Below are positions 1-64,000 of a DNA stretch of 64,000 nt, one piece after another (within the stretch, counting starts at the first letter, position 1; every line of letters starts with the position of its first letter). The stretch covers positions 386,711-450,710 of the forward strand of contig CAVTGA010000001.1 in assembly GCA_963734185.1 (NCBI GenBank), in the 5' to 3' direction. Under the pieces are notes generated by a model. The model saw only the letters and a list, made by a program, of their open reading frames with translations, searched no databases and was not told where the DNA came from. A program made the translations under genes and the position numbers. The DNA comes from an uncultured Alphaproteobacteria bacterium. Lineage in GTDB: Bacteria > Pseudomonadota > Alphaproteobacteria > Rhizobiales > Xanthobacteraceae.

Positions 1-318
1 GCCAAGTACGTGCGCGGCTCGAACAACATCGGTTATCGCGAACGCATCAAGGTGATGAAGCTGCTGTGGGATGCGATCGGCACCGAGTTCGGCGGCCGCC
101 ACGAGCTCTACGAGATGAACTATGCCGGCAATCACGAGGACATCCGCATCCAGTGCATGTGGAACGCGCGCGGATCGGGCGCGCTCGACCGGATGATCGG
201 GCTCGCCGAGCAGTGCATGGCCGACTACGATGAGAACGGCTGGACCTCGCCGACGTGGCTCAATCCTGATGACGTCGCCTACCAGGGTGCGACGGCCAAG
301 CCGCGCGCGGCGGAGTGA
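1..318 (+). CDS. hpaB: 4-hydroxyphenylacetate 3-monooxygenase oxygenase component, C-terminal fragment (5' end lies outside the window)
   Basis: Frame is open from base 1. The C-terminal sequence ...[42 protein letters not shown]... is typical of HpaB-family two-component flavin monooxygenases, and a flavin reductase gene follows. Confidence 0.7.
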
Positions 319-357
319 AATCATTCCCTTCCCGAAGCGGAGGAACAAGGACAGCGC

Positions 358-912
358 ATGAGCTGGATCGACCAACGGCCCGACGACGCCATGGCCGGCG
401 CGTTCGAGGCTTACGCACCCGAACCTCTCGTCACGGTCGAGCCGGCGCAGTTCCGCGAGGCGATGAGCCATCTCGGCGCGGCGGTGCACCTGGTGACGAC
501 CGACGGGCCGGGTGGGCGGGCCGGATTGACCGCGACCGCGGTCTGCTCGGTTTCCGACCAGCCGGCGACCCTGCTGGTCTGCGTCAACCGCCGCAGTCAG
601 CTCATGCCGGTGCTGCATGACAACCAGGTGCTGTGCATCAATACGCTCGGCGCCGATGCCGGCACGCTCGCCGACCTGTTCGCCGGCCGCACCGGCTCCT
701 CGATGGACGAGCGCTTCGCCGCTGCGAGCTGGACCAGGCTGACGACCGGAGCGCCGGTGCTGACCAACGCGCTGGTCTCTTTCGACTGCCGCGTGATCGA
801 GACCAAGGCGGTCGCGACCCACAACGTGCTCATCGCCGGCGTCGTCGCGGTGCGCCTGGGCGAGCCCGGCACCGCGCTGGTCTACCACGACCGGGCCTAC
901 AAGCAGGTGTGA
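358..912 (+). CDS. hpaC: flavin reductase, 4-HPA monooxygenase reductase component
   Basis: 184 aa with the flavin reductase-like fold motifs (…HLVTTDGPGGRAGLTATAVCSVSDQPATLLVCVNRRS…). It sits immediately downstream of hpaB, and an RBS-like AGGAACAAGGA lies upstream. Confidence 0.75.
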   Translation: MSWIDQRPDDAMAGAFEAYAPEPLVTVEPAQFREAMSHLGAAVHLVTTDGPGGRAGLTATAVCSVSDQPATLLVCVNRRSQLMPVLHDNQVLCINTLGADAGTLADLFAGRTGSSMDERFAAASWTRLTTGAPVLTNALVSFDCRVIETKAVATHNVLIAGVVAVRLGEPGTALVYHDRAYKQV

Positions 913-916
913 GCCG

Positions 917-1088
917 CTAGTGTCCCGATTCCGAAGTTCGCCTCATCGTGCAGCACCCTCGGGTACGAACTTCGGAATCGAAGGACACTAGCAACTTATT
1001 GATTCTAGTGTGGCTTAGGTTCAGAAGTCCGCAATCCGGGTTCGCCGCGAGTATGTTTGCGGACTTCTGAACCGCCACACTAGTGGCC
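917..1088. repeat. two adjacent palindromic REP-like elements (ctagtg…cactag hairpins) in the hpaC-araC intergenic region
   Basis: ctagtgtcccgattccgaagttcg…cgaacttcggaatcgaaggacactag and ctagtgtggcttaggttcagaagtccgcaa…ttgcggacttctgaaccgccacactag are both long near-perfect inverted repeats. Confidence 0.6.
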
Positions 1089-1120
1089 TGCGAAACCCCG
1101 GGATAGCGCCGCTACGGCAC

Positions 1121-2053
1121 ATGTTCTCCGGCGCGCGTCCGGCCTATCCTCAAGACGCCATGCCGCCCGCGACCGCCCTGCCGCTGTTCCACCTCTACGG
1201 CGATCCGCCGGACGAGCAGGCGTTCGACTTCATCCACGTCGAGAGCATTCCGTCGCGCTCCTCGCTGCACGAATGGACGATCCGCGCGCACCGCCACCGC
1301 AACCTGTTCCAGATTTTGCTGGTCGAGGCCGGCGGCGGCGACATGACCTACGAGGCGTCCACCATCGCCTTCGCGGCGCCCTGCGCGATCCTGGTGCCGC
1401 CGACGGTGGCGCACGGCTTTCGCTTCAGGCCCGACGCGACGCAAGGCTGGGTCGTCACCTTCACCGAAGACGTCGCCAACGTGCTCGGCGAGCGCAGCGG
1501 CGAGGCGCTGGCGCGCCTCAAGGCGCTGGCGGCCGATCCGGTGATCCCGTTCGGCGCCGCGACCGAGACCCGGCGACTTGCGGCGCTGTGCGCGGACCTC
1601 GCCGAGGAGCACGCGCTCGCGCGCGAAGGCTATCGGCTCGCCATGCGCGGGCTGTTGGCGCTGATCGCGATCGAGGTGGCGCGCCTTGCGGCGAGCCGCG
1701 CGCGCACCGGCGCGGTGACCCTGACGCGCGCCGATCCGACGGTCGAGGCGCTGCGGCGACTGGTCGAGGAGAATTTCCGCAACGAACGCACTATCGGCTT
1801 CTACGCCGAGAAGCTCGTCATGACCGCCGACCGGCTCAACGATCACGTCAAGCGCGCGACCGGCATCACGGTCGGCCACCTGTTGCGCCAGCGCGTGCTC
1901 ACCGAAGCCAAGCGCCAGCTCGTGTTCACTAACCTGCCGATCCACGAGATCGCCTACGACCTCGCGTTCTTCGACCCATCGCACTTTGCCCGTTTCTTCC
2001 GCAAGCAGACCGGCACCACGCCGCACGAGTTCCGCGCCGGGCGGGGCGGGTGA
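1121..2053 (+). CDS. AraC-family transcriptional regulator (HpaA-like, cupin N-domain plus AraC HTH)
   Basis: 310-aa ORF whose C-terminal sequence …IGFYAEKLVMTADRLNDHVKRATGITVGHLLRQRVLTEAKRQLVFTNLPIHEIAYDLAFFDPSHFARFFRKQTGTTPHEF is a canonical AraC HTH. The alternative start at 1160 (MPPATA) is also possible. Confidence 0.75.
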   Translation: MFSGARPAYPQDAMPPATALPLFHLYGDPPDEQAFDFIHVESIPSRSSLHEWTIRAHRHRNLFQILLVEAGGGDMTYEASTIAFAAPCAILVPPTVAHGFRFRPDATQGWVVTFTEDVANVLGERSGEALARLKALAADPVIPFGAATETRRLAALCADLAEEHALAREGYRLAMRGLLALIAIEVARLAASRARTGAVTLTRADPTVEALRRLVEENFRNERTIGFYAEKLVMTADRLNDHVKRATGITVGHLLRQRVLTEAKRQLVFTNLPIHEIAYDLAFFDPSHFARFFRKQTGTTPHEFRAGRGG

Positions 2054-2056
2054 ACG

Positions 2057-3136
2057 TCACTTCGGCCGCGGCTCGTGCAGCCCGGCGTCCGGCTGCTTCA
2101 GCTCGCCGCGGCGCAATTGCCGTACCGCCTGCACCAGCGCGCGCGCGGCGTTGCGCACCTCTTGCTGCAGGCCCTTGTCGCGGTCGAGATCATCGTGACT
2201 GGTCGCGTAGGGTTGCAGATAACCGACATAGGCGCCGAGTTGCGATTTGGTCCCGGCCGGGATCAGCCCCATTTCGCCCAGCCAGTCGCTCAAAGAGCGG
2301 CGCAAGCCGTCGACACCGGCGGCATCGCCGTGCACCACGACGGAGAACACGCGTCCGGCGAGGTGGCGCGGATAGGGCCAGCCTTCGAGCTCCAGCGCCT
2401 TGGCGCGGCGCGGATCCTTGCCGCCGGTCGAGGTCGGATCCGGATTGCCGCCGTCGGCGCAGACCAGGCGGTCGATCATCAGCTTCAGTCCGCTCGGCGC
2501 CTGATACCAGTTGACCGGGCAGACGATCATGACGCCGTGCGCCGCCACCCACTTCGGGTAGATCTCCGCCATCCAGTCGTTGACCTGTCCGAGCGCGTGG
2601 TTCGGGTAGCAGGAGCAGGGCCAATGGCACAGCGGCATCGCGGTTGAGACGCAGGCCTTGCACGGGTAGATCACGCGGCCGTACTCGGCGGTGAGCCGGC
2701 TGAGATTGAGGACGTCGACTTCCAGGCTGGGGACCTTGCGCAGCACGCTGCACGCGATCTCGGCGAGACGGAAGCTCTTCGATGCCTCGCCCGGACAGGT
2801 GTGCTCGCTGCGCGAGGAGCCGTTGACCACGAGGATGCGGGCGCGCGCCCGCGGATCGCGGAAACGGCGCTCCGCATCTTGTACCGCACGCCGCGTGGCG
2901 AGCCACTCGACCGACAGCTGATAGTCGGGATCGGCGAAGCCCGCGCCGGCGCGCCGCGTGCGCGGCGCCTTGCGGTCTTCCCGGTAGCCGTCCCAGGCCG
3001 TGTCGATGATGCGTTCGACCTCGCCGGCGAGCCCGGCGAACGCCGGGTCGGAAAACCGCGCGCGCAGGCGCGCGCCGAACTCCGCCTTGGTCAACTCGAC
3101 GCCCGGCATGCCCTTGCGGATGGTGATCTTCGCCAT
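2057..3136 (-). CDS. Cys-rich flavodoxin-like NAD(P)H-dependent FMN reductase or iron-sulfur flavoprotein
   Basis: Probable start at MAKITIRKG. A flavodoxin-like fold NADPH-dependent FMN reductase signature (ILVVNGSSRSEHTCPGE…) is followed by a Cys cluster (CKAC…CHWPCSC). It is divergent from the AraC gene. Confidence 0.55.
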   Translation of the reverse strand: MAKITIRKGMPGVELTKAEFGARLRARFSDPAFAGLAGEVERIIDTAWDGYREDRKAPRTRRAGAGFADPDYQLSVEWLATRRAVQDAERRFRDPRARARILVVNGSSRSEHTCPGEASKSFRLAEIACSVLRKVPSLEVDVLNLSRLTAEYGRVIYPCKACVSTAMPLCHWPCSCYPNHALGQVNDWMAEIYPKWVAAHGVMIVCPVNWYQAPSGLKLMIDRLVCADGGNPDPTSTGGKDPRRAKALELEGWPYPRHLAGRVFSVVVHGDAAGVDGLRRSLSDWLGEMGLIPAGTKSQLGAYVGYLQPYATSHDDLDRDKGLQQEVRNAARALVQAVRQLRRGELKQPDAGLHEPRPK

Positions 3137-3303
3137 GGTTTGACGCTCCGTGCCGCGCGAGGCAAACGGCACGCGGGCGCCTTCAAGTCTAGAAGGCGCG
3201 GCGGCAAGCGCAATTAACGATTAATCAACCATGCTGTTGCGCGTGAGCCGAGCCCGTGGTCGGTAAGGGACGTCGGCGTGGAGCACGGCAAGGTCCAAGA
3301 ACA

Positions 3304-3777
3304 ATGATAATCATCCGCGGTTCGGCACGCGCGTTGGCGTATTCCGGCGTCATCCTGCTCGGGCTCGTCTGGATCACGTCGGGCTTGGTCTCGATGCAGT
3401 CGCCGTTCTACGACATCACGAGCGCCCATGTCGGCGACGCGATCCTCAGGGTCGCGGGCCTGCTCGGCCTTGGACCGGCCGGCGCGATCCTGCTCGCCAA
3501 GGCGCTGACCGCGCTCAAGCTTGCGATCGGGACCGTGCTGCTGAGCGTGCCGGTGTTCGCGGTCTACGAGTCGCTGCGGCGCGGCCGCGACGACGACATG
3601 ATGAACATCGGCCTCATGCTTTCCGCGGTCGGCACCGTGATCGCAGGCATCCCGGTGCTCATTCATGGCGGCGGGATCGCCTTGCAGGCCGTGATCGGCG
3701 AGCTTTTGATTTGCGTCATCGTCGGCGAGCTTGCCGCCTACAGCCGCCGCATCACAGCGCCGGCCGATGCCGTCTAG
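3304..3777 (+). CDS. hypothetical integral membrane protein
   Basis: Start taken at MIIIRG. There are four or more hydrophobic helices (VILLGLVWITSGLV, LLGLGPAGAILLAKAL, AIGTVLLSVPVFAVY, AVGTVIAGIPVLIHGGGIAL). Confidence 0.45.
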   Translation: MIIIRGSARALAYSGVILLGLVWITSGLVSMQSPFYDITSAHVGDAILRVAGLLGLGPAGAILLAKALTALKLAIGTVLLSVPVFAVYESLRRGRDDDMMNIGLMLSAVGTVIAGIPVLIHGGGIALQAVIGELLICVIVGELAAYSRRITAPADAV

Positions 3778-3783
3778 CCGGGT

Positions 3784-4167
3784 TCAGGTCTTCAACTCAG
3801 CCAACACCGCGGCCGTCTCCTTGAAGGCGTGGTTGGCCGCCGGCACGCCGCAATAGATCGCCTGCTGCAGGATGATCTCCTTGACGTCATCGGCGGTAAA
3901 GCCGCCCTCGGTCAGCGCGGCGCGCACGTGCAGGCGGAACTCGTCCCACGAGCCGAGGGCGAGCAGGGTGCCGATCACCAGCACGCGGCGCGTGCGCTCG
4001 TCGTAGTGCGGGCGCGACCACACCTCACTCCAGGCGTAGCGGGTGATGAGGTCCTGGAACTCGGCGTTGAAGGCGGTCTTGCCGGCGTTCGCCTTGTCGA
4101 CCCAGGGCGCGCCCAGCACCTTGCGGCGTCGCGCCATGCCGGCGTCGTAGCGTTGCTTGTCGTCCAT
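3784..4167 (-). CDS. pcaC: 4-carboxymuconolactone decarboxylase
   Basis: 127 aa with the CMD/AhpD-like motif (…ETAAVLAELKT at the C-terminus, HYDERTRRVLVIGTLLALG). It lies in a pcaB-pcaD-pcaC array. Confidence 0.75.
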   Translation of the reverse strand: MDDKQRYDAGMARRRKVLGAPWVDKANAGKTAFNAEFQDLITRYAWSEVWSRPHYDERTRRVLVIGTLLALGSWDEFRLHVRAALTEGGFTADDVKEIILQQAIYCGVPAANHAFKETAAVLAELKT

Positions 4168-4195
4168 GGGCTTCGTCCTCGCGCGGGCGCCGGTT

Positions 4196-4975
4196 TCACT
4201 TCAGCAACAGGAATCCCAGCACCTGGTTGGCATACTCGTCCGGCTGCTCGACGTTGGAGATGTGCGCGGCGTCGAGCACGGTTATCAGCGCGCCGGGAAT
4301 GCGGCTGCGGATCGCTTCGGCGGCCTCCACGTTGGTCGCCGGGTCTTGGCGTCCGGCGATGACCAGGGTGGGCGCCGTGATGCGCGGCAGCAGGTCGCGA
4401 TGGTCCATGGCGGCGATCGCCTCGCAGCAACCGATATAGCCTTGCGCCGGCGTCGCGAGGAACTGCTGGCTCATGGTCGCGATCGTTCGCGGCTCGCGTT
4501 CGCGGAACTCCTTGGTGAACCAGCGCTCCATGGTCGGACCGACCAGCGCGCCGAGACCCTTCTCGCGCACCAGCTTGATGCGGTCGAACCACGGCGTTGT
4601 GTCGGCGAAGTGGGCGGTGGTGTTGGACAGGATCAGCTTGTTGATGCGCTCCGGCGCATTGGCGCCGAGCCACATGCCGACCATGCCCCCCATGGACAGG
4701 CCGCACCAGTTGATCCTGTCGATCCTGAGCGCGTCGAGCACGGCGAGCACGTCGCGCCCGAGCATCTCCATCGAATAGGGCCCCGGCGGCGCGTCCGACT
4801 GGCCGTGGCCGCGGCGGTCGTAGCGCACCAGGCGGAAGTGTTCGGTGAACCGCTGCACTTGGCGGTCCCACATCCGCAGGTCAGCGCCGAGTGAGTTCGA
4901 CAGCATCAGCACCGGCCTATTGTCCGGGCCTTCGACTTCGACATTGATGGAGGCGCCGTTCGACTGGATCTTCAT
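4196..4975 (-). CDS. pcaD: 3-oxoadipate enol-lactonase (alpha/beta hydrolase)
   Basis: 259-aa alpha/beta hydrolase with GLSMGG nucleophile-elbow motif. It lies between pcaB and pcaC. Confidence 0.75.
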   Translation of the reverse strand: MKIQSNGASINVEVEGPDNRPVLMLSNSLGADLRMWDRQVQRFTEHFRLVRYDRRGHGQSDAPPGPYSMEMLGRDVLAVLDALRIDRINWCGLSMGGMVGMWLGANAPERINKLILSNTTAHFADTTPWFDRIKLVREKGLGALVGPTMERWFTKEFREREPRTIATMSQQFLATPAQGYIGCCEAIAAMDHRDLLPRITAPTLVIAGRQDPATNVEAAEAIRSRIPGALITVLDAAHISNVEQPDEYANQVLGFLLLK

Positions 4976-4985
4976 CCGGGTTTCC

Positions 4986-6365
4986 TCATGTTTGCGTTTT
5001 TGGCCGCGCGTACGCGAGCAGGCGGTCGATGAATTGCTGCGCGACGCCCTGGTAGGCGAGGGGATCGAACAGGCGCGCGATCTCGGCTTGGGTCAGTTGC
5101 GCGGTGACGCGCGGATCCTCGTGCAGCACGGCTTCGAGCCCGCGGCGCTCGGCGGCGGCCGTCTTCGAGGCCTCCTCCACGATGTGATGCGCCTCGAGCC
5201 GGCCGATCTTGCGGCCGAGCGCGATCATCACCGCTTCGGCCATGATCAGCCCGCCGGTCGCGTCGAGATTGGCGCGCATGCGTTGCTCGTCGACCTCGAG
5301 CCCTTCGGCGATGTCGACGATCGCGGCCAGCGCGCCGGAGGTCGCGAGCAACAGCGCCGGCATGGTCGACCATTCGGCCTGCCAGCCGCCGAGCGCACGC
5401 TCGTGCTCCTGCACCAGCCCCGCCAGGATGGTGGCGGCAAGGTTCGGCGCCATGACGGCGGCCGCGAGCGCGACGCTCGAAGCCACCGGGTTGCGCTTGT
5501 GCGGCATGGTCGAGGAGCCGCCGCGGCCGGCTGCGGCCGGCTCGAACGCTTCGCCGGTGTCGGTCTGCATCAGCAGCGACACGTCGCGCGCGATCTTGCC
5601 GCAGCTGCCGGCAAGGATCGCGAGCGCGGCGGCGACCTCGGCCACGCGGTCGTGATGACTGTGCCAGGGGGCGTCGGGCAGCGGCAGCTTGAGTTCCGCG
5701 GCGAGCTTTTCGGAGACGATGAGCCCGTCCTGGCCGAGCGCGGCGAGCGTCCCGGCCGCGCCGCCGAACTGCAGCACCAGCGCCTCGGCGCGCAGGCGCG
5801 CGAGGCGCGCGCGTGAACGGGACAGCGCTCCGGCATAGCCCGCAAGCTTCAGCCCGAACGGAACGGGAAGCGCGTGCTGCAGCCAGGTGCGGCCGACCGC
5901 AGGGGTGTTGCGATGCTTCTCCGCAAGCTTGGCGAAGCCCGCAACGGCGCGAGCGAGATCGGCGTCGAGCGCCTCGAGCGCGGCACGCAATTCGAGCATG
6001 AGCGCCGTATCGATGATGTCCTGGCTGGTCGCACCCCAGTGGACGAAGCCGGCGGCAGCCTTGTCGCCGGCCGTTTCGTTCTTGGCGACCTCGGCGGTCA
6101 GCATCTTCACCATCGGAATGGTCACGACGCCGGAGGACACGGCCGCTTCGCCGAGTTTTGCGAGATCGAAGCGGTCCGCATCGCAGGCCGCTTCGATCGG
6201 CCCGACCGCGCTCTGCGGGATCACACCGGCGGAGCCTTGCGCGCGCGCGAGCGCGGCTTCCACGTCCAGCATGCGCTGCAGCCGCGCGCGGTCGTTGACG
6301 ATCGCGCGCATGACGCTGCTCGCGAACAGCGGGCCGAGCAGGGAGGACGGCGGCGGGTCGGTCAT
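4986..6365 (-). CDS. pcaB: 3-carboxy-cis,cis-muconate cycloisomerase
   Basis: 459-aa fumarate lyase superfamily protein (…GSSTMPHKRNPV… signature). It is the first gene of the pcaBDC operon. Confidence 0.8.
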   Translation of the reverse strand: MTDPPPSSLLGPLFASSVMRAIVNDRARLQRMLDVEAALARAQGSAGVIPQSAVGPIEAACDADRFDLAKLGEAAVSSGVVTIPMVKMLTAEVAKNETAGDKAAAGFVHWGATSQDIIDTALMLELRAALEALDADLARAVAGFAKLAEKHRNTPAVGRTWLQHALPVPFGLKLAGYAGALSRSRARLARLRAEALVLQFGGAAGTLAALGQDGLIVSEKLAAELKLPLPDAPWHSHHDRVAEVAAALAILAGSCGKIARDVSLLMQTDTGEAFEPAAAGRGGSSTMPHKRNPVASSVALAAAVMAPNLAATILAGLVQEHERALGGWQAEWSTMPALLLATSGALAAIVDIAEGLEVDEQRMRANLDATGGLIMAEAVMIALGRKIGRLEAHHIVEEASKTAAAERRGLEAVLHEDPRVTAQLTQAEIARLFDPLAYQGVAQQFIDRLLAYARPKTQT

Positions 6366-6469
6366 GGAAGGAGTTTACGGGCGAATTGACGTGCGCAACA
6401 TATCACGTCGCGCGACGTCATCTGATATTCTTGGGTCACGGCCAAGCGAAAAACGCGAAGGGTGCCCCC

Positions 6470-7813
6470 GTGCTGCGCGACATCCATGACCTGCCGATTT
6501 CGACTGCGTCGGCCGCGGCCGCCGCGGCCTTCGATCGTACCTTGCTCGCCTATCTCAAGTATCGCGCCGACGTGCCGGTCCATCTGGCGACGACGCTTGC
6601 GGCGGACGGCGACTTCGGCCTGGCCCACTGCCTGAAGGGCTACGTCGCACTGCTGTCCTACAAGCAGGCCAATGTGCCGGTCGCGGTCGCAGCGGCGGGC
6701 ACGGCGCGCCGGCTGAGCGCGAATGCGACGGCGCGCGAGCGCGCGCATGTCGACGCGCTCGATGCCTGGATCGGCGGTGACCTCGACCGCGCGCTTGGCG
6801 TCTGGGAACAGATCCTGGAACTGCACCCGCGCGACGTGCTGGCGTTCCGCCTGGCGCACTTCAACAATTTCTGGCTCGGACGGCCGGCCGACATGCGCGT
6901 TTCGGTCGAGCGCGTGCTGCCGCAGTGGAGCCGCTCTCTTGCGGGATACGGCACCGTGCTGTCGTGCCGCTGCTTCGCGCACGAAGAGTGCGGCGACTAC
7001 GCCACGGCCGAGCCGTCGGGGCGCGCGGCGATCGAGATCGACCCGGGGGACGTCTGGGGCACGCATGCGGTCGCCCACATCATGGAGATGCAGGGCCGTC
7101 ACGCCGAAGGCATCGCCTGGCTGGAAGAGCTGGAGCGCCACTGGGCAGGGGGCAACAATCTGCTGCATCATTTGTGGTGGCACCGCGCCCTGTTCCACCT
7201 GGAGCGCGGCGAGTTCGACGCGGTGCTCGATCTCTATGACCGGCGCTTCCGCGACCTCGGCAGCCCGCTGACGCAGGCGCAGCCCGATCTCTACATCGAC
7301 GTGCAGAACGCCGCCTCGATGCTGTTCCGGCTCGAGCGGCGCGGGATCGACGTCGGCGAGCGCTGGCACGAGATCGCCGACAAGGCGGAAACGCGCATCG
7401 GCGATTGCCTGTCGGCCTTCACCTTGCCGCATTGGATGATGGCGCTCGCGGCGACCGGGCGCGGCGACGCGGCCGAACGCATGCTCGCCGCGATGCGCGC
7501 GTTCGGCAGCGCCGATACGACGGTCGCGCGCATCGTCGGACGGGTGGCGGTGCCGGTGACGGAGGCGGTGCTGGCGCATGGCCGCGGCGACCATGGGCGC
7601 GCCGTCGATCTGATGCGGCCGGTGCTCGACCGGATGGCAAGCCTGGGCGGCAGCCACGCGCAACAGGACGTGCTGGAGCAGCTGTTCCTCGATTCCGCGG
7701 TCAAGGCGGACCGCCGCGAGGACATCCGCCTCATCCTGGCACGGGTCGCGACGCGGCGCGATCCGGCCGGCCTCACCGGATACGCCGAGGGGGCCCGGCA
7801 ACTCGCGCATTGA
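6470..7813 (+). CDS. tetratricopeptide-repeat protein (TTC38-like family)
   Basis: Long helical-repeat protein with W/L-rich repeats (WLEELERHWAGGNNLLHHLWWHRALFHLERGEF…). A GTG at 6470 with a GAAGGG RBS is preferred because it leaves a divergent promoter gap next to pcaB. An ATG at 6386 is the alternative start. Confidence 0.55.
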   Translation: MLRDIHDLPISTASAAAAAAFDRTLLAYLKYRADVPVHLATTLAADGDFGLAHCLKGYVALLSYKQANVPVAVAAAGTARRLSANATARERAHVDALDAWIGGDLDRALGVWEQILELHPRDVLAFRLAHFNNFWLGRPADMRVSVERVLPQWSRSLAGYGTVLSCRCFAHEECGDYATAEPSGRAAIEIDPGDVWGTHAVAHIMEMQGRHAEGIAWLEELERHWAGGNNLLHHLWWHRALFHLERGEFDAVLDLYDRRFRDLGSPLTQAQPDLYIDVQNAASMLFRLERRGIDVGERWHEIADKAETRIGDCLSAFTLPHWMMALAATGRGDAAERMLAAMRAFGSADTTVARIVGRVAVPVTEAVLAHGRGDHGRAVDLMRPVLDRMASLGGSHAQQDVLEQLFLDSAVKADRREDIRLILARVATRRDPAGLTGYAEGARQLAH

Positions 7814-7863
7814 CGAGCGTCAGGCGCACGCGCCTTATCGGGACGGCTTGAAGGAGACGTGCA

Positions 7864-8316
7864 ATGGCGATGACCATGACCGGCGAGGTCCAGCTCGCCG
7901 CGCCGCGCGCAACGGTGTGGCAGAAGCTCAATGACCCCGCGGTGCTCAAGGCCTGCATCCCGGGCTGCGAGCAGCTCGACAAGACCTCCGAGACGGAGTT
8001 CCAGGCGGTCGCCGTGACCAAGATCGGGCCGGTGAAGGCACGCTGGAAAGGCAAGGTTCGGCTCTCCGACATCGACCCGCCCAACGGCTACCGGATCTCG
8101 GGCGAAGGCGAGGGCGGCGTTGCAGGCTTCGCCAAGGGCGGAGCGGACGTGAAGCTGACCGACAAGGATGGCGGCACCTTGCTCGGCTACAACGTCGAAG
8201 CACAGATCGGCGGCAAGCTCGCGCAACTCGGCCAGCGCCTGATCAACGGCGCCGCCAAGAAGATGGCCGACGAGTTCTTCGGCAATTTCGCCAAGGCGGT
8301 GACGGGAGGTGGTTGA
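7864..8316 (+). CDS. coxG: SRPBCC-family carbon monoxide dehydrogenase subunit G
   Basis: 150 aa. The CoxG-family sequence …TGEVQLAAPRATVWQKLNDPAVLKACIPGCEQL…IGGKLAQLGQRLINGAAKKMADEFF is present. Confidence 0.75.
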   Translation: MAMTMTGEVQLAAPRATVWQKLNDPAVLKACIPGCEQLDKTSETEFQAVAVTKIGPVKARWKGKVRLSDIDPPNGYRISGEGEGGVAGFAKGGADVKLTDKDGGTLLGYNVEAQIGGKLAQLGQRLINGAAKKMADEFFGNFAKAVTGGG

Positions 8317-8319
8317 CAG

Positions 8320-8916
8320 CTAACCTTCGATGGCTTCGGCAAGCTGGTCCTTCACCCAACCATTGAGGCTCTTACCTTCGCGTTCTGCCGCTGCCGCAAT
8401 CGCTCGATGCAGTGCCGGATCAAGCCGCACCACGAACTTGCCGGACAATGGCTTCTCGGGCATTTCACCGCGCTCGCGGCAGAATTCGAGATAATCATCG
8501 ATCGAGTCCGCAAGCGCCTTCTTGAGCTCGTCAACTGATCGACCTTCGAAAGTGATGACGTCACGGAGGCCGACGACGCGGCCGTGAAAGACATCTGCAT
8601 CTTCGTCATAGGCGAAGGTGCCGAGATAACCTTTGTAGTCGAGTGTGTTCACAGGTTGACTCCTGCTTCCTTTAGGAAATCGCGCAAAGCTTCCAACCGC
8701 GCCTTTGACAAGTTCGGGCCGCGGATGCGGTTTGTGAAAAACCGCGCGCCGACCGCTCAGTGCAAAGCGCACGCGCGAACCGCGACCCTCCGATATTTCC
8801 GCGCCGAGCGCCTGCAACAATCCAAGGACTTCACGCCATCGAATGTCGGCCCGCGTTGGTCGTTCGTAGACGGCTTCGAGAGTTTTTCTGCGCCGGGAGC
8901 CAATTTGGTCAGTCAC
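8320..8916 (-). CDS. in-frame HicA-like toxin fused to a HicB-like antitoxin (type II TA)
   Basis: The N-terminal ~85 aa carry HicA motifs (EGRGSRVRF…HKPHPRPELVKGAV). The C-terminal ~110 aa are clearly HicB/RHH-like (YKGYLGTFAYDEDADVFHGRVVGLRDVITFEGRSVDELKKALADSIDDYLEFCRERGEMPEKP…). The frame has no stop between the two parts. Confidence 0.6.
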   Translation of the reverse strand: MTDQIGSRRRKTLEAVYERPTRADIRWREVLGLLQALGAEISEGRGSRVRFALSGRRAVFHKPHPRPELVKGAVGSFARFPKGSRSQPVNTLDYKGYLGTFAYDEDADVFHGRVVGLRDVITFEGRSVDELKKALADSIDDYLEFCRERGEMPEKPLSGKFVVRLDPALHRAIAAAAEREGKSLNGWVKDQLAEAIEG

Positions 8917-9165
8917 TGGTCCCTCGTAGTATCAAAGGTTGATATCAGAGCGTTTTCCGCTTTTCAATGACTGCCCGGCACGCTTGGTCTTGCGATAATC
9001 GCGGCTCGGTCCCTTGACCCGCCCTATCTCCCGGGTTCAGAGTTATTCCGGTTCCAAACAGCGATTTCTGGCAGAAAACGCTACGATTAAGCCTGCAATC
9101 CGGCCGGAGCCGGTGTTCCGGCAGCAAAATGAGGGCCTCCGGCCCCGCTTTCGAGGAGGAGCGTC

Positions 9166-9642
9166 ATGCCCGCGGTCTCTATGGCGGTGAACGGCAAGCC
9201 CGTCACCGGCGACGTCGACGCGCGCACCCTGCTGGTCCAATTCCTGCGCGAGACGCTGCGTCTCACCGGCACCCATGTCGGATGCGACACCTCGCAATGC
9301 GGCGCCTGCGTGGTCCACGTGAACGGCAAGGCGGTCAAGGCCTGCACGGTGTTCGCCTGGCAGGTCGACGGCGCCAACATCACCACCATCGAGGGCCTCG
9401 CCAATGGAAACACGCTGCATCCCATGCAGGAGGCGTTCCGCGAGCATCACGGCCTGCAGTGCGGCTTCTGCACGCCGGGCATGATCATGACCGCGGTCGA
9501 CATGGTCAACCGCAAGGGCAACACGCTCGACGAGCGCACCATCCGCGACGAGCTCGAGGGCAACATCTGCCGCTGCACGGGCTACCACAACATCGTCAAG
9601 GCGATCGCGGCCGGCGCGCAAGCCATGGGCAAAGCCGGTTGA
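9166..9642 (+). CDS. coxS: (2Fe-2S)-binding small subunit of a CODH/XDH-family molybdoenzyme
   Basis: Two [2Fe-2S] motifs are present ([11 protein letters not shown]… and [10 protein letters not shown]…CRCTGY). A strong GAGGAGG RBS lies upstream. Confidence 0.85.
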
Positions 9643-9705
9643 TCCGACAAGGCCGCCGGTGAGAGCGGTCGCACAATTCCCCTACATCCGGCTGGAGGAG
9701 ACGCC

Positions 9706-12075
<2,370 letters not shown>

Positions 12076-12077
12076 GG

Positions 12078-12185
12078 CCCTCGTCCTGAGGAGCCGCGCG
12101 TAGCGCGGCGTCTCGAAGGACGGGAGCAAGCGGCCACCCTTCGAGACGCGCCCTTTCAGGGCGCTCCTCAGGGTGAGGCGCAGGG
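12078..12185. repeat. nested palindromic REP-like element
   Basis: cgtctcgaagg…ccttcgagacg forms an inverted repeat, nested inside cctgaggagc…gcgctcctcaggg arms. Confidence 0.5.
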
Positions 12186-12213
12186 AGAGCAGACAAGTTT
12201 AGGGAGAGCCACG

Positions 12214-13059
12214 ATGTACAACTTCACTTTCCACCGTCCGGGCGGCCTGCGCCAGGCGCAGAACATGCTGGGCAAGCTGGAGGAGGCGAAAATCCTCGCC
12301 GGCGGCCAGTCCTTGATCCCGACCATGAAGCTGCGGCTGGCCAGCCCCGCCAACATCGTCGACCTGTCGAAGATCGAAGGCCTTGCCGGCATCGAGCTGA
12401 AAGGCCGCTCGCTCGTCATCGGCGCGATGACGCGCCACGCGGAGGTGGCCAGCTCCGACGCGGTCAAGGGCAGCATCCCGGCGCTCGCGAGCCTCGCGAA
12501 TGTGATCGGCGATCCCGCGGTGCGCCACCAGGGCACGATCGGCGGCTCGGTTGCCAACAACGATCCGAACGCCGACTACCCGGCGGCCTGCCTCGGGCTC
12601 GGCGCCACCATTGTCACCACCAAACGGCGCATCGCGTCGGACGACTTCTTCAAGGGCCTGTTCGAGACCGCGCTCGAGCCGGACGAGATCGTCACCAAGG
12701 TGATGTTCCCGATCCCCAAGAAGGCCGGCTACATGAAGTTCCGCAACCAGGCCTCGCGTTTCGCGCTAGTCGGCGTTTTCGTGTCGAAGCGCGGCAGCGA
12801 GATCCGCGTCGCCGTCACCGGCGCGGGCTCGAGCGGCGTGTTCCGCGTCAAGGCGTTCGAGGAGGCGCTGAAGAAGCGCTTCGCCGCCAAGTCGCTGGAG
12901 GGCCTGACCGTGCCGGCGACCGGCATGAACGCCGACATCCACGGCAGCGCCGAATACCGCGCGCATCTCGTCGCCGTCATGGCGCGGCGCGCGGTGGCGG
13001 CGGCGAACGAGGCGCCATCCGCTGACGCGGATGAGGGAGGCGTGGTCGGCAACGGGTAG
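12214..13059 (+). CDS. coxM: FAD-binding medium subunit of the CODH-like enzyme
   Basis: 281-aa FAD-binding PCMH-type domain (ILAGGQSLIPTMKLRLASP…). Confidence 0.85.
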   Translation: MYNFTFHRPGGLRQAQNMLGKLEEAKILAGGQSLIPTMKLRLASPANIVDLSKIEGLAGIELKGRSLVIGAMTRHAEVASSDAVKGSIPALASLANVIGDPAVRHQGTIGGSVANNDPNADYPAACLGLGATIVTTKRRIASDDFFKGLFETALEPDEIVTKVMFPIPKKAGYMKFRNQASRFALVGVFVSKRGSEIRVAVTGAGSSGVFRVKAFEEALKKRFAAKSLEGLTVPATGMNADIHGSAEYRAHLVAVMARRAVAAANEAPSADADEGGVVGNG

Positions 13060-13061
13060 CA

Positions 13062-13172
13062 CTAGAGCACGATGACTTTTCTTCGAATCGTCATCGCGCT
13101 CTAAGTTATTCGTGGAGCATGATCTTTTCCGAAAACCGCTGCGCACTTTTCGGGATCATGCTCTAGCATCGA
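13062..13172. repeat. two adjacent palindromic REP elements; the second is a gagcatgatc…gatcatgctc type
   Basis: ctagagcacgatgac…gtcatcgcgctctaag and gagcatgatcttttccgaaaaccgctgcgcacttttcgggatcatgctc are both inverted repeats. The same family recurs at 34843-34925. Confidence 0.6.
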
Positions 13173-13221
13173 GCCACGTCGGCCCTCGCGGATTGGCGGC
13201 AAAGGCATTAGATAGCTGGCC

Positions 13222-14160
<939 letters not shown>

Positions 14161-14166
14161 CCGGCC

Positions 14167-15378
<1,212 letters not shown>

Positions 15379-15393
15379 CCTATATGTGCGTCA

Positions 15394-15735
15394 TTGGAGG
15401 ATCCGATGGACACGCTCGCGCGCGATGAAGACATCCTCAAAGCCGCCGAGGACTGGCGCAAGGCCGGGCGCGGCGTGGCGCTCGCGACCGTGGTCGAGAC
15501 CTGGGGCTCGGCGCCGCGGCCGGTCGGCTCCAACCTGGTGATCGACGACCAGGGCAATTTCCTCGGCTCGGTGTCGGGCGGTTGCGTCGAAGGAGCGGTC
15601 GTCACCGAGGCGCTCGACGTGATCGAGAGCGGCAAGCCGAAGACGTTGGAATTCGGCGTCGCCGACGAGGCCGCCTGGAAGGTCGGGCTCTCCTGCGGCG
15701 GCACCATCCGGGTGTTCGTCGAGAAAGTGGAGTAG
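15394..15735 (+). CDS. XdhC/CoxI-family protein (short, N-domain type)
   Basis: 113 aa containing the XdhC_CoxI motif (VALATVVETWGSAPRPVGSNLVIDDQGNFLGSVSGGCVE). Confidence 0.7.
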   Translation: MEDPMDTLARDEDILKAAEDWRKAGRGVALATVVETWGSAPRPVGSNLVIDDQGNFLGSVSGGCVEGAVVTEALDVIESGKPKTLEFGVADEAAWKVGLSCGGTIRVFVEKVE

Positions 15736-15759
15736 CGCCGTGAACGTGCCGCATGCTCC

Positions 15760-16165
15760 GCTTACCTCCCCCCTTGTGGGGGAGGCCGGCGCGCGAAGCG
15801 CGGCGGGAGGGGGACTTTCGTCAGCACGGAAGTTGACCCCCTCCCTAACCCTCCCCCACAAGGCAGGGCTATCGCATATGACGCCGTTGCTTTGGTTGTC
15901 GCGCCGAAAGCGCCACAGTACCTCCCCCCTTGTGGGGGAGGTCGACCGCCGGAGCCCGCAGGGCGACGGCGGGCGGGAGGGGGTCCGCTTTTCTTTGTCT
16001 GAGAAGGTTTTTCGTGCTTGTGGCGAGTCCCCCTCCGGCCTCGCTTCGCGAGGCCACCTCCCCCACAAGGGGGGAGGTACTGTGGCGCTTTCAGTGCCTA
16101 TTTCGTCACAGACACGGCGCTGCGTGTCATATGCGATAGCCCTCCCCCACAAGGGGGGAGGGGAC
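15760..16165. mobile_element. MITE-like nested palindromic insertion built from CCTCCCCC(TTGTG/CACAA)GGGGGAGG 20-mers
   Basis: At least five copies of the 20-bp palindrome occur in both orientations. They are arranged as nested long inverted repeats: gaaagcgccacagtacctcccccc…/…ggggggaggtactgtggcgctttc, and gctatcgcatatgacg…/…cgtgtcatatgcgatagc. The 151-aa ORF called across this region is not coding. Confidence 0.6.
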
Positions 16166-16191
16166 GCGCCGGCGTTTGCGGGGCGACCCTT

Positions 16192-16884
16192 GTGAAACTC
16201 GACATCCTCAAAGCCCTCAACGCCGAACGCGCGGCGCGGCGCGCGACGGTCGTCGTAACCGATCAGGACAGCGGCGCGCAGCGGCTGGTCACGCAAGACG
16301 GCATCGCCGGCGATCCCCTGAAGGACGTGCTCGAAGCCCATCTGCGCTCGGGCAAGAGCGGGATGGAAGAGACCGCGCAGGGCAAGGTCTTCCTCACCGT
16401 GCACGTGCCGCCGACGCGACTCGTCATCACCGGAGCCGTGCACATCAGCCAGGCGCTGGCGCCGATCGCCAGATTGCTCGGCTACGACGTCACCATCGTC
16501 GACCCGCGCACCGCGTTCGCCAGCATCGAGCGCTTTCCCGACGTGAAGGTGATCGCCGAATGGCCGGACACGGCGCTCCCCGCCCTCGGCATCGACCGCT
16601 ACACGGCGTTCGTCGCGCTCACCCACGATCCCAAGATCGACGATCCCGCGCTCACTCATGCGCTGGCGCGCGACTGCTTTTATATCGGCGCGCTCGGCTC
16701 GAAGAAGACGCACGGCCGCCGCCTCGAGCGCTTGAAGGAGCAAGGCGTGAGCGAAGCGCAGCTCGCGCGCATCCACGCGCCGATCGGGCTTGCCATCGGC
16801 GCGGTGTCGCCGGCCGAGATCGCACTCGCCATCATGGGCGAGATCACGGCGCGCCTGCGGCTTACAGCGGATGGCAAGCGATGA
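16192..16884 (+). CDS. XdhC-family protein (Rossmann-like C-domain type)
   Basis: XdhC_C-like sequence …RLVITGAVHISQALAPIARLLGYDVTIVDPR…ALTHDPKIDDPAL…. A GTG start at 16192 is inferred because the upstream part of the ORF is repeat DNA. Confidence 0.6.
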   Translation: MKLDILKALNAERAARRATVVVTDQDSGAQRLVTQDGIAGDPLKDVLEAHLRSGKSGMEETAQGKVFLTVHVPPTRLVITGAVHISQALAPIARLLGYDVTIVDPRTAFASIERFPDVKVIAEWPDTALPALGIDRYTAFVALTHDPKIDDPALTHALARDCFYIGALGSKKTHGRRLERLKEQGVSEAQLARIHAPIGLAIGAVSPAEIALAIMGEITARLRLTADGKR

Positions 16885-18500
16885 AGTTCGGCGCAGTCCC
16901 GCCGGCCGAAGCCGAAGGCGGCATCGCGGTGCATTCGATCCGCCAGGGCAACCTCGTGCTCAAGAAGGGCACGGTGATCGGGAAGGCGGAGATTGCCGCG
17001 CTCGCCGCCGCGGGCATCGGCGAGGTCGTGGTGGCGCGGCTCGAACCGGGCGACGTGTCGGAGGACCGGGCGGCGGCCGAGATCGCCGCTGCGGTCGCGG
17101 GCGAGGGCGTGCACGTCGAGCGCGCTTTCACGGGCCGCGCCAATCTGTTCGCGGAAGCTCCCGGCGTGTTGGTGGTCGACAGGCAAGCGATCGACCGCCT
17201 CAACGAGGTCGACCCCGACATCACTTTTGCGACCCTGCCGGCCTTCGCGCCGGTCGTCGCCGGCAAGATGATCGCGACGGTGAAGATCATTCCGTTTGCG
17301 GTGTCGGGCACGGCGCGCGACCGGGCGCTCGCGGTCGCGCAGGCGGCCAAGCCCATCATGCGCGTTGCCCCTTATGCGCGAGCCAAGGTCGGCATCATCT
17401 CGACCGTGCTGCCGGGACTCGCCGACAAGGTGATCGACAAGACCCTGCGCGTGACCGCGGAGCGGCTCGCGCCCGCAGGGGCGCGTATCGTCGCCGAGCG
17501 GCGCGTACCGCATGAGGCGCAAGCGCTTGCCCGCGCGCTCGACGAGGTGCTAGGCGCCGGCGCCGAGCTCGTCATCGTATTCGGCGCCTCGGCCATCGCC
17601 GACAAGCGCGACGTGATCCCGGCCGCGGTCGAGGCGATCGGCGGACGCATCGAGCATTTCGGCATGCCGGTCGATCCCGGCAATCTTCTCCTCATCGCCG
17701 ACGCGCATGGCCATCCGGTGCTGGGAGCGCCCGGCTGCGCGCGCTCGCCGAAGGAAAACGGCTTCGACTGGGTGCTGATGCGCCTGCTGGCCGGACTGCC
17801 GGTCAAGCGCACCGATATCACCGGCATGGGGGTCGGCGGGCTGTTGATGGAGATCGTGACGCGGCCGCAGCCGCGCGCGGAGCCGGCTCCCGAAGCCGGC
17901 CGCAAGGTCGCCGCTTTGGTGCTTGCTGCCGGCCGCTCGACCCGTATGGGCGGACCGAACAAGCTGCTCGAGCAGGTCGGCGGCAAGCCGCTGGTGCGCA
18001 TTGCGGTCGAGCAGGCACTCGCCTCGCGCGCCAGTCCCGTGATCGTGGTCACCGGTCATCAGCGCGAGCGGGTCGAGCAGGCGCTCGCTGGGCTGCCGCT
18101 GCAATTCGTGCACAATCCGGACTTTGCAGAAGGGCTTTCGACCTCGCTCAGGACCGGCATCGCGGCCGTGCCGGCCGCGGCGGACGCGGCAATCGTCTGC
18201 CTCGGCGATATGCCGCACGTGACCGGCAAGCTGATCGACCGGCTGATCGCGGCCTTCGACCCGGCGCGCGGCGCTTTGGTCGTGGTGCCGACGATCGCGG
18301 GCAAGCGCGGCAACCCGGTGGTGTGGTCGCGCCGCTTCTTCGGTGACCTGATGGCGGTCGACGGCGACGTCGGCGCGCGTCATCTGATCGCGGGCTACGC
18401 GGAAGCGGTGACCGAAGTGGCGCTGGAGGACGCCGGAGCGCTGACCGACGTCGATACGCCGGAGGCGTTGCGCGCCGTCAAGGCGGCGGTCGAAGCCTGA
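16881..18500 (+). CDS. fusion of a molybdopterin-binding (MoeA/CinA-like) domain and a MobA-like nucleotidyltransferase (MocA-like); predicted Mo-cofactor maturation protein
   Basis: The ATG overlaps the preceding stop (ATGA). The N-terminal half is MoCF-biosynthesis-like. The C-terminal half (…VAALVLAAGRSTRMGGPNKLLE…) is a MobA/MocA-type cytidylyltransferase. Confidence 0.7.
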   Translation: MKFGAVPPAEAEGGIAVHSIRQGNLVLKKGTVIGKAEIAALAAAGIGEVVVARLEPGDVSEDRAAAEIAAAVAGEGVHVERAFTGRANLFAEAPGVLVVDRQAIDRLNEVDPDITFATLPAFAPVVAGKMIATVKIIPFAVSGTARDRALAVAQAAKPIMRVAPYARAKVGIISTVLPGLADKVIDKTLRVTAERLAPAGARIVAERRVPHEAQALARALDEVLGAGAELVIVFGASAIADKRDVIPAAVEAIGGRIEHFGMPVDPGNLLLIADAHGHPVLGAPGCARSPKENGFDWVLMRLLAGLPVKRTDITGMGVGGLLMEIVTRPQPRAEPAPEAGRKVAALVLAAGRSTRMGGPNKLLEQVGGKPLVRIAVEQALASRASPVIVVTGHQRERVEQALAGLPLQFVHNPDFAEGLSTSLRTGIAAVPAAADAAIVCLGDMPHVTGKLIDRLIAAFDPARGALVVVPTIAGKRGNPVVWSRRFFGDLMAVDGDVGARHLIAGYAEAVTEVALEDAGALTDVDTPEALRAVKAAVEA

Positions 18501-18579
18501 CGTCGCCGCGTTCTTCCGTTAAATCAAATTAAGTGTTTGCCCTGATAATCCCTCCCCGGGGAATTATCGGGGAAAGAGG

Positions 18580-18954
18580 ATGGTCTTGCGTCATGGCGTC
18601 GGCACCGCCTTCATCGTTGCCTTTCTGATCGGATCCAGCGCTTGCGCCGATGCGGCCGGCGCGCTCGCGGTCGGCCGCTGCGGGGCCTACGGCTACGCGT
18701 TCGACTCAGGGACCATGCAGGAAGCGCAGACGCGCGCGGCGAGCGAGTGCAAGGGCGCCGGCTGCCGCATCGTCGCGACGGTGCAGCGGCAATGCGCCGC
18801 GCTCGCGGTCGATGCCCGCAACGCCTGCGGGCCCCACGGCTGGGCCACCGCGCGCACGCTCGGCCGGGCGCAGAACGTCGCGGCGCAGCAATGCTACCGC
18901 TATGGCGGTCGCGACTGCGTCATCCGCGCCTGGCTTTGCGACGGCCGGGGGTAG
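18580..18954 (+). CDS. DUF4189-like secreted Cys-containing protein
   Basis: Signal peptide followed by two GAYG/GWA-type repeats with paired cysteines (GRCGAYGYAFD…CKGAGC…CGPHGWATA…). Confidence 0.55.
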   Translation: MVLRHGVGTAFIVAFLIGSSACADAAGALAVGRCGAYGYAFDSGTMQEAQTRAASECKGAGCRIVATVQRQCAALAVDARNACGPHGWATARTLGRAQNVAAQQCYRYGGRDCVIRAWLCDGRG

Positions 18955-19091
18955 TGCGGGTTCAAGCCGGCATAGCAGACATGTTCTTACCGACCGTGAC
19001 GGCGGCATCAGGCTGCTGCCGCGTCGGACCATTTTGATATAGGCTCCGCCCAACCTACGGGTGCCAAAAACCCCGGCAAAGGGAGGGCGAC

Positions 19092-21215
19092 ATGAGACTG
19101 AGACAGACCTTGTATGCGACGGTCGCGGCGGTCGGCATCGCGGCATTCGTGGCCCCCGTCAACGCGCAACAGCCCGCAGCGGTTACGATCGATGCTGACG
19201 ACATCGGCGGCGCGGTCACCGGTCCGAACGGCCCGGAAGCCGGCGTCTGGGTGATCGCCGAGACCAAGGACCTCTCCACCAACTACATCAAAAGCGTGGT
19301 GACCGACGATCAGGGCCGCTACCTGATCCCCGACCTGCCGGCGGGCGCGACCTACACGGTGTGGGCGCGCGGCTACGGCCTGGTCGATTCCGCCAAGGTG
19401 GCGAGCCGCCCGGGTCAGATCGTCAACCTTACCGCCGTGCCGGCGCCGACGCCGAAGGCCGCCGCCGAGATCTATCCGGCGATCTACTGGTATTCGATGC
19501 TCAAGGTGCCGGGAAAGCACGAATTCCCGCTCGGCAACGCCAAGAGCCAGCCCGAGTGGCTCAACGTGGTCAAGACCAACGGCTGCTACGGCTGTCACGC
19601 GCTCGGCAACAAGGCGACGCGCACGATCCCGCAGCAGTTCGCCGACATGAGCTCCGAGGACGCCTGGGCGCGGCGCATCCTGTCGGGCCAGGCCATGAAC
19701 AACATGGCGACCGCGATCGGCCGCCTCGACGCGCAGCGCGCGCTCAAGCTTTACGCCGACTGGACCGACCGCGTCGCGGCGGGCGAGCTGCCGGCTGCGA
19801 AGCCGCCGCGGCCGCAGGGCAAGGAGCGCAACGTCGTCGTCACGCAGTGGGACTTTTCCGATCCCAAGCACTACCTGCACGACATCACCGCGACCGACAA
19901 GCGCAAGCCGACGCTCAACGCCAACGGCCTGATCTACGGCGCGGTCGAGAACTCGACCGACCTGATCCCGGTGCTCGACCCGGTCAATCACAAGGCGACG
20001 TCGTTCAAGATGCCGGTGCGCGATCCCAACACGCCCTCGCACAAGAATGATGCGATGTCGGCTTCGCCCTACTGGGGCGATGAGGTGCTCTGGGATGGCC
20101 AGAGCAGCACGCACAACCCGATGTACGACCAGAACGGCCGGGTGTGGTGGACGTCGCGCGTCGGCGTCGCGGACAATCCGGCCTTCTGCAAGCAGGGCTC
20201 GGACCACCCGTCGGCCAAGGTATTCCCGATGGCGTCGTCGACCCGGCACCTGTCGATGCTCGATCCCAAGACCGGCAAGATCACGCTGATCCGTACCTGC
20301 TACCAGACGCATCATCTGATCTTCGCCGAGGATGCCAACAACACGCTTTGGATGAGCGCGGGCGGACCCGGCAGCGGCGCATTGGGCTGGCTCGACACCA
20401 GGAAATTCGACGAGACCGGCGACGAGGCCAAGTCGCAGGGGTGGACGCCGATCGTCATCGACACCAACGGCAACGGAAAGCGTGACGAATGGGTCGAGCC
20501 GAACCAGCCGGTCGATCCGACCAAGGACAAGCGCGTCGTGGGCGCGCTCTATGGCATCGGCGTCAATCCGCAGGACGGCACGATCTGGGGCTCGATCCTG
20601 ACCTTCCCGGGCTACATCATCCGCGTGAATCCGGGACCGAACCCGTCCGAGACGGCGCTGTCGGAGATCTACGAGCCGCCGGCGCCGGGCTACGGCCCGC
20701 GCGGCTTCGACATCGACCGCAACGGCGTCGCCTGGGTGCCGCTGTCGAGCGGCCACATGGCAAGCTTCGACCGCAGGAAGTGCAAGGGGCCACTCAACGG
20801 CCCGGCCTCGGCCACCGGGCGGCATTGCCCGGAGGGTTGGACGCTCTACGACTTCCCCGGCCCGAAGCACGCCGACGCGCCGGACGTCGGCAGCGCGGAA
20901 GCGAGCTACTATACCTGGGTCGATCAGTTCGACACGTTCGGGCTCGGGCGGGACGTGCCGTGGGCCACCGGCAACGCCAACGAGTCGCTGATGGCGCTGG
21001 TCGACGGCAAGTGGCTCAACTTCGTGGTTCCCTATCCGCTCGGCTTCTATGCCAAGTGGATGGACGGCCGCATCGACGATCCCAACGCCGGCTGGAAGGG
21101 CAAGGGCGTGTGGGCCACCTACGGCACCCGCGTGCCGTTCCATCTCGAGACCGGCAAGGGGACGCGGCCGAAGGTGGTGAAGTTCCAGCTGCGGCCCGAT
21201 CCGCTGGCGAAGTAG
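19092..21215 (+). CDS. secreted 707-aa protein with an N-terminal carboxypeptidase-regulatory-like domain and a single haem-c motif (CYGCH)
   Basis: Signal peptide (…AAFVAPVNAQQ), a CarboxypepD_reg-like β-sandwich (GVWVIAETKDLSTNYIKSVVTDDQGRYLIPDLPAGATYTVWARGYG), NGCYGCHALGNK, then a W/G/P-rich region that looks like a β-propeller. Confidence 0.6.
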   Translation: MRLRQTLYATVAAVGIAAFVAPVNAQQPAAVTIDADDIGGAVTGPNGPEAGVWVIAETKDLSTNYIKSVVTDDQGRYLIPDLPAGATYTVWARGYGLVDSAKVASRPGQIVNLTAVPAPTPKAAAEIYPAIYWYSMLKVPGKHEFPLGNAKSQPEWLNVVKTNGCYGCHALGNKATRTIPQQFADMSSEDAWARRILSGQAMNNMATAIGRLDAQRALKLYADWTDRVAAGELPAAKPPRPQGKERNVVVTQWDFSDPKHYLHDITATDKRKPTLNANGLIYGAVENSTDLIPVLDPVNHKATSFKMPVRDPNTPSHKNDAMSASPYWGDEVLWDGQSSTHNPMYDQNGRVWWTSRVGVADNPAFCKQGSDHPSAKVFPMASSTRHLSMLDPKTGKITLIRTCYQTHHLIFAEDANNTLWMSAGGPGSGALGWLDTRKFDETGDEAKSQGWTPIVIDTNGNGKRDEWVEPNQPVDPTKDKRVVGALYGIGVNPQDGTIWGSILTFPGYIIRVNPGPNPSETALSEIYEPPAPGYGPRGFDIDRNGVAWVPLSSGHMASFDRRKCKGPLNGPASATGRHCPEGWTLYDFPGPKHADAPDVGSAEASYYTWVDQFDTFGLGRDVPWATGNANESLMALVDGKWLNFVVPYPLGFYAKWMDGRIDDPNAGWKGKGVWATYGTRVPFHLETGKGTRPKVVKFQLRPDPLAK

Positions 21216-21354
21216 ATCGCTTGTCCCGGACGCGGTGCAGCGTCCAACGCTGCGCCGCAAATCCGGGACCGTTCCATAACTCGGTGCCTTTGACGGTCCC
21301 GGTTCTGCAGCGCAGCACTTCGTACTGCGCTGCGCCCGGGACGCGGAGAAAGCG

Positions 21355-21864
21355 ATGATGGACTTCGTCTACGACACCATCTCGGTCAACGCGTTCTGGA
21401 CCATCCTGTTCATCGTGCACGCGCTGCTCGCGGTCGCGCTCATCGGCGCGCTCACCCATCAGGCGATGTCGGTGCTGTTGCCGGTGCACCAGGTCATCGG
21501 CTCGGCGAGCTTCCTCACCCGCTTCCGCGCGGTGCGCGGCGCGGGCTACGCCGGCGCGGTCTGCATGCTGTGGATCGTCACGTTCGTGTTCGGCGCGTGG
21601 ATCTATACCAAGTACCGCATCTCTGTCCGCATCCCGATCGAGCAGGAAGGATTCTGGAAAACCCAGGGGGCCTTCGAGCTGAAGGAGCACCTTGCTGTCA
21701 TCGGGCTCGGGCTGTTGCCGATCTACTGGTATTTCTGGAACAACGCGCGCAACACCGAATACGACAGCCCGCGGCGCTGGCTGACCGTGACGCTTGCGGC
21801 CATGTGCTGGTACATGTTCCTCACCGGGCACATCGTGAACAACGTACGGGGCTTCGGATCATGA
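21355..21864 (+). CDS. small four-helix membrane protein with conserved His residues
   Basis: Four hydrophobic helices; His residues sit in or near them (HALLAV, THQAMSVLLPVHQ, TGHIVNN). Confidence 0.5.
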   Translation: MMDFVYDTISVNAFWTILFIVHALLAVALIGALTHQAMSVLLPVHQVIGSASFLTRFRAVRGAGYAGAVCMLWIVTFVFGAWIYTKYRISVRIPIEQEGFWKTQGAFELKEHLAVIGLGLLPIYWYFWNNARNTEYDSPRRWLTVTLAAMCWYMFLTGHIVNNVRGFGS

Positions 21865-22250
21865 GCACCACGGTCGAAAGGAGCGCGATGGCGTCCGCAT
21901 CGTCACTTGCCTCCTCGGCGACGTTCCGCTCCTTCGCGGTGGTGTTCGCCATCGCGACGCCGGTGATCTACGTCGCCTGCGAAATGATGAACTGGCCGCT
22001 GTTCACCTATCATCCGGGAACCGACCGCATCGATCTCGGCCGCGCGCCGGCGGTGCGCGACGAGGGGCCGGCCATGTACTGGTACGGCTGGACCGCGACC
22101 ACGTTGCTCGGCGCGGCCGTGCTCGGTCTGCTCGCCACCAGGCTGCCCGCAAGCGCGGTCAGGAAGATTCCATTGGCATTGGTCTGGATCCTGCCGCTTG
22201 CGGCGATCCCGATCCTGATCTACGCGCTGAGGTTCTTCTGGCGCTGGTAG
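21861..22250 (+). CDS. small membrane protein, translationally coupled to the previous gene
   Basis: ATGA start/stop overlap. There are three or four hydrophobic helices. Confidence 0.45.
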   Translation: MSTTVERSAMASASSLASSATFRSFAVVFAIATPVIYVACEMMNWPLFTYHPGTDRIDLGRAPAVRDEGPAMYWYGWTATTLLGAAVLGLLATRLPASAVRKIPLALVWILPLAAIPILIYALRFFWRW

Positions 22251-22261
22251 CGGAGGCGGAC

Positions 22262-22636
22262 ATGATGGTCCTGATCCGAACGCTCATGGCAGGCTTGGTG
22301 TTGGTCGCCGCAACCGCGGCGTTTGCCGGCGGCGACGACTATGACGGACCGCGCGACACCGAGGACAGGGGCCCGTCCTATTTCGGCTTCGTGCGCGATG
22401 TGCGCGGTTCGCCGGTGCTGGATGCGCGCGTGGTGCTGCGCCCCAAGACCGGCGATCCGGTCGAGATCAAGACCAACGTGCTCGGACTTTATCGCAGCCA
22501 TGTGCGCAAGGGCGTGCGTCCCGACGAGGTCGAGGTATCGTGCGAGAAGGCCGGCTACCGGCAGGCGAACGTCATCCGCCGGCCCAATACCCAGGACACC
22601 TCGGTCGAAACCAATTGCACGCTGCAACGCCTCTAG
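22262..22636 (+). CDS. small secreted carboxypeptidase-regulatory-like domain protein
   Basis: Signal peptide followed by the β-sandwich motif VRDVRGSPVLDARVVLRPKTGDPVEIKTNVLGLYRSHV. Confidence 0.5.
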   Translation: MMVLIRTLMAGLVLVAATAAFAGGDDYDGPRDTEDRGPSYFGFVRDVRGSPVLDARVVLRPKTGDPVEIKTNVLGLYRSHVRKGVRPDEVEVSCEKAGYRQANVIRRPNTQDTSVETNCTLQRL

Positions 22637-22649
22637 CCGGGGCTGGCCG

Positions 22650-24314
22650 GTGCCGCGGCGATCGATCCTCTACCTCGCTCTGCTGAGTGCGTTGATCTTC
22701 GCCGGAGCGGCGCATTCCCAGTTTCCCGTCGACGCGATCCTGACTGACGGCAAGGTCGTCACCTTCAATTCCGCCCCGGCCGAGGCGCTGGCCGTGCGCG
22801 ACGGCCGCATCGCCGCGATCGGGCGCAGCGCCGACATCCGCGCGCTGGCGGGTCCGGCGACGCGGGTGATCGATCTTGCCGGCCGCACCGTCATTCCCGG
22901 ACTGATCAACTCGCATATCCACGCGATCCGCGCCGGCCTCACCTATGCGACCGAGGTGCACTGGATCGGGGCGCGGACACTTGCCGAGGCGCTCGATCGT
23001 ATCCGCGCGGCGGCCAGAATCGCCCCGAAGGGCGCCTGGCTGGTGGTGGCGGGAGGCTGGGTGGAAACGCAATTCGCCGAGCGGCGCCGCCCGACTCGGG
23101 CCGAGATCGCGGCGGCGGCGCCCGAGCATCACGTCTATGTGCAGATGCTCTACAGCGCGGTGCTGCTCACCGCCGGCGGCATCGAGGCGCTCGGGATCTC
23201 GGGCGACGCCGCGCTCGCCTCGCGCCTCAGCATCGAGACCGGCGCGGACGGCACGCCGACCGGCTGGATCACGGCCGACAACCGCACCATCAGCGAGTTG
23301 TTCGACCGGCTGCCGCGACCGACCTTCGAACAGGAGCTCGCCGGCACGCGCGCGTTCTTCCGCACCCTCAACAGCCTTGGCATCACCGGCGTGCTCGATC
23401 CGGGCGGCTACAATCTCCCGCTCCAGGCCTATCGGGCCGTGTTTCACGTCCAATATCAAGGCGCCCCCGCCATCCGGGTGGTCTACAGCCTATGTGCACC
23501 GCGACGCGACCATGAGCTTGAGGACTTCCACGACCTGATGCCGCCGATGTCTTTCGGCAACACGTGGCTGCGCTTCAACGGCATCGGCGAGAACGTCACC
23601 TGGGGCATGTACAACAACGATGCGCCGACCGAGGCGCAGAAGGAGCAGCTCTATCAGGTGCTGCGGCAGGTGGTGTGGAAGCGCCAGACCGCGACCTTCC
23701 ACTGGAACAACGATCGCTCGGTGCATCATCTGCTCGAAGTGCTGGAGCGCGTGAACGCCGAGGCGCCGATCGCGCCTCTGCGCTGGTCGATCGCGCATCT
23801 CAACGATGCGTCGCTCGCGAGCCTCACGCGCATGAAAGCACTCGGTGTCGGCTGGCTGATGCAGAACGCATTCTATTTCCGCGGCGAGGCCTTCCTCGGT
23901 CAGCAGGGGAGGGAGGCGGTGCGGCTTGCGCCACCGATCGCGACCGCGCTGCGGATGGGGTTACGGGTCGGCGGCGGCACCGATGCGCACCGGGTCATGT
24001 CCTACAACCCGTTCGTCTCGCTGCAATGGATGCTCGACGGCAAGACCGTCGGCGGGGTGGCGATGCGCGCACCCGAAGAGACGCCGACGCGGCTCGAGGC
24101 GCTGCGCCTCTACAGCGAGGGCAGCGCGTGGTTCGCGCATGACGAGGCCAGCCGCGGCGCGCTCGCGGTCGGCAAGCTGGCCGATCTCGCCGTGTTGACC
24201 GCGGACTATCTCACCGTTCCGGTCGGTGAGATCGGCAGCATCCGTTCGCTGTTCACCATGGTCGGAGGGAGGGTGGTGTACGCGGACGGGCCCTACGCGG
24301 CACTTCAGGAATAA
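22650..24314 (+). CDS. secreted metal-dependent amidohydrolase (amidohydrolase-3 type)
   Basis: A GTG start gives a signal peptide (RRSILYLALLSALIFAGAAHS). Metal-binding motifs GLINSHIH and …VGGGTDAH… are present. Confidence 0.65.
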   Translation: MPRRSILYLALLSALIFAGAAHSQFPVDAILTDGKVVTFNSAPAEALAVRDGRIAAIGRSADIRALAGPATRVIDLAGRTVIPGLINSHIHAIRAGLTYATEVHWIGARTLAEALDRIRAAARIAPKGAWLVVAGGWVETQFAERRRPTRAEIAAAAPEHHVYVQMLYSAVLLTAGGIEALGISGDAALASRLSIETGADGTPTGWITADNRTISELFDRLPRPTFEQELAGTRAFFRTLNSLGITGVLDPGGYNLPLQAYRAVFHVQYQGAPAIRVVYSLCAPRRDHELEDFHDLMPPMSFGNTWLRFNGIGENVTWGMYNNDAPTEAQKEQLYQVLRQVVWKRQTATFHWNNDRSVHHLLEVLERVNAEAPIAPLRWSIAHLNDASLASLTRMKALGVGWLMQNAFYFRGEAFLGQQGREAVRLAPPIATALRMGLRVGGGTDAHRVMSYNPFVSLQWMLDGKTVGGVAMRAPEETPTRLEALRLYSEGSAWFAHDEASRGALAVGKLADLAVLTADYLTVPVGEIGSIRSLFTMVGGRVVYADGPYAALQE

Positions 24315-24383
24315 GGCCGGCACACCCTGCTCAACAGCAAGGCGATCCGGCCCCTTGCAATCCGGGAAGTCTTATCTATAATA

Positions 24384-24401
24384 TGACTGACCAGTCAGTC
24401 A
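24384..24401. promoter_or_regulatory. palindromic operator TGACTGAC-CA-GTCAGTCA upstream of tetR
   Basis: Near-perfect 18-bp palindrome lying in an AT-rich promoter (ctataatatgactgaccagtcagtcaataatg), 20 bp upstream of the TetR start. Confidence 0.6.
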
Positions 24402-24420
24402 ATAATGAGCGAGCCCCGCA

Positions 24421-25101
24421 ATGTCCCGCTCCGCTGCGAAACCTGCTGCTCGCGCGCCATCCCATCCTGCCCAACCGGCCCCCGGCCGCGCGCAGAAGCA
24501 AGACCGCGCGCAGAAGAGCGCGGCGCGGCGCGAAGCGATCCTCGCCGCGGCGCTCGATGAATTCTCGGCACGCGGTTACGAGGGCGCGCGGCTCGACGAC
24601 GTGGCGCGCCGCGCCGGCGTCGCCAAGGGCACCATCTACCTGCACTTCCGCGACAAGGAGGCGTTGTTCCAGGAACTGGTGCGCTCGGTGCTCAACCCGT
24701 TGGTGGCGGCGCTGGAAGCGGTGCCGCAGGCCGATCTGCCGGTGCGCGTGACGGTCGAGCGCATCACCGACCTGTTCGTGCGCGAGGTCTACGGCACGCG
24801 GCGCAAGGATGTGATCCGCCTGATCCTCAACGAGGGCCCGCGCTTTCCCGCGCTCGCCGAGTTCTACTATCGCGAGGTGGTGGCGCGCATCCTCGCCGCG
24901 ATCCGCGGCCTGATGCGGCGCGCGATCGCGCGCGGCGAGCTCACGAGCGACGTGTTCATCCGTTTCCCGCAGCTGCTGGTCGCGCCCGGCATCGTCGCGA
25001 TCCTGTGGAACAGCCTGTTCCACGCGCACGAGCCGCTCGACGTCGCGGCGCTGATGCGCGCGCACGTGGAGCTCCTGTTCGGCGGAGGAAAGGCCAAATG
25101 A
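24421..25101 (+). CDS. TetR/AcrR-family transcriptional regulator
   Basis: TetR HTH sequence (ILAAALDEFSARGYEGARLDDVARRAGVAKGTIYLHFRDKEALF). Confidence 0.8.
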   Translation: MSRSAAKPAARAPSHPAQPAPGRAQKQDRAQKSAARREAILAAALDEFSARGYEGARLDDVARRAGVAKGTIYLHFRDKEALFQELVRSVLNPLVAALEAVPQADLPVRVTVERITDLFVREVYGTRRKDVIRLILNEGPRFPALAEFYYREVVARILAAIRGLMRRAIARGELTSDVFIRFPQLLVAPGIVAILWNSLFHAHEPLDVAALMRAHVELLFGGGKAK

Positions 25102-26045
25102 CCCGCGCGCTCGCGGCCGCGTTCCTGCTGGCGCTTGCCGCCTGCGGCGGCAACGACGGCCGCCTGCAGGGCTGGGTCGAGGGCGATTTCGTGTTCGTCG
25201 GGCCCGACGAGGCCGGCCGGGTCGAGACGCTCGCCGTGCGCGAAGGCGACGCGGTCGAGCGCGGCGCGACGCTGTTCGCGGTCGACACCGACTTGCAGAC
25301 CGCCGACGTGCATACCGCGTCGGCGCAGGTTGCAGAAGCTCGAGCGCGCCTTGCGCGCCTTGAGTCGGCGCAGCAGCGCCGCGAAGAGGTGGCGGTGCTG
25401 GAAGCGCAGGAGAAGCGCGCCGAATCGGCGGTCGCGCTCTCCAGCGCCGAGCTCGACCGCCAGCAGACCTTGGCGAGCCGAGGCTTCGCCGCGCAGGCGC
25501 AACTCGACATCGCCAAGGCGAATTCGGCGCGCGACAAAGCCGCGCTCGAGGAGGTGCGCCGGCAGATCACGGTCGCGCGCATGGCTTCGCGCGAGGAGGA
25601 CATCGCGGCGGCGCGCCAGTCGCTCGCGGCGGCCGAAGCCCGGCGCAGCGCGGCCGAGACCAAGCTCGCGCGGCGCAAGCTGGTGTCGCCGGTCGGGGGC
25701 ATCGTGCAGCAGGTCTATTACCGGCCGGGCGAGATGGTGCCGGCGGCACGGCCGGTCGTGTCGTTATTGCCGCCCGGCAACATCAAGGTGCGCTTCTTTG
25801 TCCCTGAGACCGCGCTGGCCAAGGTCGCGCTCGGCGACGACGTGACGGTCGCTTGCGACGGGTGCGGCGAGCCGATCCCGGCGCGCGTCAGCTTCATCGC
25901 GCGCACGGCCGAGTTCACGCCGCCGGTGATCTACTCGCTCGAGGAGCGCGCCAAGCTCGTGTTCATGGTCGAGGCGCGCACCGAGCGCGTCGAGAGGCTG
26001 CGCGTCGGGCAACCGGTGAACGTGAAGCTCGCGGACAAGAAATGA
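25098..26045 (+). CDS. HlyD-family membrane fusion protein
   Basis: Lipoprotein-like N-terminus, coiled-coil region and a β-barrel C-terminus. It overlaps the tetR stop. Confidence 0.75.
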   Translation: MTRALAAAFLLALAACGGNDGRLQGWVEGDFVFVGPDEAGRVETLAVREGDAVERGATLFAVDTDLQTADVHTASAQVAEARARLARLESAQQRREEVAVLEAQEKRAESAVALSSAELDRQQTLASRGFAAQAQLDIAKANSARDKAALEEVRRQITVARMASREEDIAAARQSLAAAEARRSAAETKLARRKLVSPVGGIVQQVYYRPGEMVPAARPVVSLLPPGNIKVRFFVPETALAKVALGDDVTVACDGCGEPIPARVSFIARTAEFTPPVIYSLEERAKLVFMVEARTERVERLRVGQPVNVKLADKK

Positions 26046-26971
26046 CCTCCCCCGACATCGCCATCGAAGTCGAGGGCCTGACCAAATCGTTCGGCGGCCG
26101 CACCGTGGTGCGCGATCTCTCGATGCGCGTGCGGCGCGGCACGATCTACGGCTTCCTCGGGCCGAACGGGTCGGGCAAGACCACCACCATCCGCATGCTG
26201 TGCGGCCTGCTCACGCCCGATGCCGGGCGCGGCACCTGCCTCGGCTACGACATCCGCACCGAGGCCGACAAGATCAAGGTGCATGTCGGCTACATGACGC
26301 AGCGCTTCAGCCTGTATCAGGATCTCTCGGTGCGCGAGAACCTGGAGTTCGTGGCGCGTGTCTACGGGCTCGGCGATCCGCAGGGCGCCGCGACCGCCAT
26401 GGTCGCGCGGCTCGGCCTCGACGGCCGCGAAGATCAACTCGCAGGCTCGCTTTCCGGCGGCTGGAAACAGCGGCTCGCGCTCGGCGCCTGCACCTTGCCG
26501 AGTCCGCAGCTGCTCCTGCTCGACGAGCCGACCGCGGGCGTCGATCCCAAGGCGCGGCGCGAGTTCTGGGCCGAGATCCATGCGCTCGCCCATGAGGGGC
26601 TGACCGTGCTGGTGTCGACCCATTACATGGACGAGGCCGAGCGCTGTCACGAGATCGCCTACATCGCCTACGGCGAGCTGCTCACGCATGGAACGGTCGA
26701 CGAGGTGGTGCGCGGCTCCGGCCTTCTCACCTATGACGTAAGCGGCGAAGGGCTGGCGCAACTCGGCGAGAAGCTGGAGCGGACGCCGGGCGTCGACATG
26801 GTGGCGCCGTTCGGCACCAGTCTGCACGTGTCGGGCCGTAACCGTGCCGCGCTCGATGCGGCGATTGCGCCCTACCGCGACGATCCCGCGCTCGCCTGGT
26901 CGACGGCCGAGCCTTCGCTCGAGGACGTGTTCATCGACCTGATGAGCCGCGCGCGGGACAATTTCCAATGA
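26042..26971 (+). CDS. ABC transporter ATP-binding protein
   Basis: Walker A (GPNGSGKTT), signature (LSGGWKQR) and Walker B (LLLDEP) motifs. Confidence 0.85.
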   Translation: MTSPDIAIEVEGLTKSFGGRTVVRDLSMRVRRGTIYGFLGPNGSGKTTTIRMLCGLLTPDAGRGTCLGYDIRTEADKIKVHVGYMTQRFSLYQDLSVRENLEFVARVYGLGDPQGAATAMVARLGLDGREDQLAGSLSGGWKQRLALGACTLPSPQLLLLDEPTAGVDPKARREFWAEIHALAHEGLTVLVSTHYMDEAERCHEIAYIAYGELLTHGTVDEVVRGSGLLTYDVSGEGLAQLGEKLERTPGVDMVAPFGTSLHVSGRNRAALDAAIAPYRDDPALAWSTAEPSLEDVFIDLMSRARDNFQ

Positions 26972-28143
26972 GCGCGACCCCACCCAACCCTCCCCCGCTT
27001 GCGCGGGAGGGAAAGGGAGGGGGCCGCTTCGGCTTCTTGCGCCGCGCCGGCGCCATGCTGCGCAAGGAGTTCCTGCAGCTGCGGCGCGACCGCATCACGT
27101 TCGCCACCATGATCTCGCTGCCGCTGATGCAACTGATTCTGTTCGGCTACGCCATCAACACCACGCCGCGCGACATGCCGACCGCGGTGCTGCTGCAGGA
27201 ATCGAGCGACGTCGGGCGTTCGATCCTCGCGGCGTTGCAGAACACCAAGTACTTCAAGGTGACGCACCAGGTGCGCGACACGGCGACGTTCGACCGCCTC
27301 CTGGCCTCGGGCCAGGTGCTGTTCGCAATCGAGATCCCGGCCAATTTCGAGCGCGCGCTGCGCCGCGGCGACAGGCCGGCGCTGCTGGTCGCGGCCGACG
27401 CCACCGATCCGGTCGCGACCGGCTCGGCCATGGGCGCGCTGACCCAGATCGTGCAGACCGCGCTGGCGCACGACCGCGCGCTGCCCGAAGCGGGCGCGCC
27501 GCTGTTCGAGATCCGCGCGCATGCGCGCTACAATCCCGGAGCCATCAGCCAGCTCAACATCGTGCCCGGCCTGCTCGGCACCATCCTCACCCTCACCATG
27601 CTGATATTCACCGCGCTCTCGGTCACGCGCGAGACCGAGCGCGGCACCATGGAGAGCCTCTTGGCGATGCCGATCTCGCCGCTCGAGATCATGCTCGGCA
27701 AGATCGCGCCCTACGTGCTGGTCGGCTTCCTCCAGGCGACCCTGATCCTGATCGCCGGCGTGCTGCTGTTCGGCGTGCCGGTGCTCGGAAACCTCGCGGT
27801 GCTGGCGCTGCTGACCACGCTGTTCATCGCGACAAACCTGTCGTTCGGCTACACGTTCTCGACCATCGCGCAGAACCAGCTGCAGGCGATCCAAATGGCG
27901 ATGATGTTCTTCCTGCCGAACCTGTTGCTCTCCGGCTTCGCGTTCCCCTTCCTCGGAATGCCGGTGTGGGCGCAGTGGATCGGCGAAGCGCTGCCGCTCA
28001 CCCACTTCATCCGTATCGTGCGCGCGATCATGCTGAAAGGCTCGAGCATCGCAGACCTGCAATACGACACCATCGTGCTGCTCGGCCTGATGCTGTTTGC
28101 GATGACGGTCGCGGTGACGCGGTTCAGGCGGACGCTCGATTGA
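26968..28143 (+). CDS. ABC-2 family transporter permease
   Basis: 391-aa protein with six helices of ABC-2 type, translationally coupled to the ATPase gene. Confidence 0.8.
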   Translation: MSATPPNPPPLAREGKGGGRFGFLRRAGAMLRKEFLQLRRDRITFATMISLPLMQLILFGYAINTTPRDMPTAVLLQESSDVGRSILAALQNTKYFKVTHQVRDTATFDRLLASGQVLFAIEIPANFERALRRGDRPALLVAADATDPVATGSAMGALTQIVQTALAHDRALPEAGAPLFEIRAHARYNPGAISQLNIVPGLLGTILTLTMLIFTALSVTRETERGTMESLLAMPISPLEIMLGKIAPYVLVGFLQATLILIAGVLLFGVPVLGNLAVLALLTTLFIATNLSFGYTFSTIAQNQLQAIQMAMMFFLPNLLLSGFAFPFLGMPVWAQWIGEALPLTHFIRIVRAIMLKGSSIADLQYDTIVLLGLMLFAMTVAVTRFRRTLD

Positions 28144-28149
28144 AGCCAC

Positions 28150-28878
28150 TCACCGCCGCAGGATCACGCCGAACCGCGCATAGGCGCCCGAACGCCGGTC
28201 GCTGTCCGTCACGAAGCCGGCACCGAGCGACCATTCGGTGTTGCCGGTCTTCAGCGCTGTGATGTGCGCGCCGATGCGGTATTGCTGATAGGTCCCGTCG
28301 CCGCAGAGAAGCCCCTCGGGGCCGATCCAGACATCGAACATGCGGCGGCCGGCGGCGGCGCGCAGCCAATGGCTTCCGCCCACCGTGGATGCCGACAGCG
28401 AGGCGGTGATCATGGTCGCGGGCAGGGGCTCGGACCAGAGATCGAACCCGCCGCGCACGCCGATATGGCGTCCGCGCAACGCATTGCCGGGATCGTCCGG
28501 GAGCAAGCGATGCCATTGCAGATCCGGCCCGGCGAACACCGTGATCTCGAAGGTCTCACGCTTGAAGCGCCAACCGGCCATCAGCGCGACCAGCACCTGC
28601 CGGCCGGTGATCTCCTCGCCGTCCGAGTGGTAGCGGTAGAAGCCGCCGCCGGTGAGCAGCTTGAGCCGGAAGCCTTCGGACTCGAGGCCGTACGGCGCCC
28701 ATAGCCCGCCGGCATGGGCGAAATAGCCGTTCCGCCACCCATCGGCGCCGCTGAAATACATGAAATGCTTAGGCTTTTCGACGTCATCGGAAGGCTCGGC
28801 GAGCGCCGGCTCGATGCCACAAGCCGCCATGTCCGCGGCCAAGACGGCCGCGGCGACACATGCCACGACGCAACGCAT
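28150..28878 (-). CDS. BcsS-like outer-membrane β-barrel protein
   Basis: Signal peptide from MRCVVACVAAAVLAA, a Gly/aromatic-rich β-strand pattern and a C-terminal aromatic residue. Confidence 0.5.
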   Translation of the reverse strand: MRCVVACVAAAVLAADMAACGIEPALAEPSDDVEKPKHFMYFSGADGWRNGYFAHAGGLWAPYGLESEGFRLKLLTGGGFYRYHSDGEEITGRQVLVALMAGWRFKRETFEITVFAGPDLQWHRLLPDDPGNALRGRHIGVRGGFDLWSEPLPATMITASLSASTVGGSHWLRAAAGRRMFDVWIGPEGLLCGDGTYQQYRIGAHITALKTGNTEWSLGAGFVTDSDRRSGAYARFGVILRR

Positions 28879-29016
28879 GGAACGCCTCAACCGTAGCCAG
28901 GAGACCGCCGCATCCAACTGTAAGTTACAGTACAACCTACCGGGTTGTCCACCCTGCTGTGCACGGGGCGAATTGGGAGATGCCGGCCGGCCACGCTATA
29001 GAAGTCGCGGCGGACC

Positions 29017-30291
29017 GTGCCGCCGAAGATTCCCGGGATTGCAATGACCGAAACTCATTCCCAGGCCGCCCTGGACGAAGGGGCCCGCCGCCGCGCCATC
29101 GGCTTCCTCAACTGGGCGCATTTCCTCGACCACTACGTCATCCTGATCTTCCCCACCGTGGTGATCGGGCTCGAAGCGGTCTACGGGCGCTCCTACGGCG
29201 ACCTGATCGTGCTTTCGACCGCTGCCTTCACGGCCTTCGGCCTGTTCGCGCTGCCCTCCGGCTGGCTCGCCGACAATTGGAGCCGGCGCAACATGATCGC
29301 GATCTACTTCTTCGGCACCGGCATCTGTTGCGTGCTGGTCGGTCTGTCGCAAAGCTTCGAGGCCTTGGCGATCGCGCTGTTCGGTGTCGGCGTGTTCGCG
29401 GCGATCTATCACCCCGTGGGCACGCCGATGGTGGTCGACACGGCGATCGTGCGCGGGCGCACCATGGCGTTCAACGGCATCTGCGGCAACGTCGGCGTCT
29501 CGATCGCGAGCGGATGCACGGCGGCGATCGCGTCGTGGCTCGGCTGGCGCTACGCGTTCTTCATTCCGGCCGCGGTCTTCATCGCGTCCGGCTTCGCCTA
29601 TCTCAAGTTCGTCCCCGACGACGGACGCAAGCGCGTCGTGCAGGCGCCCGACCAGGACGTGGCGCTGAGCTGGTCGCTCACCATCGCGGTGGTGGCGCTG
29701 TTCCTGTTGCTGGCGTTCTGGGTCGGGCTGGTGTTCAACGCCATCACCATCATGCTGCCCAAGCTGGTGGAGCAGCGGGTGACGACCGGCATCTCGCTGA
29801 CCGCGGTCGGCGTGCTCGCGACCGCGGTGTTCCTGTGCGGCGGGCTGGCGCAGTTCTCCATGGGCCGCGCGGTCGAGCGCGTGGTGCCGCACCTGATCAT
29901 GTCGTTCATCGCGGCGATCCAGGTTGTCGGCCTGCTGCTCGCCTACACCACCAGCGGCTGGTGGCTGCTGCCGAGCCTGGCGCTCGCGGTCGCGGCGATC
30001 TACGGGCAGGTGACGGTCAACGACATCGTGCTCGCCCGCTATGCGCCGCCGGTCTGGCGCGGACGCATCTACGCGCTGCGCTTCTTCCTCATCTTCACCA
30101 TGGCGGGGCCGGCGGCCTGGGGCATCGGCCGGCTTTACGAGCAGGGCGGGTTCGACGCCGTGCTCGGCTTGGGCATCGTGATCGCGATCGCGGGCGCGCT
30201 CAACACGTTCGCGATCAGCGCGCTCGTGACCGGCGTCGAGGGCCGGCGCGCGCGCGCCGCCGCGCGCACGGTCGTGCAGCCGGCGGAATAG
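29017..30291 (+). CDS. MFS transporter
   Basis: Twelve predicted helices. The alternative start at 29044 (MTETHS) is possible. Confidence 0.7.
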   Translation: MPPKIPGIAMTETHSQAALDEGARRRAIGFLNWAHFLDHYVILIFPTVVIGLEAVYGRSYGDLIVLSTAAFTAFGLFALPSGWLADNWSRRNMIAIYFFGTGICCVLVGLSQSFEALAIALFGVGVFAAIYHPVGTPMVVDTAIVRGRTMAFNGICGNVGVSIASGCTAAIASWLGWRYAFFIPAAVFIASGFAYLKFVPDDGRKRVVQAPDQDVALSWSLTIAVVALFLLLAFWVGLVFNAITIMLPKLVEQRVTTGISLTAVGVLATAVFLCGGLAQFSMGRAVERVVPHLIMSFIAAIQVVGLLLAYTTSGWWLLPSLALAVAAIYGQVTVNDIVLARYAPPVWRGRIYALRFFLIFTMAGPAAWGIGRLYEQGGFDAVLGLGIVIAIAGALNTFAISALVTGVEGRRARAAARTVVQPAE

Positions 30292-30293
30292 CT

Positions 30294-30746
30294 TCACAAC
30301 AATGGCGGGATGAGATTCTCGATCCGCGCGCCGGTGCGCGCCGCGACGATCTCGGCGATGCGCTTGCGATGGCAGTGGCCGACGTCGCGCTCGTAACACA
30401 AGAGGCAGACCGCACGGCCCGACCGCACCAGCGCGGTCAACTCATCGAGCTGTTCCTGCGCGTCGGGATTTTTCAGGTGTGCCTGGTAAATGCGGAACAG
30501 CCGCGGCAGGTCGCCGCCGCGTGCCGCATCGCGGCCTTGCTTCGGCGTGCCGAGCTTTTGCAGATGCAGGTAGGCGATGTCGATCTGGTCGAGCCCGGCG
30601 GCGAGCTGCCGCTTGGAGAAGCCCGGCCGGCGCGAAGCCGCGACCGCGCGCGTGTCGACCAGGAGCTCCACCCCGGCGCGCGTGAGCTCGTTGAGCACGG
30701 CAGCGGACGTCGCCTGCTGGTAACCGATGGTGAAGAGGATGGACAT
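30294..30746 (-). CDS. DUF488-family protein
   Basis: The N-terminal MSILFTIGYQQ… and the C-terminal CLLCYERDVGHCHRKRIAE are typical of DUF488. Confidence 0.7.
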   Translation of the reverse strand: MSILFTIGYQQATSAAVLNELTRAGVELLVDTRAVAASRRPGFSKRQLAAGLDQIDIAYLHLQKLGTPKQGRDAARGGDLPRLFRIYQAHLKNPDAQEQLDELTALVRSGRAVCLLCYERDVGHCHRKRIAEIVAARTGARIENLIPPLL

Positions 30747-30999
30747 GCGACGGACTTAATCTCGGCGCGACGAACAATAAAGGGCCATAATGCGTGTTCG
30801 CCGCGACACACTGACGGCCGCAACGCAGCGAGGCCGCGAGAAAACTCTTGCGCGGAATTCCCGTTTCGATCATAAGCCGCGTCCTTCGCTTCGGCCTTGT
30901 GTCCGGGTTCTGAGCCTCGGCTGGCGCGAGCCGCTCTGCGGTTTCGTGTTCCGCTGAAACGAAGGGTGATTGTTGCCATCCAGGCAAACGATCTCACTG

Positions 31000-31073
31000 C
31001 GAGGATAGCTCAGTGGTAGAGCAGATGATTTGTGATCATCCTGTCGAGGGTTCAAATCCCTCTCCAACGCTCC
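31000..31073 (+). tRNA. tRNA-Thr(TGT)-like sequence with a non-complementary acceptor stem (probable pseudogene or remnant)
   Basis: Canonical D-arm TAGCTCAGTGGTAGAGCA, anticodon arm gatga-tttGTGa-tcatc (reading positions 34-36 as the anticodon gives TGT, Thr), and T-arm gagggTTCAAATccctc are all intact. The 5' acceptor strand is gcgagga and the 3' strand is tccaacg, so only 3 of 7 base pairs can form. No CCA is encoded. Confidence 0.45.
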
Positions 31074-31424
31074 GGTTCGGCCTGAAAAACCGTACCATCA
31101 GCCTGATAAGCTGATTACCCGATGAAGGGGACCGGACGCGCGCTTCAGTCGCGGTCCGGCCGTTCTGCCGCAAGGCGTTTCGTTCGAACCAAGACACCGT
31201 GAGACCGGCCTGCGCCGGGGCGGATACCGCCCGCGCGTGACGCCGGGTCGCCGTTCGCACTCCGCGCTCGCGCGCGGTGACGCGGACGCGCGTGCCCGAT
31301 CGTCGCGAGCGAGCTCAAGCCCCGGCCCGCCGCATCTGACGGGGAGCCGCGTCCGGAACCCATGTCCTCGATACCGAAGCCAGGCCGCGCGGTCAGATCG
31401 CGCGGCCGACGAAGGAGACGTGAC

Positions 31425-32576
31425 ATGTTCCGGCACTTCTTGATGCTGCGCCTCACGGTGAAGGATGGCGAGCGCGCCTTCCTCATGCGCAACGGCCGGT
31501 TCGAGCGCGTGCTCGGGCCCGGTCGGCACCGGCTGTTTGATCCCCTGCGCGGGCTTGCGGTCGAACTGTTTCAAGCGGTTCGGACCGAGTATCCCGCGGA
31601 GCGCTTCGCCGTGCTCAAGGCGGCGCGGCCCGATCTGGCAGCGGAGATGTTCGAGGCGGTGGAGACGAAGGCGGATGAAATCGCCATCGTCTCCCTTGAC
31701 GGCCGTCCTTCGTACTTCGTGGCGCCGTGGCTGACGCGCGTGTTCTGGAAGGTCGTGACCAAGGTCGAGGTCGAGCGCATCGATATCGCGCACGACCCGA
31801 AGGTCGCGCCGCGTCATCTCACGATGATCGCGCGCGAGCGCAATACGCTCGTGACCGAGACCGTGGTCGAGAACCACGAGGCGGGCCTGCTCTACATCGA
31901 GGGCAAGCTCGTCGAGCGGCTCGCGCCCGGCCGCCACGCCTACTGGGCGGTCGGGCGCAAGGTCGAGGTCAAGCGCCTCGACCTGCGGCCGCAGGCGGTC
32001 GAGATCACGGCGCAGGAGATGCTGACCAAGGATCGCATCTCGCTGCGCCTGACGCTGACCGCGCTGCGCCGGATCGTCGATCCGGAGCGGGTCGCGAGCG
32101 CGATCGCGGACGTCGACGGCTGGCTCTACCGGCTCGCCCAGTTCGCGATCCGCGAGGCGGTCGCCGCGCGCACGCTCGACGAAGTGCTGTCGGCCAAGGG
32201 CGCGCTCGACGCGGAACTGCGCGCTTACGTGCGCGAGCGCGTGACGGAGACCGGCATCGAGGTGACGGAGCTCGGCGTGAAGGACGTGATCCTGCCCGGC
32301 GAGATCCGCGAGCTGGTCAACAAGGTGGTGGAGGCGGAACGGACGGCGAAGGCCAACCTGATCCGCCGCCACGAGGAGACCGCGGCGACGCGTTCGCTCC
32401 TGAACACCGCCAAGCTGATGGAGGACAACCCGCTCCTCCTGCGGCTCAAGGAGCTGGAGTCGCTCGAGCGGCTGGTGGAGAAGGTCGGCCGGATCGACCT
32501 TCACGCCGGCGAGGGGGCGGGCCTCGATGCCCTGCTCTCGAAGCTCGTGCGCCTGAAGGCGCCCGAGAGCGCGTAA
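31425..32576 (+). CDS. SPFH/band-7 (stomatin or slipin-like) protein
   Basis: AAGGAG RBS seven nt upstream. The sequence contains a band-7 core (…EITAQEMLTKDRISLRLTLTA…) and a C-terminal coiled coil. Confidence 0.7.
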   Translation: MFRHFLMLRLTVKDGERAFLMRNGRFERVLGPGRHRLFDPLRGLAVELFQAVRTEYPAERFAVLKAARPDLAAEMFEAVETKADEIAIVSLDGRPSYFVAPWLTRVFWKVVTKVEVERIDIAHDPKVAPRHLTMIARERNTLVTETVVENHEAGLLYIEGKLVERLAPGRHAYWAVGRKVEVKRLDLRPQAVEITAQEMLTKDRISLRLTLTALRRIVDPERVASAIADVDGWLYRLAQFAIREAVAARTLDEVLSAKGALDAELRAYVRERVTETGIEVTELGVKDVILPGEIRELVNKVVEAERTAKANLIRRHEETAATRSLLNTAKLMEDNPLLLRLKELESLERLVEKVGRIDLHAGEGAGLDALLSKLVRLKAPESA

Positions 32577-32617
32577 GACTGAAGGGCCGCCTCCGAGATC
32601 GGCGGCGGCCCTTCGCA

Positions 32618-33424
32618 CTACTTGCCGAGCCGCTCGATCAGCGCCATGGCGCCTGCCGGGGCGCGCACCTTGCCCTCGTGGATGATGAAGGCGAACACGT
32701 CGCGCGGCTGTTTCGGCGCGGGCTTTGCATCGAGCAAAGGCAGATCGTCCGGCGCGCCGCCCTGCGCCCAGGCGCGGAAACGCGCGGCCCAGGCATCAAG
32801 CGTCTTCGGCGGATAGGCGGTCGGGACCGTGTCCTTGCCGGTCTGCAGCCGCGCGTAGACGAAGTCGCCGGTCACGTCGGCGATCGCCGGATAGGTCTCA
32901 TGCTCGGCAAACACCACGGGGATTGCGAACTTGCGCAGCAGCGCGACGAATCCGGGCACGCGGAAGCTGTCGTGGCGGACTTCGACGACGTGGCGCACAT
33001 CGACCGCGCCGAGCTTCCTCGGCAACAGCTCCAGAAACGCGCCGAAGTCGGCCGCGTCGAACTTCTTGGTCGGCGCGAACTGCCACAGCACCGGACCGAG
33101 CCGATCCTTCAATTCGAGCACGCCGGAATCGAAGAAACGCTTGATCGAATCCCCCGCTTCGGCCAGCACGCGCCGGTTGGTGGTGAAGCGCGATCCCTTG
33201 ACCGAGAACACGAAGCCATCCGGCACGCTTGCCGCCCATTTGGCGAAGGTCTCCGGCTTCTGCGAACCGTAATAGGTCGAGTTGATCTCGATCGCGGTCA
33301 GCCGCTCGCCCGCATAGGCGAGTTCCCGCGCGTGCGGCAGTCCCTTGGGATAGAACACGCCGCGCCACGGCTCGAACGTCCAGCCGCCGATGCCGACGCG
33401 GATCGCTCCGGAATTCGTTGTCAT
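32618..33424 (-). CDS. DUF72-family protein
   Basis: The N-terminal IRVGIGGWTFEPWRGVFYP… is typical of DUF72. Confidence 0.7.
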   Translation of the reverse strand: MTTNSGAIRVGIGGWTFEPWRGVFYPKGLPHARELAYAGERLTAIEINSTYYGSQKPETFAKWAASVPDGFVFSVKGSRFTTNRRVLAEAGDSIKRFFDSGVLELKDRLGPVLWQFAPTKKFDAADFGAFLELLPRKLGAVDVRHVVEVRHDSFRVPGFVALLRKFAIPVVFAEHETYPAIADVTGDFVYARLQTGKDTVPTAYPPKTLDAWAARFRAWAQGGAPDDLPLLDAKPAPKQPRDVFAFIIHEGKVRAPAGAMALIERLGK

Positions 33425-33614
33425 TGGACTGTCTTAACCTTCGGTTAACCATCGCGGCGTAACGATAAGGATTGGAATGGCGATGTCGATGCCCGCGAGG
33501 GCCGCATCGCCGAAGACGGCCACGACTAGCGGGTGACGCCGGATGTACGCGCGCCCTCTCGTTCGTGGTCGTTCGCGTTTCTGCGCCGGCTGTCCCTGGG
33601 GACCGATCCGCGCG

Positions 33615-34190
33615 CTAGCCCTGGCTCTCTGCGGGGAAGATTCCTTGATAGATTTCGAAAAGCGGAATTTCGATCGATAGCGGCCGGATGCGAACGACTC
33701 CCTCATCCCCGGCGACAACGTCGGGTGCGGCCCCGAAGTCCGAGTTGCTGCGCGTCCAGACCCAGGCCTTGGCTTCGTCCTGCGCAAGCACGAGATAAGC
33801 GAGAAGACTTGGAAGCCGGAGGTACTCTGCGGCTTTGTCGCCGAGGTCCGCCGTGACGGATGACGGCGAAAGTATTTCCGCGATCAATGCGGGTGACGTA
33901 GCCGTCAGGTCTCGGAGCGTACCGCCAGCCCTATCGATGATCACATCCGGATAGCGGACGGTGTTCGGGCCGACATCGGCCGCGAAGTCTGAGGTCAAGA
34001 CGGCCCATTGAGCGCTATCGATACGCTTCTCCAGAGCGTTGGCGAGTCGGCGGACAATAAGCGCGTGGCCGCGTGAGCCGCCGGTCATCATGACGACACG
34101 GCCCTTCGCAAGCTCGAAACGTCCCTCGCGCCCTTCGGCCCAGGCAAGGAATGCCGCGCGATCCATCGGAAATGGAGACAACACATTCAT
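33615..34190 (-). CDS. Uma2-family (DUF820) putative restriction-endonuclease-like protein
   Basis: 191 aa with a PD-(D/E)xK-like core (…RYPDVIIDRAG…ALIAEILSPSS…). Confidence 0.6.
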   Translation of the reverse strand: MNVLSPFPMDRAAFLAWAEGREGRFELAKGRVVMMTGGSRGHALIVRRLANALEKRIDSAQWAVLTSDFAADVGPNTVRYPDVIIDRAGGTLRDLTATSPALIAEILSPSSVTADLGDKAAEYLRLPSLLAYLVLAQDEAKAWVWTRSNSDFGAAPDVVAGDEGVVRIRPLSIEIPLFEIYQGIFPAESQG

Positions 34191-34470
34191 GGGCGCCTCA
34201 CAGCGGCGTATTGTAGCGGTGTCTCGCGCGTGAAAAAAGACCGCGTTCGCGCCATCGGTATCGCCCGGAACGTCGTGTGCGTGTCACAAGCGCACGCTCG
34301 TGGCGAGCTATTTCGCGCCGTGCACTTTGAAGGGCGGATCGCTGCGCCGTGCCAGGCGCGCCTCCGCGTGGATGCGCCGCCTTCGACGCATGGCGCAACG
34401 CAGTCGCGGGGCGTATGAGTTCGCGATTGCCGCCCGCTCGGTACGACGGCGGGCTGAGAGGGAACCAAAG

Positions 34471-34839
34471 ATGCCGACGCGCGAACGGGTCGCGGCGTTC
34501 ATCGCCATGGTCGAGGCGAATGCGTTTGTCGAGGCGATCAGGCAGTTCTACACCGAGGACGCCACCATGCAGGAGAACCTGGGAACGCTACGCAGCGGCC
34601 GTGAAGCGCTGATCGCAGGCGAGGAAGCCGCGTTGCGCGGCGTCAAGTCGATCACCGCGCGTCCGGGCTCGACCTATGCCATCGACGGCGACCGCGTGAT
34701 CGTGCGCTGGGTGTTCGACATCGTGCAGCCGGACGGCAAGGCATTCACGCTCGACGAGCTCGCCTACCAGACCTGGCGCGGCGACCGCATCGCGCAGGAA
34801 CGCTTCTATTACGATCCGGCGCAGCGCAAGCCGGTGTAG
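34471..34839 (+). CDS. NTF2/SnoaL-like small protein
   Basis: 122 aa (…AFVEAIRQFYTEDATMQENLGTLRSGREALIAGEEAA…). The start is taken at MPTRERV, which has a GAGGGAA RBS upstream. Confidence 0.55.
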   Translation: MPTRERVAAFIAMVEANAFVEAIRQFYTEDATMQENLGTLRSGREALIAGEEAALRGVKSITARPGSTYAIDGDRVIVRWVFDIVQPDGKAFTLDELAYQTWRGDRIAQERFYYDPAQRKPV

Positions 34840-34842
34840 AGC

Positions 34843-35075
34843 ATGATCCCGAAAAAGCCTGCCCCGGACTTTGATCCGGGGTGGGCACCGGTTTTCGGAA
34901 AAGATCATGCTCAAGCAAGTCGACGCAGTCACGCCCCAAAGCAAAAGGCCCGGGATTGCTCCCGGGCCTTCGTCTCTCCTTCGTCATGCCCGGCCTTGTG
35001 CCGGGCATCCACGGCTTGGGTTAGTGAGTCGAAGCAAGACGTGGATGGCCGGGCCAAGCCCGGCCATGACGGTTA
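34843..35075. repeat. two REP elements (gagcatgatc…gatcatgctc type and cccggccttgtgccgggcatccacg type)
   Basis: gagcatgatcccgaaaaagcctgccccggactttgatccggggtgggcaccggttttcggaaaagatcatgctc is a long palindrome. tcatgcccggccttgtgccgggcatcc…ggatggccgggccaagcccggccatga is a second inverted repeat. They lie between the SnoaL-like gene and groEL. Confidence 0.6.
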
Positions 35076-36749
<1,674 letters not shown>

Positions 36750-37064
36750 TTACGCGGCCTTCTTGCGGGCGGCCTCTTCGACGAGGACGCCCATGATGTC
36801 GCTCTCTTTCATGATCAGGTATTCGACGCCGTCGAGCTTGACCTCGGTGCCGGACCATTTGCCGAACAGCACGCGGTCGCCGGCCTTGACGTCGATCGGG
36901 ATCAGCTTGCCGGCCTCGTCGCGGCCGCCCGGGCCGACGGCGATGACCTCGCCCTGGGAGGGCTTTTCCTTGGCGGTGTCGGGGATGATGATGCCGCCGG
37001 CGCTCTTCTCCTCGGCATCGATGCGCTTGACGACGACGCGGTCGTGAAGCGGACGGAACTTCAT
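36750..37064 (-). CDS. groES: co-chaperonin GroES
   Basis: 104-aa protein starting [29 protein letters not shown]. Confidence 0.95.
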
Positions 37065-37195
37065 GGATATCCTCCTAAGTTATTGTCGGGTTGCAGGTTT
37101 TTGAAACGGCGGTCGACGGAAAGGTCCCCCTCCGGACCGCTCGTGAGCGACATAGGTCACGGGCCTGTGAGCCGCAAGGGGCTCGGCCAAAAAAT

Positions 37196-37224
37196 TTAGC
37201 ACTCGTTACCCTGGACTGCTAGCA
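37196..37224 (-). promoter_or_regulatory. CIRCE-like HrcA operator upstream of groES
   Basis: On the minus strand the sequence reads ctagcagtc-N9-gagtgctaa. The right half matches the CIRCE consensus (TTAGCACTC-N9-GAGTGCTAA) exactly and the left half matches 6 of 9 positions. Confidence 0.5.
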
Positions 37225-37359
37225 GCCGGCGCGGGATTGTCAGCACTACTCCCGAGATGCTGCTAATGCCTTGATTATAAACATTTTATTCACTTTTAAG
37301 GCTTGCAATGTAACTCCAGCGTACCCGAGACTTTAAGTCCGACACAACGGAGGACTTCC

Positions 37360-37629
37360 ATGGTCGGTCGCGACTTCCAGCGCCAGCTTGCGGGTTATGG
37401 GCTCACCACCGCTCATATCTATTACCGCCGTCCCGATCATCCCTGGCTGCTGCAGAGCTACGTCTGGCAGGACTACGATCTGGCACCGAAGTTTCCCGAG
37501 CTGCAGCGTTTCCTCGTGTTCTGGCGCAAGTCGCTCGACGGCGTGCTCCACTCGGTCATGGTGGCGCATTCCGGCCTGATCAAGCCGGCCGAGCTCAGGG
37601 CGGTCGACGGCGTCTTCCGGCTGCATTGA
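37360..37629 (+). CDS. usg: Usg-family small protein
   Basis: GGAGGA RBS upstream. The sequence …LTTAHIYYRRPDHPWLLQSYVWQDYDLAPKFPELQRFLVFWRKSLDG… is typical of Usg-like proteins. Confidence 0.6.
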   Translation: MVGRDFQRQLAGYGLTTAHIYYRRPDHPWLLQSYVWQDYDLAPKFPELQRFLVFWRKSLDGVLHSVMVAHSGLIKPAELRAVDGVFRLH

Positions 37630-37708
37630 TCGCCTCGACCGTCGTTTGACGGCCCGTCCATCGGCGTGACACGCTGACGCCTGTGCACCTCGTTCGGGCA
37701 GCGAAGTC

Positions 37709-38083
37709 ATGACCGTGATCCGTTTCGACTTCGGAACCCTGTCGCTCGATGCCGAGCTGCTCGCGACTCCGACCGCGCAGGCGATCGCCGCGGCGCTGCC
37801 CCACGAGGCGCGCGTGATGACCTGGGGCGAGGAGATCTATTTCGACGTCCCGGTCGACGTTGCGCGCGAGCCGGACGCGCGCGCCGTGGTCACGCCGGGC
37901 GAGATCGCCTACTGGCCGGACGGCCCTTGCATCGCCATCGGCTTCGGCCGCACGCCGATCAGCCAAGGCGACGAATGCCGGCTCGCGAGCCCGTGCAACA
38001 TCTTCGCCAAGGCGCTCGGCGACGTGAAGACGCTCGGGCGCGTCAAGGCCGGGACGCGCGTCAGCGTCAGCAAGCCAGCCTGA
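37709..38083 (+). CDS. cyclophilin-like fold small protein
   Basis: 124 aa (…GEIAYWPDGPCIAIGFGRTPISQGDE…). Confidence 0.5.
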   Translation: MTVIRFDFGTLSLDAELLATPTAQAIAAALPHEARVMTWGEEIYFDVPVDVAREPDARAVVTPGEIAYWPDGPCIAIGFGRTPISQGDECRLASPCNIFAKALGDVKTLGRVKAGTRVSVSKPA

Positions 38084-38123
38084 GCGCAGGCGGCCGACTG
38101 CCGCGTATTTCTCACCGGGCATC

Positions 38124-39287
38124 ATGACACGCCGCGCCGCGCTGGTTCTTTCCGTCGGATTTCTGATCCTGTTCATCGGCGGCGGCGCGCGCTTCGCCAT
38201 CGGCCTGGCCTTCAAGCCCATGGTCGACGAATTCGGCTGGGCCCGCGGCGAGCTCGGTCTCGCGGTCGGGCTTTACATGGTCGTTTCCGCCGGCGCGACC
38301 TTCTTCGCCGGTCAGCTCGCCGACCGCATGAGTCCGCGCACGCTGCTCAGCGGCGGCGTCGTCATCGCTGGAATCGGCATCGCCCTGATGAGCCTGGTCG
38401 CGGCGCCCTGGCACGCGCTCGTGCTCTATGGCGTCGTATTCGCGATCGGCAATGGCGCGGCCTCGTTGACTCCGGTCGGCGTGATGGTGACGCGCGCCTT
38501 TCCCGGACGGGTCGGTTTCGCCAATGCGGCGGTCATATCAGGCACCAGCCTCGGCCAGCTCGTGATGATCGCCGTGCTGGCGGCGGTGCTGGTCGCAATC
38601 GGCTGGCGCTCGGTGTTCGTGTGGCTCGGCCTAGCGCACCTGATGCTGATCCCGTTCCTGTTCGCTCTGCCGGAGGCTGCGCCGCATCGGCCGGCGGCCG
38701 GCGAACGCGAAGGCCTCGGCCTGCGTGCGGCGGCACGCACGCGGTCGTTCTGGCTGCTGCTCGCGGTCTACGCGATCTGCGGGTTCGATGACTTCTTCGT
38801 GGCCACGCACGTCGTCGCCTTCGCGCTCGACCGCGGTGTCGACACGCTGCTCGCCGGCAACCTGCTGGCCTTGATGGGGCTGACCGCGCTCGTCGGCGTG
38901 CTCGCGGCCGGCGCCGTCAGTGACCGCGCCGGCCCCGTCGTGGTGACGGTCGCGGCTTTTGCGGCGCGTGTGGCGGCCTTCGCGCTGATCGTCATCGACC
39001 AGTCGCCGCTCTCGATCGCCATCTACGCGCTGGCGTTCGGCGCCACCTTCCTGGTCACCGCGCCGCTGACCGTCGTGTTCGTGCGCGACCACTTCGGCAC
39101 CAAGAACCTGGGCGCCATTTCGGGCCTGATCACGATGGTGCACCAGCTGTTCGGCGGGCTCGGCGCTTATGGCGGCGCGCTGGTGTTCGACGCGACCGGC
39201 GGCTACGACGCCGTCTTTGCCGTGATGCTCGCAGCCTCAGGGCTCGCGATCGCGCTCACCCTGATGCTACGTCCGGCGCGGATTTGA
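38124..39287 (+). CDS. MFS transporter
   Basis: 387 aa with twelve predicted helices. Confidence 0.7.
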   Translation: MTRRAALVLSVGFLILFIGGGARFAIGLAFKPMVDEFGWARGELGLAVGLYMVVSAGATFFAGQLADRMSPRTLLSGGVVIAGIGIALMSLVAAPWHALVLYGVVFAIGNGAASLTPVGVMVTRAFPGRVGFANAAVISGTSLGQLVMIAVLAAVLVAIGWRSVFVWLGLAHLMLIPFLFALPEAAPHRPAAGEREGLGLRAAARTRSFWLLLAVYAICGFDDFFVATHVVAFALDRGVDTLLAGNLLALMGLTALVGVLAAGAVSDRAGPVVVTVAAFAARVAAFALIVIDQSPLSIAIYALAFGATFLVTAPLTVVFVRDHFGTKNLGAISGLITMVHQLFGGLGAYGGALVFDATGGYDAVFAVMLAASGLAIALTLMLRPARI

Positions 39288-39304
39288 GCGCCGAAAATGC
39301 TCGC

Positions 39305-40390
39305 CTACTGCGCGGTCAGCGCATAGACCGACATTTCGGTGCGCGCGTCAGCGATCGAGAACCAGCGGTGCTGCTCGGCGCGGAACGCGCGCCAGTTCTC
39401 CAGCACCTTCTTGAACTGCTCGCTCTTCGCGGCCTCCTCGTCGAGCACCTGTTCCAGCGCCGTGCGCAACGCGCGCAGGACGTCCGGGGGAAGCACCACG
39501 AGCTGTGCGCCTCCGGCGATGACGCGGGCCAGCGCCTTGGCGTTCTTGGCATCGTATGAAGCGAGCATTTCCACCAGCGCGTAGGTGCAGGCGGCGCGCA
39601 GCATCGTCTGATAGCTCACCGGCAGCGCCGCCCAGGATGTCTTGTTGACGTAGAGGCTGGTGTTGGCGCAAAGCTCGAGCACACCGGGAATGTGCATGTA
39701 CTTCGCGACCTTGTGGAAGCCGAGCTTCTCGTCGTCGTGCGGACCGACCCACTCGGCGGCATCGATCGTGCCCTTCTCCAGCGCCGAATAGATGTCGCCG
39801 CCCGCGATCTGCTGCGGCACGACGCCGAGTTTGGCGAGCACGCGCCCGCCGAAACCCGCGACGCGCATCTTGACGCCAACGAAATCGGCCGGCGTCTTTA
39901 TTTCCTTGCGAAACCAGCCGAAGGTCTGTCCACCGGTATTGCCCATCGGAATGCTGACGACGCCCATGCCGTCATAGACCTCGTCCAGCAGCTTCTTGCC
40001 GTCGCCGAACATGTACCAGGCATTGTGCTGGCGCACGGTGAAGCCGAACGGCAGCGAACCATCGAAGATGAGCGTGGGATTCTTGCCGACATAGTAGCCG
40101 CCGTAGGTGTGTCCGCACTCGACGGTGCCGTTGGAGACCGCGTCCAGAACCTGCAGGCCGGGCACGATCTCACCGGCCGCGAAGGTGTCGATCACGAACT
40201 TGCCGTCGCTCATCTCGTTGACGAATTTGGCGACCGTCGGGGAGGCGCCCCACAGGCCTTCGATGGCCTTGGGGAAGCTCGACGACAGGCGCCATTTGAT
40301 CGTGGGCTGCTGCGCGATGGCGGGAGATGCCACCGCGACGGCGCTCCCGGCCGCGGCAATGCGGGCAAAATGTCGGCGCGATACGGTCAT
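39305..40390 (-). CDS. TRAP transporter substrate-binding protein (DctP family)
   Basis: Start at MTVSRRHFARIAAAGSAVAVASPAIAQQ (a Tat-like signal) with a GGAGGAG RBS. The DctP-like body follows. The ORF track extends it spuriously upstream to 41086. Confidence 0.7.
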   Translation of the reverse strand: MTVSRRHFARIAAAGSAVAVASPAIAQQPTIKWRLSSSFPKAIEGLWGASPTVAKFVNEMSDGKFVIDTFAAGEIVPGLQVLDAVSNGTVECGHTYGGYYVGKNPTLIFDGSLPFGFTVRQHNAWYMFGDGKKLLDEVYDGMGVVSIPMGNTGGQTFGWFRKEIKTPADFVGVKMRVAGFGGRVLAKLGVVPQQIAGGDIYSALEKGTIDAAEWVGPHDDEKLGFHKVAKYMHIPGVLELCANTSLYVNKTSWAALPVSYQTMLRAACTYALVEMLASYDAKNAKALARVIAGGAQLVVLPPDVLRALRTALEQVLDEEAAKSEQFKKVLENWRAFRAEQHRWFSIADARTEMSVYALTAQ

Positions 40391-40534
40391 GGCTCTCCTC
40401 CCGGTGTTGCGATCGTTGCGCCGACAATACCGGTACGATGCGCGCGCGTGAAGGACCGTGCCGGGTTGGAGCCAAGCGAAAGCTGCTATAACCGGCCCGC
40501 CAATTCGCATGGATATCGCGCAGGAGGATGCCCA

Positions 40535-41524
40535 GTGCCGACACGACGCGAGCTGATCTTGACCACGGCGCTCACGCTCGCGGCGGGTGTTCGGCCGGCC
40601 GCAGGGCAGGGCGTCTGGCCGGACCGGCCGCTGCGCATCATGGTCGGGTATCCGGCGGGCGGCGGCGTCGACCTCGTGGCGCGACTGCTCGGCGAGCCGC
40701 TCAAGGCGGCGCTCGGGCAGCCGGTGATCGTGGAGAACCGGCCGGGCGCAAGCGCGATGATCGCCGCGCAGGCGGTGGCGAAGGCGCCTCCCGACGGCTA
40801 CACCTTCCTGATGGCGGCGGCGGGGGAGATCGCCGTCAACCAGCATCTCCACAAGGCCAAGATGGCCTACGACCCGTTGCGCGAGCTCACCCCCGTGGCA
40901 CTCGTCGGCATCGTGCCCTGCGTCGTGGTGGTGGCGGGAGCGACCCCGGTGCGCACGCCGGCGGAACTCGTCGCCTATGCCAAGGCCAACAAGGGCAAGC
41001 TCAGCTTCTCGTCGTCCGGCATCGGCAACCCGCAGCAGCTCGCCGGCGAACTGATGAATCGCATGGCCGGGCTCGACGTGCTGCACGTTCCCTACCGCGG
41101 GGCGGCGCCGGCGGTGACCGATGTCGCGGTCGGCAGCGTCACCATGAGCTTCTCGAGCCTCGCCGCGGCCTTGCCGCTGATGCAGGACGGCAAGCTGCGC
41201 GCGGTCGCGGTCACCTCGCGCGAGCGCATGCCGCAGCTTCCCGACGTAGCCCCCTTGAGCGAAGGCGCGCCGGGGCTTGCCGGCTACGAGCTGCTCAACT
41301 GGTTCGGCCTGTTCGCGACCGGCGGCACGCCCGAGCCGATCGTCGCGCGCGTCTCGGCGATCGTCGGAGAAGCGCTGCGCGACCGGGCGATCGCCGCGAA
41401 GCTGGAGATCCAGGGGATCGTGCCACGGCCGCTGACGCCGGCGCAGTACCGTGCCTTCGTCGCGTCCGAGGCCGAGAAGTTCGCCCGCATCATCGACGAG
41501 GCGAACATCAAGCTTGAGAACTGA
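40535..41524 (+). CDS. Bug/TctC-family tripartite tricarboxylate transporter substrate-binding protein
   Basis: GTG start with a CAGGAGGA RBS. A signal peptide (LILTTALTLAAGVRPAAGQG) is followed by a TctC-like body. Confidence 0.7.
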   Translation: MPTRRELILTTALTLAAGVRPAAGQGVWPDRPLRIMVGYPAGGGVDLVARLLGEPLKAALGQPVIVENRPGASAMIAAQAVAKAPPDGYTFLMAAAGEIAVNQHLHKAKMAYDPLRELTPVALVGIVPCVVVVAGATPVRTPAELVAYAKANKGKLSFSSSGIGNPQQLAGELMNRMAGLDVLHVPYRGAAPAVTDVAVGSVTMSFSSLAAALPLMQDGKLRAVAVTSRERMPQLPDVAPLSEGAPGLAGYELLNWFGLFATGGTPEPIVARVSAIVGEALRDRAIAAKLEIQGIVPRPLTPAQYRAFVASEAEKFARIIDEANIKLEN

Positions 41525-41861
41525 CGCCCCTGTCCTGATCGACAGGAAAGGGCCGCGCCTTTATCGCGCGCTGGCTTGCGACGCCAGCAGCCGCTCCAGG
41601 TCCTCTATTCGCTTCCTCGATCGGCGGGCTGGTCGGCAGCTGGATCATGCCCGGCATCGGCAGCTTCATCGGTTCGTTCGGCAGCCTGCTGGGCGCCTCG
41701 CCCGCCTACACAATCAGTTTCAGAAGCTCGCGTTTCGTCGTCAGTTTCGGCCTGCGAAAGGATACCGGAAACATTGAACTTCCGGCCGCACGTTGGCGAA
41801 TGAACTGAAAGGCCACGAAAGCTATCAAGGAAGCCCAGAAAGTCTTGCGAGGGGCGCCTCG

Positions 41862-42380
41862 ATGTCAGACAGAATATACGTTGTATACACACCGTCGCCC
41901 CAAGTTCGAGGGGTATATCACGCCGCAATTCATTACCAGCGACGGGATGCTGCCGGAAATGTCATTCAGCATAGAGTTGTCGAGGCGGTCCCCGAAAAAG
42001 GAGGGGATCTCTGGTTGTTCGAGAAAGTCCACGGCGTTATCGAGGAGTTTTTTCGAAGCGATAGCGGGGCATCCCGCTTTGGGAAAATTCTGCCGAGAAT
42101 ACTTTTTCCTGAAAATCGCGATCAAGATGCTCCGTACGAAGTTATTGCGGAAGGAGCCGATCTCAGTACGAATTTCGATAAGATATTGCTGTTTGCTTTA
42201 GGCGTGGACCGGTGCATGTTTGCAAGCGCCCAGTCGCGGGGCGCGCGTGTTCGTGCCGACCTACATGAACGAGATCTATGCGTTTGCGCGCCGTTGAGGC
42301 CGAACCTGGGGCGCCAGACCCGTCTCATTGCGCGTCGGCGGTGGGCGGATCGAGCGCTGTGCGGCATTGATTGGACCTGA
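41862..42380 (+). CDS. hypothetical protein in a low-GC patch (3' end uncertain)
   Basis: The GC drop at 41.8-42.2 kb coincides with the ORF MSDRIYVVYTPSPQVRGVYHAAIHYQRRDAAGNVIQHRVVEAVPEKGGDLWLFEKVHGVIEEFF…. The 3' 260 bp overlap the minus-strand hydrolase ORF and cross the 42-bp direct repeat, so the true end is unclear. Confidence 0.35.
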   Translation: MSDRIYVVYTPSPQVRGVYHAAIHYQRRDAAGNVIQHRVVEAVPEKGGDLWLFEKVHGVIEEFFRSDSGASRFGKILPRILFPENRDQDAPYEVIAEGADLSTNFDKILLFALGVDRCMFASAQSRGARVRADLHERDLCVCAPLRPNLGRQTRLIARRRWADRALCGIDWT

Positions 42381-51031: not shown

Positions 51032-51778
51032 TCACCCCCGTCCGACGAACGGCATCTTGGTCGCCATCACGGTCATGAACAGCACGTTGGCCTCGAGCGG
51101 CAGCGAAGCCATATAGGCGACCGCGCTGCCGACATGATCGGCGTCCATGCGCGGCTCCGGCTTCATCTGCCCGTCGGGCTGCAGCACGCCCGCGACCATG
51201 CGCTCGGTCATCGGGGTCGCCGCGTTGCCGATGTCGACCTGCGAGCAGGCGATGTCGTAGGCGCGCCCGTCGAGCGCGGTCGACTTGGTCAGGCCGGTGA
51301 CCGCGTGCTTGGTCGAGGTGTAGGCGGCCGAGCGCGGGCGCGGGGTATGCGCGGAGATCGAGCCGTTGTTGATGATGCGCCCGCCGCGCGGGTTCTGGTC
51401 CTTCATGATCTTGAAGGCTTCCTGGGTGCAGACGAAGAGGGCGGTGAGGTTGGTGTCGACGACCTCCTTCCACTTCTCCACCGGAAGCTCCTCGAACGGC
51501 ACCGGCGGTGCGCCCATGCCGGCATTGTTGAACAACACGTCGAGCCGGCCATAGGTCTCCTTCACCTTGGCGAACAGTGCGCGGATCGAAGCGACATCGC
51601 GGACATCGGTCGGCACCACTAGGGATGTGGCCGGCGCGCCCTCGCGCGCGGTCTCCTCCAGCGGCTCCCTGCGCCGCCCGGCCAGCGCCACCGCGTAGCC
51701 AGCCTTCATCAGCGCCAGCGCGGCGGCCTTGCCGACGCCGGTGCCCGCACCCGTGACGATCGCGACCTTTGCAGTCAT
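51032..51778 (-). CDS. SDR-family oxidoreductase
   Basis: Start at [18 protein letters not shown] (TGxxxGxG), catalytic YxxxK motif (YTSTKHAV) and NNAG motif. Confidence 0.8.
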
Positions 51779-51914
51779 GTCCGCAAGCCCTCCCTGTTGC
51801 GTGGCCGAGCCAACAGGCAAAGCGGGGAAGTTTCAAGGGGGAAAGCCAACGCCCAGGGCTTCGCGGACTGGCTGCCCAACGCCTCGGCGTCCGAGATCGA
51901 AGACTATGGAAGGG

Positions 51915-54209
51915 TCAGCCGGCGGCGGCCTGCGGCGCCGCTTGCGCCTTGTCCACCTGCGCGCTGCGGCGCTCGTCGATGACCGACGCCGGCGCCGGCT
52001 TGCCGAAGCGATAGCCCTGCATCGAGTGCACGCCGGCGGCGCGCAGGAACAGCTGCTGCTCGGCGGTCTCGACGCCCTCCGCGGTCACCTTCATGCCGAG
52101 GCCGCGGCCGAGCGAGACGATGGCATGCACGATCGAGGCGGCGTCCGCCGCGGTTTCGATCGAGTGCACGAAGCTGCGGTCGATCTTGATGCGGTCGAAC
52201 GGGAAGCGGCGCAGGTATAGCAGGCTCGAATAACCGGTGCCGAAGTCGTCGAGCGCGAACTTGATGCCTTGCGCCTTGAGCCGGCGCATGGCGCTCTCGG
52301 CATTGTCGACGTTGCCGAGCAGGGTGGTTTCGGTCAGCTCCAGCTCGAGCCGCTGCGGTTCGAAACCGGTGTCGGCGATGGTGCGCTCGATCATCTCGGC
52401 GAAATCCGGCCGGCGGAACTGCAGCGGCGACACGTTGACGGCGAGCGTCAGCCCGGGCCAGGCCTTGGCCTCCAGGCAGGCGCGGCGCAGCACCCATTCG
52501 CCGAGCGGGATGATGAGCTCGCTGCGCTCCGCGATCGGGATGAACTGCGCCGGGGTCACATCGCCGCGCTCGCGGTGATGCCAGCGGCAGAGCGCCTCGA
52601 CGCCGGCCATCTTCTCGCCGCTCGCGTTCATGATCGGCTGGTAGGCGATGCTCAGCCCGCCGCTCGCGATCGCGTCGCGCAGGTCGTTCTCGAGCTGCTT
52701 GCGTTCGCGCAGGTCGGCGTCCATGTCGGCGTCGTAGATGCAGGCGCGGTTGCGGCCTTCGTTCTTGGCGCGGTAGAGCGCGACGTCGGCGCGGCGCATG
52801 ATGTCGGCGGCCGCGCCCGAACGACGGTCGATCACCGCGATGCCGATGCTGGCGCCGATCACGAGCGTATGGCCGACGACGTCGTAGGGCGCGCGCAATG
52901 CCTCGATCAGGCGTTGCGCGATCTCGTCGAGCGCGGTGAGATCGGCGACCTCGGTCGTGATCACGGCGAACTCGTCGCCGCCGAGCCGGGCCACGAGATC
53001 GCCGCTGCGCAAGGTGCGGACGAGCCGCTGCGCGACCGAACGGATCAGGCCGTCGCCGATGTGGTGGCCGAGGGTGTCGTTGATGTCCTTGAAGTGGTCG
53101 AGGTCGATCGAGAGCACGGCCGCGAGGGATGCGTCGCGCCCGGCCTCGTCCATGGCCGCGGCCAGACGTTCGCCGAAATAGGTGCGGTTCGGCAGGTCCG
53201 AGAGCGGATCGTGCATGGCGAGATGACGCAACTGATCTTCGCCCGCCGCGATGGTGGCGGCGGTCCGGCGGATGTAGTGCAGCACGAACGCCGCCAGCAG
53301 CACGAAGGCGCCGAGCGCGACCGCGAGGAACGGCAGCACGTTGGCGACGATCTCCGCGCCCGGCCGCTTCGGCGTCCAGGAAAAGCGCGCGATCAACTGG
53401 CCTTGCGAGTCGTTGAGCTCGATCAGCTTTTCGTCGGGCGCGAGCTGATTTGCCTGGACGTAGCGCAGGTTGGCGAGTTCCGTGCGCGCGGAAATCTCGG
53501 CCAGAAGCACCTCATCGATGAATTTCAGCGTCAGCACGATGAACGAATTCGCGAGCGCCGGCGCCGCCGGGTCGGCCGCATTGAGGACCACGCCGGCCGC
53601 GACCGCCGGGCGGTTCATGATCGTGAGCACTTTGGCGATGCGGCGCGGCCGCTCGACCGCGGTCACCGGATTGCGTGCTGCCGTGCGGATCGAATCGAGC
53701 GAGCCGGCAACGGGACGGCCGCGCAGGTGATCGATCATCGGAGCGAGTTCGGGGCGGATGCCGTTGAAACGGCGCGGCTCGGCGCTGGTGTTGCCGAGCA
53801 GCGCATAGACGAACTGGTCGCTGGCGTCGGCGACGAAGACGAACTCATGCGCAAAGAAGGTCTTGAGCCACAAGCCGAGGCGATTGTGGATCCAGTCGGT
53901 GTCCAATGGTCCCTGCACGCTGCGCAGCATGCGCGGCGAGGCCGACACGCTTTCGAGCTCGCGCAGCACGCGCTCGCGCTGGTCGACGATGGCGTTGAGG
54001 AACAGCTGCCGCTCGTGATTGAGCGATCCCTCGTCGGCGCGTTGCGCCGAGGTCAGCACCGCGACGACGATGCAGACGATCGCGACCGCGACGATCAGGC
54101 CGATCGGCGCGACAACGCCGCCGCGTGCGCGATCCCCTGCGCGCCGCCGGCGTCGACCCTCAATTCGTGCCCGAACGCTTCTCCACACGGGCGTCCCTCG
54201 GCTCCCCAC
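51915..54209 (-). CDS. sensor diguanylate cyclase/phosphodiesterase (periplasmic sensor domain, GGDEF and EAL)
   Basis: Two helices flank a roughly 250-aa periplasmic domain. A GGDEF domain (RLGGDEFAV) and an EAL domain (EALCRW…, DDFGTGYSSL) follow. Confidence 0.8.
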   Translation of the reverse strand: MGSRGTPVWRSVRARIEGRRRRRAGDRARGGVVAPIGLIVAVAIVCIVVAVLTSAQRADEGSLNHERQLFLNAIVDQRERVLRELESVSASPRMLRSVQGPLDTDWIHNRLGLWLKTFFAHEFVFVADASDQFVYALLGNTSAEPRRFNGIRPELAPMIDHLRGRPVAGSLDSIRTAARNPVTAVERPRRIAKVLTIMNRPAVAAGVVLNAADPAAPALANSFIVLTLKFIDEVLLAEISARTELANLRYVQANQLAPDEKLIELNDSQGQLIARFSWTPKRPGAEIVANVLPFLAVALGAFVLLAAFVLHYIRRTAATIAAGEDQLRHLAMHDPLSDLPNRTYFGERLAAAMDEAGRDASLAAVLSIDLDHFKDINDTLGHHIGDGLIRSVAQRLVRTLRSGDLVARLGGDEFAVITTEVADLTALDEIAQRLIEALRAPYDVVGHTLVIGASIGIAVIDRRSGAAADIMRRADVALYRAKNEGRNRACIYDADMDADLRERKQLENDLRDAIASGGLSIAYQPIMNASGEKMAGVEALCRWHHRERGDVTPAQFIPIAERSELIIPLGEWVLRRACLEAKAWPGLTLAVNVSPLQFRRPDFAEMIERTIADTGFEPQRLELELTETTLLGNVDNAESAMRRLKAQGIKFALDDFGTGYSSLLYLRRFPFDRIKIDRSFVHSIETAADAASIVHAIVSLGRGLGMKVTAEGVETAEQQLFLRAAGVHSMQGYRFGKPAPASVIDERRSAQVDKAQAAPQAAAG

Positions 54210-54339
54210 TCCATGGAAGCCGCGAGCCTACGTCCAAGAGCTTGTGAAAGCTTTGTTATCGGGGTGGCGCGGGGCGGAACCGCGAGCCAGGCGCGCGAAT
54301 TCGCGCGGTGTGACTAACGCAAGGTAAATCGCCCGCCGG

Positions 54340-55086
54340 TTACTGCGGGTTCATGTAGGGCGGGCGCGGAATCGCGATATGGCTCGCGCGCAACGCCTTC
54401 GACCAGCGCTCGCGCAGGTCGGCGAAATAAGGTTCCCCCGGCTCGATGCGGTAGGACAGTTCCGCATCGCAGACGTCACGCCGGACCACCGCGATATCGA
54501 TCGGCATGCCCACGGTCAGGTTCGAGCGCATGGTGGAGTCCATGGAGATGAGGCCGATCTTGAGCGCGTCATGGAGGTCCATGTCATGGACGATGGCGCG
54601 GTCGAGTACGGGCTTGCCGTACTTGTACTCGCCGATCTGCAGATAGGGCGTATCCTTGGTGCATTCGATGAAATTGCCGGCGGTATAGATCATGAACAGC
54701 CGCAACGGGCCGCCTTTGATCTGGCCGCCGAACAGGAAGGAGACCTCGAACTTGACATCGGCGGCCTCGAATGCCGGCCCTTCGATGTCGTGAACCATGC
54801 GGATCACGTGGCCGACGCGTTTGGCCGCCTGGAACATGGTCGGGGCATTCTGCAGCGTTTCGACCTCGCCCGTCGCCTCGTTCTTCACGCCTTCATTGAG
54901 CATGCTCCCCACACTCTGGCTGATCGAGAGATTGCCGGCGGAAGCCAGCGCCATGACGCGCTCGCCGGGCATCTTGACGAGATTGAGCTTGCGGAACGTG
55001 GAGATGTTGTCGACGCCGGCGTTGGTACGCGTGTCCGAGATCATCACAAGACCGTCGCGCACGAGAATCCCGCAACAATAGGTCAT
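54340..55086 (-). CDS. proteasome-type protease Anbu (ancestral β-subunit)
   Basis: Start at MTYCCGILVRDGLVMISDTRTN, with the catalytic Thr near the N-terminus. It is the last gene of an ATP-grasp / alpha-E / transglutaminase operon. The ORF track extends it upstream to 55464. Confidence 0.7.
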   Translation of the reverse strand: MTYCCGILVRDGLVMISDTRTNAGVDNISTFRKLNLVKMPGERVMALASAGNLSISQSVGSMLNEGVKNEATGEVETLQNAPTMFQAAKRVGHVIRMVHDIEGPAFEAADVKFEVSFLFGGQIKGGPLRLFMIYTAGNFIECTKDTPYLQIGEYKYGKPVLDRAIVHDMDLHDALKIGLISMDSTMRSNLTVGMPIDIAVVRRDVCDAELSYRIEPGEPYFADLRERWSKALRASHIAIPRPPYMNPQ

Positions 55087-55162
55087 GGCACCGTCCCGCC
55101 TTCCGCTAGGCTTATAACGGCCCCGACGCCGCCATCGCAACGCGGTCTGCGGAGCAGGGGCA

Positions 55163-55996
55163 TCAACTCTGCATTTGCCGCGCCGCCTGGTCGACGACGA
55201 CCTTGACCTCCATCGACTCTTCCCCGCCGCCGTAGCGGGTGCCGCGGACGGGTGAAGCGCCGAGATAGTCGAGCCCGACCGCGACCCGCACGTGGGCCTC
55301 GGTCGCGCACACCCCGTTGGCGGGATCGAAGGCGACCCAGCCCAGTCCCGCGACGTGCGCCTCGGCCCAGGCGTGCCCCGCGTCCTGGTTGACCACGCCG
55401 TCGAGGCGATGGAAATAACCGCCGACATAGCGTGCCGGGATATCGAGATAGCGTGCCGCCGCAATGAACACGTGGGTGAGGTCCTGGCAGACCCCGCGCT
55501 TGAGCGCGTAGGCCTCGGCCGCGGTGGTCTCGGTGCGGGTCGGGGTGGTATCGTAGGCCATCTCGCGGTTTATGCGCTCGAGCAGGGCGTGCAGCAGCGC
55601 GAGCGAGGCCGGGCCCGCGCCCGCACGCACCTCGCGCGCGAGATCGACGATCGCCGCATCGGTCGCGGTCAGCGGTGTTTCGCGCAGATAGAGGCTCGGC
55701 GGAAAACGCTCGACCGCGCCGTGCACGACGCCGCCGGTGTCGCGCGTCTCGATCTCGCCTGCCACCAGTACGCCGAGGTCGTCGAGCGGCCCGTCGGCCG
55801 TGAACGCGTGCGTGATGTTGCCGAACGCGTCTTCGCGCACGTCGAGCCGGCAGTCGGCCGACAGCTCGATGCGCCAGTCGACGACGAACTGGCCGTCGTG
55901 GTTGCGCGGGGTCAGCCGCAGCGTCTGGATCACGCCGTTGGCGGGCGTATCGTAGTGATAGCTGGTGTCATGCGAGACGCGGATGCGCATGGCCAA
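55163..55996 (-). CDS. transglutaminase-like family protein
   Basis: Bacterial TG_N domain plus a transglutaminase core (…RGVCQDLTHVFIAAARYLDIPARYVGGY…HAWAEAHV…). Confidence 0.75.
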   Translation of the reverse strand: MAMRIRVSHDTSYHYDTPANGVIQTLRLTPRNHDGQFVVDWRIELSADCRLDVREDAFGNITHAFTADGPLDDLGVLVAGEIETRDTGGVVHGAVERFPPSLYLRETPLTATDAAIVDLAREVRAGAGPASLALLHALLERINREMAYDTTPTRTETTAAEAYALKRGVCQDLTHVFIAAARYLDIPARYVGGYFHRLDGVVNQDAGHAWAEAHVAGLGWVAFDPANGVCATEAHVRVAVGLDYLGASPVRGTRYGGGEESMEVKVVVDQAARQMQS

Positions 55997-55997
55997 C

Positions 55998-56942
55998 CTA
56001 ACTCAAATACTGTTCGCTGATCATCGCGCCGAGCTGGTTGTTGTTGGCGACGAATTCGCCGATGAACTCGTGCAGGCCCTGCTGGAAGATCTCCTCCATG
56101 CGGCTGTTCTGGAAGCGCGTGCGCACGGAACGGGCATGGCGCTGGGCCGGTCCCTGGCGGCCGTAGAGGCGGGCGATGTTGTCGAGATGCTCGACCAGAT
56201 GGGCATAGCAGCTCGCGAGCGAGCGCGGCATCTGGTCGTTGACGATAAGCAGGTCGGCGACCAGCCACGGCTTGACGCTCTCGCGATAGACCCAATGGTA
56301 GGAAGTGAGCGCCGACACCGAGCGCAGGATCGCGGCCCACTGGAAATAGTCGAGCGGTCCGCCGACGTGTTCGTGCGCTGGCAGCAGCATGTGATACTTG
56401 ACGTCGAGAATACGCGCGGTGTTGTCGGCGCGCTCGATGAACACGCCAAGGCGGGAGAACCAGTAGGCGTCGTTGCGCAGCATGGTGCGGTAGGCCGAGC
56501 CGTCATAGCGCAGCCCCGCCTCCTGCACCGAGCGCAGGAAATGGGCGAGATCCTCGCGCGAGACCGGGCCTGCGCCGTAGCGCTTGAGTTCGAGCCATGC
56601 GCCGTTGATCGCGTCCCACATCTCCATCGTGAGCGCCGTGCGCACCGAGCGCGCGTTGGTGCGGGCCACCTCGAAACAGGAACGGATCGAAGAGGGATTG
56701 TCGGGCGAAAAGGCGAGGAAGCCGGTGACGGTTTCCTCGTTCGCTTCCTTGTGGGCGGCAAAGAACGTCGTGGCGCAGCCGGCGGTCGCGACCGCCGATT
56801 CCCACTCGTTGGTCGCGCTGCCGCCGTAGGCGGTCGGCACGGCGGTGAGGCGCTGCGTCGCTTCGAGGATGCGCGCGAGATACTCGGCGCGCTCGATGTA
56901 GCGCGAGAGCCAATAGAGGTTGTCGGCGGTGCGCGCGAGCAT
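55998..56942 (-). CDS. alpha-E domain protein
   Basis: 314 aa starting MLARTADNLYWLSRYIERAEYLARILE…. Confidence 0.75.
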   Translation of the reverse strand: MLARTADNLYWLSRYIERAEYLARILEATQRLTAVPTAYGGSATNEWESAVATAGCATTFFAAHKEANEETVTGFLAFSPDNPSSIRSCFEVARTNARSVRTALTMEMWDAINGAWLELKRYGAGPVSREDLAHFLRSVQEAGLRYDGSAYRTMLRNDAYWFSRLGVFIERADNTARILDVKYHMLLPAHEHVGGPLDYFQWAAILRSVSALTSYHWVYRESVKPWLVADLLIVNDQMPRSLASCYAHLVEHLDNIARLYGRQGPAQRHARSVRTRFQNSRMEEIFQQGLHEFIGEFVANNNQLGAMISEQYLS

Positions 56943-56943
56943 G

Positions 56944-58362
56944 TCAGGCGTCCAGCACCCAGGTATCCTTCGTGCCGCCGCCCTGGCTGGAATTGACCAC
57001 CAGCGAGCCCTTCTGCAGCGCGACGCGGGTGAGGCCGCCCGGCACGATGCGAATGCGGTCGCGGCCGGTCAGCACGAACGGGCGCAGATCCACGTGGCGG
57101 GGTGCGAGCCCGTCCTCGACGCAGGTCGGCACCGTCGAGAGCGCCAAGGTCGGCTGCGCGATGAAGCCGCGCGGATCGCGTTTGAGCTTGTCGCGAAAGG
57201 CGGCGAGCGTGGCCTTGTCGGCTTTCGGTCCGATCAGCATGCCGTAGCCGCCCGAACCGTGCACCTCCTTCACGACCAGCTCGTCGAGCTTGTCGAGCAC
57301 GTAGGAGAGGTGCTCGGGCTCGCGGCAGCGCCAGGTCGGAACGTTCTTCAGAATCGGCTCCTCGGAGAGATAGAACTTCACGATCTCCGGCATGTAGCTG
57401 TAGACCGCCTTGTCGTCGGCGATCCCGGTGCCGACCGCGTTGGCGAGGGTCACATTGCCGGCCATGTAGGCCGACATGATGCCGGGCACGCCGAGCGCGG
57501 AATCGGGGCGGAAGGCGAGCGGATCGAGGAAATCGTCGTCGATGCGGCGATAGATCACGTCGACGCGTTTGAGGCCTTCGGTCGTGCGCATATAGACGAC
57601 CTCCCCTTTGACCAGGAGGTCGCGGCCCTCGACCAGCTCGATGCCGAGCTTGTCGGCCAGGAACGAGTGCTCGTAATAGGCCGAGTTGTAGATGCCGGGG
57701 CTCAGCAGCACCACGGTCGGCTCGCCTGCGGCGGTCGAAGGAGCGGCGGAGCGCAACGTCGCCAGCAATTCGTCCGGGTAGTTCTCGACCGGCGCGACGC
57801 GATGGCGCGCGAACAACTCGGGGAACAGCCGCAGCATGATCTCGCGGTTCTCCAGCATGTAGGAGACGCCCGAGGGTGTGCGGGCATTGTCCTCGAGCAC
57901 GTAGAAGGTGTCGGCGTCGACCCGTACGATGTCGATGCCGGCGATGAACACGTAGATATCGTGCGGGACCTTCTGACCGTTCATCTCCGGACGAAACACC
58001 GGATTCTGGAACACGAGGTCTTCGGGCACGATCCCGGCATGCAGGATCTCGCGCTTGGAATAGATGTCCTTGATGTAGAGGTTGATCGCCCGGGTGCGCT
58101 GCTCCAGCCCGCGGCTGAGCGTGTCCCATTCCTTGGCGGAGAGGATGCGCGGGACGACGTCGAAGGGGATCAGCCGTTCCTGGGCCTCGGCTTCCCCGTA
58201 GACCGCAAACGTGATGCCGATGCGGCGAAACAGCAGCTCGGCCTCGCGCTGGCGCTGCTCGAGGAGCTCGGGCGGCACCTGGGCGAGCCACGCCGAGAGC
58301 TCGCGGTAGGACGGGCGCAACTGCCCATCCGCCCCATTCATCTCGTCGAACGCAACCACCAT
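56944..58362 (-). CDS. circularly permuted type-2 ATP-grasp protein
   Basis: 472 aa (…RPSYRELSAWL…GIELVEGRDLLVKGEVVYMRTTEGLKRVDVIYRRIDDDFLDP…). Confidence 0.75.
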   Translation of the reverse strand: MVVAFDEMNGADGQLRPSYRELSAWLAQVPPELLEQRQREAELLFRRIGITFAVYGEAEAQERLIPFDVVPRILSAKEWDTLSRGLEQRTRAINLYIKDIYSKREILHAGIVPEDLVFQNPVFRPEMNGQKVPHDIYVFIAGIDIVRVDADTFYVLEDNARTPSGVSYMLENREIMLRLFPELFARHRVAPVENYPDELLATLRSAAPSTAAGEPTVVLLSPGIYNSAYYEHSFLADKLGIELVEGRDLLVKGEVVYMRTTEGLKRVDVIYRRIDDDFLDPLAFRPDSALGVPGIMSAYMAGNVTLANAVGTGIADDKAVYSYMPEIVKFYLSEEPILKNVPTWRCREPEHLSYVLDKLDELVVKEVHGSGGYGMLIGPKADKATLAAFRDKLKRDPRGFIAQPTLALSTVPTCVEDGLAPRHVDLRPFVLTGRDRIRIVPGGLTRVALQKGSLVVNSSQGGGTKDTWVLDA

Positions 58363-58719
58363 CCACTTGCCTCAGGGGCTGGGTGTACGCCGTCGCCCTC
58401 GCGGGAGCGGTCCGCCCACTCTGGTGCAACAGTCTATTTGCAAGCGCCGCGCCAGTGGAAGGCACGCTCGCGACAAGGCCGAGTGGTGGCAGGCAGAGGG
58501 CGCGTTGCCCGGGACTTGCGCGCCCGCGGATAGGTAAGGCAAAAAAGGTAATCGAATCCGACCACTTAGCGCGCATTTGCGCTAGGATCGCAGAGCTCGA
58601 ATCACTGGCGGCAGGAGAGCCGAGCCTCGCAGCAAGGAACTTTCGCCCCAATCGGAAATTGTTCGTTGTGCCGTAGTCCACTCGCCGCGACCCCCGCAAG
58701 GGGAGACAGGAGGGCACCC

Positions 58720-59130
58720 GTGGGACAGTCCGACAAGCTGATGCCGATTGCGCTCATCGTGGAGGATGATCCCGATCTGCGCGAGCTCGCCGCCGCGTTG
58801 CTGGAGGAAACCGAGCTGAAAGTGATGGAGTGCGCCACCGCCGAAGAGGCGCTGGTGACGATGTGCACGCACGGCAACGAGGTCGCGTTGATCTTCGCCG
58901 ACATCCGCCTGCCCGGCCTGATCGACGGGATCGATCTCGCCCGCAAGGCGCGGGCGCTGTGGCCGCGGGTGCGGATCATCATCACGTCGGGCAATCCCGG
59001 GAATCGGGTCGATTCGCTCCCGGAAAATGCCATCTACATGCAGAAGCCGTGGCGCGCGCTCGAAGTGCTGATGGAAGCCGAACGTGCCGCCGCCACCGCG
59101 CAGGCCGATCAAGGAACTGTGCGGGCTTAG
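58720..59130 (+). CDS. single-domain response regulator (CheY-like receiver)
   Basis: GTG start with an AGGAGGG RBS. Receiver motifs IALIVEDDPDLRE…FADIRLPG…ITSG are present. Confidence 0.65.
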   Translation: MGQSDKLMPIALIVEDDPDLRELAAALLEETELKVMECATAEEALVTMCTHGNEVALIFADIRLPGLIDGIDLARKARALWPRVRIIITSGNPGNRVDSLPENAIYMQKPWRALEVLMEAERAAATAQADQGTVRA

Positions 59131-60983
59131 ATCGCGATCACCTCCCCATCCGGCCGCTGCGCCAACACGCGCGCCACGTCCGCGTTGCGTCGCTCCAGGG
59201 CGAGACGCTGATTGACGTAGCCCTTGTCGGTGATCTCGTTGGCGTCGATCGAGGGCGCGTCGGGCAACAGCAGGACGCGGGCGATACGCTCGGACGAGCC
59301 GGGGTGGGCGGCGTTCCAGCGCGCGAGCGCGGCCGCGACGTGTGAACGCACAACCGGATGGCGGGCGATCTCGGGCAGCGTCGTCGGCGCTGTTTCGCCG
59401 ATCAGCTTTTGGCAGCCGGCGGTATTGAGCCAGGCGAGGAGGGCGATGTGTTCGCGATCCGCGCCGGCGACGATCGCGTCCTGCAGCGCCGGCGAGCAGG
59501 CGGCAAGGATGCCGACGCGCAAGGCCCCGACGTGTACCCAGGTGCCGGTCGCGAGTTTGAAGTCTTCGGCCAGGCGGCCGTCGAACACGATGCCGCGGGC
59601 CGGATCGTTCGGGTCGGCGAACGTCACCGCGTCGCCGGGCTTGTAGAATCCCTCCGCATCGAAGGCATCGGCCGTGAGGTCCGGCCGCTTCCAGTAGCCC
59701 GGGCTCACATTCGGCCCGCGCACGCGGATTTCGAGCTTGTCGCCGCTCGGCACGAGCTTCACGTCGACGCCGGGCACCGGCACGCCGATCACGCCGGCCC
59801 GCTCGATGAGGAAGTGCGCCGAGGTCGCGAGCGGCGCGGTCTCGGTCGTGCCCCATGCCGACGTCATCGGGACGCGTTGGCCGGTCGCGCGCACCGACAC
59901 CGCCTCGAGCCGCTCCCACAGGTCCTGCGGCAGCGAGGCGCCGGCATAGAAGATCAGCTTCAGCCGCGCGAAGAACGAACGGGCGAAATCCTCGTCGCGC
60001 TCGAGCCGCGGCAGCAGCGCCGCATAGCCGGCCGGCACGTTGAAATAGATGGTCGGGGAGATCTCGGTCAGGTTGCGTACCGTCTCGCCGATCATGGCGG
60101 GCAGCGGCCGGCCGCCGTCGATGGTGAGCGTGCCGGCGTGACGCAGGATCAGATTGAAATTGTGATTGCTGCCGAAGGTATGGTTCCAGGGCAGCCAGTC
60201 GACCAGCACCGGCGGTTCCTCGGTGAGGAATGGCCACACCTGCAGCATCTGCTGCTGGTTCGCGGTGAGCATGCCGTGGGTGTTGATGACCGCCTTCGGC
60301 AGGCCGGTCGAGCCGGAGGTGAACAGGAATTTCGCGATTCGATCGGCGCCGAGGGCGGCGACCGTCCGCTCGACCGCAGGATCAGGCGCGGTCTGCGTCA
60401 ACTGTTGGAACGGCGTGACACCGTCCAAATTCGCCCCGTTGCGGCTGGCCACGATTTCCGTCGCGGCGAGATCGAGCGCGGCGAGCGCCTTGGCGAAAGG
60501 AGCGGTGTCGGCGACATAGACCAGGCCCGGCTCGAGCAGTTCGGTGATGTGCTTGAGCTTGGCGTGATCCTCGCTCTGCAGCGAGTAGGCGACCGAGATC
60601 GGCGCGACCGCCACGCCTGCGGTGTAGCCGGCGAGCATGAGCAGCCCGTGATCGACGCCGTTGCCCGACAGAATCATGACCGGCCGTTCGGCCGATAGGC
60701 CACGCGCCAGCAACGCGGCGGCGATGGCGTCGACCATGCGCCGCGCCTGTTCGTAGCTCACTTTGCGCCAGAGTTCCCCGGTGCGCTCGGCCAGAAAGGT
60801 GCGTCCGGGCGCCGCATCGACGGCGGCACGGAACAGCCGGGCGAGGTTGGGGTCGTAGCTGCGCAGGGCGTCGGCCGAATAGAGCCGGATCGAGCCGTCG
60901 GGCGCGCTTTCCCTCCGCACCCGTGCCGGCGCATAGGCGATCGGCCGGAACGGCGCCTTGTCCCGCGCGAGGCGGTCATGCAT
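59127..60983 (-). CDS. fcs: feruloyl-CoA synthetase-type AMP-dependent acyl-CoA ligase
   Basis: 618 aa with the AMP-binding motif FTSGSTGLPKAV. The overall architecture is Fcs-like (hydroxycinnamate catabolism). Confidence 0.7.
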   Translation of the reverse strand: MHDRLARDKAPFRPIAYAPARVRRESAPDGSIRLYSADALRSYDPNLARLFRAAVDAAPGRTFLAERTGELWRKVSYEQARRMVDAIAAALLARGLSAERPVMILSGNGVDHGLLMLAGYTAGVAVAPISVAYSLQSEDHAKLKHITELLEPGLVYVADTAPFAKALAALDLAATEIVASRNGANLDGVTPFQQLTQTAPDPAVERTVAALGADRIAKFLFTSGSTGLPKAVINTHGMLTANQQQMLQVWPFLTEEPPVLVDWLPWNHTFGSNHNFNLILRHAGTLTIDGGRPLPAMIGETVRNLTEISPTIYFNVPAGYAALLPRLERDEDFARSFFARLKLIFYAGASLPQDLWERLEAVSVRATGQRVPMTSAWGTTETAPLATSAHFLIERAGVIGVPVPGVDVKLVPSGDKLEIRVRGPNVSPGYWKRPDLTADAFDAEGFYKPGDAVTFADPNDPARGIVFDGRLAEDFKLATGTWVHVGALRVGILAACSPALQDAIVAGADREHIALLAWLNTAGCQKLIGETAPTTLPEIARHPVVRSHVAAALARWNAAHPGSSERIARVLLLPDAPSIDANEITDKGYVNQRLALERRNADVARVLAQRPDGEVIAI

Positions 60984-61061
60984 CGGCGTTTCCTACGGTG
61001 TCTTTGGCGCCGCGTTGATGCATTATAGAACGCGACAAGTCACCTCGCACGCAGGCCGAAC

Positions 61062-61841
61062 ATGACGCAAGCGCCCGATCCGGTCGTCACCGCCGCAATC
61101 CTCGTGATCGGCGACGAGATCCTGTCCGGACGCACCAAGGACAAGAACATCGGCTATATCGCCGAGTACCTGACCGCCATCGGCATCGATCTGAAGGAAG
61201 TGCGCGTGGTGGCGGACGAAGAGGCCGAGATCGTGGCGGCGCTCGACGCCCTGCGCACGCGCTACGGCTACGTGTTCACGACCGGCGGCATCGGCCCGAC
61301 CCATGACGACATCACCGCCGATGCCGTCGCCAAGGCGTTCGGCGTCACCATCGACTATGACCCGCGTGCGGTCGCGCTGATGAAGGAACGGTTCGCCGCC
61401 CGCGGCGTGGAGATGAACGAGGCGCGCATGCGCATGGCGCGGATCCCGGCCGGCGCCGATCTGGTCGAGAACAAGATGTCGGGCGCGCCCGGATTCATGA
61501 TCGGCAACGTGGTCGTCATGGCCGGAGTCCCATCGATCATGCAGGCGATGCTGGATGCGGCGGCGCCGCGGCTCAGGACCGGCGTGAAGATGCTGTCCGA
61601 GACGATCCGCGGCGACGTGCGCGAAGGCGACATCGGCACCGAGCTCGGTGAAATCGCGAAACTCCACCCGGATGTTTCGATCGGCAGCTACCCGTTCTTC
61701 GACGACAAGTTCGGCCCGAACACCAATCTGGTCATCCGCTCGCGCGATCCCGCAGCGCTGGCCGCCGCCAAGGCGGAGGTCGAAGCCATGCTCATGCGGG
61801 TACGGGCGGCGCTCGCGGCCCCGGCAGCGGCGGTACGCTGA
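61062..61841 (+). CDS. CinA-like molybdopterin-binding domain protein
   Basis: MoCF-biosynthesis fold (AAILVIGDEILSGRTKDKN…TTGGIGPTHDDIT). Confidence 0.7.
   Translation: MTQAPDPVVTAAILVIGDEILSGRTKDKNIGYIAEYLTAIGIDLKEVRVVADEEAEIVAALDALRTRYGYVFTTGGIGPTHDDITADAVAKAFGVTIDYDPRAVALMKERFAARGVEMNEARMRMARIPAGADLVENKMSGAPGFMIGNVVVMAGVPSIMQAMLDAAAPRLRTGVKMLSETIRGDVREGDIGTELGEIAKLHPDVSIGSYPFFDDKFGPNTNLVIRSRDPAALAAAKAEVEAMLMRVRAALAAPAAAVR

Positions 61842-64000: not shown

Follow-up and report, generated by a model that had tools for sequence, protein, structure and literature searches.

A complete form II CO dehydrogenase-like gene cluster in the order coxSLM from a Xanthobacteraceae bacterium

The cluster occupies positions 7864-18500 of the window, the whole 64-kb stretch of DNA that was analysed. 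Its genes all lie on the + strand and run coxG, coxS, coxL, coxM, coxD, coxE, a split XdhC pair and a gene fusing MPT-binding and MocA-type domains (Table 1). Every gene that an earlier note had named was found where that note placed it. Domain searches and structure alignments also bore out its description of an S-L-M gene order, an AYRGAGR loop and a full maturation set. The two XdhC-type genes that it listed are indeed present, but together they make up two halves of one split XdhC. In Azospirillum B510, the annotation gives the orthologue of the first half as an XdhC gene of its own, 330 bp long. Comparison of the frame with the sequence indicates that the second half probably starts at the GTG at 16192.

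Table 1. Features of the cluster and its surroundings, in positions of the window.
Feature	Position	Strand	Evidence
Context: hpaB 3' end, hpaC flavin reductase, HpaA-like AraC regulator	10..2053	+	Pfam, NCBIfam
Context: pcaC, pcaD, pcaB (protocatechuate branch, beta-ketoadipate pathway)	3784..6365	-	NCBIfam
coxG, 150-aa SRPBCC protein	7864..8316	+	Pfam COXG E=1.4e-37, whole model covered
HicA-toxin/HicB-antitoxin-like ORF, both domains in one frame	8320..8916	-	Pfam HicA_toxin (residues 27-77), HicB (residues 142-191)
coxS, small subunit, two [2Fe-2S] clusters	9166..9642	+	Pfam Fer2 and Fer2_2
coxL, 789-aa molybdopterin-binding large subunit	9706..12075	+	Pfam Ald_Xan_dh_C, MoCoBD_1 and MoCoBD_2
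TSQNPH motif, conserved Gln near Mo=O (Gln224)	10369..10386	+	Aligned with form I TFQAPH/TTQAPH
AYRGAGR active-site loop, CoxL residues 369-375	10810..10830	+	Alignments to 8UEM, 1N5W, 1FFU and 1T3Q
GCGEAG motif, conserved catalytic Glu (Glu742)	11920..11937	+	Aligned with form I GVGESP/GIGESA and Qor GMGESA
coxM, FAD-binding medium subunit	12214..13059	+	Pfam FAD_binding_5 E=1e-44; CO_deh_flav_C match weak
coxD, MoxR-type AAA+ ATPase (maturation)	13222..14160	+	Pfam AAA_5 and AAA
coxE, VWA-domain maturation protein	14167..15378	+	Pfam VWA_CoxE E=4e-76
XdhC N-terminal-domain-only protein, first half of split XdhC chaperone	15394..15735	+	Pfam XdhC_CoxI E=8e-27
Repeat-filled 450-bp spacer inserted between both XdhC genes	15736..16185		Exact repeat copies
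XdhC Rossmann-domain protein, second half of split XdhC	about 16192..16884	+	Pfam XdhC_C E=1e-44
MPT-binding (MoCF_biosynth/MoeA-like) and MocA-type cytidylyltransferase fusion	16914..18500	+	Pfam MoCF_biosynth (169-279), NTP_transf_3 (334-495)

The core set of genes is found again in 57-80 of 80 related loci, and also in Azospirillum, Ralstonia and even Halococcus. Among the 80 loci, coxD is kept in 71, coxG adjoins coxS in 68 and coxE is present in 68; the XdhC_CoxI-only gene, the XdhC_C gene and the MPT-binding/MocA fusion are found in 63, 60 and 57, respectively. Two of the accessory proteins scored below the cut-offs of NCBIfam models, CoxD on MadB_ATPase (271 bits) and the fusion on matur_MocA_YgfJ (157 bits, cut-off 186). 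CoxS retains all eight Fe-S cysteines (positions 40, 45, 48, 60, 99, 102, 135 and 137). The coxG product has no C-terminal membrane helix, its maximal 19-residue hydropathy being 0.45 versus 2.17 in the anchored Ralstonia CoxG.

The cluster is interrupted at two sites. First, the coxG-coxS gap measures 849 bp and is occupied by the opposite-strand HicA/HicB-type ORF, which has no homologue in any of the 80 related loci and a local GC of 0.625 against about 0.68. This ORF is an insertion and stands outside the enzyme system. In addition, the spacer between the XdhC genes holds four exact copies of CCTCCCCCACAAGGGGGGAGG, two on each strand, nested in 54-55-nt inverted repeats. The repeat was found neither elsewhere in the 64-kb window (0 expected) nor in 86 loci.

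The active site of CoxL was compared with those of the form I enzymes of O. carboxidovorans (1N5W), H. pseudoflava (1FFU) and M. smegmatis (8UEM). The AYRGAGR of CoxL aligned opposite the AYRCSFR or AYACSFR of the solved form I enzymes. Since AYRGAGR replaces AYRCSFR, CoxL is without the Cu-binding cysteine; compared with the form I loop (V)AYRCSFR(V), it is two residues shorter and offers no Cu ligand. Where form I has (T/S)xFARDY, CoxL has DAHGRDH, a signature of its clade. We rejected AYRGAGR itself as a clade marker, because, of the 136 nearest cluster representatives (50% identity), most carry it as the default loop. The subunit architecture, the domains, the Gln and Glu and the genes coxD, coxE and coxG are common to form I and the window, although form I genes are ordered M-S-L and the CoxL identity is 39-43%.

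The earlier note had set the cluster apart from form I CO dehydrogenases, and the missing cysteine, the profile scores and the phylogeny agree. CoxL scored 649 bits on TIGR02416 (CO_dehy_Mo_lg), whose cut-off is 991, and all its NCBIfam matches fell under cut-off, including glyceraldDH_alpha (674, cut-off 790). In the large-subunit phylogeny that the note had proposed as a check, form I formed a separate clade at 100% bootstrap that excluded the window CoxL. The latter grouped, also at 100% bootstrap, with orthologues from Sinorhizobium, Azospirillum, Ralstonia and roseobacters. These trees are neighbour-joining only, with deep branches at bootstrap 0-60%, and they leave out Kdh and the published form II references WP_011083168.1, WP_010909926.1 and WP_010970339.1. 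The identity to clade members was 67% for the chromosomal CoxL of S. meliloti, 64.5% for Azospirillum, 63.7% for Ralstonia and 57-59% for roseobacters; among plasmid-borne homologues it fell sharply, from 50% to 43%. The bootstrap value and this drop in identity indicate that the cluster belongs to a discrete clade. The Azospirillum orthologue has the same accessory set as the window (D, E, split XdhC and MocA fusion), and the Ralstonia orthologue shares D, E and coxG.

Form II is defined by the AYRGAGR loop and the coxSLM order (PMC13203968, PMC13240472, PMC6794299), and King & Weber 2007 described such "putative" or BMS-clade CODH-like enzymes (as cited in PMC13240472 and PMC13203968). The window shares the loop, the order coxS-coxL-coxM and a sister-like similarity to form I, and we found no essential difference. 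Its local peculiarities are the hicAB-like insertion, the repeat-filled XdhC spacer, the anchor-less CoxG and the pcaBDC and hpaBC neighbours. The claim that the form II substrate is unresolved is in line with the literature to June 2026 (PMC13203968, PMC13240472, PMC6794299). Isolates with form II only usually or often consume no CO (PMC13203968, PMC13240472, PMC6794299), and recent papers report that the physiological substrate is not CO (PMC13203968, PMC6794299).

We propose, with a probability of roughly 0.7, that the cluster specifies a molybdenum hydroxylase of three subunits from the xanthine-oxidase family, within the form II CODH-like clade, whose physiological substrate is not CO. 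The cofactor sites can be read from the subunits: two [2Fe-2S] clusters in CoxS, FAD in CoxM and the molybdenum cofactor in CoxL, with the Gln and Glu intact. The MocA fusion would make the cofactor in its cytosine dinucleotide form, and the split XdhC pair and the CoxD (AAA+)/CoxE (VWA) pair may insert or sulfurate it. The enzyme is predicted to use water to hydroxylate a C-H carbon in a small organic substrate, and electrons would then pass from Mo through the two [2Fe-2S] clusters and FAD to quinone. In form I, CoxG serves as a quinone shuttle, and it also occurs in association with other members of the family (PMC12202499). The SRPBCC protein CoxG may likewise handle the quinone here, a step that is extrapolated given the anchor-less protein.

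Our best guess at the substrate class, a tentative one well short of an even chance, is an aldehyde oxidised to the acid by a quinone-linked oxidoreductase. This guess rests on the near-invariant active site across the clade and on the roseobacter PQQ island, the one neighbourhood in the clade whose functions fit together. In four roseobacter genera, coxG-S-L-M sits inside a PQQ-ADH/pqqABCDE island, directly downstream of pedF (Ruegeria, two strains; Pseudosulfitobacter; Sulfitobacter; Phaeobacter), and no NAD-dependent aldehyde dehydrogenase is annotated near these islands. The island proteins are 55-59% identical to those of the window. Furthermore, the archaeal glyceraldehyde (aldehyde) dehydrogenase was the top-scoring curated NCBIfam model for all three subunits. 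The Sulfolobales glyceraldehyde (aldehyde) oxidoreductase acts on aldehydes as a molybdenum hydroxylase without Cu. On its models (NF041018/19/20) the window subunits scored 674, 218 and 210 bits, below the cut-offs of 790, 350 and 290; its organism and gene context are unlike those of the window, and CoxL matched the related 4ZOH more weakly (402 bits) than form I (606). Further points count against an aldehyde. The PQQ association is confined to roseobacter plasmids and could be one mobile island. The window's own family has pcaDC and hpaBC as its conserved neighbours instead of alcohol dehydrogenases. Finally, CoxD and CoxE build the Mo-S-Cu site in Oligotropha (now Afipia) carboxidovorans, and a plain aldehyde oxidase leaves their retention unexplained.

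The earlier note described the cluster as embedded among aromatic-catabolism genes and derived a role in aromatic or heterocyclic hydroxylation from them. On that reading, CoxSLM hydroxylates an aromatic or N-heterocycle, or oxidises a lignin-derived aromatic aldehyde (4-hydroxybenzaldehyde, vanillin, protocatechualdehyde), and the product enters the pcaBDC or hpaBC routes. The hpa and pca genes do lie upstream (10-6365), the hpaB fragment, hpaC and HpaA-like regulator within 8 kb; pcaD (307 bits, cut-off 256) and pcaB (650, cut-off 595) passed their NCBIfam equivalog cut-offs, with pcaC (151, cut-off 156) below. However, the pca genes run on the opposite strand, transcribed away from the cluster, and a TPR gene separates them from coxG. 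The "fcs" gene, an AMP-binding gene at 59127-60983, and the small Dioxygenase_C gene at 62098-62691 lie over 40 kb off, and the stretch in between holds groESL, an RTX protein, a GGDEF-EAL gene and other unrelated genes. No aromatic-catabolism genes directly follow the cluster downstream, hpaBC and pcaBDC being the only ones within 40 kb, and no ring-cleavage or heterocycle-pathway genes accompany it. In most of about 50 Xanthobacteraceae loci, minus-strand pcaD and pcaC directly precede coxG in divergent orientation, and lower-identity copies of them (44-54%) adjoin coxS in Phreatobacter and two other loci. In the same 100%-supported CoxL clade, the pcaDC neighbours are missing from Microvirga, Labrys, Chelatococcus, Azorhizobium, Sinorhizobium, Azospirillum, Ralstonia and roseobacters, in which the active-site segments are nearly identical. 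The characterised relatives quinoline 2-oxidoreductase and 6-hydroxypseudooxynicotine dehydrogenase use heterocycles. Qor (1T3Q) and Kdh (7DQX) share the family and subunit plan, and the Qor loop, AYRGVGF, is related and Cu-less; nevertheless, CoxL is just 37% identical to Qor (491 bits; Kdh, 432), with no bootstrap support for grouping Qor with the window's clade. Both enzymes are located in dedicated heterocycle-degradation operons. The aromatic reading is therefore not well supported, its neighbours being lineage-limited and the active site near-invariant clade-wide, and we consider it improbable. The adjacency is a lineage-specific accident of position and does not make a good case for an aromatic substrate.

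It is very unlikely that the cluster encodes a second CO dehydrogenase, of low activity or confined to certain conditions, working without the canonical Mo-S-Cu site. In favour of this reading, form I is nearest among solved structures (M. smegmatis CoxL, 606 bits), the form I-type genes coxD, coxE and coxG are retained, and carboxydovores were first suggested to oxidise CO by means of form II (as cited in PMC6794299). Against it, the loop has no Cys to hold Cu, CoxL is under the NCBIfam CODH cut-off, form II-only isolates often take up no CO (PMC13203968, PMC6794299) and roseobacter and other clade neighbourhoods are unrelated to CO.

The cluster is an ordinary, complete copy of a widespread form II relative of aerobic CO dehydrogenase. 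It adds one more representative of known form II rather than a new system. The alignment showed active-site segments that are nearly invariant across clade members while the gene neighbourhoods differ, which argues for one shared substrate class and not for a lineage-specific aromatic.

The ORFs of the window (GC content ~67%) were listed, and genes were called with the help of third-position GC and scans for domains. The cox cluster was complete and had been rightly described by the earlier note, with the structural genes in the order S-L-M and an AYRGAGR loop in CoxL. In Pfam, the structural subunits follow the domain plan of the xanthine-oxidase/molybdenum hydroxylase family (a hammerhead with two MoCo-binding domains, an eight-Cys subunit with two [2Fe-2S] domains, and an FAD_binding_5 subunit). 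The MocA-type domain at the end of the cluster matched NTP_transf_3 (E=4e-40), and its best NCBIfam match, matur_MocA_YgfJ, scored 157 bits, under the cut-off of 186. We mapped the window proteins onto 80 related loci taken from species-representative genomes. The core G-S-L-M-D-E-XdhC-XdhC-MocA set was present in 57-80 of them. A promoter and terminator scan of 6300-18700 returned sites no more numerous than in shuffles, so operon boundaries could not be drawn.

Features of the cox cluster and its surroundings in the window, and orthologous loci on plasmids (positions of the last six rows are those of the plasmid loci)
Feature	Position	Strand	Description
hpaB 3' end, hpaC, HpaA-like AraC regulator, FMN-reductase-like gene			upstream in the window
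pcaC-pcaD-pcaB		opposite to cluster	upstream of the cluster; pcaB and pcaD above NCBIfam equivalog cut-offs
TPR-repeat protein gene	6386-7813	+	475 aa; between pcaB and coxG, ends 50 bp before coxG
coxG	7864-8316	+	SRPBCC/COXG
HicA/HicB ORF	8320-8916	-	198 aa; HicA-toxin and HicB-antitoxin domains in one frame without intervening stop
coxS	9166-9642	+	two [2Fe-2S] domains, eight Cys
coxL	9706-12075	+	789 aa; hammerhead and two MoCo-binding domains
AYRGAGR loop of CoxL	10810-10830		residues 369-375
coxM	12214-13059	+	FAD_binding_5
coxD	13222-14160	+	MoxR-type AAA+
coxE	14167-15378	+	VWA_CoxE
XdhC, first half	15394-15735	+	113 aa; XdhC_CoxI only
Spacer between XdhC halves	15736-16185		450 bp; REP/MITE-like palindromic repeats
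XdhC, second half	about 16192-16884	+	XdhC_C (Rossmann)
MocA fusion	16914-18500	+	528 aa; MPT-binding MoCF_biosynth and MobA-like/MocA-type nucleotidyltransferase
707-aa protein gene	19092-21215	+	CXXCH haem-binding motif (NGCYGCHALG); weak CarboxypepD_reg as sole Pfam match
L084, roseobacter orthologue locus	8873-13236
L085, roseobacter orthologue locus	9479-13151
L086, roseobacter orthologue locus	8888-13237
L087, roseobacter orthologue locus	8492-12154
L089, roseobacter orthologue locus	7890-12163
L088, Halococcus dombrowskii plasmid locus	7732-15773		SRPBCC-S-L-M-MoxR-VWA-XdhC

The cluster is interrupted by an 849-bp spacer between coxG and coxS. The HicA/HicB ORF within it is lower in GC than its surroundings and had no counterpart in the 80 related loci; its HicB part could start at a possible internal GTG. 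Between the XdhC halves, CCTCCCCCACAAGGGGGGAGG occurs in four exact copies within nested inverted repeats of 54-55 nt. This 21-nt repeat was found nowhere else in the window and in none of the 86 fetched loci. The ORFs called over this spacer (15740-16195, 16018-16884 and 16176-18500) were discarded as mechanical artefacts. Between coxM and coxD lies a hot spot of insertion: this interval exceeds 900 bp in 31 of 70 loci, with a maximum of 6.4 kb; the gap in the window is only 162 bp. The sole recurrent gene in this gap, VOC/glyoxalase-like and on the opposite strand, occurred in 13 related loci and was rejected as a component of the system because the window has none.

At 43% identity to a solved CO dehydrogenase, the predicted fold of CoxL is not in question. 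Judged by its sequence, the window enzyme is not a true CO dehydrogenase. First, AYRGAGR aligns to AYRCSFR/AYACSFR of the solved form I enzymes of Mycobacterium smegmatis (8UEM), Oligotropha carboxidovorans (1N5W) and Hydrogenophaga pseudoflava (1FFU). All three have the Cu-ligating Cys, whereas the window loop is two residues shorter than the form I (V)AYRCSFR(V)/AYACSFR and has no Cys to hold Cu. The Gln close to Mo=O and the catalytic Glu found throughout the family, Gln224 (TSQNPH) and Glu742 (GCGEAG), are intact and align with the equivalent residues of CODH and of the quinoline 2-oxidoreductase Qor. Second, form I genes are ordered coxM-coxS-coxL, whereas in the window coxS starts at 9166, coxL at 9706 and coxM at 12214. 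In addition, CoxL scored 649 bits against a cut-off of 991 for TIGR02416 (aerobic CODH) and 590 against 950 for NF040766; its identity was 39-43% to form I and 37% to quinoline oxidoreductase. Finally, neighbor-joining trees (100 bootstraps) were built with the query, four PDB anchors and 135 full-length sequences, each representing a 50%-identity cluster; Kdh (7DQX) and 4ZOH were left out. The form I sequences 8UEM, 1N5W, 1FFU and P0243 (a CoxL homologue) formed a clade with 100% bootstrap support and the window CoxL lay outside it. The tight grouping with form I, which the earlier note had named as the outcome that would overturn its classification, was thus not seen.

A tblastn search of plasmid and megaplasmid records yielded annotated orthologues. 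After their addition, the window CoxL fell in a clade with 100% bootstrap support together with sequences from Azospirillum B510 (64.5% identity), Ralstonia solanacearum (63.7%) and Ruegeria/Pseudosulfitobacter (57-59%), and with two cluster representatives. A further member, at 67%, is the single close chromosomal CoxL of Sinorhizobium meliloti; it stood alone in the tree for the Bradyrhizobium/Mesorhizobium/Sinorhizobium reference group and may be the published reference protein. A literature search on the S. meliloti locus tags found nothing relevant. Among plasmid-borne homologues, identity drops abruptly from 50%, a level that includes the archaeon Halococcus, to 43%, and this sharp fall suggests a discrete subfamily. 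The window, all 80 related loci and the annotated orthologues have the order coxS-coxL-coxM, and the cluster agrees with form II (BMS clade) as defined in print (AYRGAGR, coxSLM). Of the 136 closest representatives of 50%-identity clusters, 48 had AYRGAGR, 30 had PYRGAGR, many had near-variants and only one had AYRCSFR. Since (A/P)YRGAGR is the default among these representatives, the motif alone does not define the clade, and form II is better called by phylogeny. In the Halococcus dombrowskii plasmid locus, CoxL is 50% identical to that of the window, and a gene for a PQQ-binding-like beta-propeller lies ~3 kb upstream of the cluster. This haloarchaeal cluster indicates that the clade crosses the domain boundary. 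Papers from 2019 to June 2026 call the function of form II unresolved and report that isolates with form II only often consume no CO.

The earlier note placed the cluster among aromatic-catabolism genes and suggested aromatic or heterocyclic hydroxylation. The hpa and pca genes are indeed upstream, but the AMP-binding enzyme taken for 'fcs' and a small Dioxygenase_C gene lie more than 40 kb away. Unrelated genes make up the downstream side and the other 45 kb (DUF4189, the putatively secreted 707-aa protein, an amidohydrolase, TetR, an ABC-2 transporter, groESL, an RTX protein, GGDEF-EAL and others). By eye, the N-terminus of the 707-aa protein looks signal-like; this protein had no homologue among the 80 related loci. 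The TPR gene had a homologue in only one of the 80 (77% identity, in the related locus L001). In most Xanthobacteraceae/Pseudolabrys loci, pcaD and pcaC, both on the minus strand, lie directly and divergently upstream of coxG. They adjoin coxS at lower identity in Phreatobacter and two other loci, and pcaD/pcaC adjacency is absent from the related loci of Microvirga, Labrys, Chelatococcus, Alsobacter, Bosea and Azorhizobium. Farther afield, the flanking genes are hemA and dxr in S. meliloti, a TAXI-TRAP transporter in Azospirillum, and a LysR regulator and an MFS transporter in Ralstonia. The active-site segments were almost invariant over all clade organisms compared, including a clade signature, DAHGRDH, at the position where form I has (T/S)xFARDY. 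A pocket so nearly constant amid changing neighbours speaks for a single substrate class common to the clade and against lineage-specific aromatic or heterocyclic substrates. An aromatic or heterocyclic function has weak support at best. Because the aromatic neighbours are confined to particular lineages and the active site is the same throughout the clade, guessing the substrate from the neighbourhood in a single genome is unsafe.

A different lead came from the roseobacters. On plasmids of Ruegeria (two strains), Pseudosulfitobacter, Sulfitobacter and Phaeobacter, pedF (cytochrome c-550) is directly followed by coxG-S-L-M, all in one orientation. The island around them carries a PQQ-dependent methanol/ethanol dehydrogenase, YVTN, ABC components and pqqABCDE. 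The product of a PQQ alcohol dehydrogenase is an aldehyde, and these islands need an aldehyde-oxidising step; no NAD-dependent aldehyde dehydrogenase was annotated within 9-10 kb of the cox genes. For all three subunits of the window enzyme, the top curated model was the archaeal molybdenum glyceraldehyde dehydrogenase (NF041018/19/20). The scores against the cut-offs were 674/790, 218/350 and 210/290 for alpha, beta and gamma. All are under the equivalog cut-offs, and identity as glyceraldehyde dehydrogenase was therefore rejected. From the PQQ context and this best model, our best guess for the chemistry of the clade is an aldehyde oxidoreductase, which is tentative, with a probability of about 0.3. 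The roseobacter context (55-59% identity) may represent a single mobile island. No published link of form II with PQQ/ped islands was found in the literature searched. A broader version is less likely still: the whole form II clade would be a respiratory, quinone-coupled aldehyde oxidoreductase that completes PQQ alcohol oxidation in roseobacters. Its Xanthobacteraceae members would be controlled from a divergent region shared with pcaDC, and would convert aromatic aldehydes derived from lignin to the acids that feed the protocatechuate pathway.

The alignments and domain matches show the cofactor-binding architecture, the catalytic Gln and Glu, the absence of the Cu ligand and the conserved maturation set. 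Going by what is known of the families, the MocA domain would make the cytosine dinucleotide cofactor, whose insertion and sulfuration would fall to the two XdhC halves and to CoxD (AAA+) with CoxE (VWA). CoxD of O. carboxidovorans is reported to act in building the [CuSMoO2] site (PMC3471820). A literature search on MadB/MadC, the NCBIfam names matched by CoxD/CoxE, found nothing relevant. The substrate would be hydroxylated at Mo with water, and electrons would pass from Mo through the two [2Fe-2S] clusters and FAD to quinone. CoxG extracts and shuttles quinone for form I and associates with other family members (PMC12202499). That form I CoxG has a C-terminal transmembrane helix, as does the Ralstonia orthologue (213 aa), whereas CoxG of the window is the SRPBCC domain alone (150 aa) and lacks the helix. 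Quinone shuttling by the window CoxG is therefore an extrapolation.

The window cluster is an ordinary member of a known, very widespread family, and it makes the substrate question no more tractable than do hundreds of other genomes. Form II coxL is abundant in soil and marine genomes and is routinely annotated as CO dehydrogenase, so that CO-oxidising potential is over-estimated (PMC13203968). After our comparison the aromatic hypothesis is weaker, and aldehyde oxidation is an alternative to it that can be tested. The PQQ alcohol dehydrogenase context of the roseobacters makes this a concrete and cheap hypothesis, open to testing in strains that are amenable to genetics. If the clade-wide proposal is true, a very widespread enzyme that has long been mis-annotated as CO dehydrogenase would gain a substrate class.

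What the first reader, a model, noticed from the sequence alone, without database searches (positions are those of the whole stretch)
15760..16165. Roughly 400-bp nested palindromic MITE-like element inserted between the two XdhC-family genes
The element is built from CCTCCCCC(TTGTG/CACAA)GGGGGAGG 20-mers in both orientations plus two longer nested inverted-repeat pairs. It could fold into a large cruciform or stem-loop. It separates the short XdhC (CoxI-like) gene from the XdhC C-domain gene and creates a spurious 151-aa ORF. It may influence transcript processing or stability within the maturation operon, or it may mark a recombination hot spot.
Basis: seen in the sequence. Interest (0 to 1): 0.5.

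Follow-up and report, generated by a model that had tools for sequence, protein, structure and literature searches.

The report
MITE nested inside a palindromic repeat
The 400-bp palindromic block between the two xdhC genes is real junk-DNA layering: a pair of widespread C/G-rich 'triplex-motif' hairpin repeats, one of which was later split by a 285-bp miniature transposon that targets such hairpins, and both kinds of element are already known.

Summary
The block is not one element but three nested layers of two known kinds.

1. Outer layer: an inverted doublet of C/G-rich hairpin repeats. Each has a one-sided third arm that mirrors the G arm. This is the BoxC/PIT/TMECO 'intrastrand triplex motif' architecture. 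The exact 21-mer occurs in at least 120 contigs from many phyla.

2. Middle layer: a 285-bp MITE (15862-16146) sits at the axis of the right-hand hairpin.
- Its 19-bp inverted repeats are those of a ~1.2-kb ISAs1-family IS. The closest named relative is ISRm21 of S. meliloti.
- It carries a 6-bp target duplication, CCACAA.
- ISRm22 and ISRm21 are already known to insert at the axis of REP palindromes with 6-bp repeats.

3. Inner layer: the MITE carries a second hairpin doublet.

Relatives show all three states:
- Stop and start codons abut in four loci.
- One locus (L245) has the doublet alone. It is an exact empty site for the MITE.
- The window has doublet plus MITE.

The 151-aa ORF is spurious. 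Effects on the operon are inferred only. This is a well-resolved but ordinary case: a new member of known kinds.

The parts
15406..15735 (+). Upstream gene, XdhC_CoxI (109 aa). Its stop codon TAG is at 15733-15735.
   Evidence: Pfam PF02625, E = 7.5e-27. Relatives have the same gene directly abutting the next one.
15736..15762 (.). Left non-repeat flank of the insertion. It includes GTGAA (15740-15744), a possible duplicate of the start-codon region of gene 2.
   Evidence: It aligns with the L245 spacer. It is absent from the 0-nt relatives. GTGAA recurs at 16192-16196.
15765..15813 (+). Triplex-motif unit U1, read on the + strand. C arm 15765-15773, loop TTGT, G arm 15778-15785, GC hairpin 15786-15804, mirror G arm 15805-15813. 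It is the left half of the outer doublet.
   Evidence: It folds as two adjacent hairpins with a free third arm. The same unit is present in L245.
15836..15861 (+). Left part of the split target unit: third (mirror) C arm 15836-15845, TAA, C arm 15849-15857, loop ACAA. The left copy of the target duplication, CCACAA, is at 15856-15861.
   Evidence: 27-nt exact matches to the family in many genomes. The unit is intact in L245.
15862..16146 (.). 285-bp MITE derived from an ISAs1-family IS. IR-L 15862-15880 is GGCAGGGCTATCGCATATG. IR-R 16128-16146 is CATATGCGATAGCCCTCCC (1 mismatch). Both ends are of the 'right end' type, which carries the transposase stop codon.
   Evidence: The IRs are identical to those of the full-length IS in L144 and other loci. 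6-bp TSD. Empty site in L245. DNA fold -114 kcal/mol, z = -13.6.
15901..16097 (.). Inner triplex-motif doublet carried by the MITE: U2 15921-15983 (read on the + strand) and U3 16029-16077 (read on the - strand). Each has a GC hairpin in place of loop 2. The arms extend to 15901-15920 and 16078-16097.
   Evidence: The same IR / unit(-) / unit(+) / IR layout occurs in L028, Bauldia sp..
16147..16163 (+). Right part of the split target unit: the right copy of the target duplication, CCACAA (16147-16152), and the G arm GGGGGGAGGGG (16153-16163).
   Evidence: It is contiguous with the left part in L245.
16164..16191 (.). Right non-repeat flank of the insertion, with a GGGG run 8 nt upstream of the GTG (a possible weak ribosome-binding site).
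   Evidence: It aligns with L245. Read directly from the sequence.
16192..16884 (+). Downstream gene, XdhC_C (230 aa), GTG start.
   Evidence: 100% identical 230-aa protein P0001. Pfam PF13478, E = 1e-44.
15740..16195 (+). 151-aa ORF made entirely of repeat sequence. It is spurious.
   Evidence: No Pfam family. It cannot exist in relatives that lack the insertion.

Best explanation
The block is a three-layer nest of non-coding repeats, built by at least two successive insertions into a junction where the two xdhC genes originally abutted.

Step 1 (shown). A roughly 160-nt segment carrying an inverted doublet of C/G-rich hairpin units entered between the stop of xdhC-N and the start of xdhC-C.
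- Each unit has a C arm, a loop and a G arm.
- Each also has a one-sided third arm that is the mirror image of the G arm.
- This is the architecture of BoxC/PIT/TMECO 'intrastrand triplex motifs'.

Step 2 (shown). A 285-bp MITE transposed into the axis of the right-hand hairpin and duplicated the 6 bp CCACAA.
- Its ends are those of an ISRm21-like ISAs1-family insertion sequence.
- The family's DDE transposase, supplied in trans, puts the element at the palindrome axis. This is inferred from the behaviour of the full-length copies.
- The IR tips (GGCAGGG / CCCTGCC) resemble the hairpin arms, so each junction regenerates a near-perfect hairpin.

The MITE itself carries a second hairpin doublet. 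Whether that doublet was acquired before or after the MITE formed is unknown.

Consequence (inferred, not shown). Translational coupling of the two xdhC genes is lost. In its place is a 456-nt, extremely structured spacer that could impede or stabilise the transcript. How the hairpin doublets themselves spread is not known.
For: Repeats are real and non-random.

Allelic series in relatives:
- Four relatives have stop|start abutting, and one has a 33-nt spacer.
- L245 has the doublet alone.
- The window spacer minus 15862-16152 aligns end to end with the L245 spacer.

IS identity:
- The L144 ORF of 367 aa hits PF13808 (3e-27) and PF01609 (7e-16).
- It is 53% identical to ISRm21-annotated ISAs1 transposases.
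- ISRm21 on pSymB has the same IRs and sits in a hairpin with TSD CGCAAG.

Census of IR pairs in the fetched loci:
- 59 inverted IR pairs have enough flanking sequence on both sides to be scored. About 20 are full length (1.16-1.21 kb) and about 36 are of 77-310 bp.
- The TSD is 6 bp in 21 of the 25 with matching flanks.
- 93 of 119 IR tips abut a C-rich arm, against 5% of random windows.

Literature: all 9 chromosomal copies and the pSymB copy of ISRm22, and 2 of 3 copies of ISRm21, lie in S. meliloti REPs. For ISRm22, 6-bp repeats at the palindrome axis are described (PMC1525189).

Triplex-motif architecture:
- The third arm lies within 20 nt on one side in 112 of 136 copies and on the other side in 1 of 136. 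Random expectation is 2.7%.
- The family is described in PMC4666352.
Against: - The source genome could not be retrieved. Genome-wide copy numbers and the presence of an autonomous IS partner are therefore unknown, and no transposase lies in the 64-kb window.
- The order 'doublet first, MITE second' rests on one relative (L245).
- L122, at 93% protein identity, lacks the doublet, while L245, at 91%, has it. So either loss or recombination also occurred.
- 34 of the 59 IR pairs lack matching flanks. This needs recombination between copies to explain it.
- Nothing here measures any effect on expression.
Confidence: 0.82

Rival explanations
1. The whole 15760-16165 block is one ~400-bp MITE whose terminal inverted repeats are the 20/21-mers.
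For: The outermost 21-mers, 15765-15785 and 16141-16161, are 100% complementary (pair I4). The whole block folds as one long stem.
Against: - L245 carries the outer part without the inner 291 bp.
- The right-hand 'terminal' 21-mer is a chimera of MITE tip, TSD and target arm.
- No target duplication flanks the 21-mers.
- Only the hairpin cores, and none of the spacers, recur in 120 other loci.
Confidence: 0.05
2. The hairpin doublets are REPINs, meaning inverted REP pairs copied by a REP-associated tyrosine transposase (RAYT). The block would then be a BIME-like REP cluster.
For: - The units are short palindromes.
- They commonly occur as inverted pairs 70-180 bp apart in other genomes.
- Several copies per genome are seen in other organisms (L041; L046 with L076; L017 with L048).
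Against: - There is no GTAG or CGTC tag next to the palindrome (families in PMC3733652).
- The only RAYT homologue in 1.5 Mb of fetched loci (L014, 49% identical to E. coli RayT) is flanked by a different, GTAG-type REP.
- The E. coli members of the triplex-motif class were reported to have no link to mobile-element genes (PMC4666352).
- An identical 21-mer across phyla is unlike the lineage-specific REPs of RAYT systems.
Confidence: 0.1
3. The block is a selected cis-acting RNA element of the maturation operon (processing site, stabiliser or attenuator) rather than selfish DNA.
For: The predicted RNA stability is extreme. Three weak terminator-like sites lie on the + strand inside the MITE, against 0.8 expected.
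Against: - It is absent from five relatives that have the same gene order.
- The units occur in both orientations.
- There is no Rfam family. The best match is whalefall-1 at 17-21 bits, against a gathering score of 37.
- The E. coli relatives of the motif showed no promoter or terminator activity (Hoyne & Maher 2002, as cited in PMC4666352).
Confidence: 0.05

Closest known systems
ISRm22 / ISRm21 of Sinorhizobium meliloti (ISAs1-like IS that insert into REP palindromes; Tobes & Pareja 2006, PMC1525189)
   Same: - Same terminal repeats (GGCAGGG..ATCGCAT), seen directly in the pSymB ISRm21 copy.
- Same 6-bp duplication.
- Same insertion point at the axis of a C/G-rich palindrome.
- Some copies lack matching repeats, which that paper attributes to recombination between copies.
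   Different: - The window holds a 285-bp non-autonomous derivative with no transposase gene and with two 'right-end' type IRs.
- The autonomous relatives found here are only 53% identical in protein to ISRm21.
- MITE derivatives of this IS group were not found in the searchable literature.
BoxC / PIT elements / TMECO intrastrand triplex motifs (Hoyne & Maher 2000, 2002; Holder et al. 2015, PMC4666352)
   Same: - C arm, loop, G arm, 3-nt loop (often TTA) and a second G arm able to lie antiparallel on the first.
- Intergenic and multi-copy.
- Often in palindromic pairs.
- Associated with local structural variability.
- No known mobilising enzyme.
   Different: - The third arm here is GGGAGGGGG, the exact mirror of GGGGGAGGG. 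It does not fit the TMECO pattern GGGNGAGGG.
- Three of the four units in the window replace the 3-nt second loop with a 19-33-nt GC hairpin.
- The host range seen here extends well beyond Proteobacteria.
REPINs and BIMEs (REP doublets and mosaic REP clusters)
   Same: Inverted doublets of short palindromes that form long hairpins, clustered in an intergenic spacer inside an operon.
   Different: There is no GTAG/CGTC tag and no RAYT association was found. There is an extra one-sided mirror arm. The sequence is conserved across phyla.
Other REP-targeting IS (IS1397, ISKpn1, IS621, ISPpu9/10, ISPa11)
   Same: Mobile elements that use host palindromic repeats as specific landing sites.
   Different: Those belong to the IS3 and IS110 families and use other mechanisms (for IS110, a guide RNA). 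The element here is a DDE ISAs1-family element with classical IRs and a TSD.

Membership tests
MITE derived from an ISAs1-family IS (ISRm21/22-like) | Terminal inverted repeats that match those of an autonomous IS | tested here: met
   IR-L (15862-15880) is identical to the right IR of the 1.2-kb IS in L144 and about 20 other full-length copies. IR-R has 1 mismatch.
MITE derived from an ISAs1-family IS (ISRm21/22-like) | Target-site duplication of the length made by the parent IS | tested here: met
   CCACAA lies on both sides of the MITE. A 6-bp TSD is seen in 21 of the 25 elements with matching flanks, and 6 bp is reported for ISRm22.
MITE derived from an ISAs1-family IS (ISRm21/22-like) | Small size and no transposase gene | tested here: met
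   285 bp. There is no Pfam hit in the overlapping ORF and no tblastn hit to the transposase.
MITE derived from an ISAs1-family IS (ISRm21/22-like) | Empty site in a relative | tested here: met
   L245 has the uninterrupted hairpin with a single CCACAA. Its flanks align with the window.
MITE derived from an ISAs1-family IS (ISRm21/22-like) | Other copies, and an autonomous partner, in the same genome | not testable with these tools
   The source genome was not retrievable. In other organisms, about 36 IR pairs of 77-310 bp were found.
Intrastrand triplex motif (BoxC / PIT / TM, class II) | Three consecutive arms: a pyrimidine arm, a complementary purine arm, and a second purine arm that can pair antiparallel to the first | tested here: met
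   All four units in the window have this architecture (read directly). It is one-sided in 112 of 136 family copies against 1 of 136 on the other side.
Intrastrand triplex motif (BoxC / PIT / TM, class II) | Fit to the TMECO consensus CCCTCNCCC N3-6 GGGNGAGGG N3 GGGNGAGGG | tested here: not met
   Arms 1 and 2 fit. Arm 3 is GGGAGGGGG, with the A at position 4 rather than 6 (one search read). It is a sibling of TMECO, not TMECO itself.
Intrastrand triplex motif (BoxC / PIT / TM, class II) | Short loops (1-6 nt in ITxF; 0-10 nt in Hoyne et al.) | tested here: inconclusive
   The criterion is met by the split unit and by its intact copy in L245 (loops of 4 and 3 nt). It is not met by U1, U2 and U3, whose second loop is a 19-33-nt GC hairpin.
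Intrastrand triplex motif (BoxC / PIT / TM, class II) | Actual triplex formation by the single strand | not testable with these tools
   This needs CD or NMR. It was shown in vitro for the E. coli motif but not detected in vivo.
REP / REPIN-RAYT system | A conserved GTAG or CGTC tag adjoining the palindrome | tested here: not met
   The flanks are TA/GTA..., TAA or GC hairpins. Tag families are described in PMC3733652.
REP / REPIN-RAYT system | A RAYT gene flanked by the same repeats | tested here: inconclusive
   One RAYT was found in 1.5 Mb of loci (L014). It is flanked by a different REP. The source genome was not available.
Rfam whalefall-1 RNA (RF01762) | Score at or above the gathering threshold | tested here: not met
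   16.6-21 bits against a gathering score of 37.

The most novel reading that the evidence does not exclude
The C/G-rich three-arm hairpins may be more than passive junk. They could be a cross-phylum, structure-defined 'landing pad' system.
- The same 21-mer and the same mirror third arm persist from Alphaproteobacteria to Planctomycetota, Elusimicrobia and Chloroflexi.
- A covarying GC hairpin can replace loop 2.
- ISAs1-family transposases, whose IR tips mimic the hairpin arm, recognise an extruded non-B structure (cruciform or triplex) at the axis.

If so, the repeats would channel IS and MITE insertions into harmless intergenic sites. They would then be maintained by the host, or by an as yet unknown mobilising activity.
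Probability: 0.15. Interest if true: 0.6.

Novelty: new member of a known kind. Interest (0 to 1): 0.3.

Why it matters
The locus is a clean natural time series. Relatives show three states: abutting genes, then a hairpin doublet, then a doublet plus MITE. The series shows directly that triplex-motif/REP-like hairpins act as insertion targets for ISAs1-family elements, and how 'nested palindromes' build up in soil alphaproteobacteria.

Practical consequences:
- Such blocks generate spurious ORFs.
- They break translational coupling inside operons.
- They are likely to confuse annotation and assembly.

The locus does not reveal a new mechanism. Three side observations are modest leads rather than discoveries:
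- the wide host range of the exact 21-mer;
- the variant with a hairpin in loop 2;
- MITEs built from two right ends.

Tried and rejected
- Exact look-ups of window proteins to fetch the source genome failed. Cluster look-up gave no names.
- Rfam gave only sub-threshold whalefall-1 hits and meaningless plant miRNA hits on the long hairpin.
- I first read 15850-15870 as a degenerate fifth hairpin. That was rejected when its right half proved to be a conserved IS end.
- I considered a G-quadruplex on the G strand (GGGGGAGGGTTAGGGAGGGGGG fits the G4 pattern). I set it aside because NMR on the E. coli relatives showed a triplex, not a G4, and because the units in the window have only GG in the second tract.
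- Alternative Watson-Crick pairing of the third arm with the C arm was rejected. The A/T position fits a mirror register, not a complementary one.
- A RAYT link was sought and not found.
- The spacers of the block have no matches in 120 genome loci, so there is no larger shared element.
- A literature search for the sequence itself found nothing. A search with the third-arm junction found the triplex paper.
- No paper on ISRm21/22-derived MITEs was found.

Full report
**Observation**

- The 21-mer CCTCCCCCACAAGGGGGGAGG occurs exactly four times, twice on each strand, between 15765 and 16161. It occurs nowhere else in the 64-kb window, and none is expected by chance.
- The repeat finder adds an altered fifth copy at 15850-15870.
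- It also finds three long inverted-repeat pairs: 54 nt at 89%, 55 nt at 85% and 21 nt at 95% complementarity.
- The spacer folds far better than shuffles, at -317 kcal/mol as RNA and -172 kcal/mol as DNA, with z about -15.

The block lies between an XdhC_CoxI gene (15406-15735) and an XdhC_C gene. The GTG start of the second gene, at 16192, is fixed by a 100% identical 230-aa database protein. The 151-aa ORF 15740-16195 has no family match.

**The 21-mer belongs to a widespread repeat family**

- Hosts include Bradyrhizobium, Devosia, Microvirga, Rhodoplanes, Hyphomicrobium and Sphingomonas.
- Hosts also include Planctomycetota, Elusimicrobia, Dehalococcoidia, Omnitrophica, Gemmatimonadales, and gamma- and deltaproteobacteria.
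- Copies often come as inverted pairs 70-180 bp apart.

Aligning the flanks shows that the hairpin is only part of the unit. On the C-rich strand it is preceded by a second C-rich arm, as in ACCCCCCTCCC-TAA-CCCTCCCCC-ACAA-GGGGGGAGGG.
- This third arm lies within 20 nt on that side in 112 of 136 copies.
- It lies on the other side in 1 of 136 copies, and random 20-nt windows have such an arm 2.7% of the time.
- It is the mirror image, not the complement, of the neighbouring arm.
- The odd base is T or A in the mirror position, and the arm lengths co-vary, most often 3/3/3.

Read on the G strand, the unit is pyrimidine arm, loop, purine arm, TTA, mirror purine arm. That is the layout of an intrastrand purine-motif triplex.

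A literature search with the junction sequence led to Holder et al. 2015 (PMC4666352). They describe this class as BoxC, PIT elements or TMECO.
- Their consensus is CCCTCNCCC N3-6 GGGNGAGGG N3 GGGNGAGGG.
- They found 3610 copies in 262 proteobacterial genomes.
- The motif forms a triplex as single-stranded DNA in vitro, but this was not detected in vivo.
- It has no promoter or terminator activity and no link to mobile-element genes.
- It is associated with local genomic variability.

The motif here fits arms 1 and 2 of that pattern. Its third arm is GGGAGGGGG, so it is a sibling rather than TMECO itself.

Three of the units in the window (U1, U2, U3) replace the TTA loop with a 19-33-nt GC hairpin. 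Each folds as two adjacent hairpins, leaving the third arm free. About 55 further copies of this layout occur in the fetched loci. Their linker stems differ in sequence but always pair. This variant lies outside the loop limits of the published searches.

**The 'degenerate fifth copy' is a transposon end**

Only the hairpin cores of the block recur in the 120 genome loci. The spacers do not. The one exception is GGCAGGGCTATCGCATATGAC (15862-15882) and its inverted copy (16126-16146). These recur in Bradyrhizobium macuxiense (L021) and in a Bauldia MAG (L028). L028 has the same layout as the window: IR, unit(-), unit(+), IR.

- Outside the 19-mer there is almost always a C-rich arm plus a variable loop. 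This holds for 93 of 119 copies, against 5% of random windows.
- Inside it, in 39 of 99 copies, lies the end of a gene finishing ...HMR*, whose stop codon is within the repeat.

In L144 the full element is about 1.2 kb and encodes a 367-aa protein with PF13808 and PF01609 domains. It is bounded by GGCAGGGGAATCGCATATG and CATATGCGATAGCCCTGCC. It sits in a hairpin, CCCTCCCC|CTCCAG|GGGAGGG, with CTCCAG on both sides.

The protein is 53% identical to transposases annotated as ISAs1-like ISRm21. The ISRm21 copy on S. meliloti pSymB has the same ends and lies in a hairpin with TSD CGCAAG.

The census covers the 59 inverted IR pairs that have enough flanking sequence on both sides to be scored.
- About 20 are full length (1.16-1.21 kb) and about 36 measure 77-310 bp.
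- The duplication is 6 bp in 21 of the 25 with identical flanks.

This behaviour is already published. Tobes & Pareja 2006 found all copies of ISRm22, and 2 of 3 copies of ISRm21, inside S. meliloti REPs. For ISRm22 they describe 6-bp direct repeats at the palindrome axis. Some copies lacked matching repeats, which they ascribed to recombination between copies (PMC1525189).

**Anatomy of the window**

The MITE spans 15862-16146 (285 bp).
- IR-L is at 15862-15880.
- IR-R is at 16128-16146, with one mismatch: CCCTCCC instead of CCCTGCC.
- CCACAA lies at 15856-15861 and again at 16147-16152.
- Both IRs are of the right-end type.

Removing the MITE and one CCACAA restores a perfect short-loop unit, GACCCCCTCCC-TAA-CCCTCCCCC-ACAA-GGGGGGAGGGG. 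With U1 (15765-15813) this forms an ordinary inverted doublet.

The IR tips resemble the hairpin arm, so each junction regenerates a hairpin.

Inside the MITE is a second doublet, U2 (15921-15983) and U3 (16029-16077), with extended arms. No transposase of this IS lies in the window.

**Relatives give the history**

- Four loci with gene-2 proteins 89-93% identical have the stop codon directly abutting the start codon (L122, L246, L247, L249). One locus (L121) has a 33-nt spacer with a GGAGG.
- L245, at 91% identity, has a 171-nt spacer containing the outer doublet intact, with a single CCACAA and no MITE.
- The window spacer minus 15862-16152 aligns with the L245 spacer from end to end.

This is an empty site for the MITE, and it shows that the doublet came first. 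L122 (93%) lacks the doublet while L245 (91%) has it, so loss or recombination has also occurred.

The whole insertion is bracketed by GTGAA (15740-15744 and 16192-16196; GTGAA/GTGAG in L245). This may be a short duplication of the start-codon region. The evidence is weak. It would explain why the spurious ORF starts where it does.

**Mechanism**

Shown:
- There are two nested insertions of two different repeat kinds.
- The MITE has the ends, the duplication length and the target preference of ISRm21/22-like ISAs1 elements.

Inferred:
- The MITE was moved in trans by such a transposase.
- The enzyme recognises the palindrome, possibly as an extruded structure, helped by the likeness between IR tips and hairpin arms.

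Unknown: how the three-arm hairpin doublets themselves spread. A RAYT was sought. The only one in 1.5 Mb of fetched DNA (L014, 49% identical to E. coli RayT) is flanked by a different, GTAG-type REP.

Consequences for the operon are inferred only.
- Translational coupling is lost.
- A 456-nt, highly structured spacer now precedes xdhC-C.
- No sigma-70-like promoter is present, and three weak terminator-like sites lie inside the MITE.

**Verdict**

The block resolves into known kinds: a BoxC/PIT-type hairpin doublet, and a MITE of a REP-targeting ISAs1 family. It is a new member of known kinds and of modest interest. Its value lies in the unusually complete allelic series, and in a few leads: the cross-phylum identity of the hairpin, the variant with a hairpin in loop 2, and MITEs with two right ends.

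Noticed in passing
window 26975-27024: A second, diverged member of the hairpin family: CCCCACCC-AAC-CCTCCCCC-GCTTGCGC-GGGAGGG-AAA-GGGAGGGGG. It lies just after the ATGA stop/start overlap of an ABC ATPase gene and an ABC-2 permease ORF (26968-28143). If the ATG at 26968 is used, it encodes residues 3-19 of the permease. An alternative start is the ATG at 27056.
   Followed up: partly
window 15740-15744 and 16192-16196; L245 around 663-667 and 830-834: GTGAA brackets the whole insertion (GTGAA/GTGAG in L245). It may be a short target duplication that copied the start codon of xdhC-C. The spurious 151-aa ORF starts at the left copy.
   Followed up: partly
window 16128-16146: The right IR tip of the MITE reads CCCTCCC instead of the family's CCCTGCC. 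This makes the junction a perfect copy of the 21-mer hairpin. More generally, the IS tips resemble the arms of their target.
   Followed up: partly
L066 1-130 and L077 6060-6125 (Planctomycetota MAGs): The same hairpin occurs as head-to-tail tandem arrays with a period of 35-36 nt, rather than as inverted doublets.
   Followed up: no
L014 2860-3715: A RAYT gene (49% identical to E. coli RayT) is flanked by inverted GTAG-type REPs (GTAGGGCGCGCAAAATCGCCC...). It is a separate REP system in a genome that also carries the C/G hairpin.
   Followed up: partly
L174, L187, L192, L194, L214, L218, L225 and others, just inside the IS end: Many short elements with the same IR carry a CGTC-type REP (GTCGTCCCTGCGAACGCAGGGAC) instead of transposase sequence. 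So MITEs of this family have picked up different host palindromes as cargo.
   Followed up: no
L233 505-1699: A full-length IS copy sits in a hairpin-in-loop-2 unit with the same duplication, CCACAA. Its flank, GGAGGTACTGCGGCGCTGTC, is almost identical to window 16073-16092. So the inner doublet type of the window is itself a target elsewhere.
   Followed up: partly
window 15968-15999: There are terminator-like stems followed by TTTTCTTTGT on the + strand inside the MITE: 3 sites against 0.8 expected.
   Followed up: no

What the first reader, a model, noticed from the sequence alone, without database searches (positions are those of the whole stretch)
18580..24314. Uncharacterised periplasmic cluster: DUF4189 protein, mono-haem CarboxypepD_reg/β-propeller-like protein, two coupled small His-containing membrane proteins, a small CarboxypepD_reg protein and a secreted amidohydrolase
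The 707-aa secreted protein combines a β-sandwich 'carboxypeptidase regulatory-like' domain, a single CXXCH haem-c site and a large W/G/P-rich body, a combination with no assigned function. The two translationally coupled four-helix membrane proteins downstream carry His residues inside their helices, as cytochrome-b-type electron-transfer subunits do. The collinear arrangement, in which all six genes sit on the same strand with short gaps, suggests a periplasmic oxidoreductase or electron-transfer module, possibly acting on an aromatic or amide substrate given the amidohydrolase. No part of this cluster matches a described pathway that I can name.
Basis: partly seen in the sequence, partly recalled or inferred. 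Interest (0 to 1): 0.65.

Follow-up and report, generated by a model that had tools for sequence, protein, structure and literature searches.

The report
Uncharacterised haem-propeller protein with membrane partners
This is a real, conserved operon for an exported one-haem cytochrome fused to a seven-bladed propeller, two small histidine-bearing membrane proteins and a small exported protein; none of these families has been studied although they are very common in soil bacteria, and it most likely passes electrons between a periplasmic reaction and the membrane.

Summary
The six genes exist as described; only some boundaries needed correcting.

- **Conserved core.** g2 (707 aa) is followed by g3, g4 and g5 in 16 of 80 related genomic loci. 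The g3-g4-g5 trio recurs in 8 further metagenome loci, always next to proteins built like g2.
- **Amidohydrolase (g6).** It follows g5 only in the alphaproteobacterial clade. In the Burkholderiales-type operons a roughly 550-aa paralogue of g2 occupies that position.
- **DUF4189 (g1).** It never co-occurs with the other genes, so it is only a neighbour.
- **g3 and g4.** g3 has four long helices and four invariant His. g4 has three hydrophobic segments, not four. Neither has a Pfam family, and g3 has no significant fold match. "Cytochrome b-type" is therefore plausible but unproven.
- **Prior work.** I found nothing published on any of these families.

My best reading, at moderate confidence, is a membrane-linked periplasmic redox module with an unknown substrate.

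The parts
18580..18954 (+). g1, DUF4189 protein (124 aa) with an N-terminal hydrophobic leader and 8 Cys. It is an adjacent gene and not part of the conserved module.
   Evidence: Pfam PF13827 scores 62.8 bits. No homologue was found in any of 80 related loci, by tblastn or jackhmmer.
19092..21215 (+). g2, long type-A haem-propeller protein (707 aa). Layout: signal peptide (about residues 1-25), β-sandwich (38-115), helical cytochrome c domain (about 120-247), seven-bladed propeller (248-707).
19584..19598 (+). CYGCH haem c attachment motif (Cys165, Cys168, His169).
   Evidence: Each of the three residues is conserved in 24 of 26 full-length family members.
19704..19706 (+). Met205, candidate sixth haem ligand.
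   Evidence: Met in 23 of 26 full-length family members. Its role as a ligand is inferred.
21223..21342 (+). Pair of GC-rich hairpins in the g2-g3 spacer. It looks like a repetitive-palindrome insertion and could stabilise or attenuate the mRNA.
   Evidence: RNA fold of 21210-21360 gives -86.3 kcal/mol, z -7.9 against shuffles. The arms 21223-21272 and 21293-21342 form an inverted repeat. The spacer is only about 20-90 nt in most relatives.
21355..21864 (+). g3, integral membrane protein (169 aa) with four long helices and invariant His22, His35, His112 and His159.
   Evidence: AlphaFold2 pLDDT 86.5. Invariant columns come from a 58-sequence alignment. No Pfam family. No significant fold match.
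21861..22250 (+). g4, membrane protein (129 aa) with three hydrophobic segments. The start overlaps the g3 stop as ATGA. It has an invariant loop motif, FTYHP (His51), and GPAMxWYGW (Met72).
   Evidence: Start and overlap. Alignment and invariant columns. Hydropathy. Relatives show the same 4-nt overlap.
22262..22636 (+). g5, small exported β-sandwich protein (124 aa) with a signal peptide, two invariant Cys and a conserved GPxYFGFVRD motif.
   Evidence: Pfam CarboxypepD_reg 23.1 bits, below the cut-off; the same weak hit is on record for relatives. It always follows g4.
22650..24314 (+). g6, exported Amidohydro_3 metal hydrolase (554 aa from the GTG at 22650). It belongs to the operon only in the alphaproteobacterial clade.
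   Evidence: Pfam PF07969 scores 246 bits. It follows g5 in 12 of the 16 loci that have the trio. Only weak N-terminal matches to solved amidohydrolases.

Best explanation
Genes g2-g5, joined by g6 in this lineage, form one operon for a membrane-linked periplasmic redox module.

**g2.** It is exported. Its seven-bladed propeller resembles virginiamycin B lyase and is the likely substrate-binding or catalytic part, probably metal-dependent as in related propellers. A class-I-type cytochrome c domain sits between the β-sandwich and the propeller. Its haem, probably ligated by His169 and Met205, would move electrons one at a time between the propeller site and a partner.

**g3 and g4.** They are made in fixed proportion through the ATGA overlap and probably form a small membrane complex. 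Three of g3's four invariant His (22, 112, 159) and g4's invariant His51 and Met72 are predicted to face the periplasm. There they could hold a haem b or another metal centre that exchanges electrons with the g2 haem. His35 and Gln36 sit near the cytoplasmic face alongside invariant Arg56, Tyr65 and near-invariant Arg58, and could form a quinone site.

**g5.** It is a small periplasmic β-sandwich subunit or assembly factor.

**g6.** It is an exported metal hydrolase that may prepare or finish the substrate. It occupies the position where the Burkholderiales-type operons encode a second, shorter haem-propeller protein.

**Shown:** gene structure, domain architecture, conservation of the haem motif and the His residues, and synteny.

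**Inferred:** haem ligation, cofactor content of g3 and g4, membrane topology, direction of electron flow, and any catalysis. The substrate is unknown.
For: - **Synteny in related genomes.** g3-g4-g5 follow g2 in 16 of 80 loci: 14 alphaproteobacterial and 2 betaproteobacterial.
- **Synteny in metagenome loci.** In 8 further loci the trio is always adjacent to CarboxypepD_reg-CxxCH-Vgb_lyase proteins. Those loci are L081-L083 and L089-L091, reached through g3 relatives (Burkholderiales-named where a name is given), and L093. In four of them a long g2-type protein lies directly upstream.
- **Haem motif in the neighbours.** Every neighbouring full-length paralogue checked has exactly one CxxCH at about residues 134-176. 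The two truncated gene calls in L081 differ: one has none and the other has it at residue 51.
- **Nearby soluble cytochromes.** Small soluble cytochromes c are encoded next to three of these operons.
- **Coupling.** The 4-nt g3/g4 overlap is conserved across clades.
- **Haem ligands.** CxxCH is conserved in 24 of 26 and Met205 in 23 of 26 full-length sequences.
- **g2 structure.** The high-confidence model shows a helical domain inserted between the β-sandwich and the propeller.
- **Fold and homology of the propeller.** The propeller is Vgb-like and homologous to PF24684 members.
- **g3.** Four invariant His in 58 sequences that go down to 42% identity.
Against: - No direct evidence that g3 or g4 binds haem or quinone. 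They have no Pfam or PDB sequence match and g3 has no significant fold match.
- Three of g3's four invariant His fall on the same predicted face. That is unlike the classic two-haem cytochrome b pattern and fits a non-haem metal site equally well.
- In 64 of 80 loci g2 relatives have no g3-g5 within about 8 kb and no other conserved neighbour. g2 can therefore work without this membrane module, or the module lies elsewhere in those genomes.
- Known propellers of this fold (Vgb, gluconolactonase-type) are lyases or hydrolases, not redox enzymes.
- g2 does not reach any Pfam cytochrome c or Vgb_lyase threshold.
- There are no expression or biochemical data, and three literature searches found nothing.
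Confidence: 0.45

Rival explanations
1. g2 is a periplasmic hydrolase or lyase, for example a lactonase or depsipeptide-opening enzyme like Vgb. Its haem would be a sensor, a structural element or a regulatory switch. The exported amidohydrolase g6 would be a second hydrolytic step in degrading a cyclic ester or amide compound. g3-g5 would anchor or assemble these enzymes without carrying electrons.
For: - The best structural and sequence relatives of the propeller are virginiamycin B lyase and streptogramin B lactonase.
- The paralogues also hit the SGL lactonase family.
- g6 is a metal hydrolase at the operon position that haem-propeller paralogues hold in other lineages.
- g3 has no detectable relation to any cytochrome b.
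Against: - A covalent haem with a conserved Met partner is kept across thousands of sequences and three paralogue subtypes. That is costly for a non-redox role.
- Separate small cytochromes c sit next to several of the operons.
- Conservation of the Vgb catalytic residues could not be established, because the repeated blades align ambiguously.
Confidence: 0.2
2. g3, g4 and g5 form a maturation or metal-delivery system for the propeller proteins. It would import or insert a metal (Cu, Fe or Mn) or a cofactor at the periplasmic face, rather than act as a respiratory partner.
For: - A cluster of three invariant His plus invariant Glu111, near-invariant Glu108 and invariant Asn162/Asn163 lies on one predicted face of g3. 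g4 adds an invariant loop His and Met. The whole set resembles a metal site.
- One trio serves several different paralogues within a single operon.
- Many g2 genes lack the trio nearby, as expected for an accessory factor.
Against: - No similarity to any known metal transporter or chaperone family.
- Strict translational coupling and a position in the middle of the operon are typical of structural subunits.
- The propeller shows no conserved multi-His cluster of the kind copper propeller enzymes have. Only His263 and His408 are conserved there.
Confidence: 0.15
3. The six genes are merely collinear neighbours and share no function.
For: - DUF4189 is never syntenic.
- The flanking genes (MocA-like upstream; TetR, HlyD and ABC genes downstream) are not conserved in any related locus.
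- The g2-g3 spacer is 139 nt and contains strong hairpins.
Against: - g2-g3-g4-g5 order is conserved in Alpha- and Betaproteobacteria down to 40-50% identity for g3-g5.
- The g3/g4 overlap is conserved.
- g6 abuts g5 in 12 loci.
- No terminator-like site was found between the genes on the + strand, apart from one weak site inside g6.
Confidence: 0.05

Closest known systems
Virginiamycin B lyase / streptogramin B lactonase (Vgb; Pfam PF24684; PDB 2z2n, 2qc5)
   Different: Vgb is about 300 aa. As far as I know it is cytoplasmic and has no haem or β-sandwich domain. g2 has a signal peptide, a β-sandwich, a cytochrome c domain and about 170 residues of insertions in the propeller, including a DTNGNGKRD loop that looks calcium-binding. 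It has two conserved Cys pairs that I infer to be disulfides. It fails the PF24684 model. Whether the Vgb catalytic residues are conserved was not established.
Periplasmic cytochrome c-propeller fusion enzymes (cytochrome cd1 nitrite reductase NirS; quinohaemoprotein dehydrogenases)
   Same: The design logic is the same: an exported protein in which a one-haem class-I-type cytochrome c domain is fused to a β-propeller that holds the catalytic cofactor. Electrons pass within the molecule between the two. This comparison rests on my general knowledge of those enzymes.
Small haem-b membrane partners of periplasmic redox enzymes (MsrQ/YedZ and the STEAP ferric-reductase domain, FdnI, hydrogenase cytochrome b, cytochrome b561)
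   Same: g3 is a small helical membrane protein with conserved His, encoded beside a periplasmic redox protein. The His22-x12-His35 spacing in helix 1 recalls the two-haem helices of these families. STEAP1 and hydrogenase-1 cytochrome b appear among the weak fold hits.
   Different: No hit is significant (best E 0.67, TM 0.48). There is no sequence or profile match. Three of the four invariant His lie on one predicted face. The system needs a second, unrelated membrane protein (g4) and a β-sandwich protein (g5).
NapC/NrfH/CymA-type membrane quinol dehydrogenases
   Same: The possible role is the same: one membrane module that serves several paralogous periplasmic redox proteins encoded around it.
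   Different: Those proteins are multi-haem c-type cytochromes with a single membrane helix. g3 and g4 have no CxxCH and are polytopic.

Membership tests
Vgb_lyase family (PF24684) | Sequence match to the family model above the curated cut-off | tested here: not met
   g2 gives no PF24684 hit even at E up to 10. The neighbouring short paralogue L035:11305-12954 scores 109.7 bits against a cut-off of 50.
Vgb_lyase family (PF24684) | Seven-bladed propeller fold most similar to Vgb, and demonstrable homology to family members | tested here: met
Vgb_lyase family (PF24684) | Conserved metal-binding catalytic residues of Vgb | tested here: inconclusive
   The repeated blades give two alternative alignments of the paralogue to Vgb.
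Class I c-type cytochrome domain | CxxCH haem attachment motif, conserved across relatives, in an exported protein | tested here: met
   CYGCH at residues 165-169. Cys, Cys and His are each conserved in 24 of 26 sequences. An N-terminal signal-like leader is present. All full-length paralogues checked carry one CxxCH at the equivalent place.
Class I c-type cytochrome domain | Distal Met ligand and all-helical fold around the haem | tested here: inconclusive
   Met205 is conserved in 23 of 26 sequences and residues 121-247 are modelled as helices. There is no Pfam cytochrome c hit, and ligation cannot be shown without the protein.
CarboxypepD_reg (PF13620) | Match to the family model above the cut-off, with a β-sandwich fold | tested here: inconclusive
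   g2 scores 29.2 bits and g5 23.1 bits against a cut-off of 32.3. g2 residues 38-115 are modelled as an all-β domain. Paralogues score 39.9-60.9 bits.
Membrane cytochrome b families (Ni_hydr_CYTB / cytochrome b561 / ferric-reductase domain) | Sequence or fold similarity to a known haem-b membrane protein | tested here: not met
   No Pfam hit for g3, g4 or any of 58 g3 relatives. A profile of g3 relatives finds nothing in PDB sequences. The best Foldseek hit is STEAP1 at E 0.67.
Membrane cytochrome b families (Ni_hydr_CYTB / cytochrome b561 / ferric-reductase domain) | Pairs of conserved His at matching membrane depth, able to give bis-His ligation of haem | tested here: inconclusive
   Four invariant His in g3. 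From the helix boundaries of the model, His22, His112 and His159 lie towards one face and His35 towards the other. Haem binding itself cannot be tested with these tools.
Amidohydro_3 (PF07969) | Full-length match to the family model | tested here: met
   g6 scores 246 bits against a cut-off of 29.7 and covers model positions 1-472. No specific NCBIfam equivalog comes near its cut-off.
DUF4189 (PF13827) | Match to the family model | tested here: met
   g1 scores 62.8 bits against a cut-off of 25. It is not syntenic with the other genes.

The most novel reading that the evidence does not exclude
The long and short haem-propeller proteins, together with the g3/g4/g5 membrane module, make up a previously unrecognised energy-linked periplasmic oxidoreductase system. 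It would contain a new type of haem- or metal-binding membrane subunit and be widespread in uncultured soil bacteria (Xanthobacteraceae, Burkholderiales, Methylomirabilota/Rokubacteria, Binatia, Acidobacteriota). It would act on an abundant environmental substrate. That would explain why g2 stays 57-84% identical across phyla.
Probability: 0.3. Interest if true: 0.8.

Novelty: new variant of a known kind. Interest (0 to 1): 0.6.

Why it matters
- **Abundance.** The g2 family is very large: at least 8000 clusters at 90% identity (the search's candidate cap) and 6297 clusters at 50% identity.
- **Conservation.** It is unusually well conserved across distant phyla. Almost every genome that carries it is a metagenome-assembled genome from soil or freshwater.
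- **Unstudied.** No member, and no g3, g4 or g5 relative, has a name, a Pfam family (for g3 and g4), a solved structure or a publication that I could find.
- **If it is a respiratory-type module.** It would add a new periplasmic enzyme and a new membrane electron-transfer subunit to soil bacterial metabolism.
- **Testability.** The finding defines a compact set of four or five genes that can be tested directly.

Tried and rejected
- **g3 and g4 as paralogues.** Rejected: BLASTP E 0.43.
- **g5 as a copy of the g2 N-terminal domain.** No significant sequence similarity. They share only the weak Pfam family.
- **g3 related to DUF6644.** DUF6644 membrane proteins follow g2 paralogues in another lineage. 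Rejected: hhalign probability 0.1%. DUF6644, DUF6152 and cytochrome c' are absent from the other 80 loci.
- **Another conserved neighbour of stand-alone g2 genes.** All-against-all clustering of ORFs within 5 kb found none. No small membrane ORFs lie downstream of them.
- **AlphaFold database fold search.** That library was unavailable.
- **Source organism.** Exact look-ups gave no record and no name.
- **Literature.** Three searches on the domain combination, on Vgb plus cytochrome c, and on the annotation phrase found nothing relevant. One candidate preprint concerned unrelated NHL propellers.
- **RNA families.** Rfam finds no known RNA family in or around the cluster.
- **Vgb catalytic residues.** Mapping them onto g2 by sequence was abandoned because the repeated blades align in more than one register.

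Full report
**1. What is in the sequence**

The region holds six + strand ORFs. GC3 is 0.83-0.91 for g2, g3, g5 and the frame that holds g6.
- g1 (18580-18954) is a DUF4189 protein, 62.8 bits.
- g2 (19092-21215, 707 aa) has a hydrophobic leader ending VNA-QQ. It has a CarboxypepD_reg-like stretch just below the Pfam cut-off (29.2 against 32.3 bits). It has a single CYGCH.
- g3 (21355-21864, 169 aa) is followed by g4. The g4 start is the ATG at 21861, which overlaps the g3 stop as ATGA. g4 is 129 aa.
- g5 (22262-22636, 124 aa) has a signal peptide and a weak CarboxypepD_reg hit.
- g6 is an Amidohydro_3 protein, 246 bits. Its plausible start is the GTG at 22650, which gives an RR-containing export signal.

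The gaps are 137, 139, -4, 11 and 13 nt. On the + strand the only terminator-like site is a weak one inside g6. A promoter-like site appears only after g6, in front of the TetR gene.

**2. Surroundings**

Upstream lies a CoxS/L/M-like molybdenum hydroxylase cluster with its MoxR, vWA, XdhC and MocA-like maturation genes, 9166-18500. Downstream are TetR, HlyD and ABC-2 transporter genes. None of these flanking genes, and not g1, is found next to g2 relatives elsewhere.

**3. The large protein, g2**

An AlphaFold2 model built from a 28-sequence alignment is confident (pLDDT 90.7, pTM 0.90). It shows an all-β domain (residues 38-115), a helical domain (about 121-247) that contains CYGCH, and a large all-β body (248-707).
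- No solved chain covers more than the propeller. PDB sequence search finds nothing.
- The relationship to Vgb is homologous. Short (about 550 aa) proteins encoded beside g3-g5 in Burkholderiales match Pfam Vgb_lyase (109.7 bits) and Vgb itself (E 1e-24 to 1e-27).
- One of these short proteins aligns with the g2 family from the β-sandwich through the haem motif to the propeller (hhalign 98%, E 2.7e-13).

g2 is therefore a divergent, insertion-rich subfamily of a β-sandwich/one-haem/Vgb-like propeller superfamily.

Within the g2 family several residue sets are conserved:
- Cys165, Cys168 and His169, each in 24 of 26 full-length sequences.
- Met205, in 23 of 26. I take it as the likely distal haem ligand.
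- Two Cys pairs, 366/403 and 564/579, which are probably disulfides.
- In the propeller, His263-Asp264, His408 and a set of Asp, Glu and Arg residues.

There is no multi-His cluster of the kind seen in copper propeller enzymes.

**4. How common and how conserved**
- g2 has at least 8000 relatives among 90%-identity clusters, which is the search's candidate cap. It has 6297 among 50%-identity clusters, 1319 of them below E 1e-30.
- In species-representative genomes, 414 stretches encode a relative. The best 80 span Alpha- and Betaproteobacteria, Methylomirabilota/Rokubacteria, Binatia, Acidobacteriota, Verrucomicrobiota, Gemmatimonadota and others. They are 57-84% identical to g2, and nearly all are metagenome-assembled genomes.
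- The only source names are "hypothetical protein" or "carboxypeptidase regulatory-like domain-containing protein".

**5. Synteny**
- *Window-type cluster.* tblastn and jackhmmer against the 80 loci find g3, g4 and g5 directly after g2 in 16 loci. Fourteen are Xanthobacteraceae-like Alphaproteobacteria; two are Betaproteobacteria, L014 and L035. g6 is found in 12, all Alphaproteobacteria. g1 is found in none.
- *Stand-alone g2.* The other 64 loci have no conserved neighbour and no small membrane ORFs downstream.
- *Starting from g3.* The g3 family is larger than this first suggests: the two searches returned 1217 and 2654 relatives. Seven loci reached through g3 relatives (L081-L083, L089-L091), together with locus L093, reached through a g2 relative, all show the same module: g3 (about 154 aa), g4 (about 110 aa, with the 4-nt overlap), g5 (about 130 aa), then directly a roughly 550-aa CarboxypepD_reg-Vgb_lyase protein. 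In L081 that protein is split into truncated gene calls.
- *Other neighbours of the trio.* A roughly 720-aa g2-type protein often lies upstream, further short paralogues lie nearby, and a small Cytochrome_CBB3-type cytochrome c sits next to three of the operons.
- *Haem motif.* Every full-length paralogue checked has one CxxCH at the equivalent place.
- *Two long subtypes.* Type A, like the window's g2, is about 70% identical. Type B is 55-61% identical and is usually the one next to g3.
- *Arrays without the trio.* Long-A, long-B and short paralogues also cluster together without g3-g5 in Binatia and other lineages.

The conserved functional unit is therefore one or more haem-propeller proteins plus g3, g4 and g5. 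The amidohydrolase is a lineage-specific occupant of the position held elsewhere by a short haem-propeller.

**6. The membrane proteins**
- *g3 model.* pLDDT 86.5, with four long helices and one short amphipathic helix.
- *g3 conservation.* In 58 relatives going down to 42% identity, His22, His35, His112 and His159 are invariant. So are Gln36, Arg56, Tyr65, Lys110, Glu111, Asn162, Asn163 and Arg165. Glu108 and Arg58 are conserved in at least 90%.
- *g3 topology (my inference).* From the helix limits and the excess of positive charge in loops 1 and 3, I infer that both termini face the periplasm. That puts His22, His112 and His159 towards the periplasm and His35/Gln36 towards the cytoplasm.
- *g4.* It has three hydrophobic segments. 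Its invariant FTYHP and GPAMxWYGW motifs lie in the first loop, which I infer to be periplasmic.
- *Searches that found nothing.* g3 and g4 are unrelated to each other. Neither has a Pfam match, nor do the 58 g3 relatives scanned one by one. A g3 profile finds no PDB sequence. The best fold hit is insignificant: STEAP1, E 0.67, TM 0.48.

The His pattern fits one haem or a non-haem metal site at the periplasmic face at least as well as it fits a classic two-haem bundle.

**7. Mechanism proposed**

The conserved covalent haem with a Met partner, the co-encoded soluble cytochromes, the single membrane module shared by several paralogues and the strict g3/g4 coupling point to electron transfer between periplasmic propeller proteins and the membrane. 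I put this at 0.45.

The rivals are as follows.
- A hydrolase or lyase pathway in which the haem is not an electron carrier (0.2). It is favoured by the Vgb and lactonase ancestry and by g6.
- A metal-delivery or maturation role for g3-g5 (0.15).
- Mere collinearity (0.05). This is refuted for g2-g5 and correct for g1.

The substrate, the propeller cofactor and the direction of electron flow are unknown.

**8. Comparison with known systems and novelty**

The design resembles cytochrome cd1 nitrite reductase, quinohaemoprotein dehydrogenases and enzyme/membrane-partner pairs such as MsrPQ. Homology is detectable only to Vgb-type propellers. g3 and g4 define families with no model or structure. 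Three literature searches found no description. I rate the finding a new variant of a known kind of system: a periplasmic cytochrome-fused propeller enzyme with a membrane partner. There is a real chance, about 0.3, that it is a new respiratory-type module important in soil bacteria.

**9. Limits**
- No coordinates were available, so I could not inspect the distance between haem and propeller or the active-site geometry.
- The g3-g4 complex could not be modelled.
- The AlphaFold database fold library was unavailable.
- The source organism could not be identified.
- Because most relatives sit on metagenomic contigs, absence of g3-g5 near a g2 gene does not prove absence from that genome.

Noticed in passing
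window 15760-16160: An array of five copies, in alternating orientation, of a palindromic element with core CCTCCCCCCTTGTGGGGGAGG and conserved flanks. It lies in the gap between the vWA/CoxE-like gene and the XdhC-like gene and looks like a REP-type repeat cluster.
   Followed up: partly
window 21223-21342: Two GC-rich hairpins arranged as an inverted pair fill the g2-g3 spacer. The RNA fold is -86 kcal/mol, z -7.9. Related loci mostly have a 20-90 nt spacer without it. It may set different expression levels for g2 and g3-g6.
   Followed up: partly
window 9166-18500: A complete CoxS/CoxL/CoxM-like molybdenum hydroxylase gene set, followed by MoxR-like, vWA, XdhC-like and MocA-like (molybdopterin-binding plus NTP-transferase fusion) maturation genes. 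It lies directly upstream of the finding.
   Followed up: no
window 63911-64000: The 5' part of a group II intron (Rfam RF02001, 55.9 bits), cut off by the end of the window.
   Followed up: no
L084-L088, about 2800-12700 in L084: In another lineage two tandem long haem-propeller paralogues are followed by two DUF6644 membrane proteins, a cytochrome c' (Cytochrom_C_2), a DUF6152 protein and two 277-aa secreted paralogues. This may be an analogous but unrelated partner set.
   Followed up: partly
L025 3123-10160: In a Binatia genome the short (555 aa), long-B (723 aa) and long-A haem-propeller paralogues are clustered without any g3-g5 genes. This suggests that the three subtypes work together.
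   Followed up: partly
L091 3327-4400 and 9909-13601: One Burkholderiales operon is flanked by an AtzD/TrzD-type ring-opening amidohydrolase and two Amidohydro_2 genes. That echoes the amidohydrolase attached to the operon in the window lineage.
   Followed up: no
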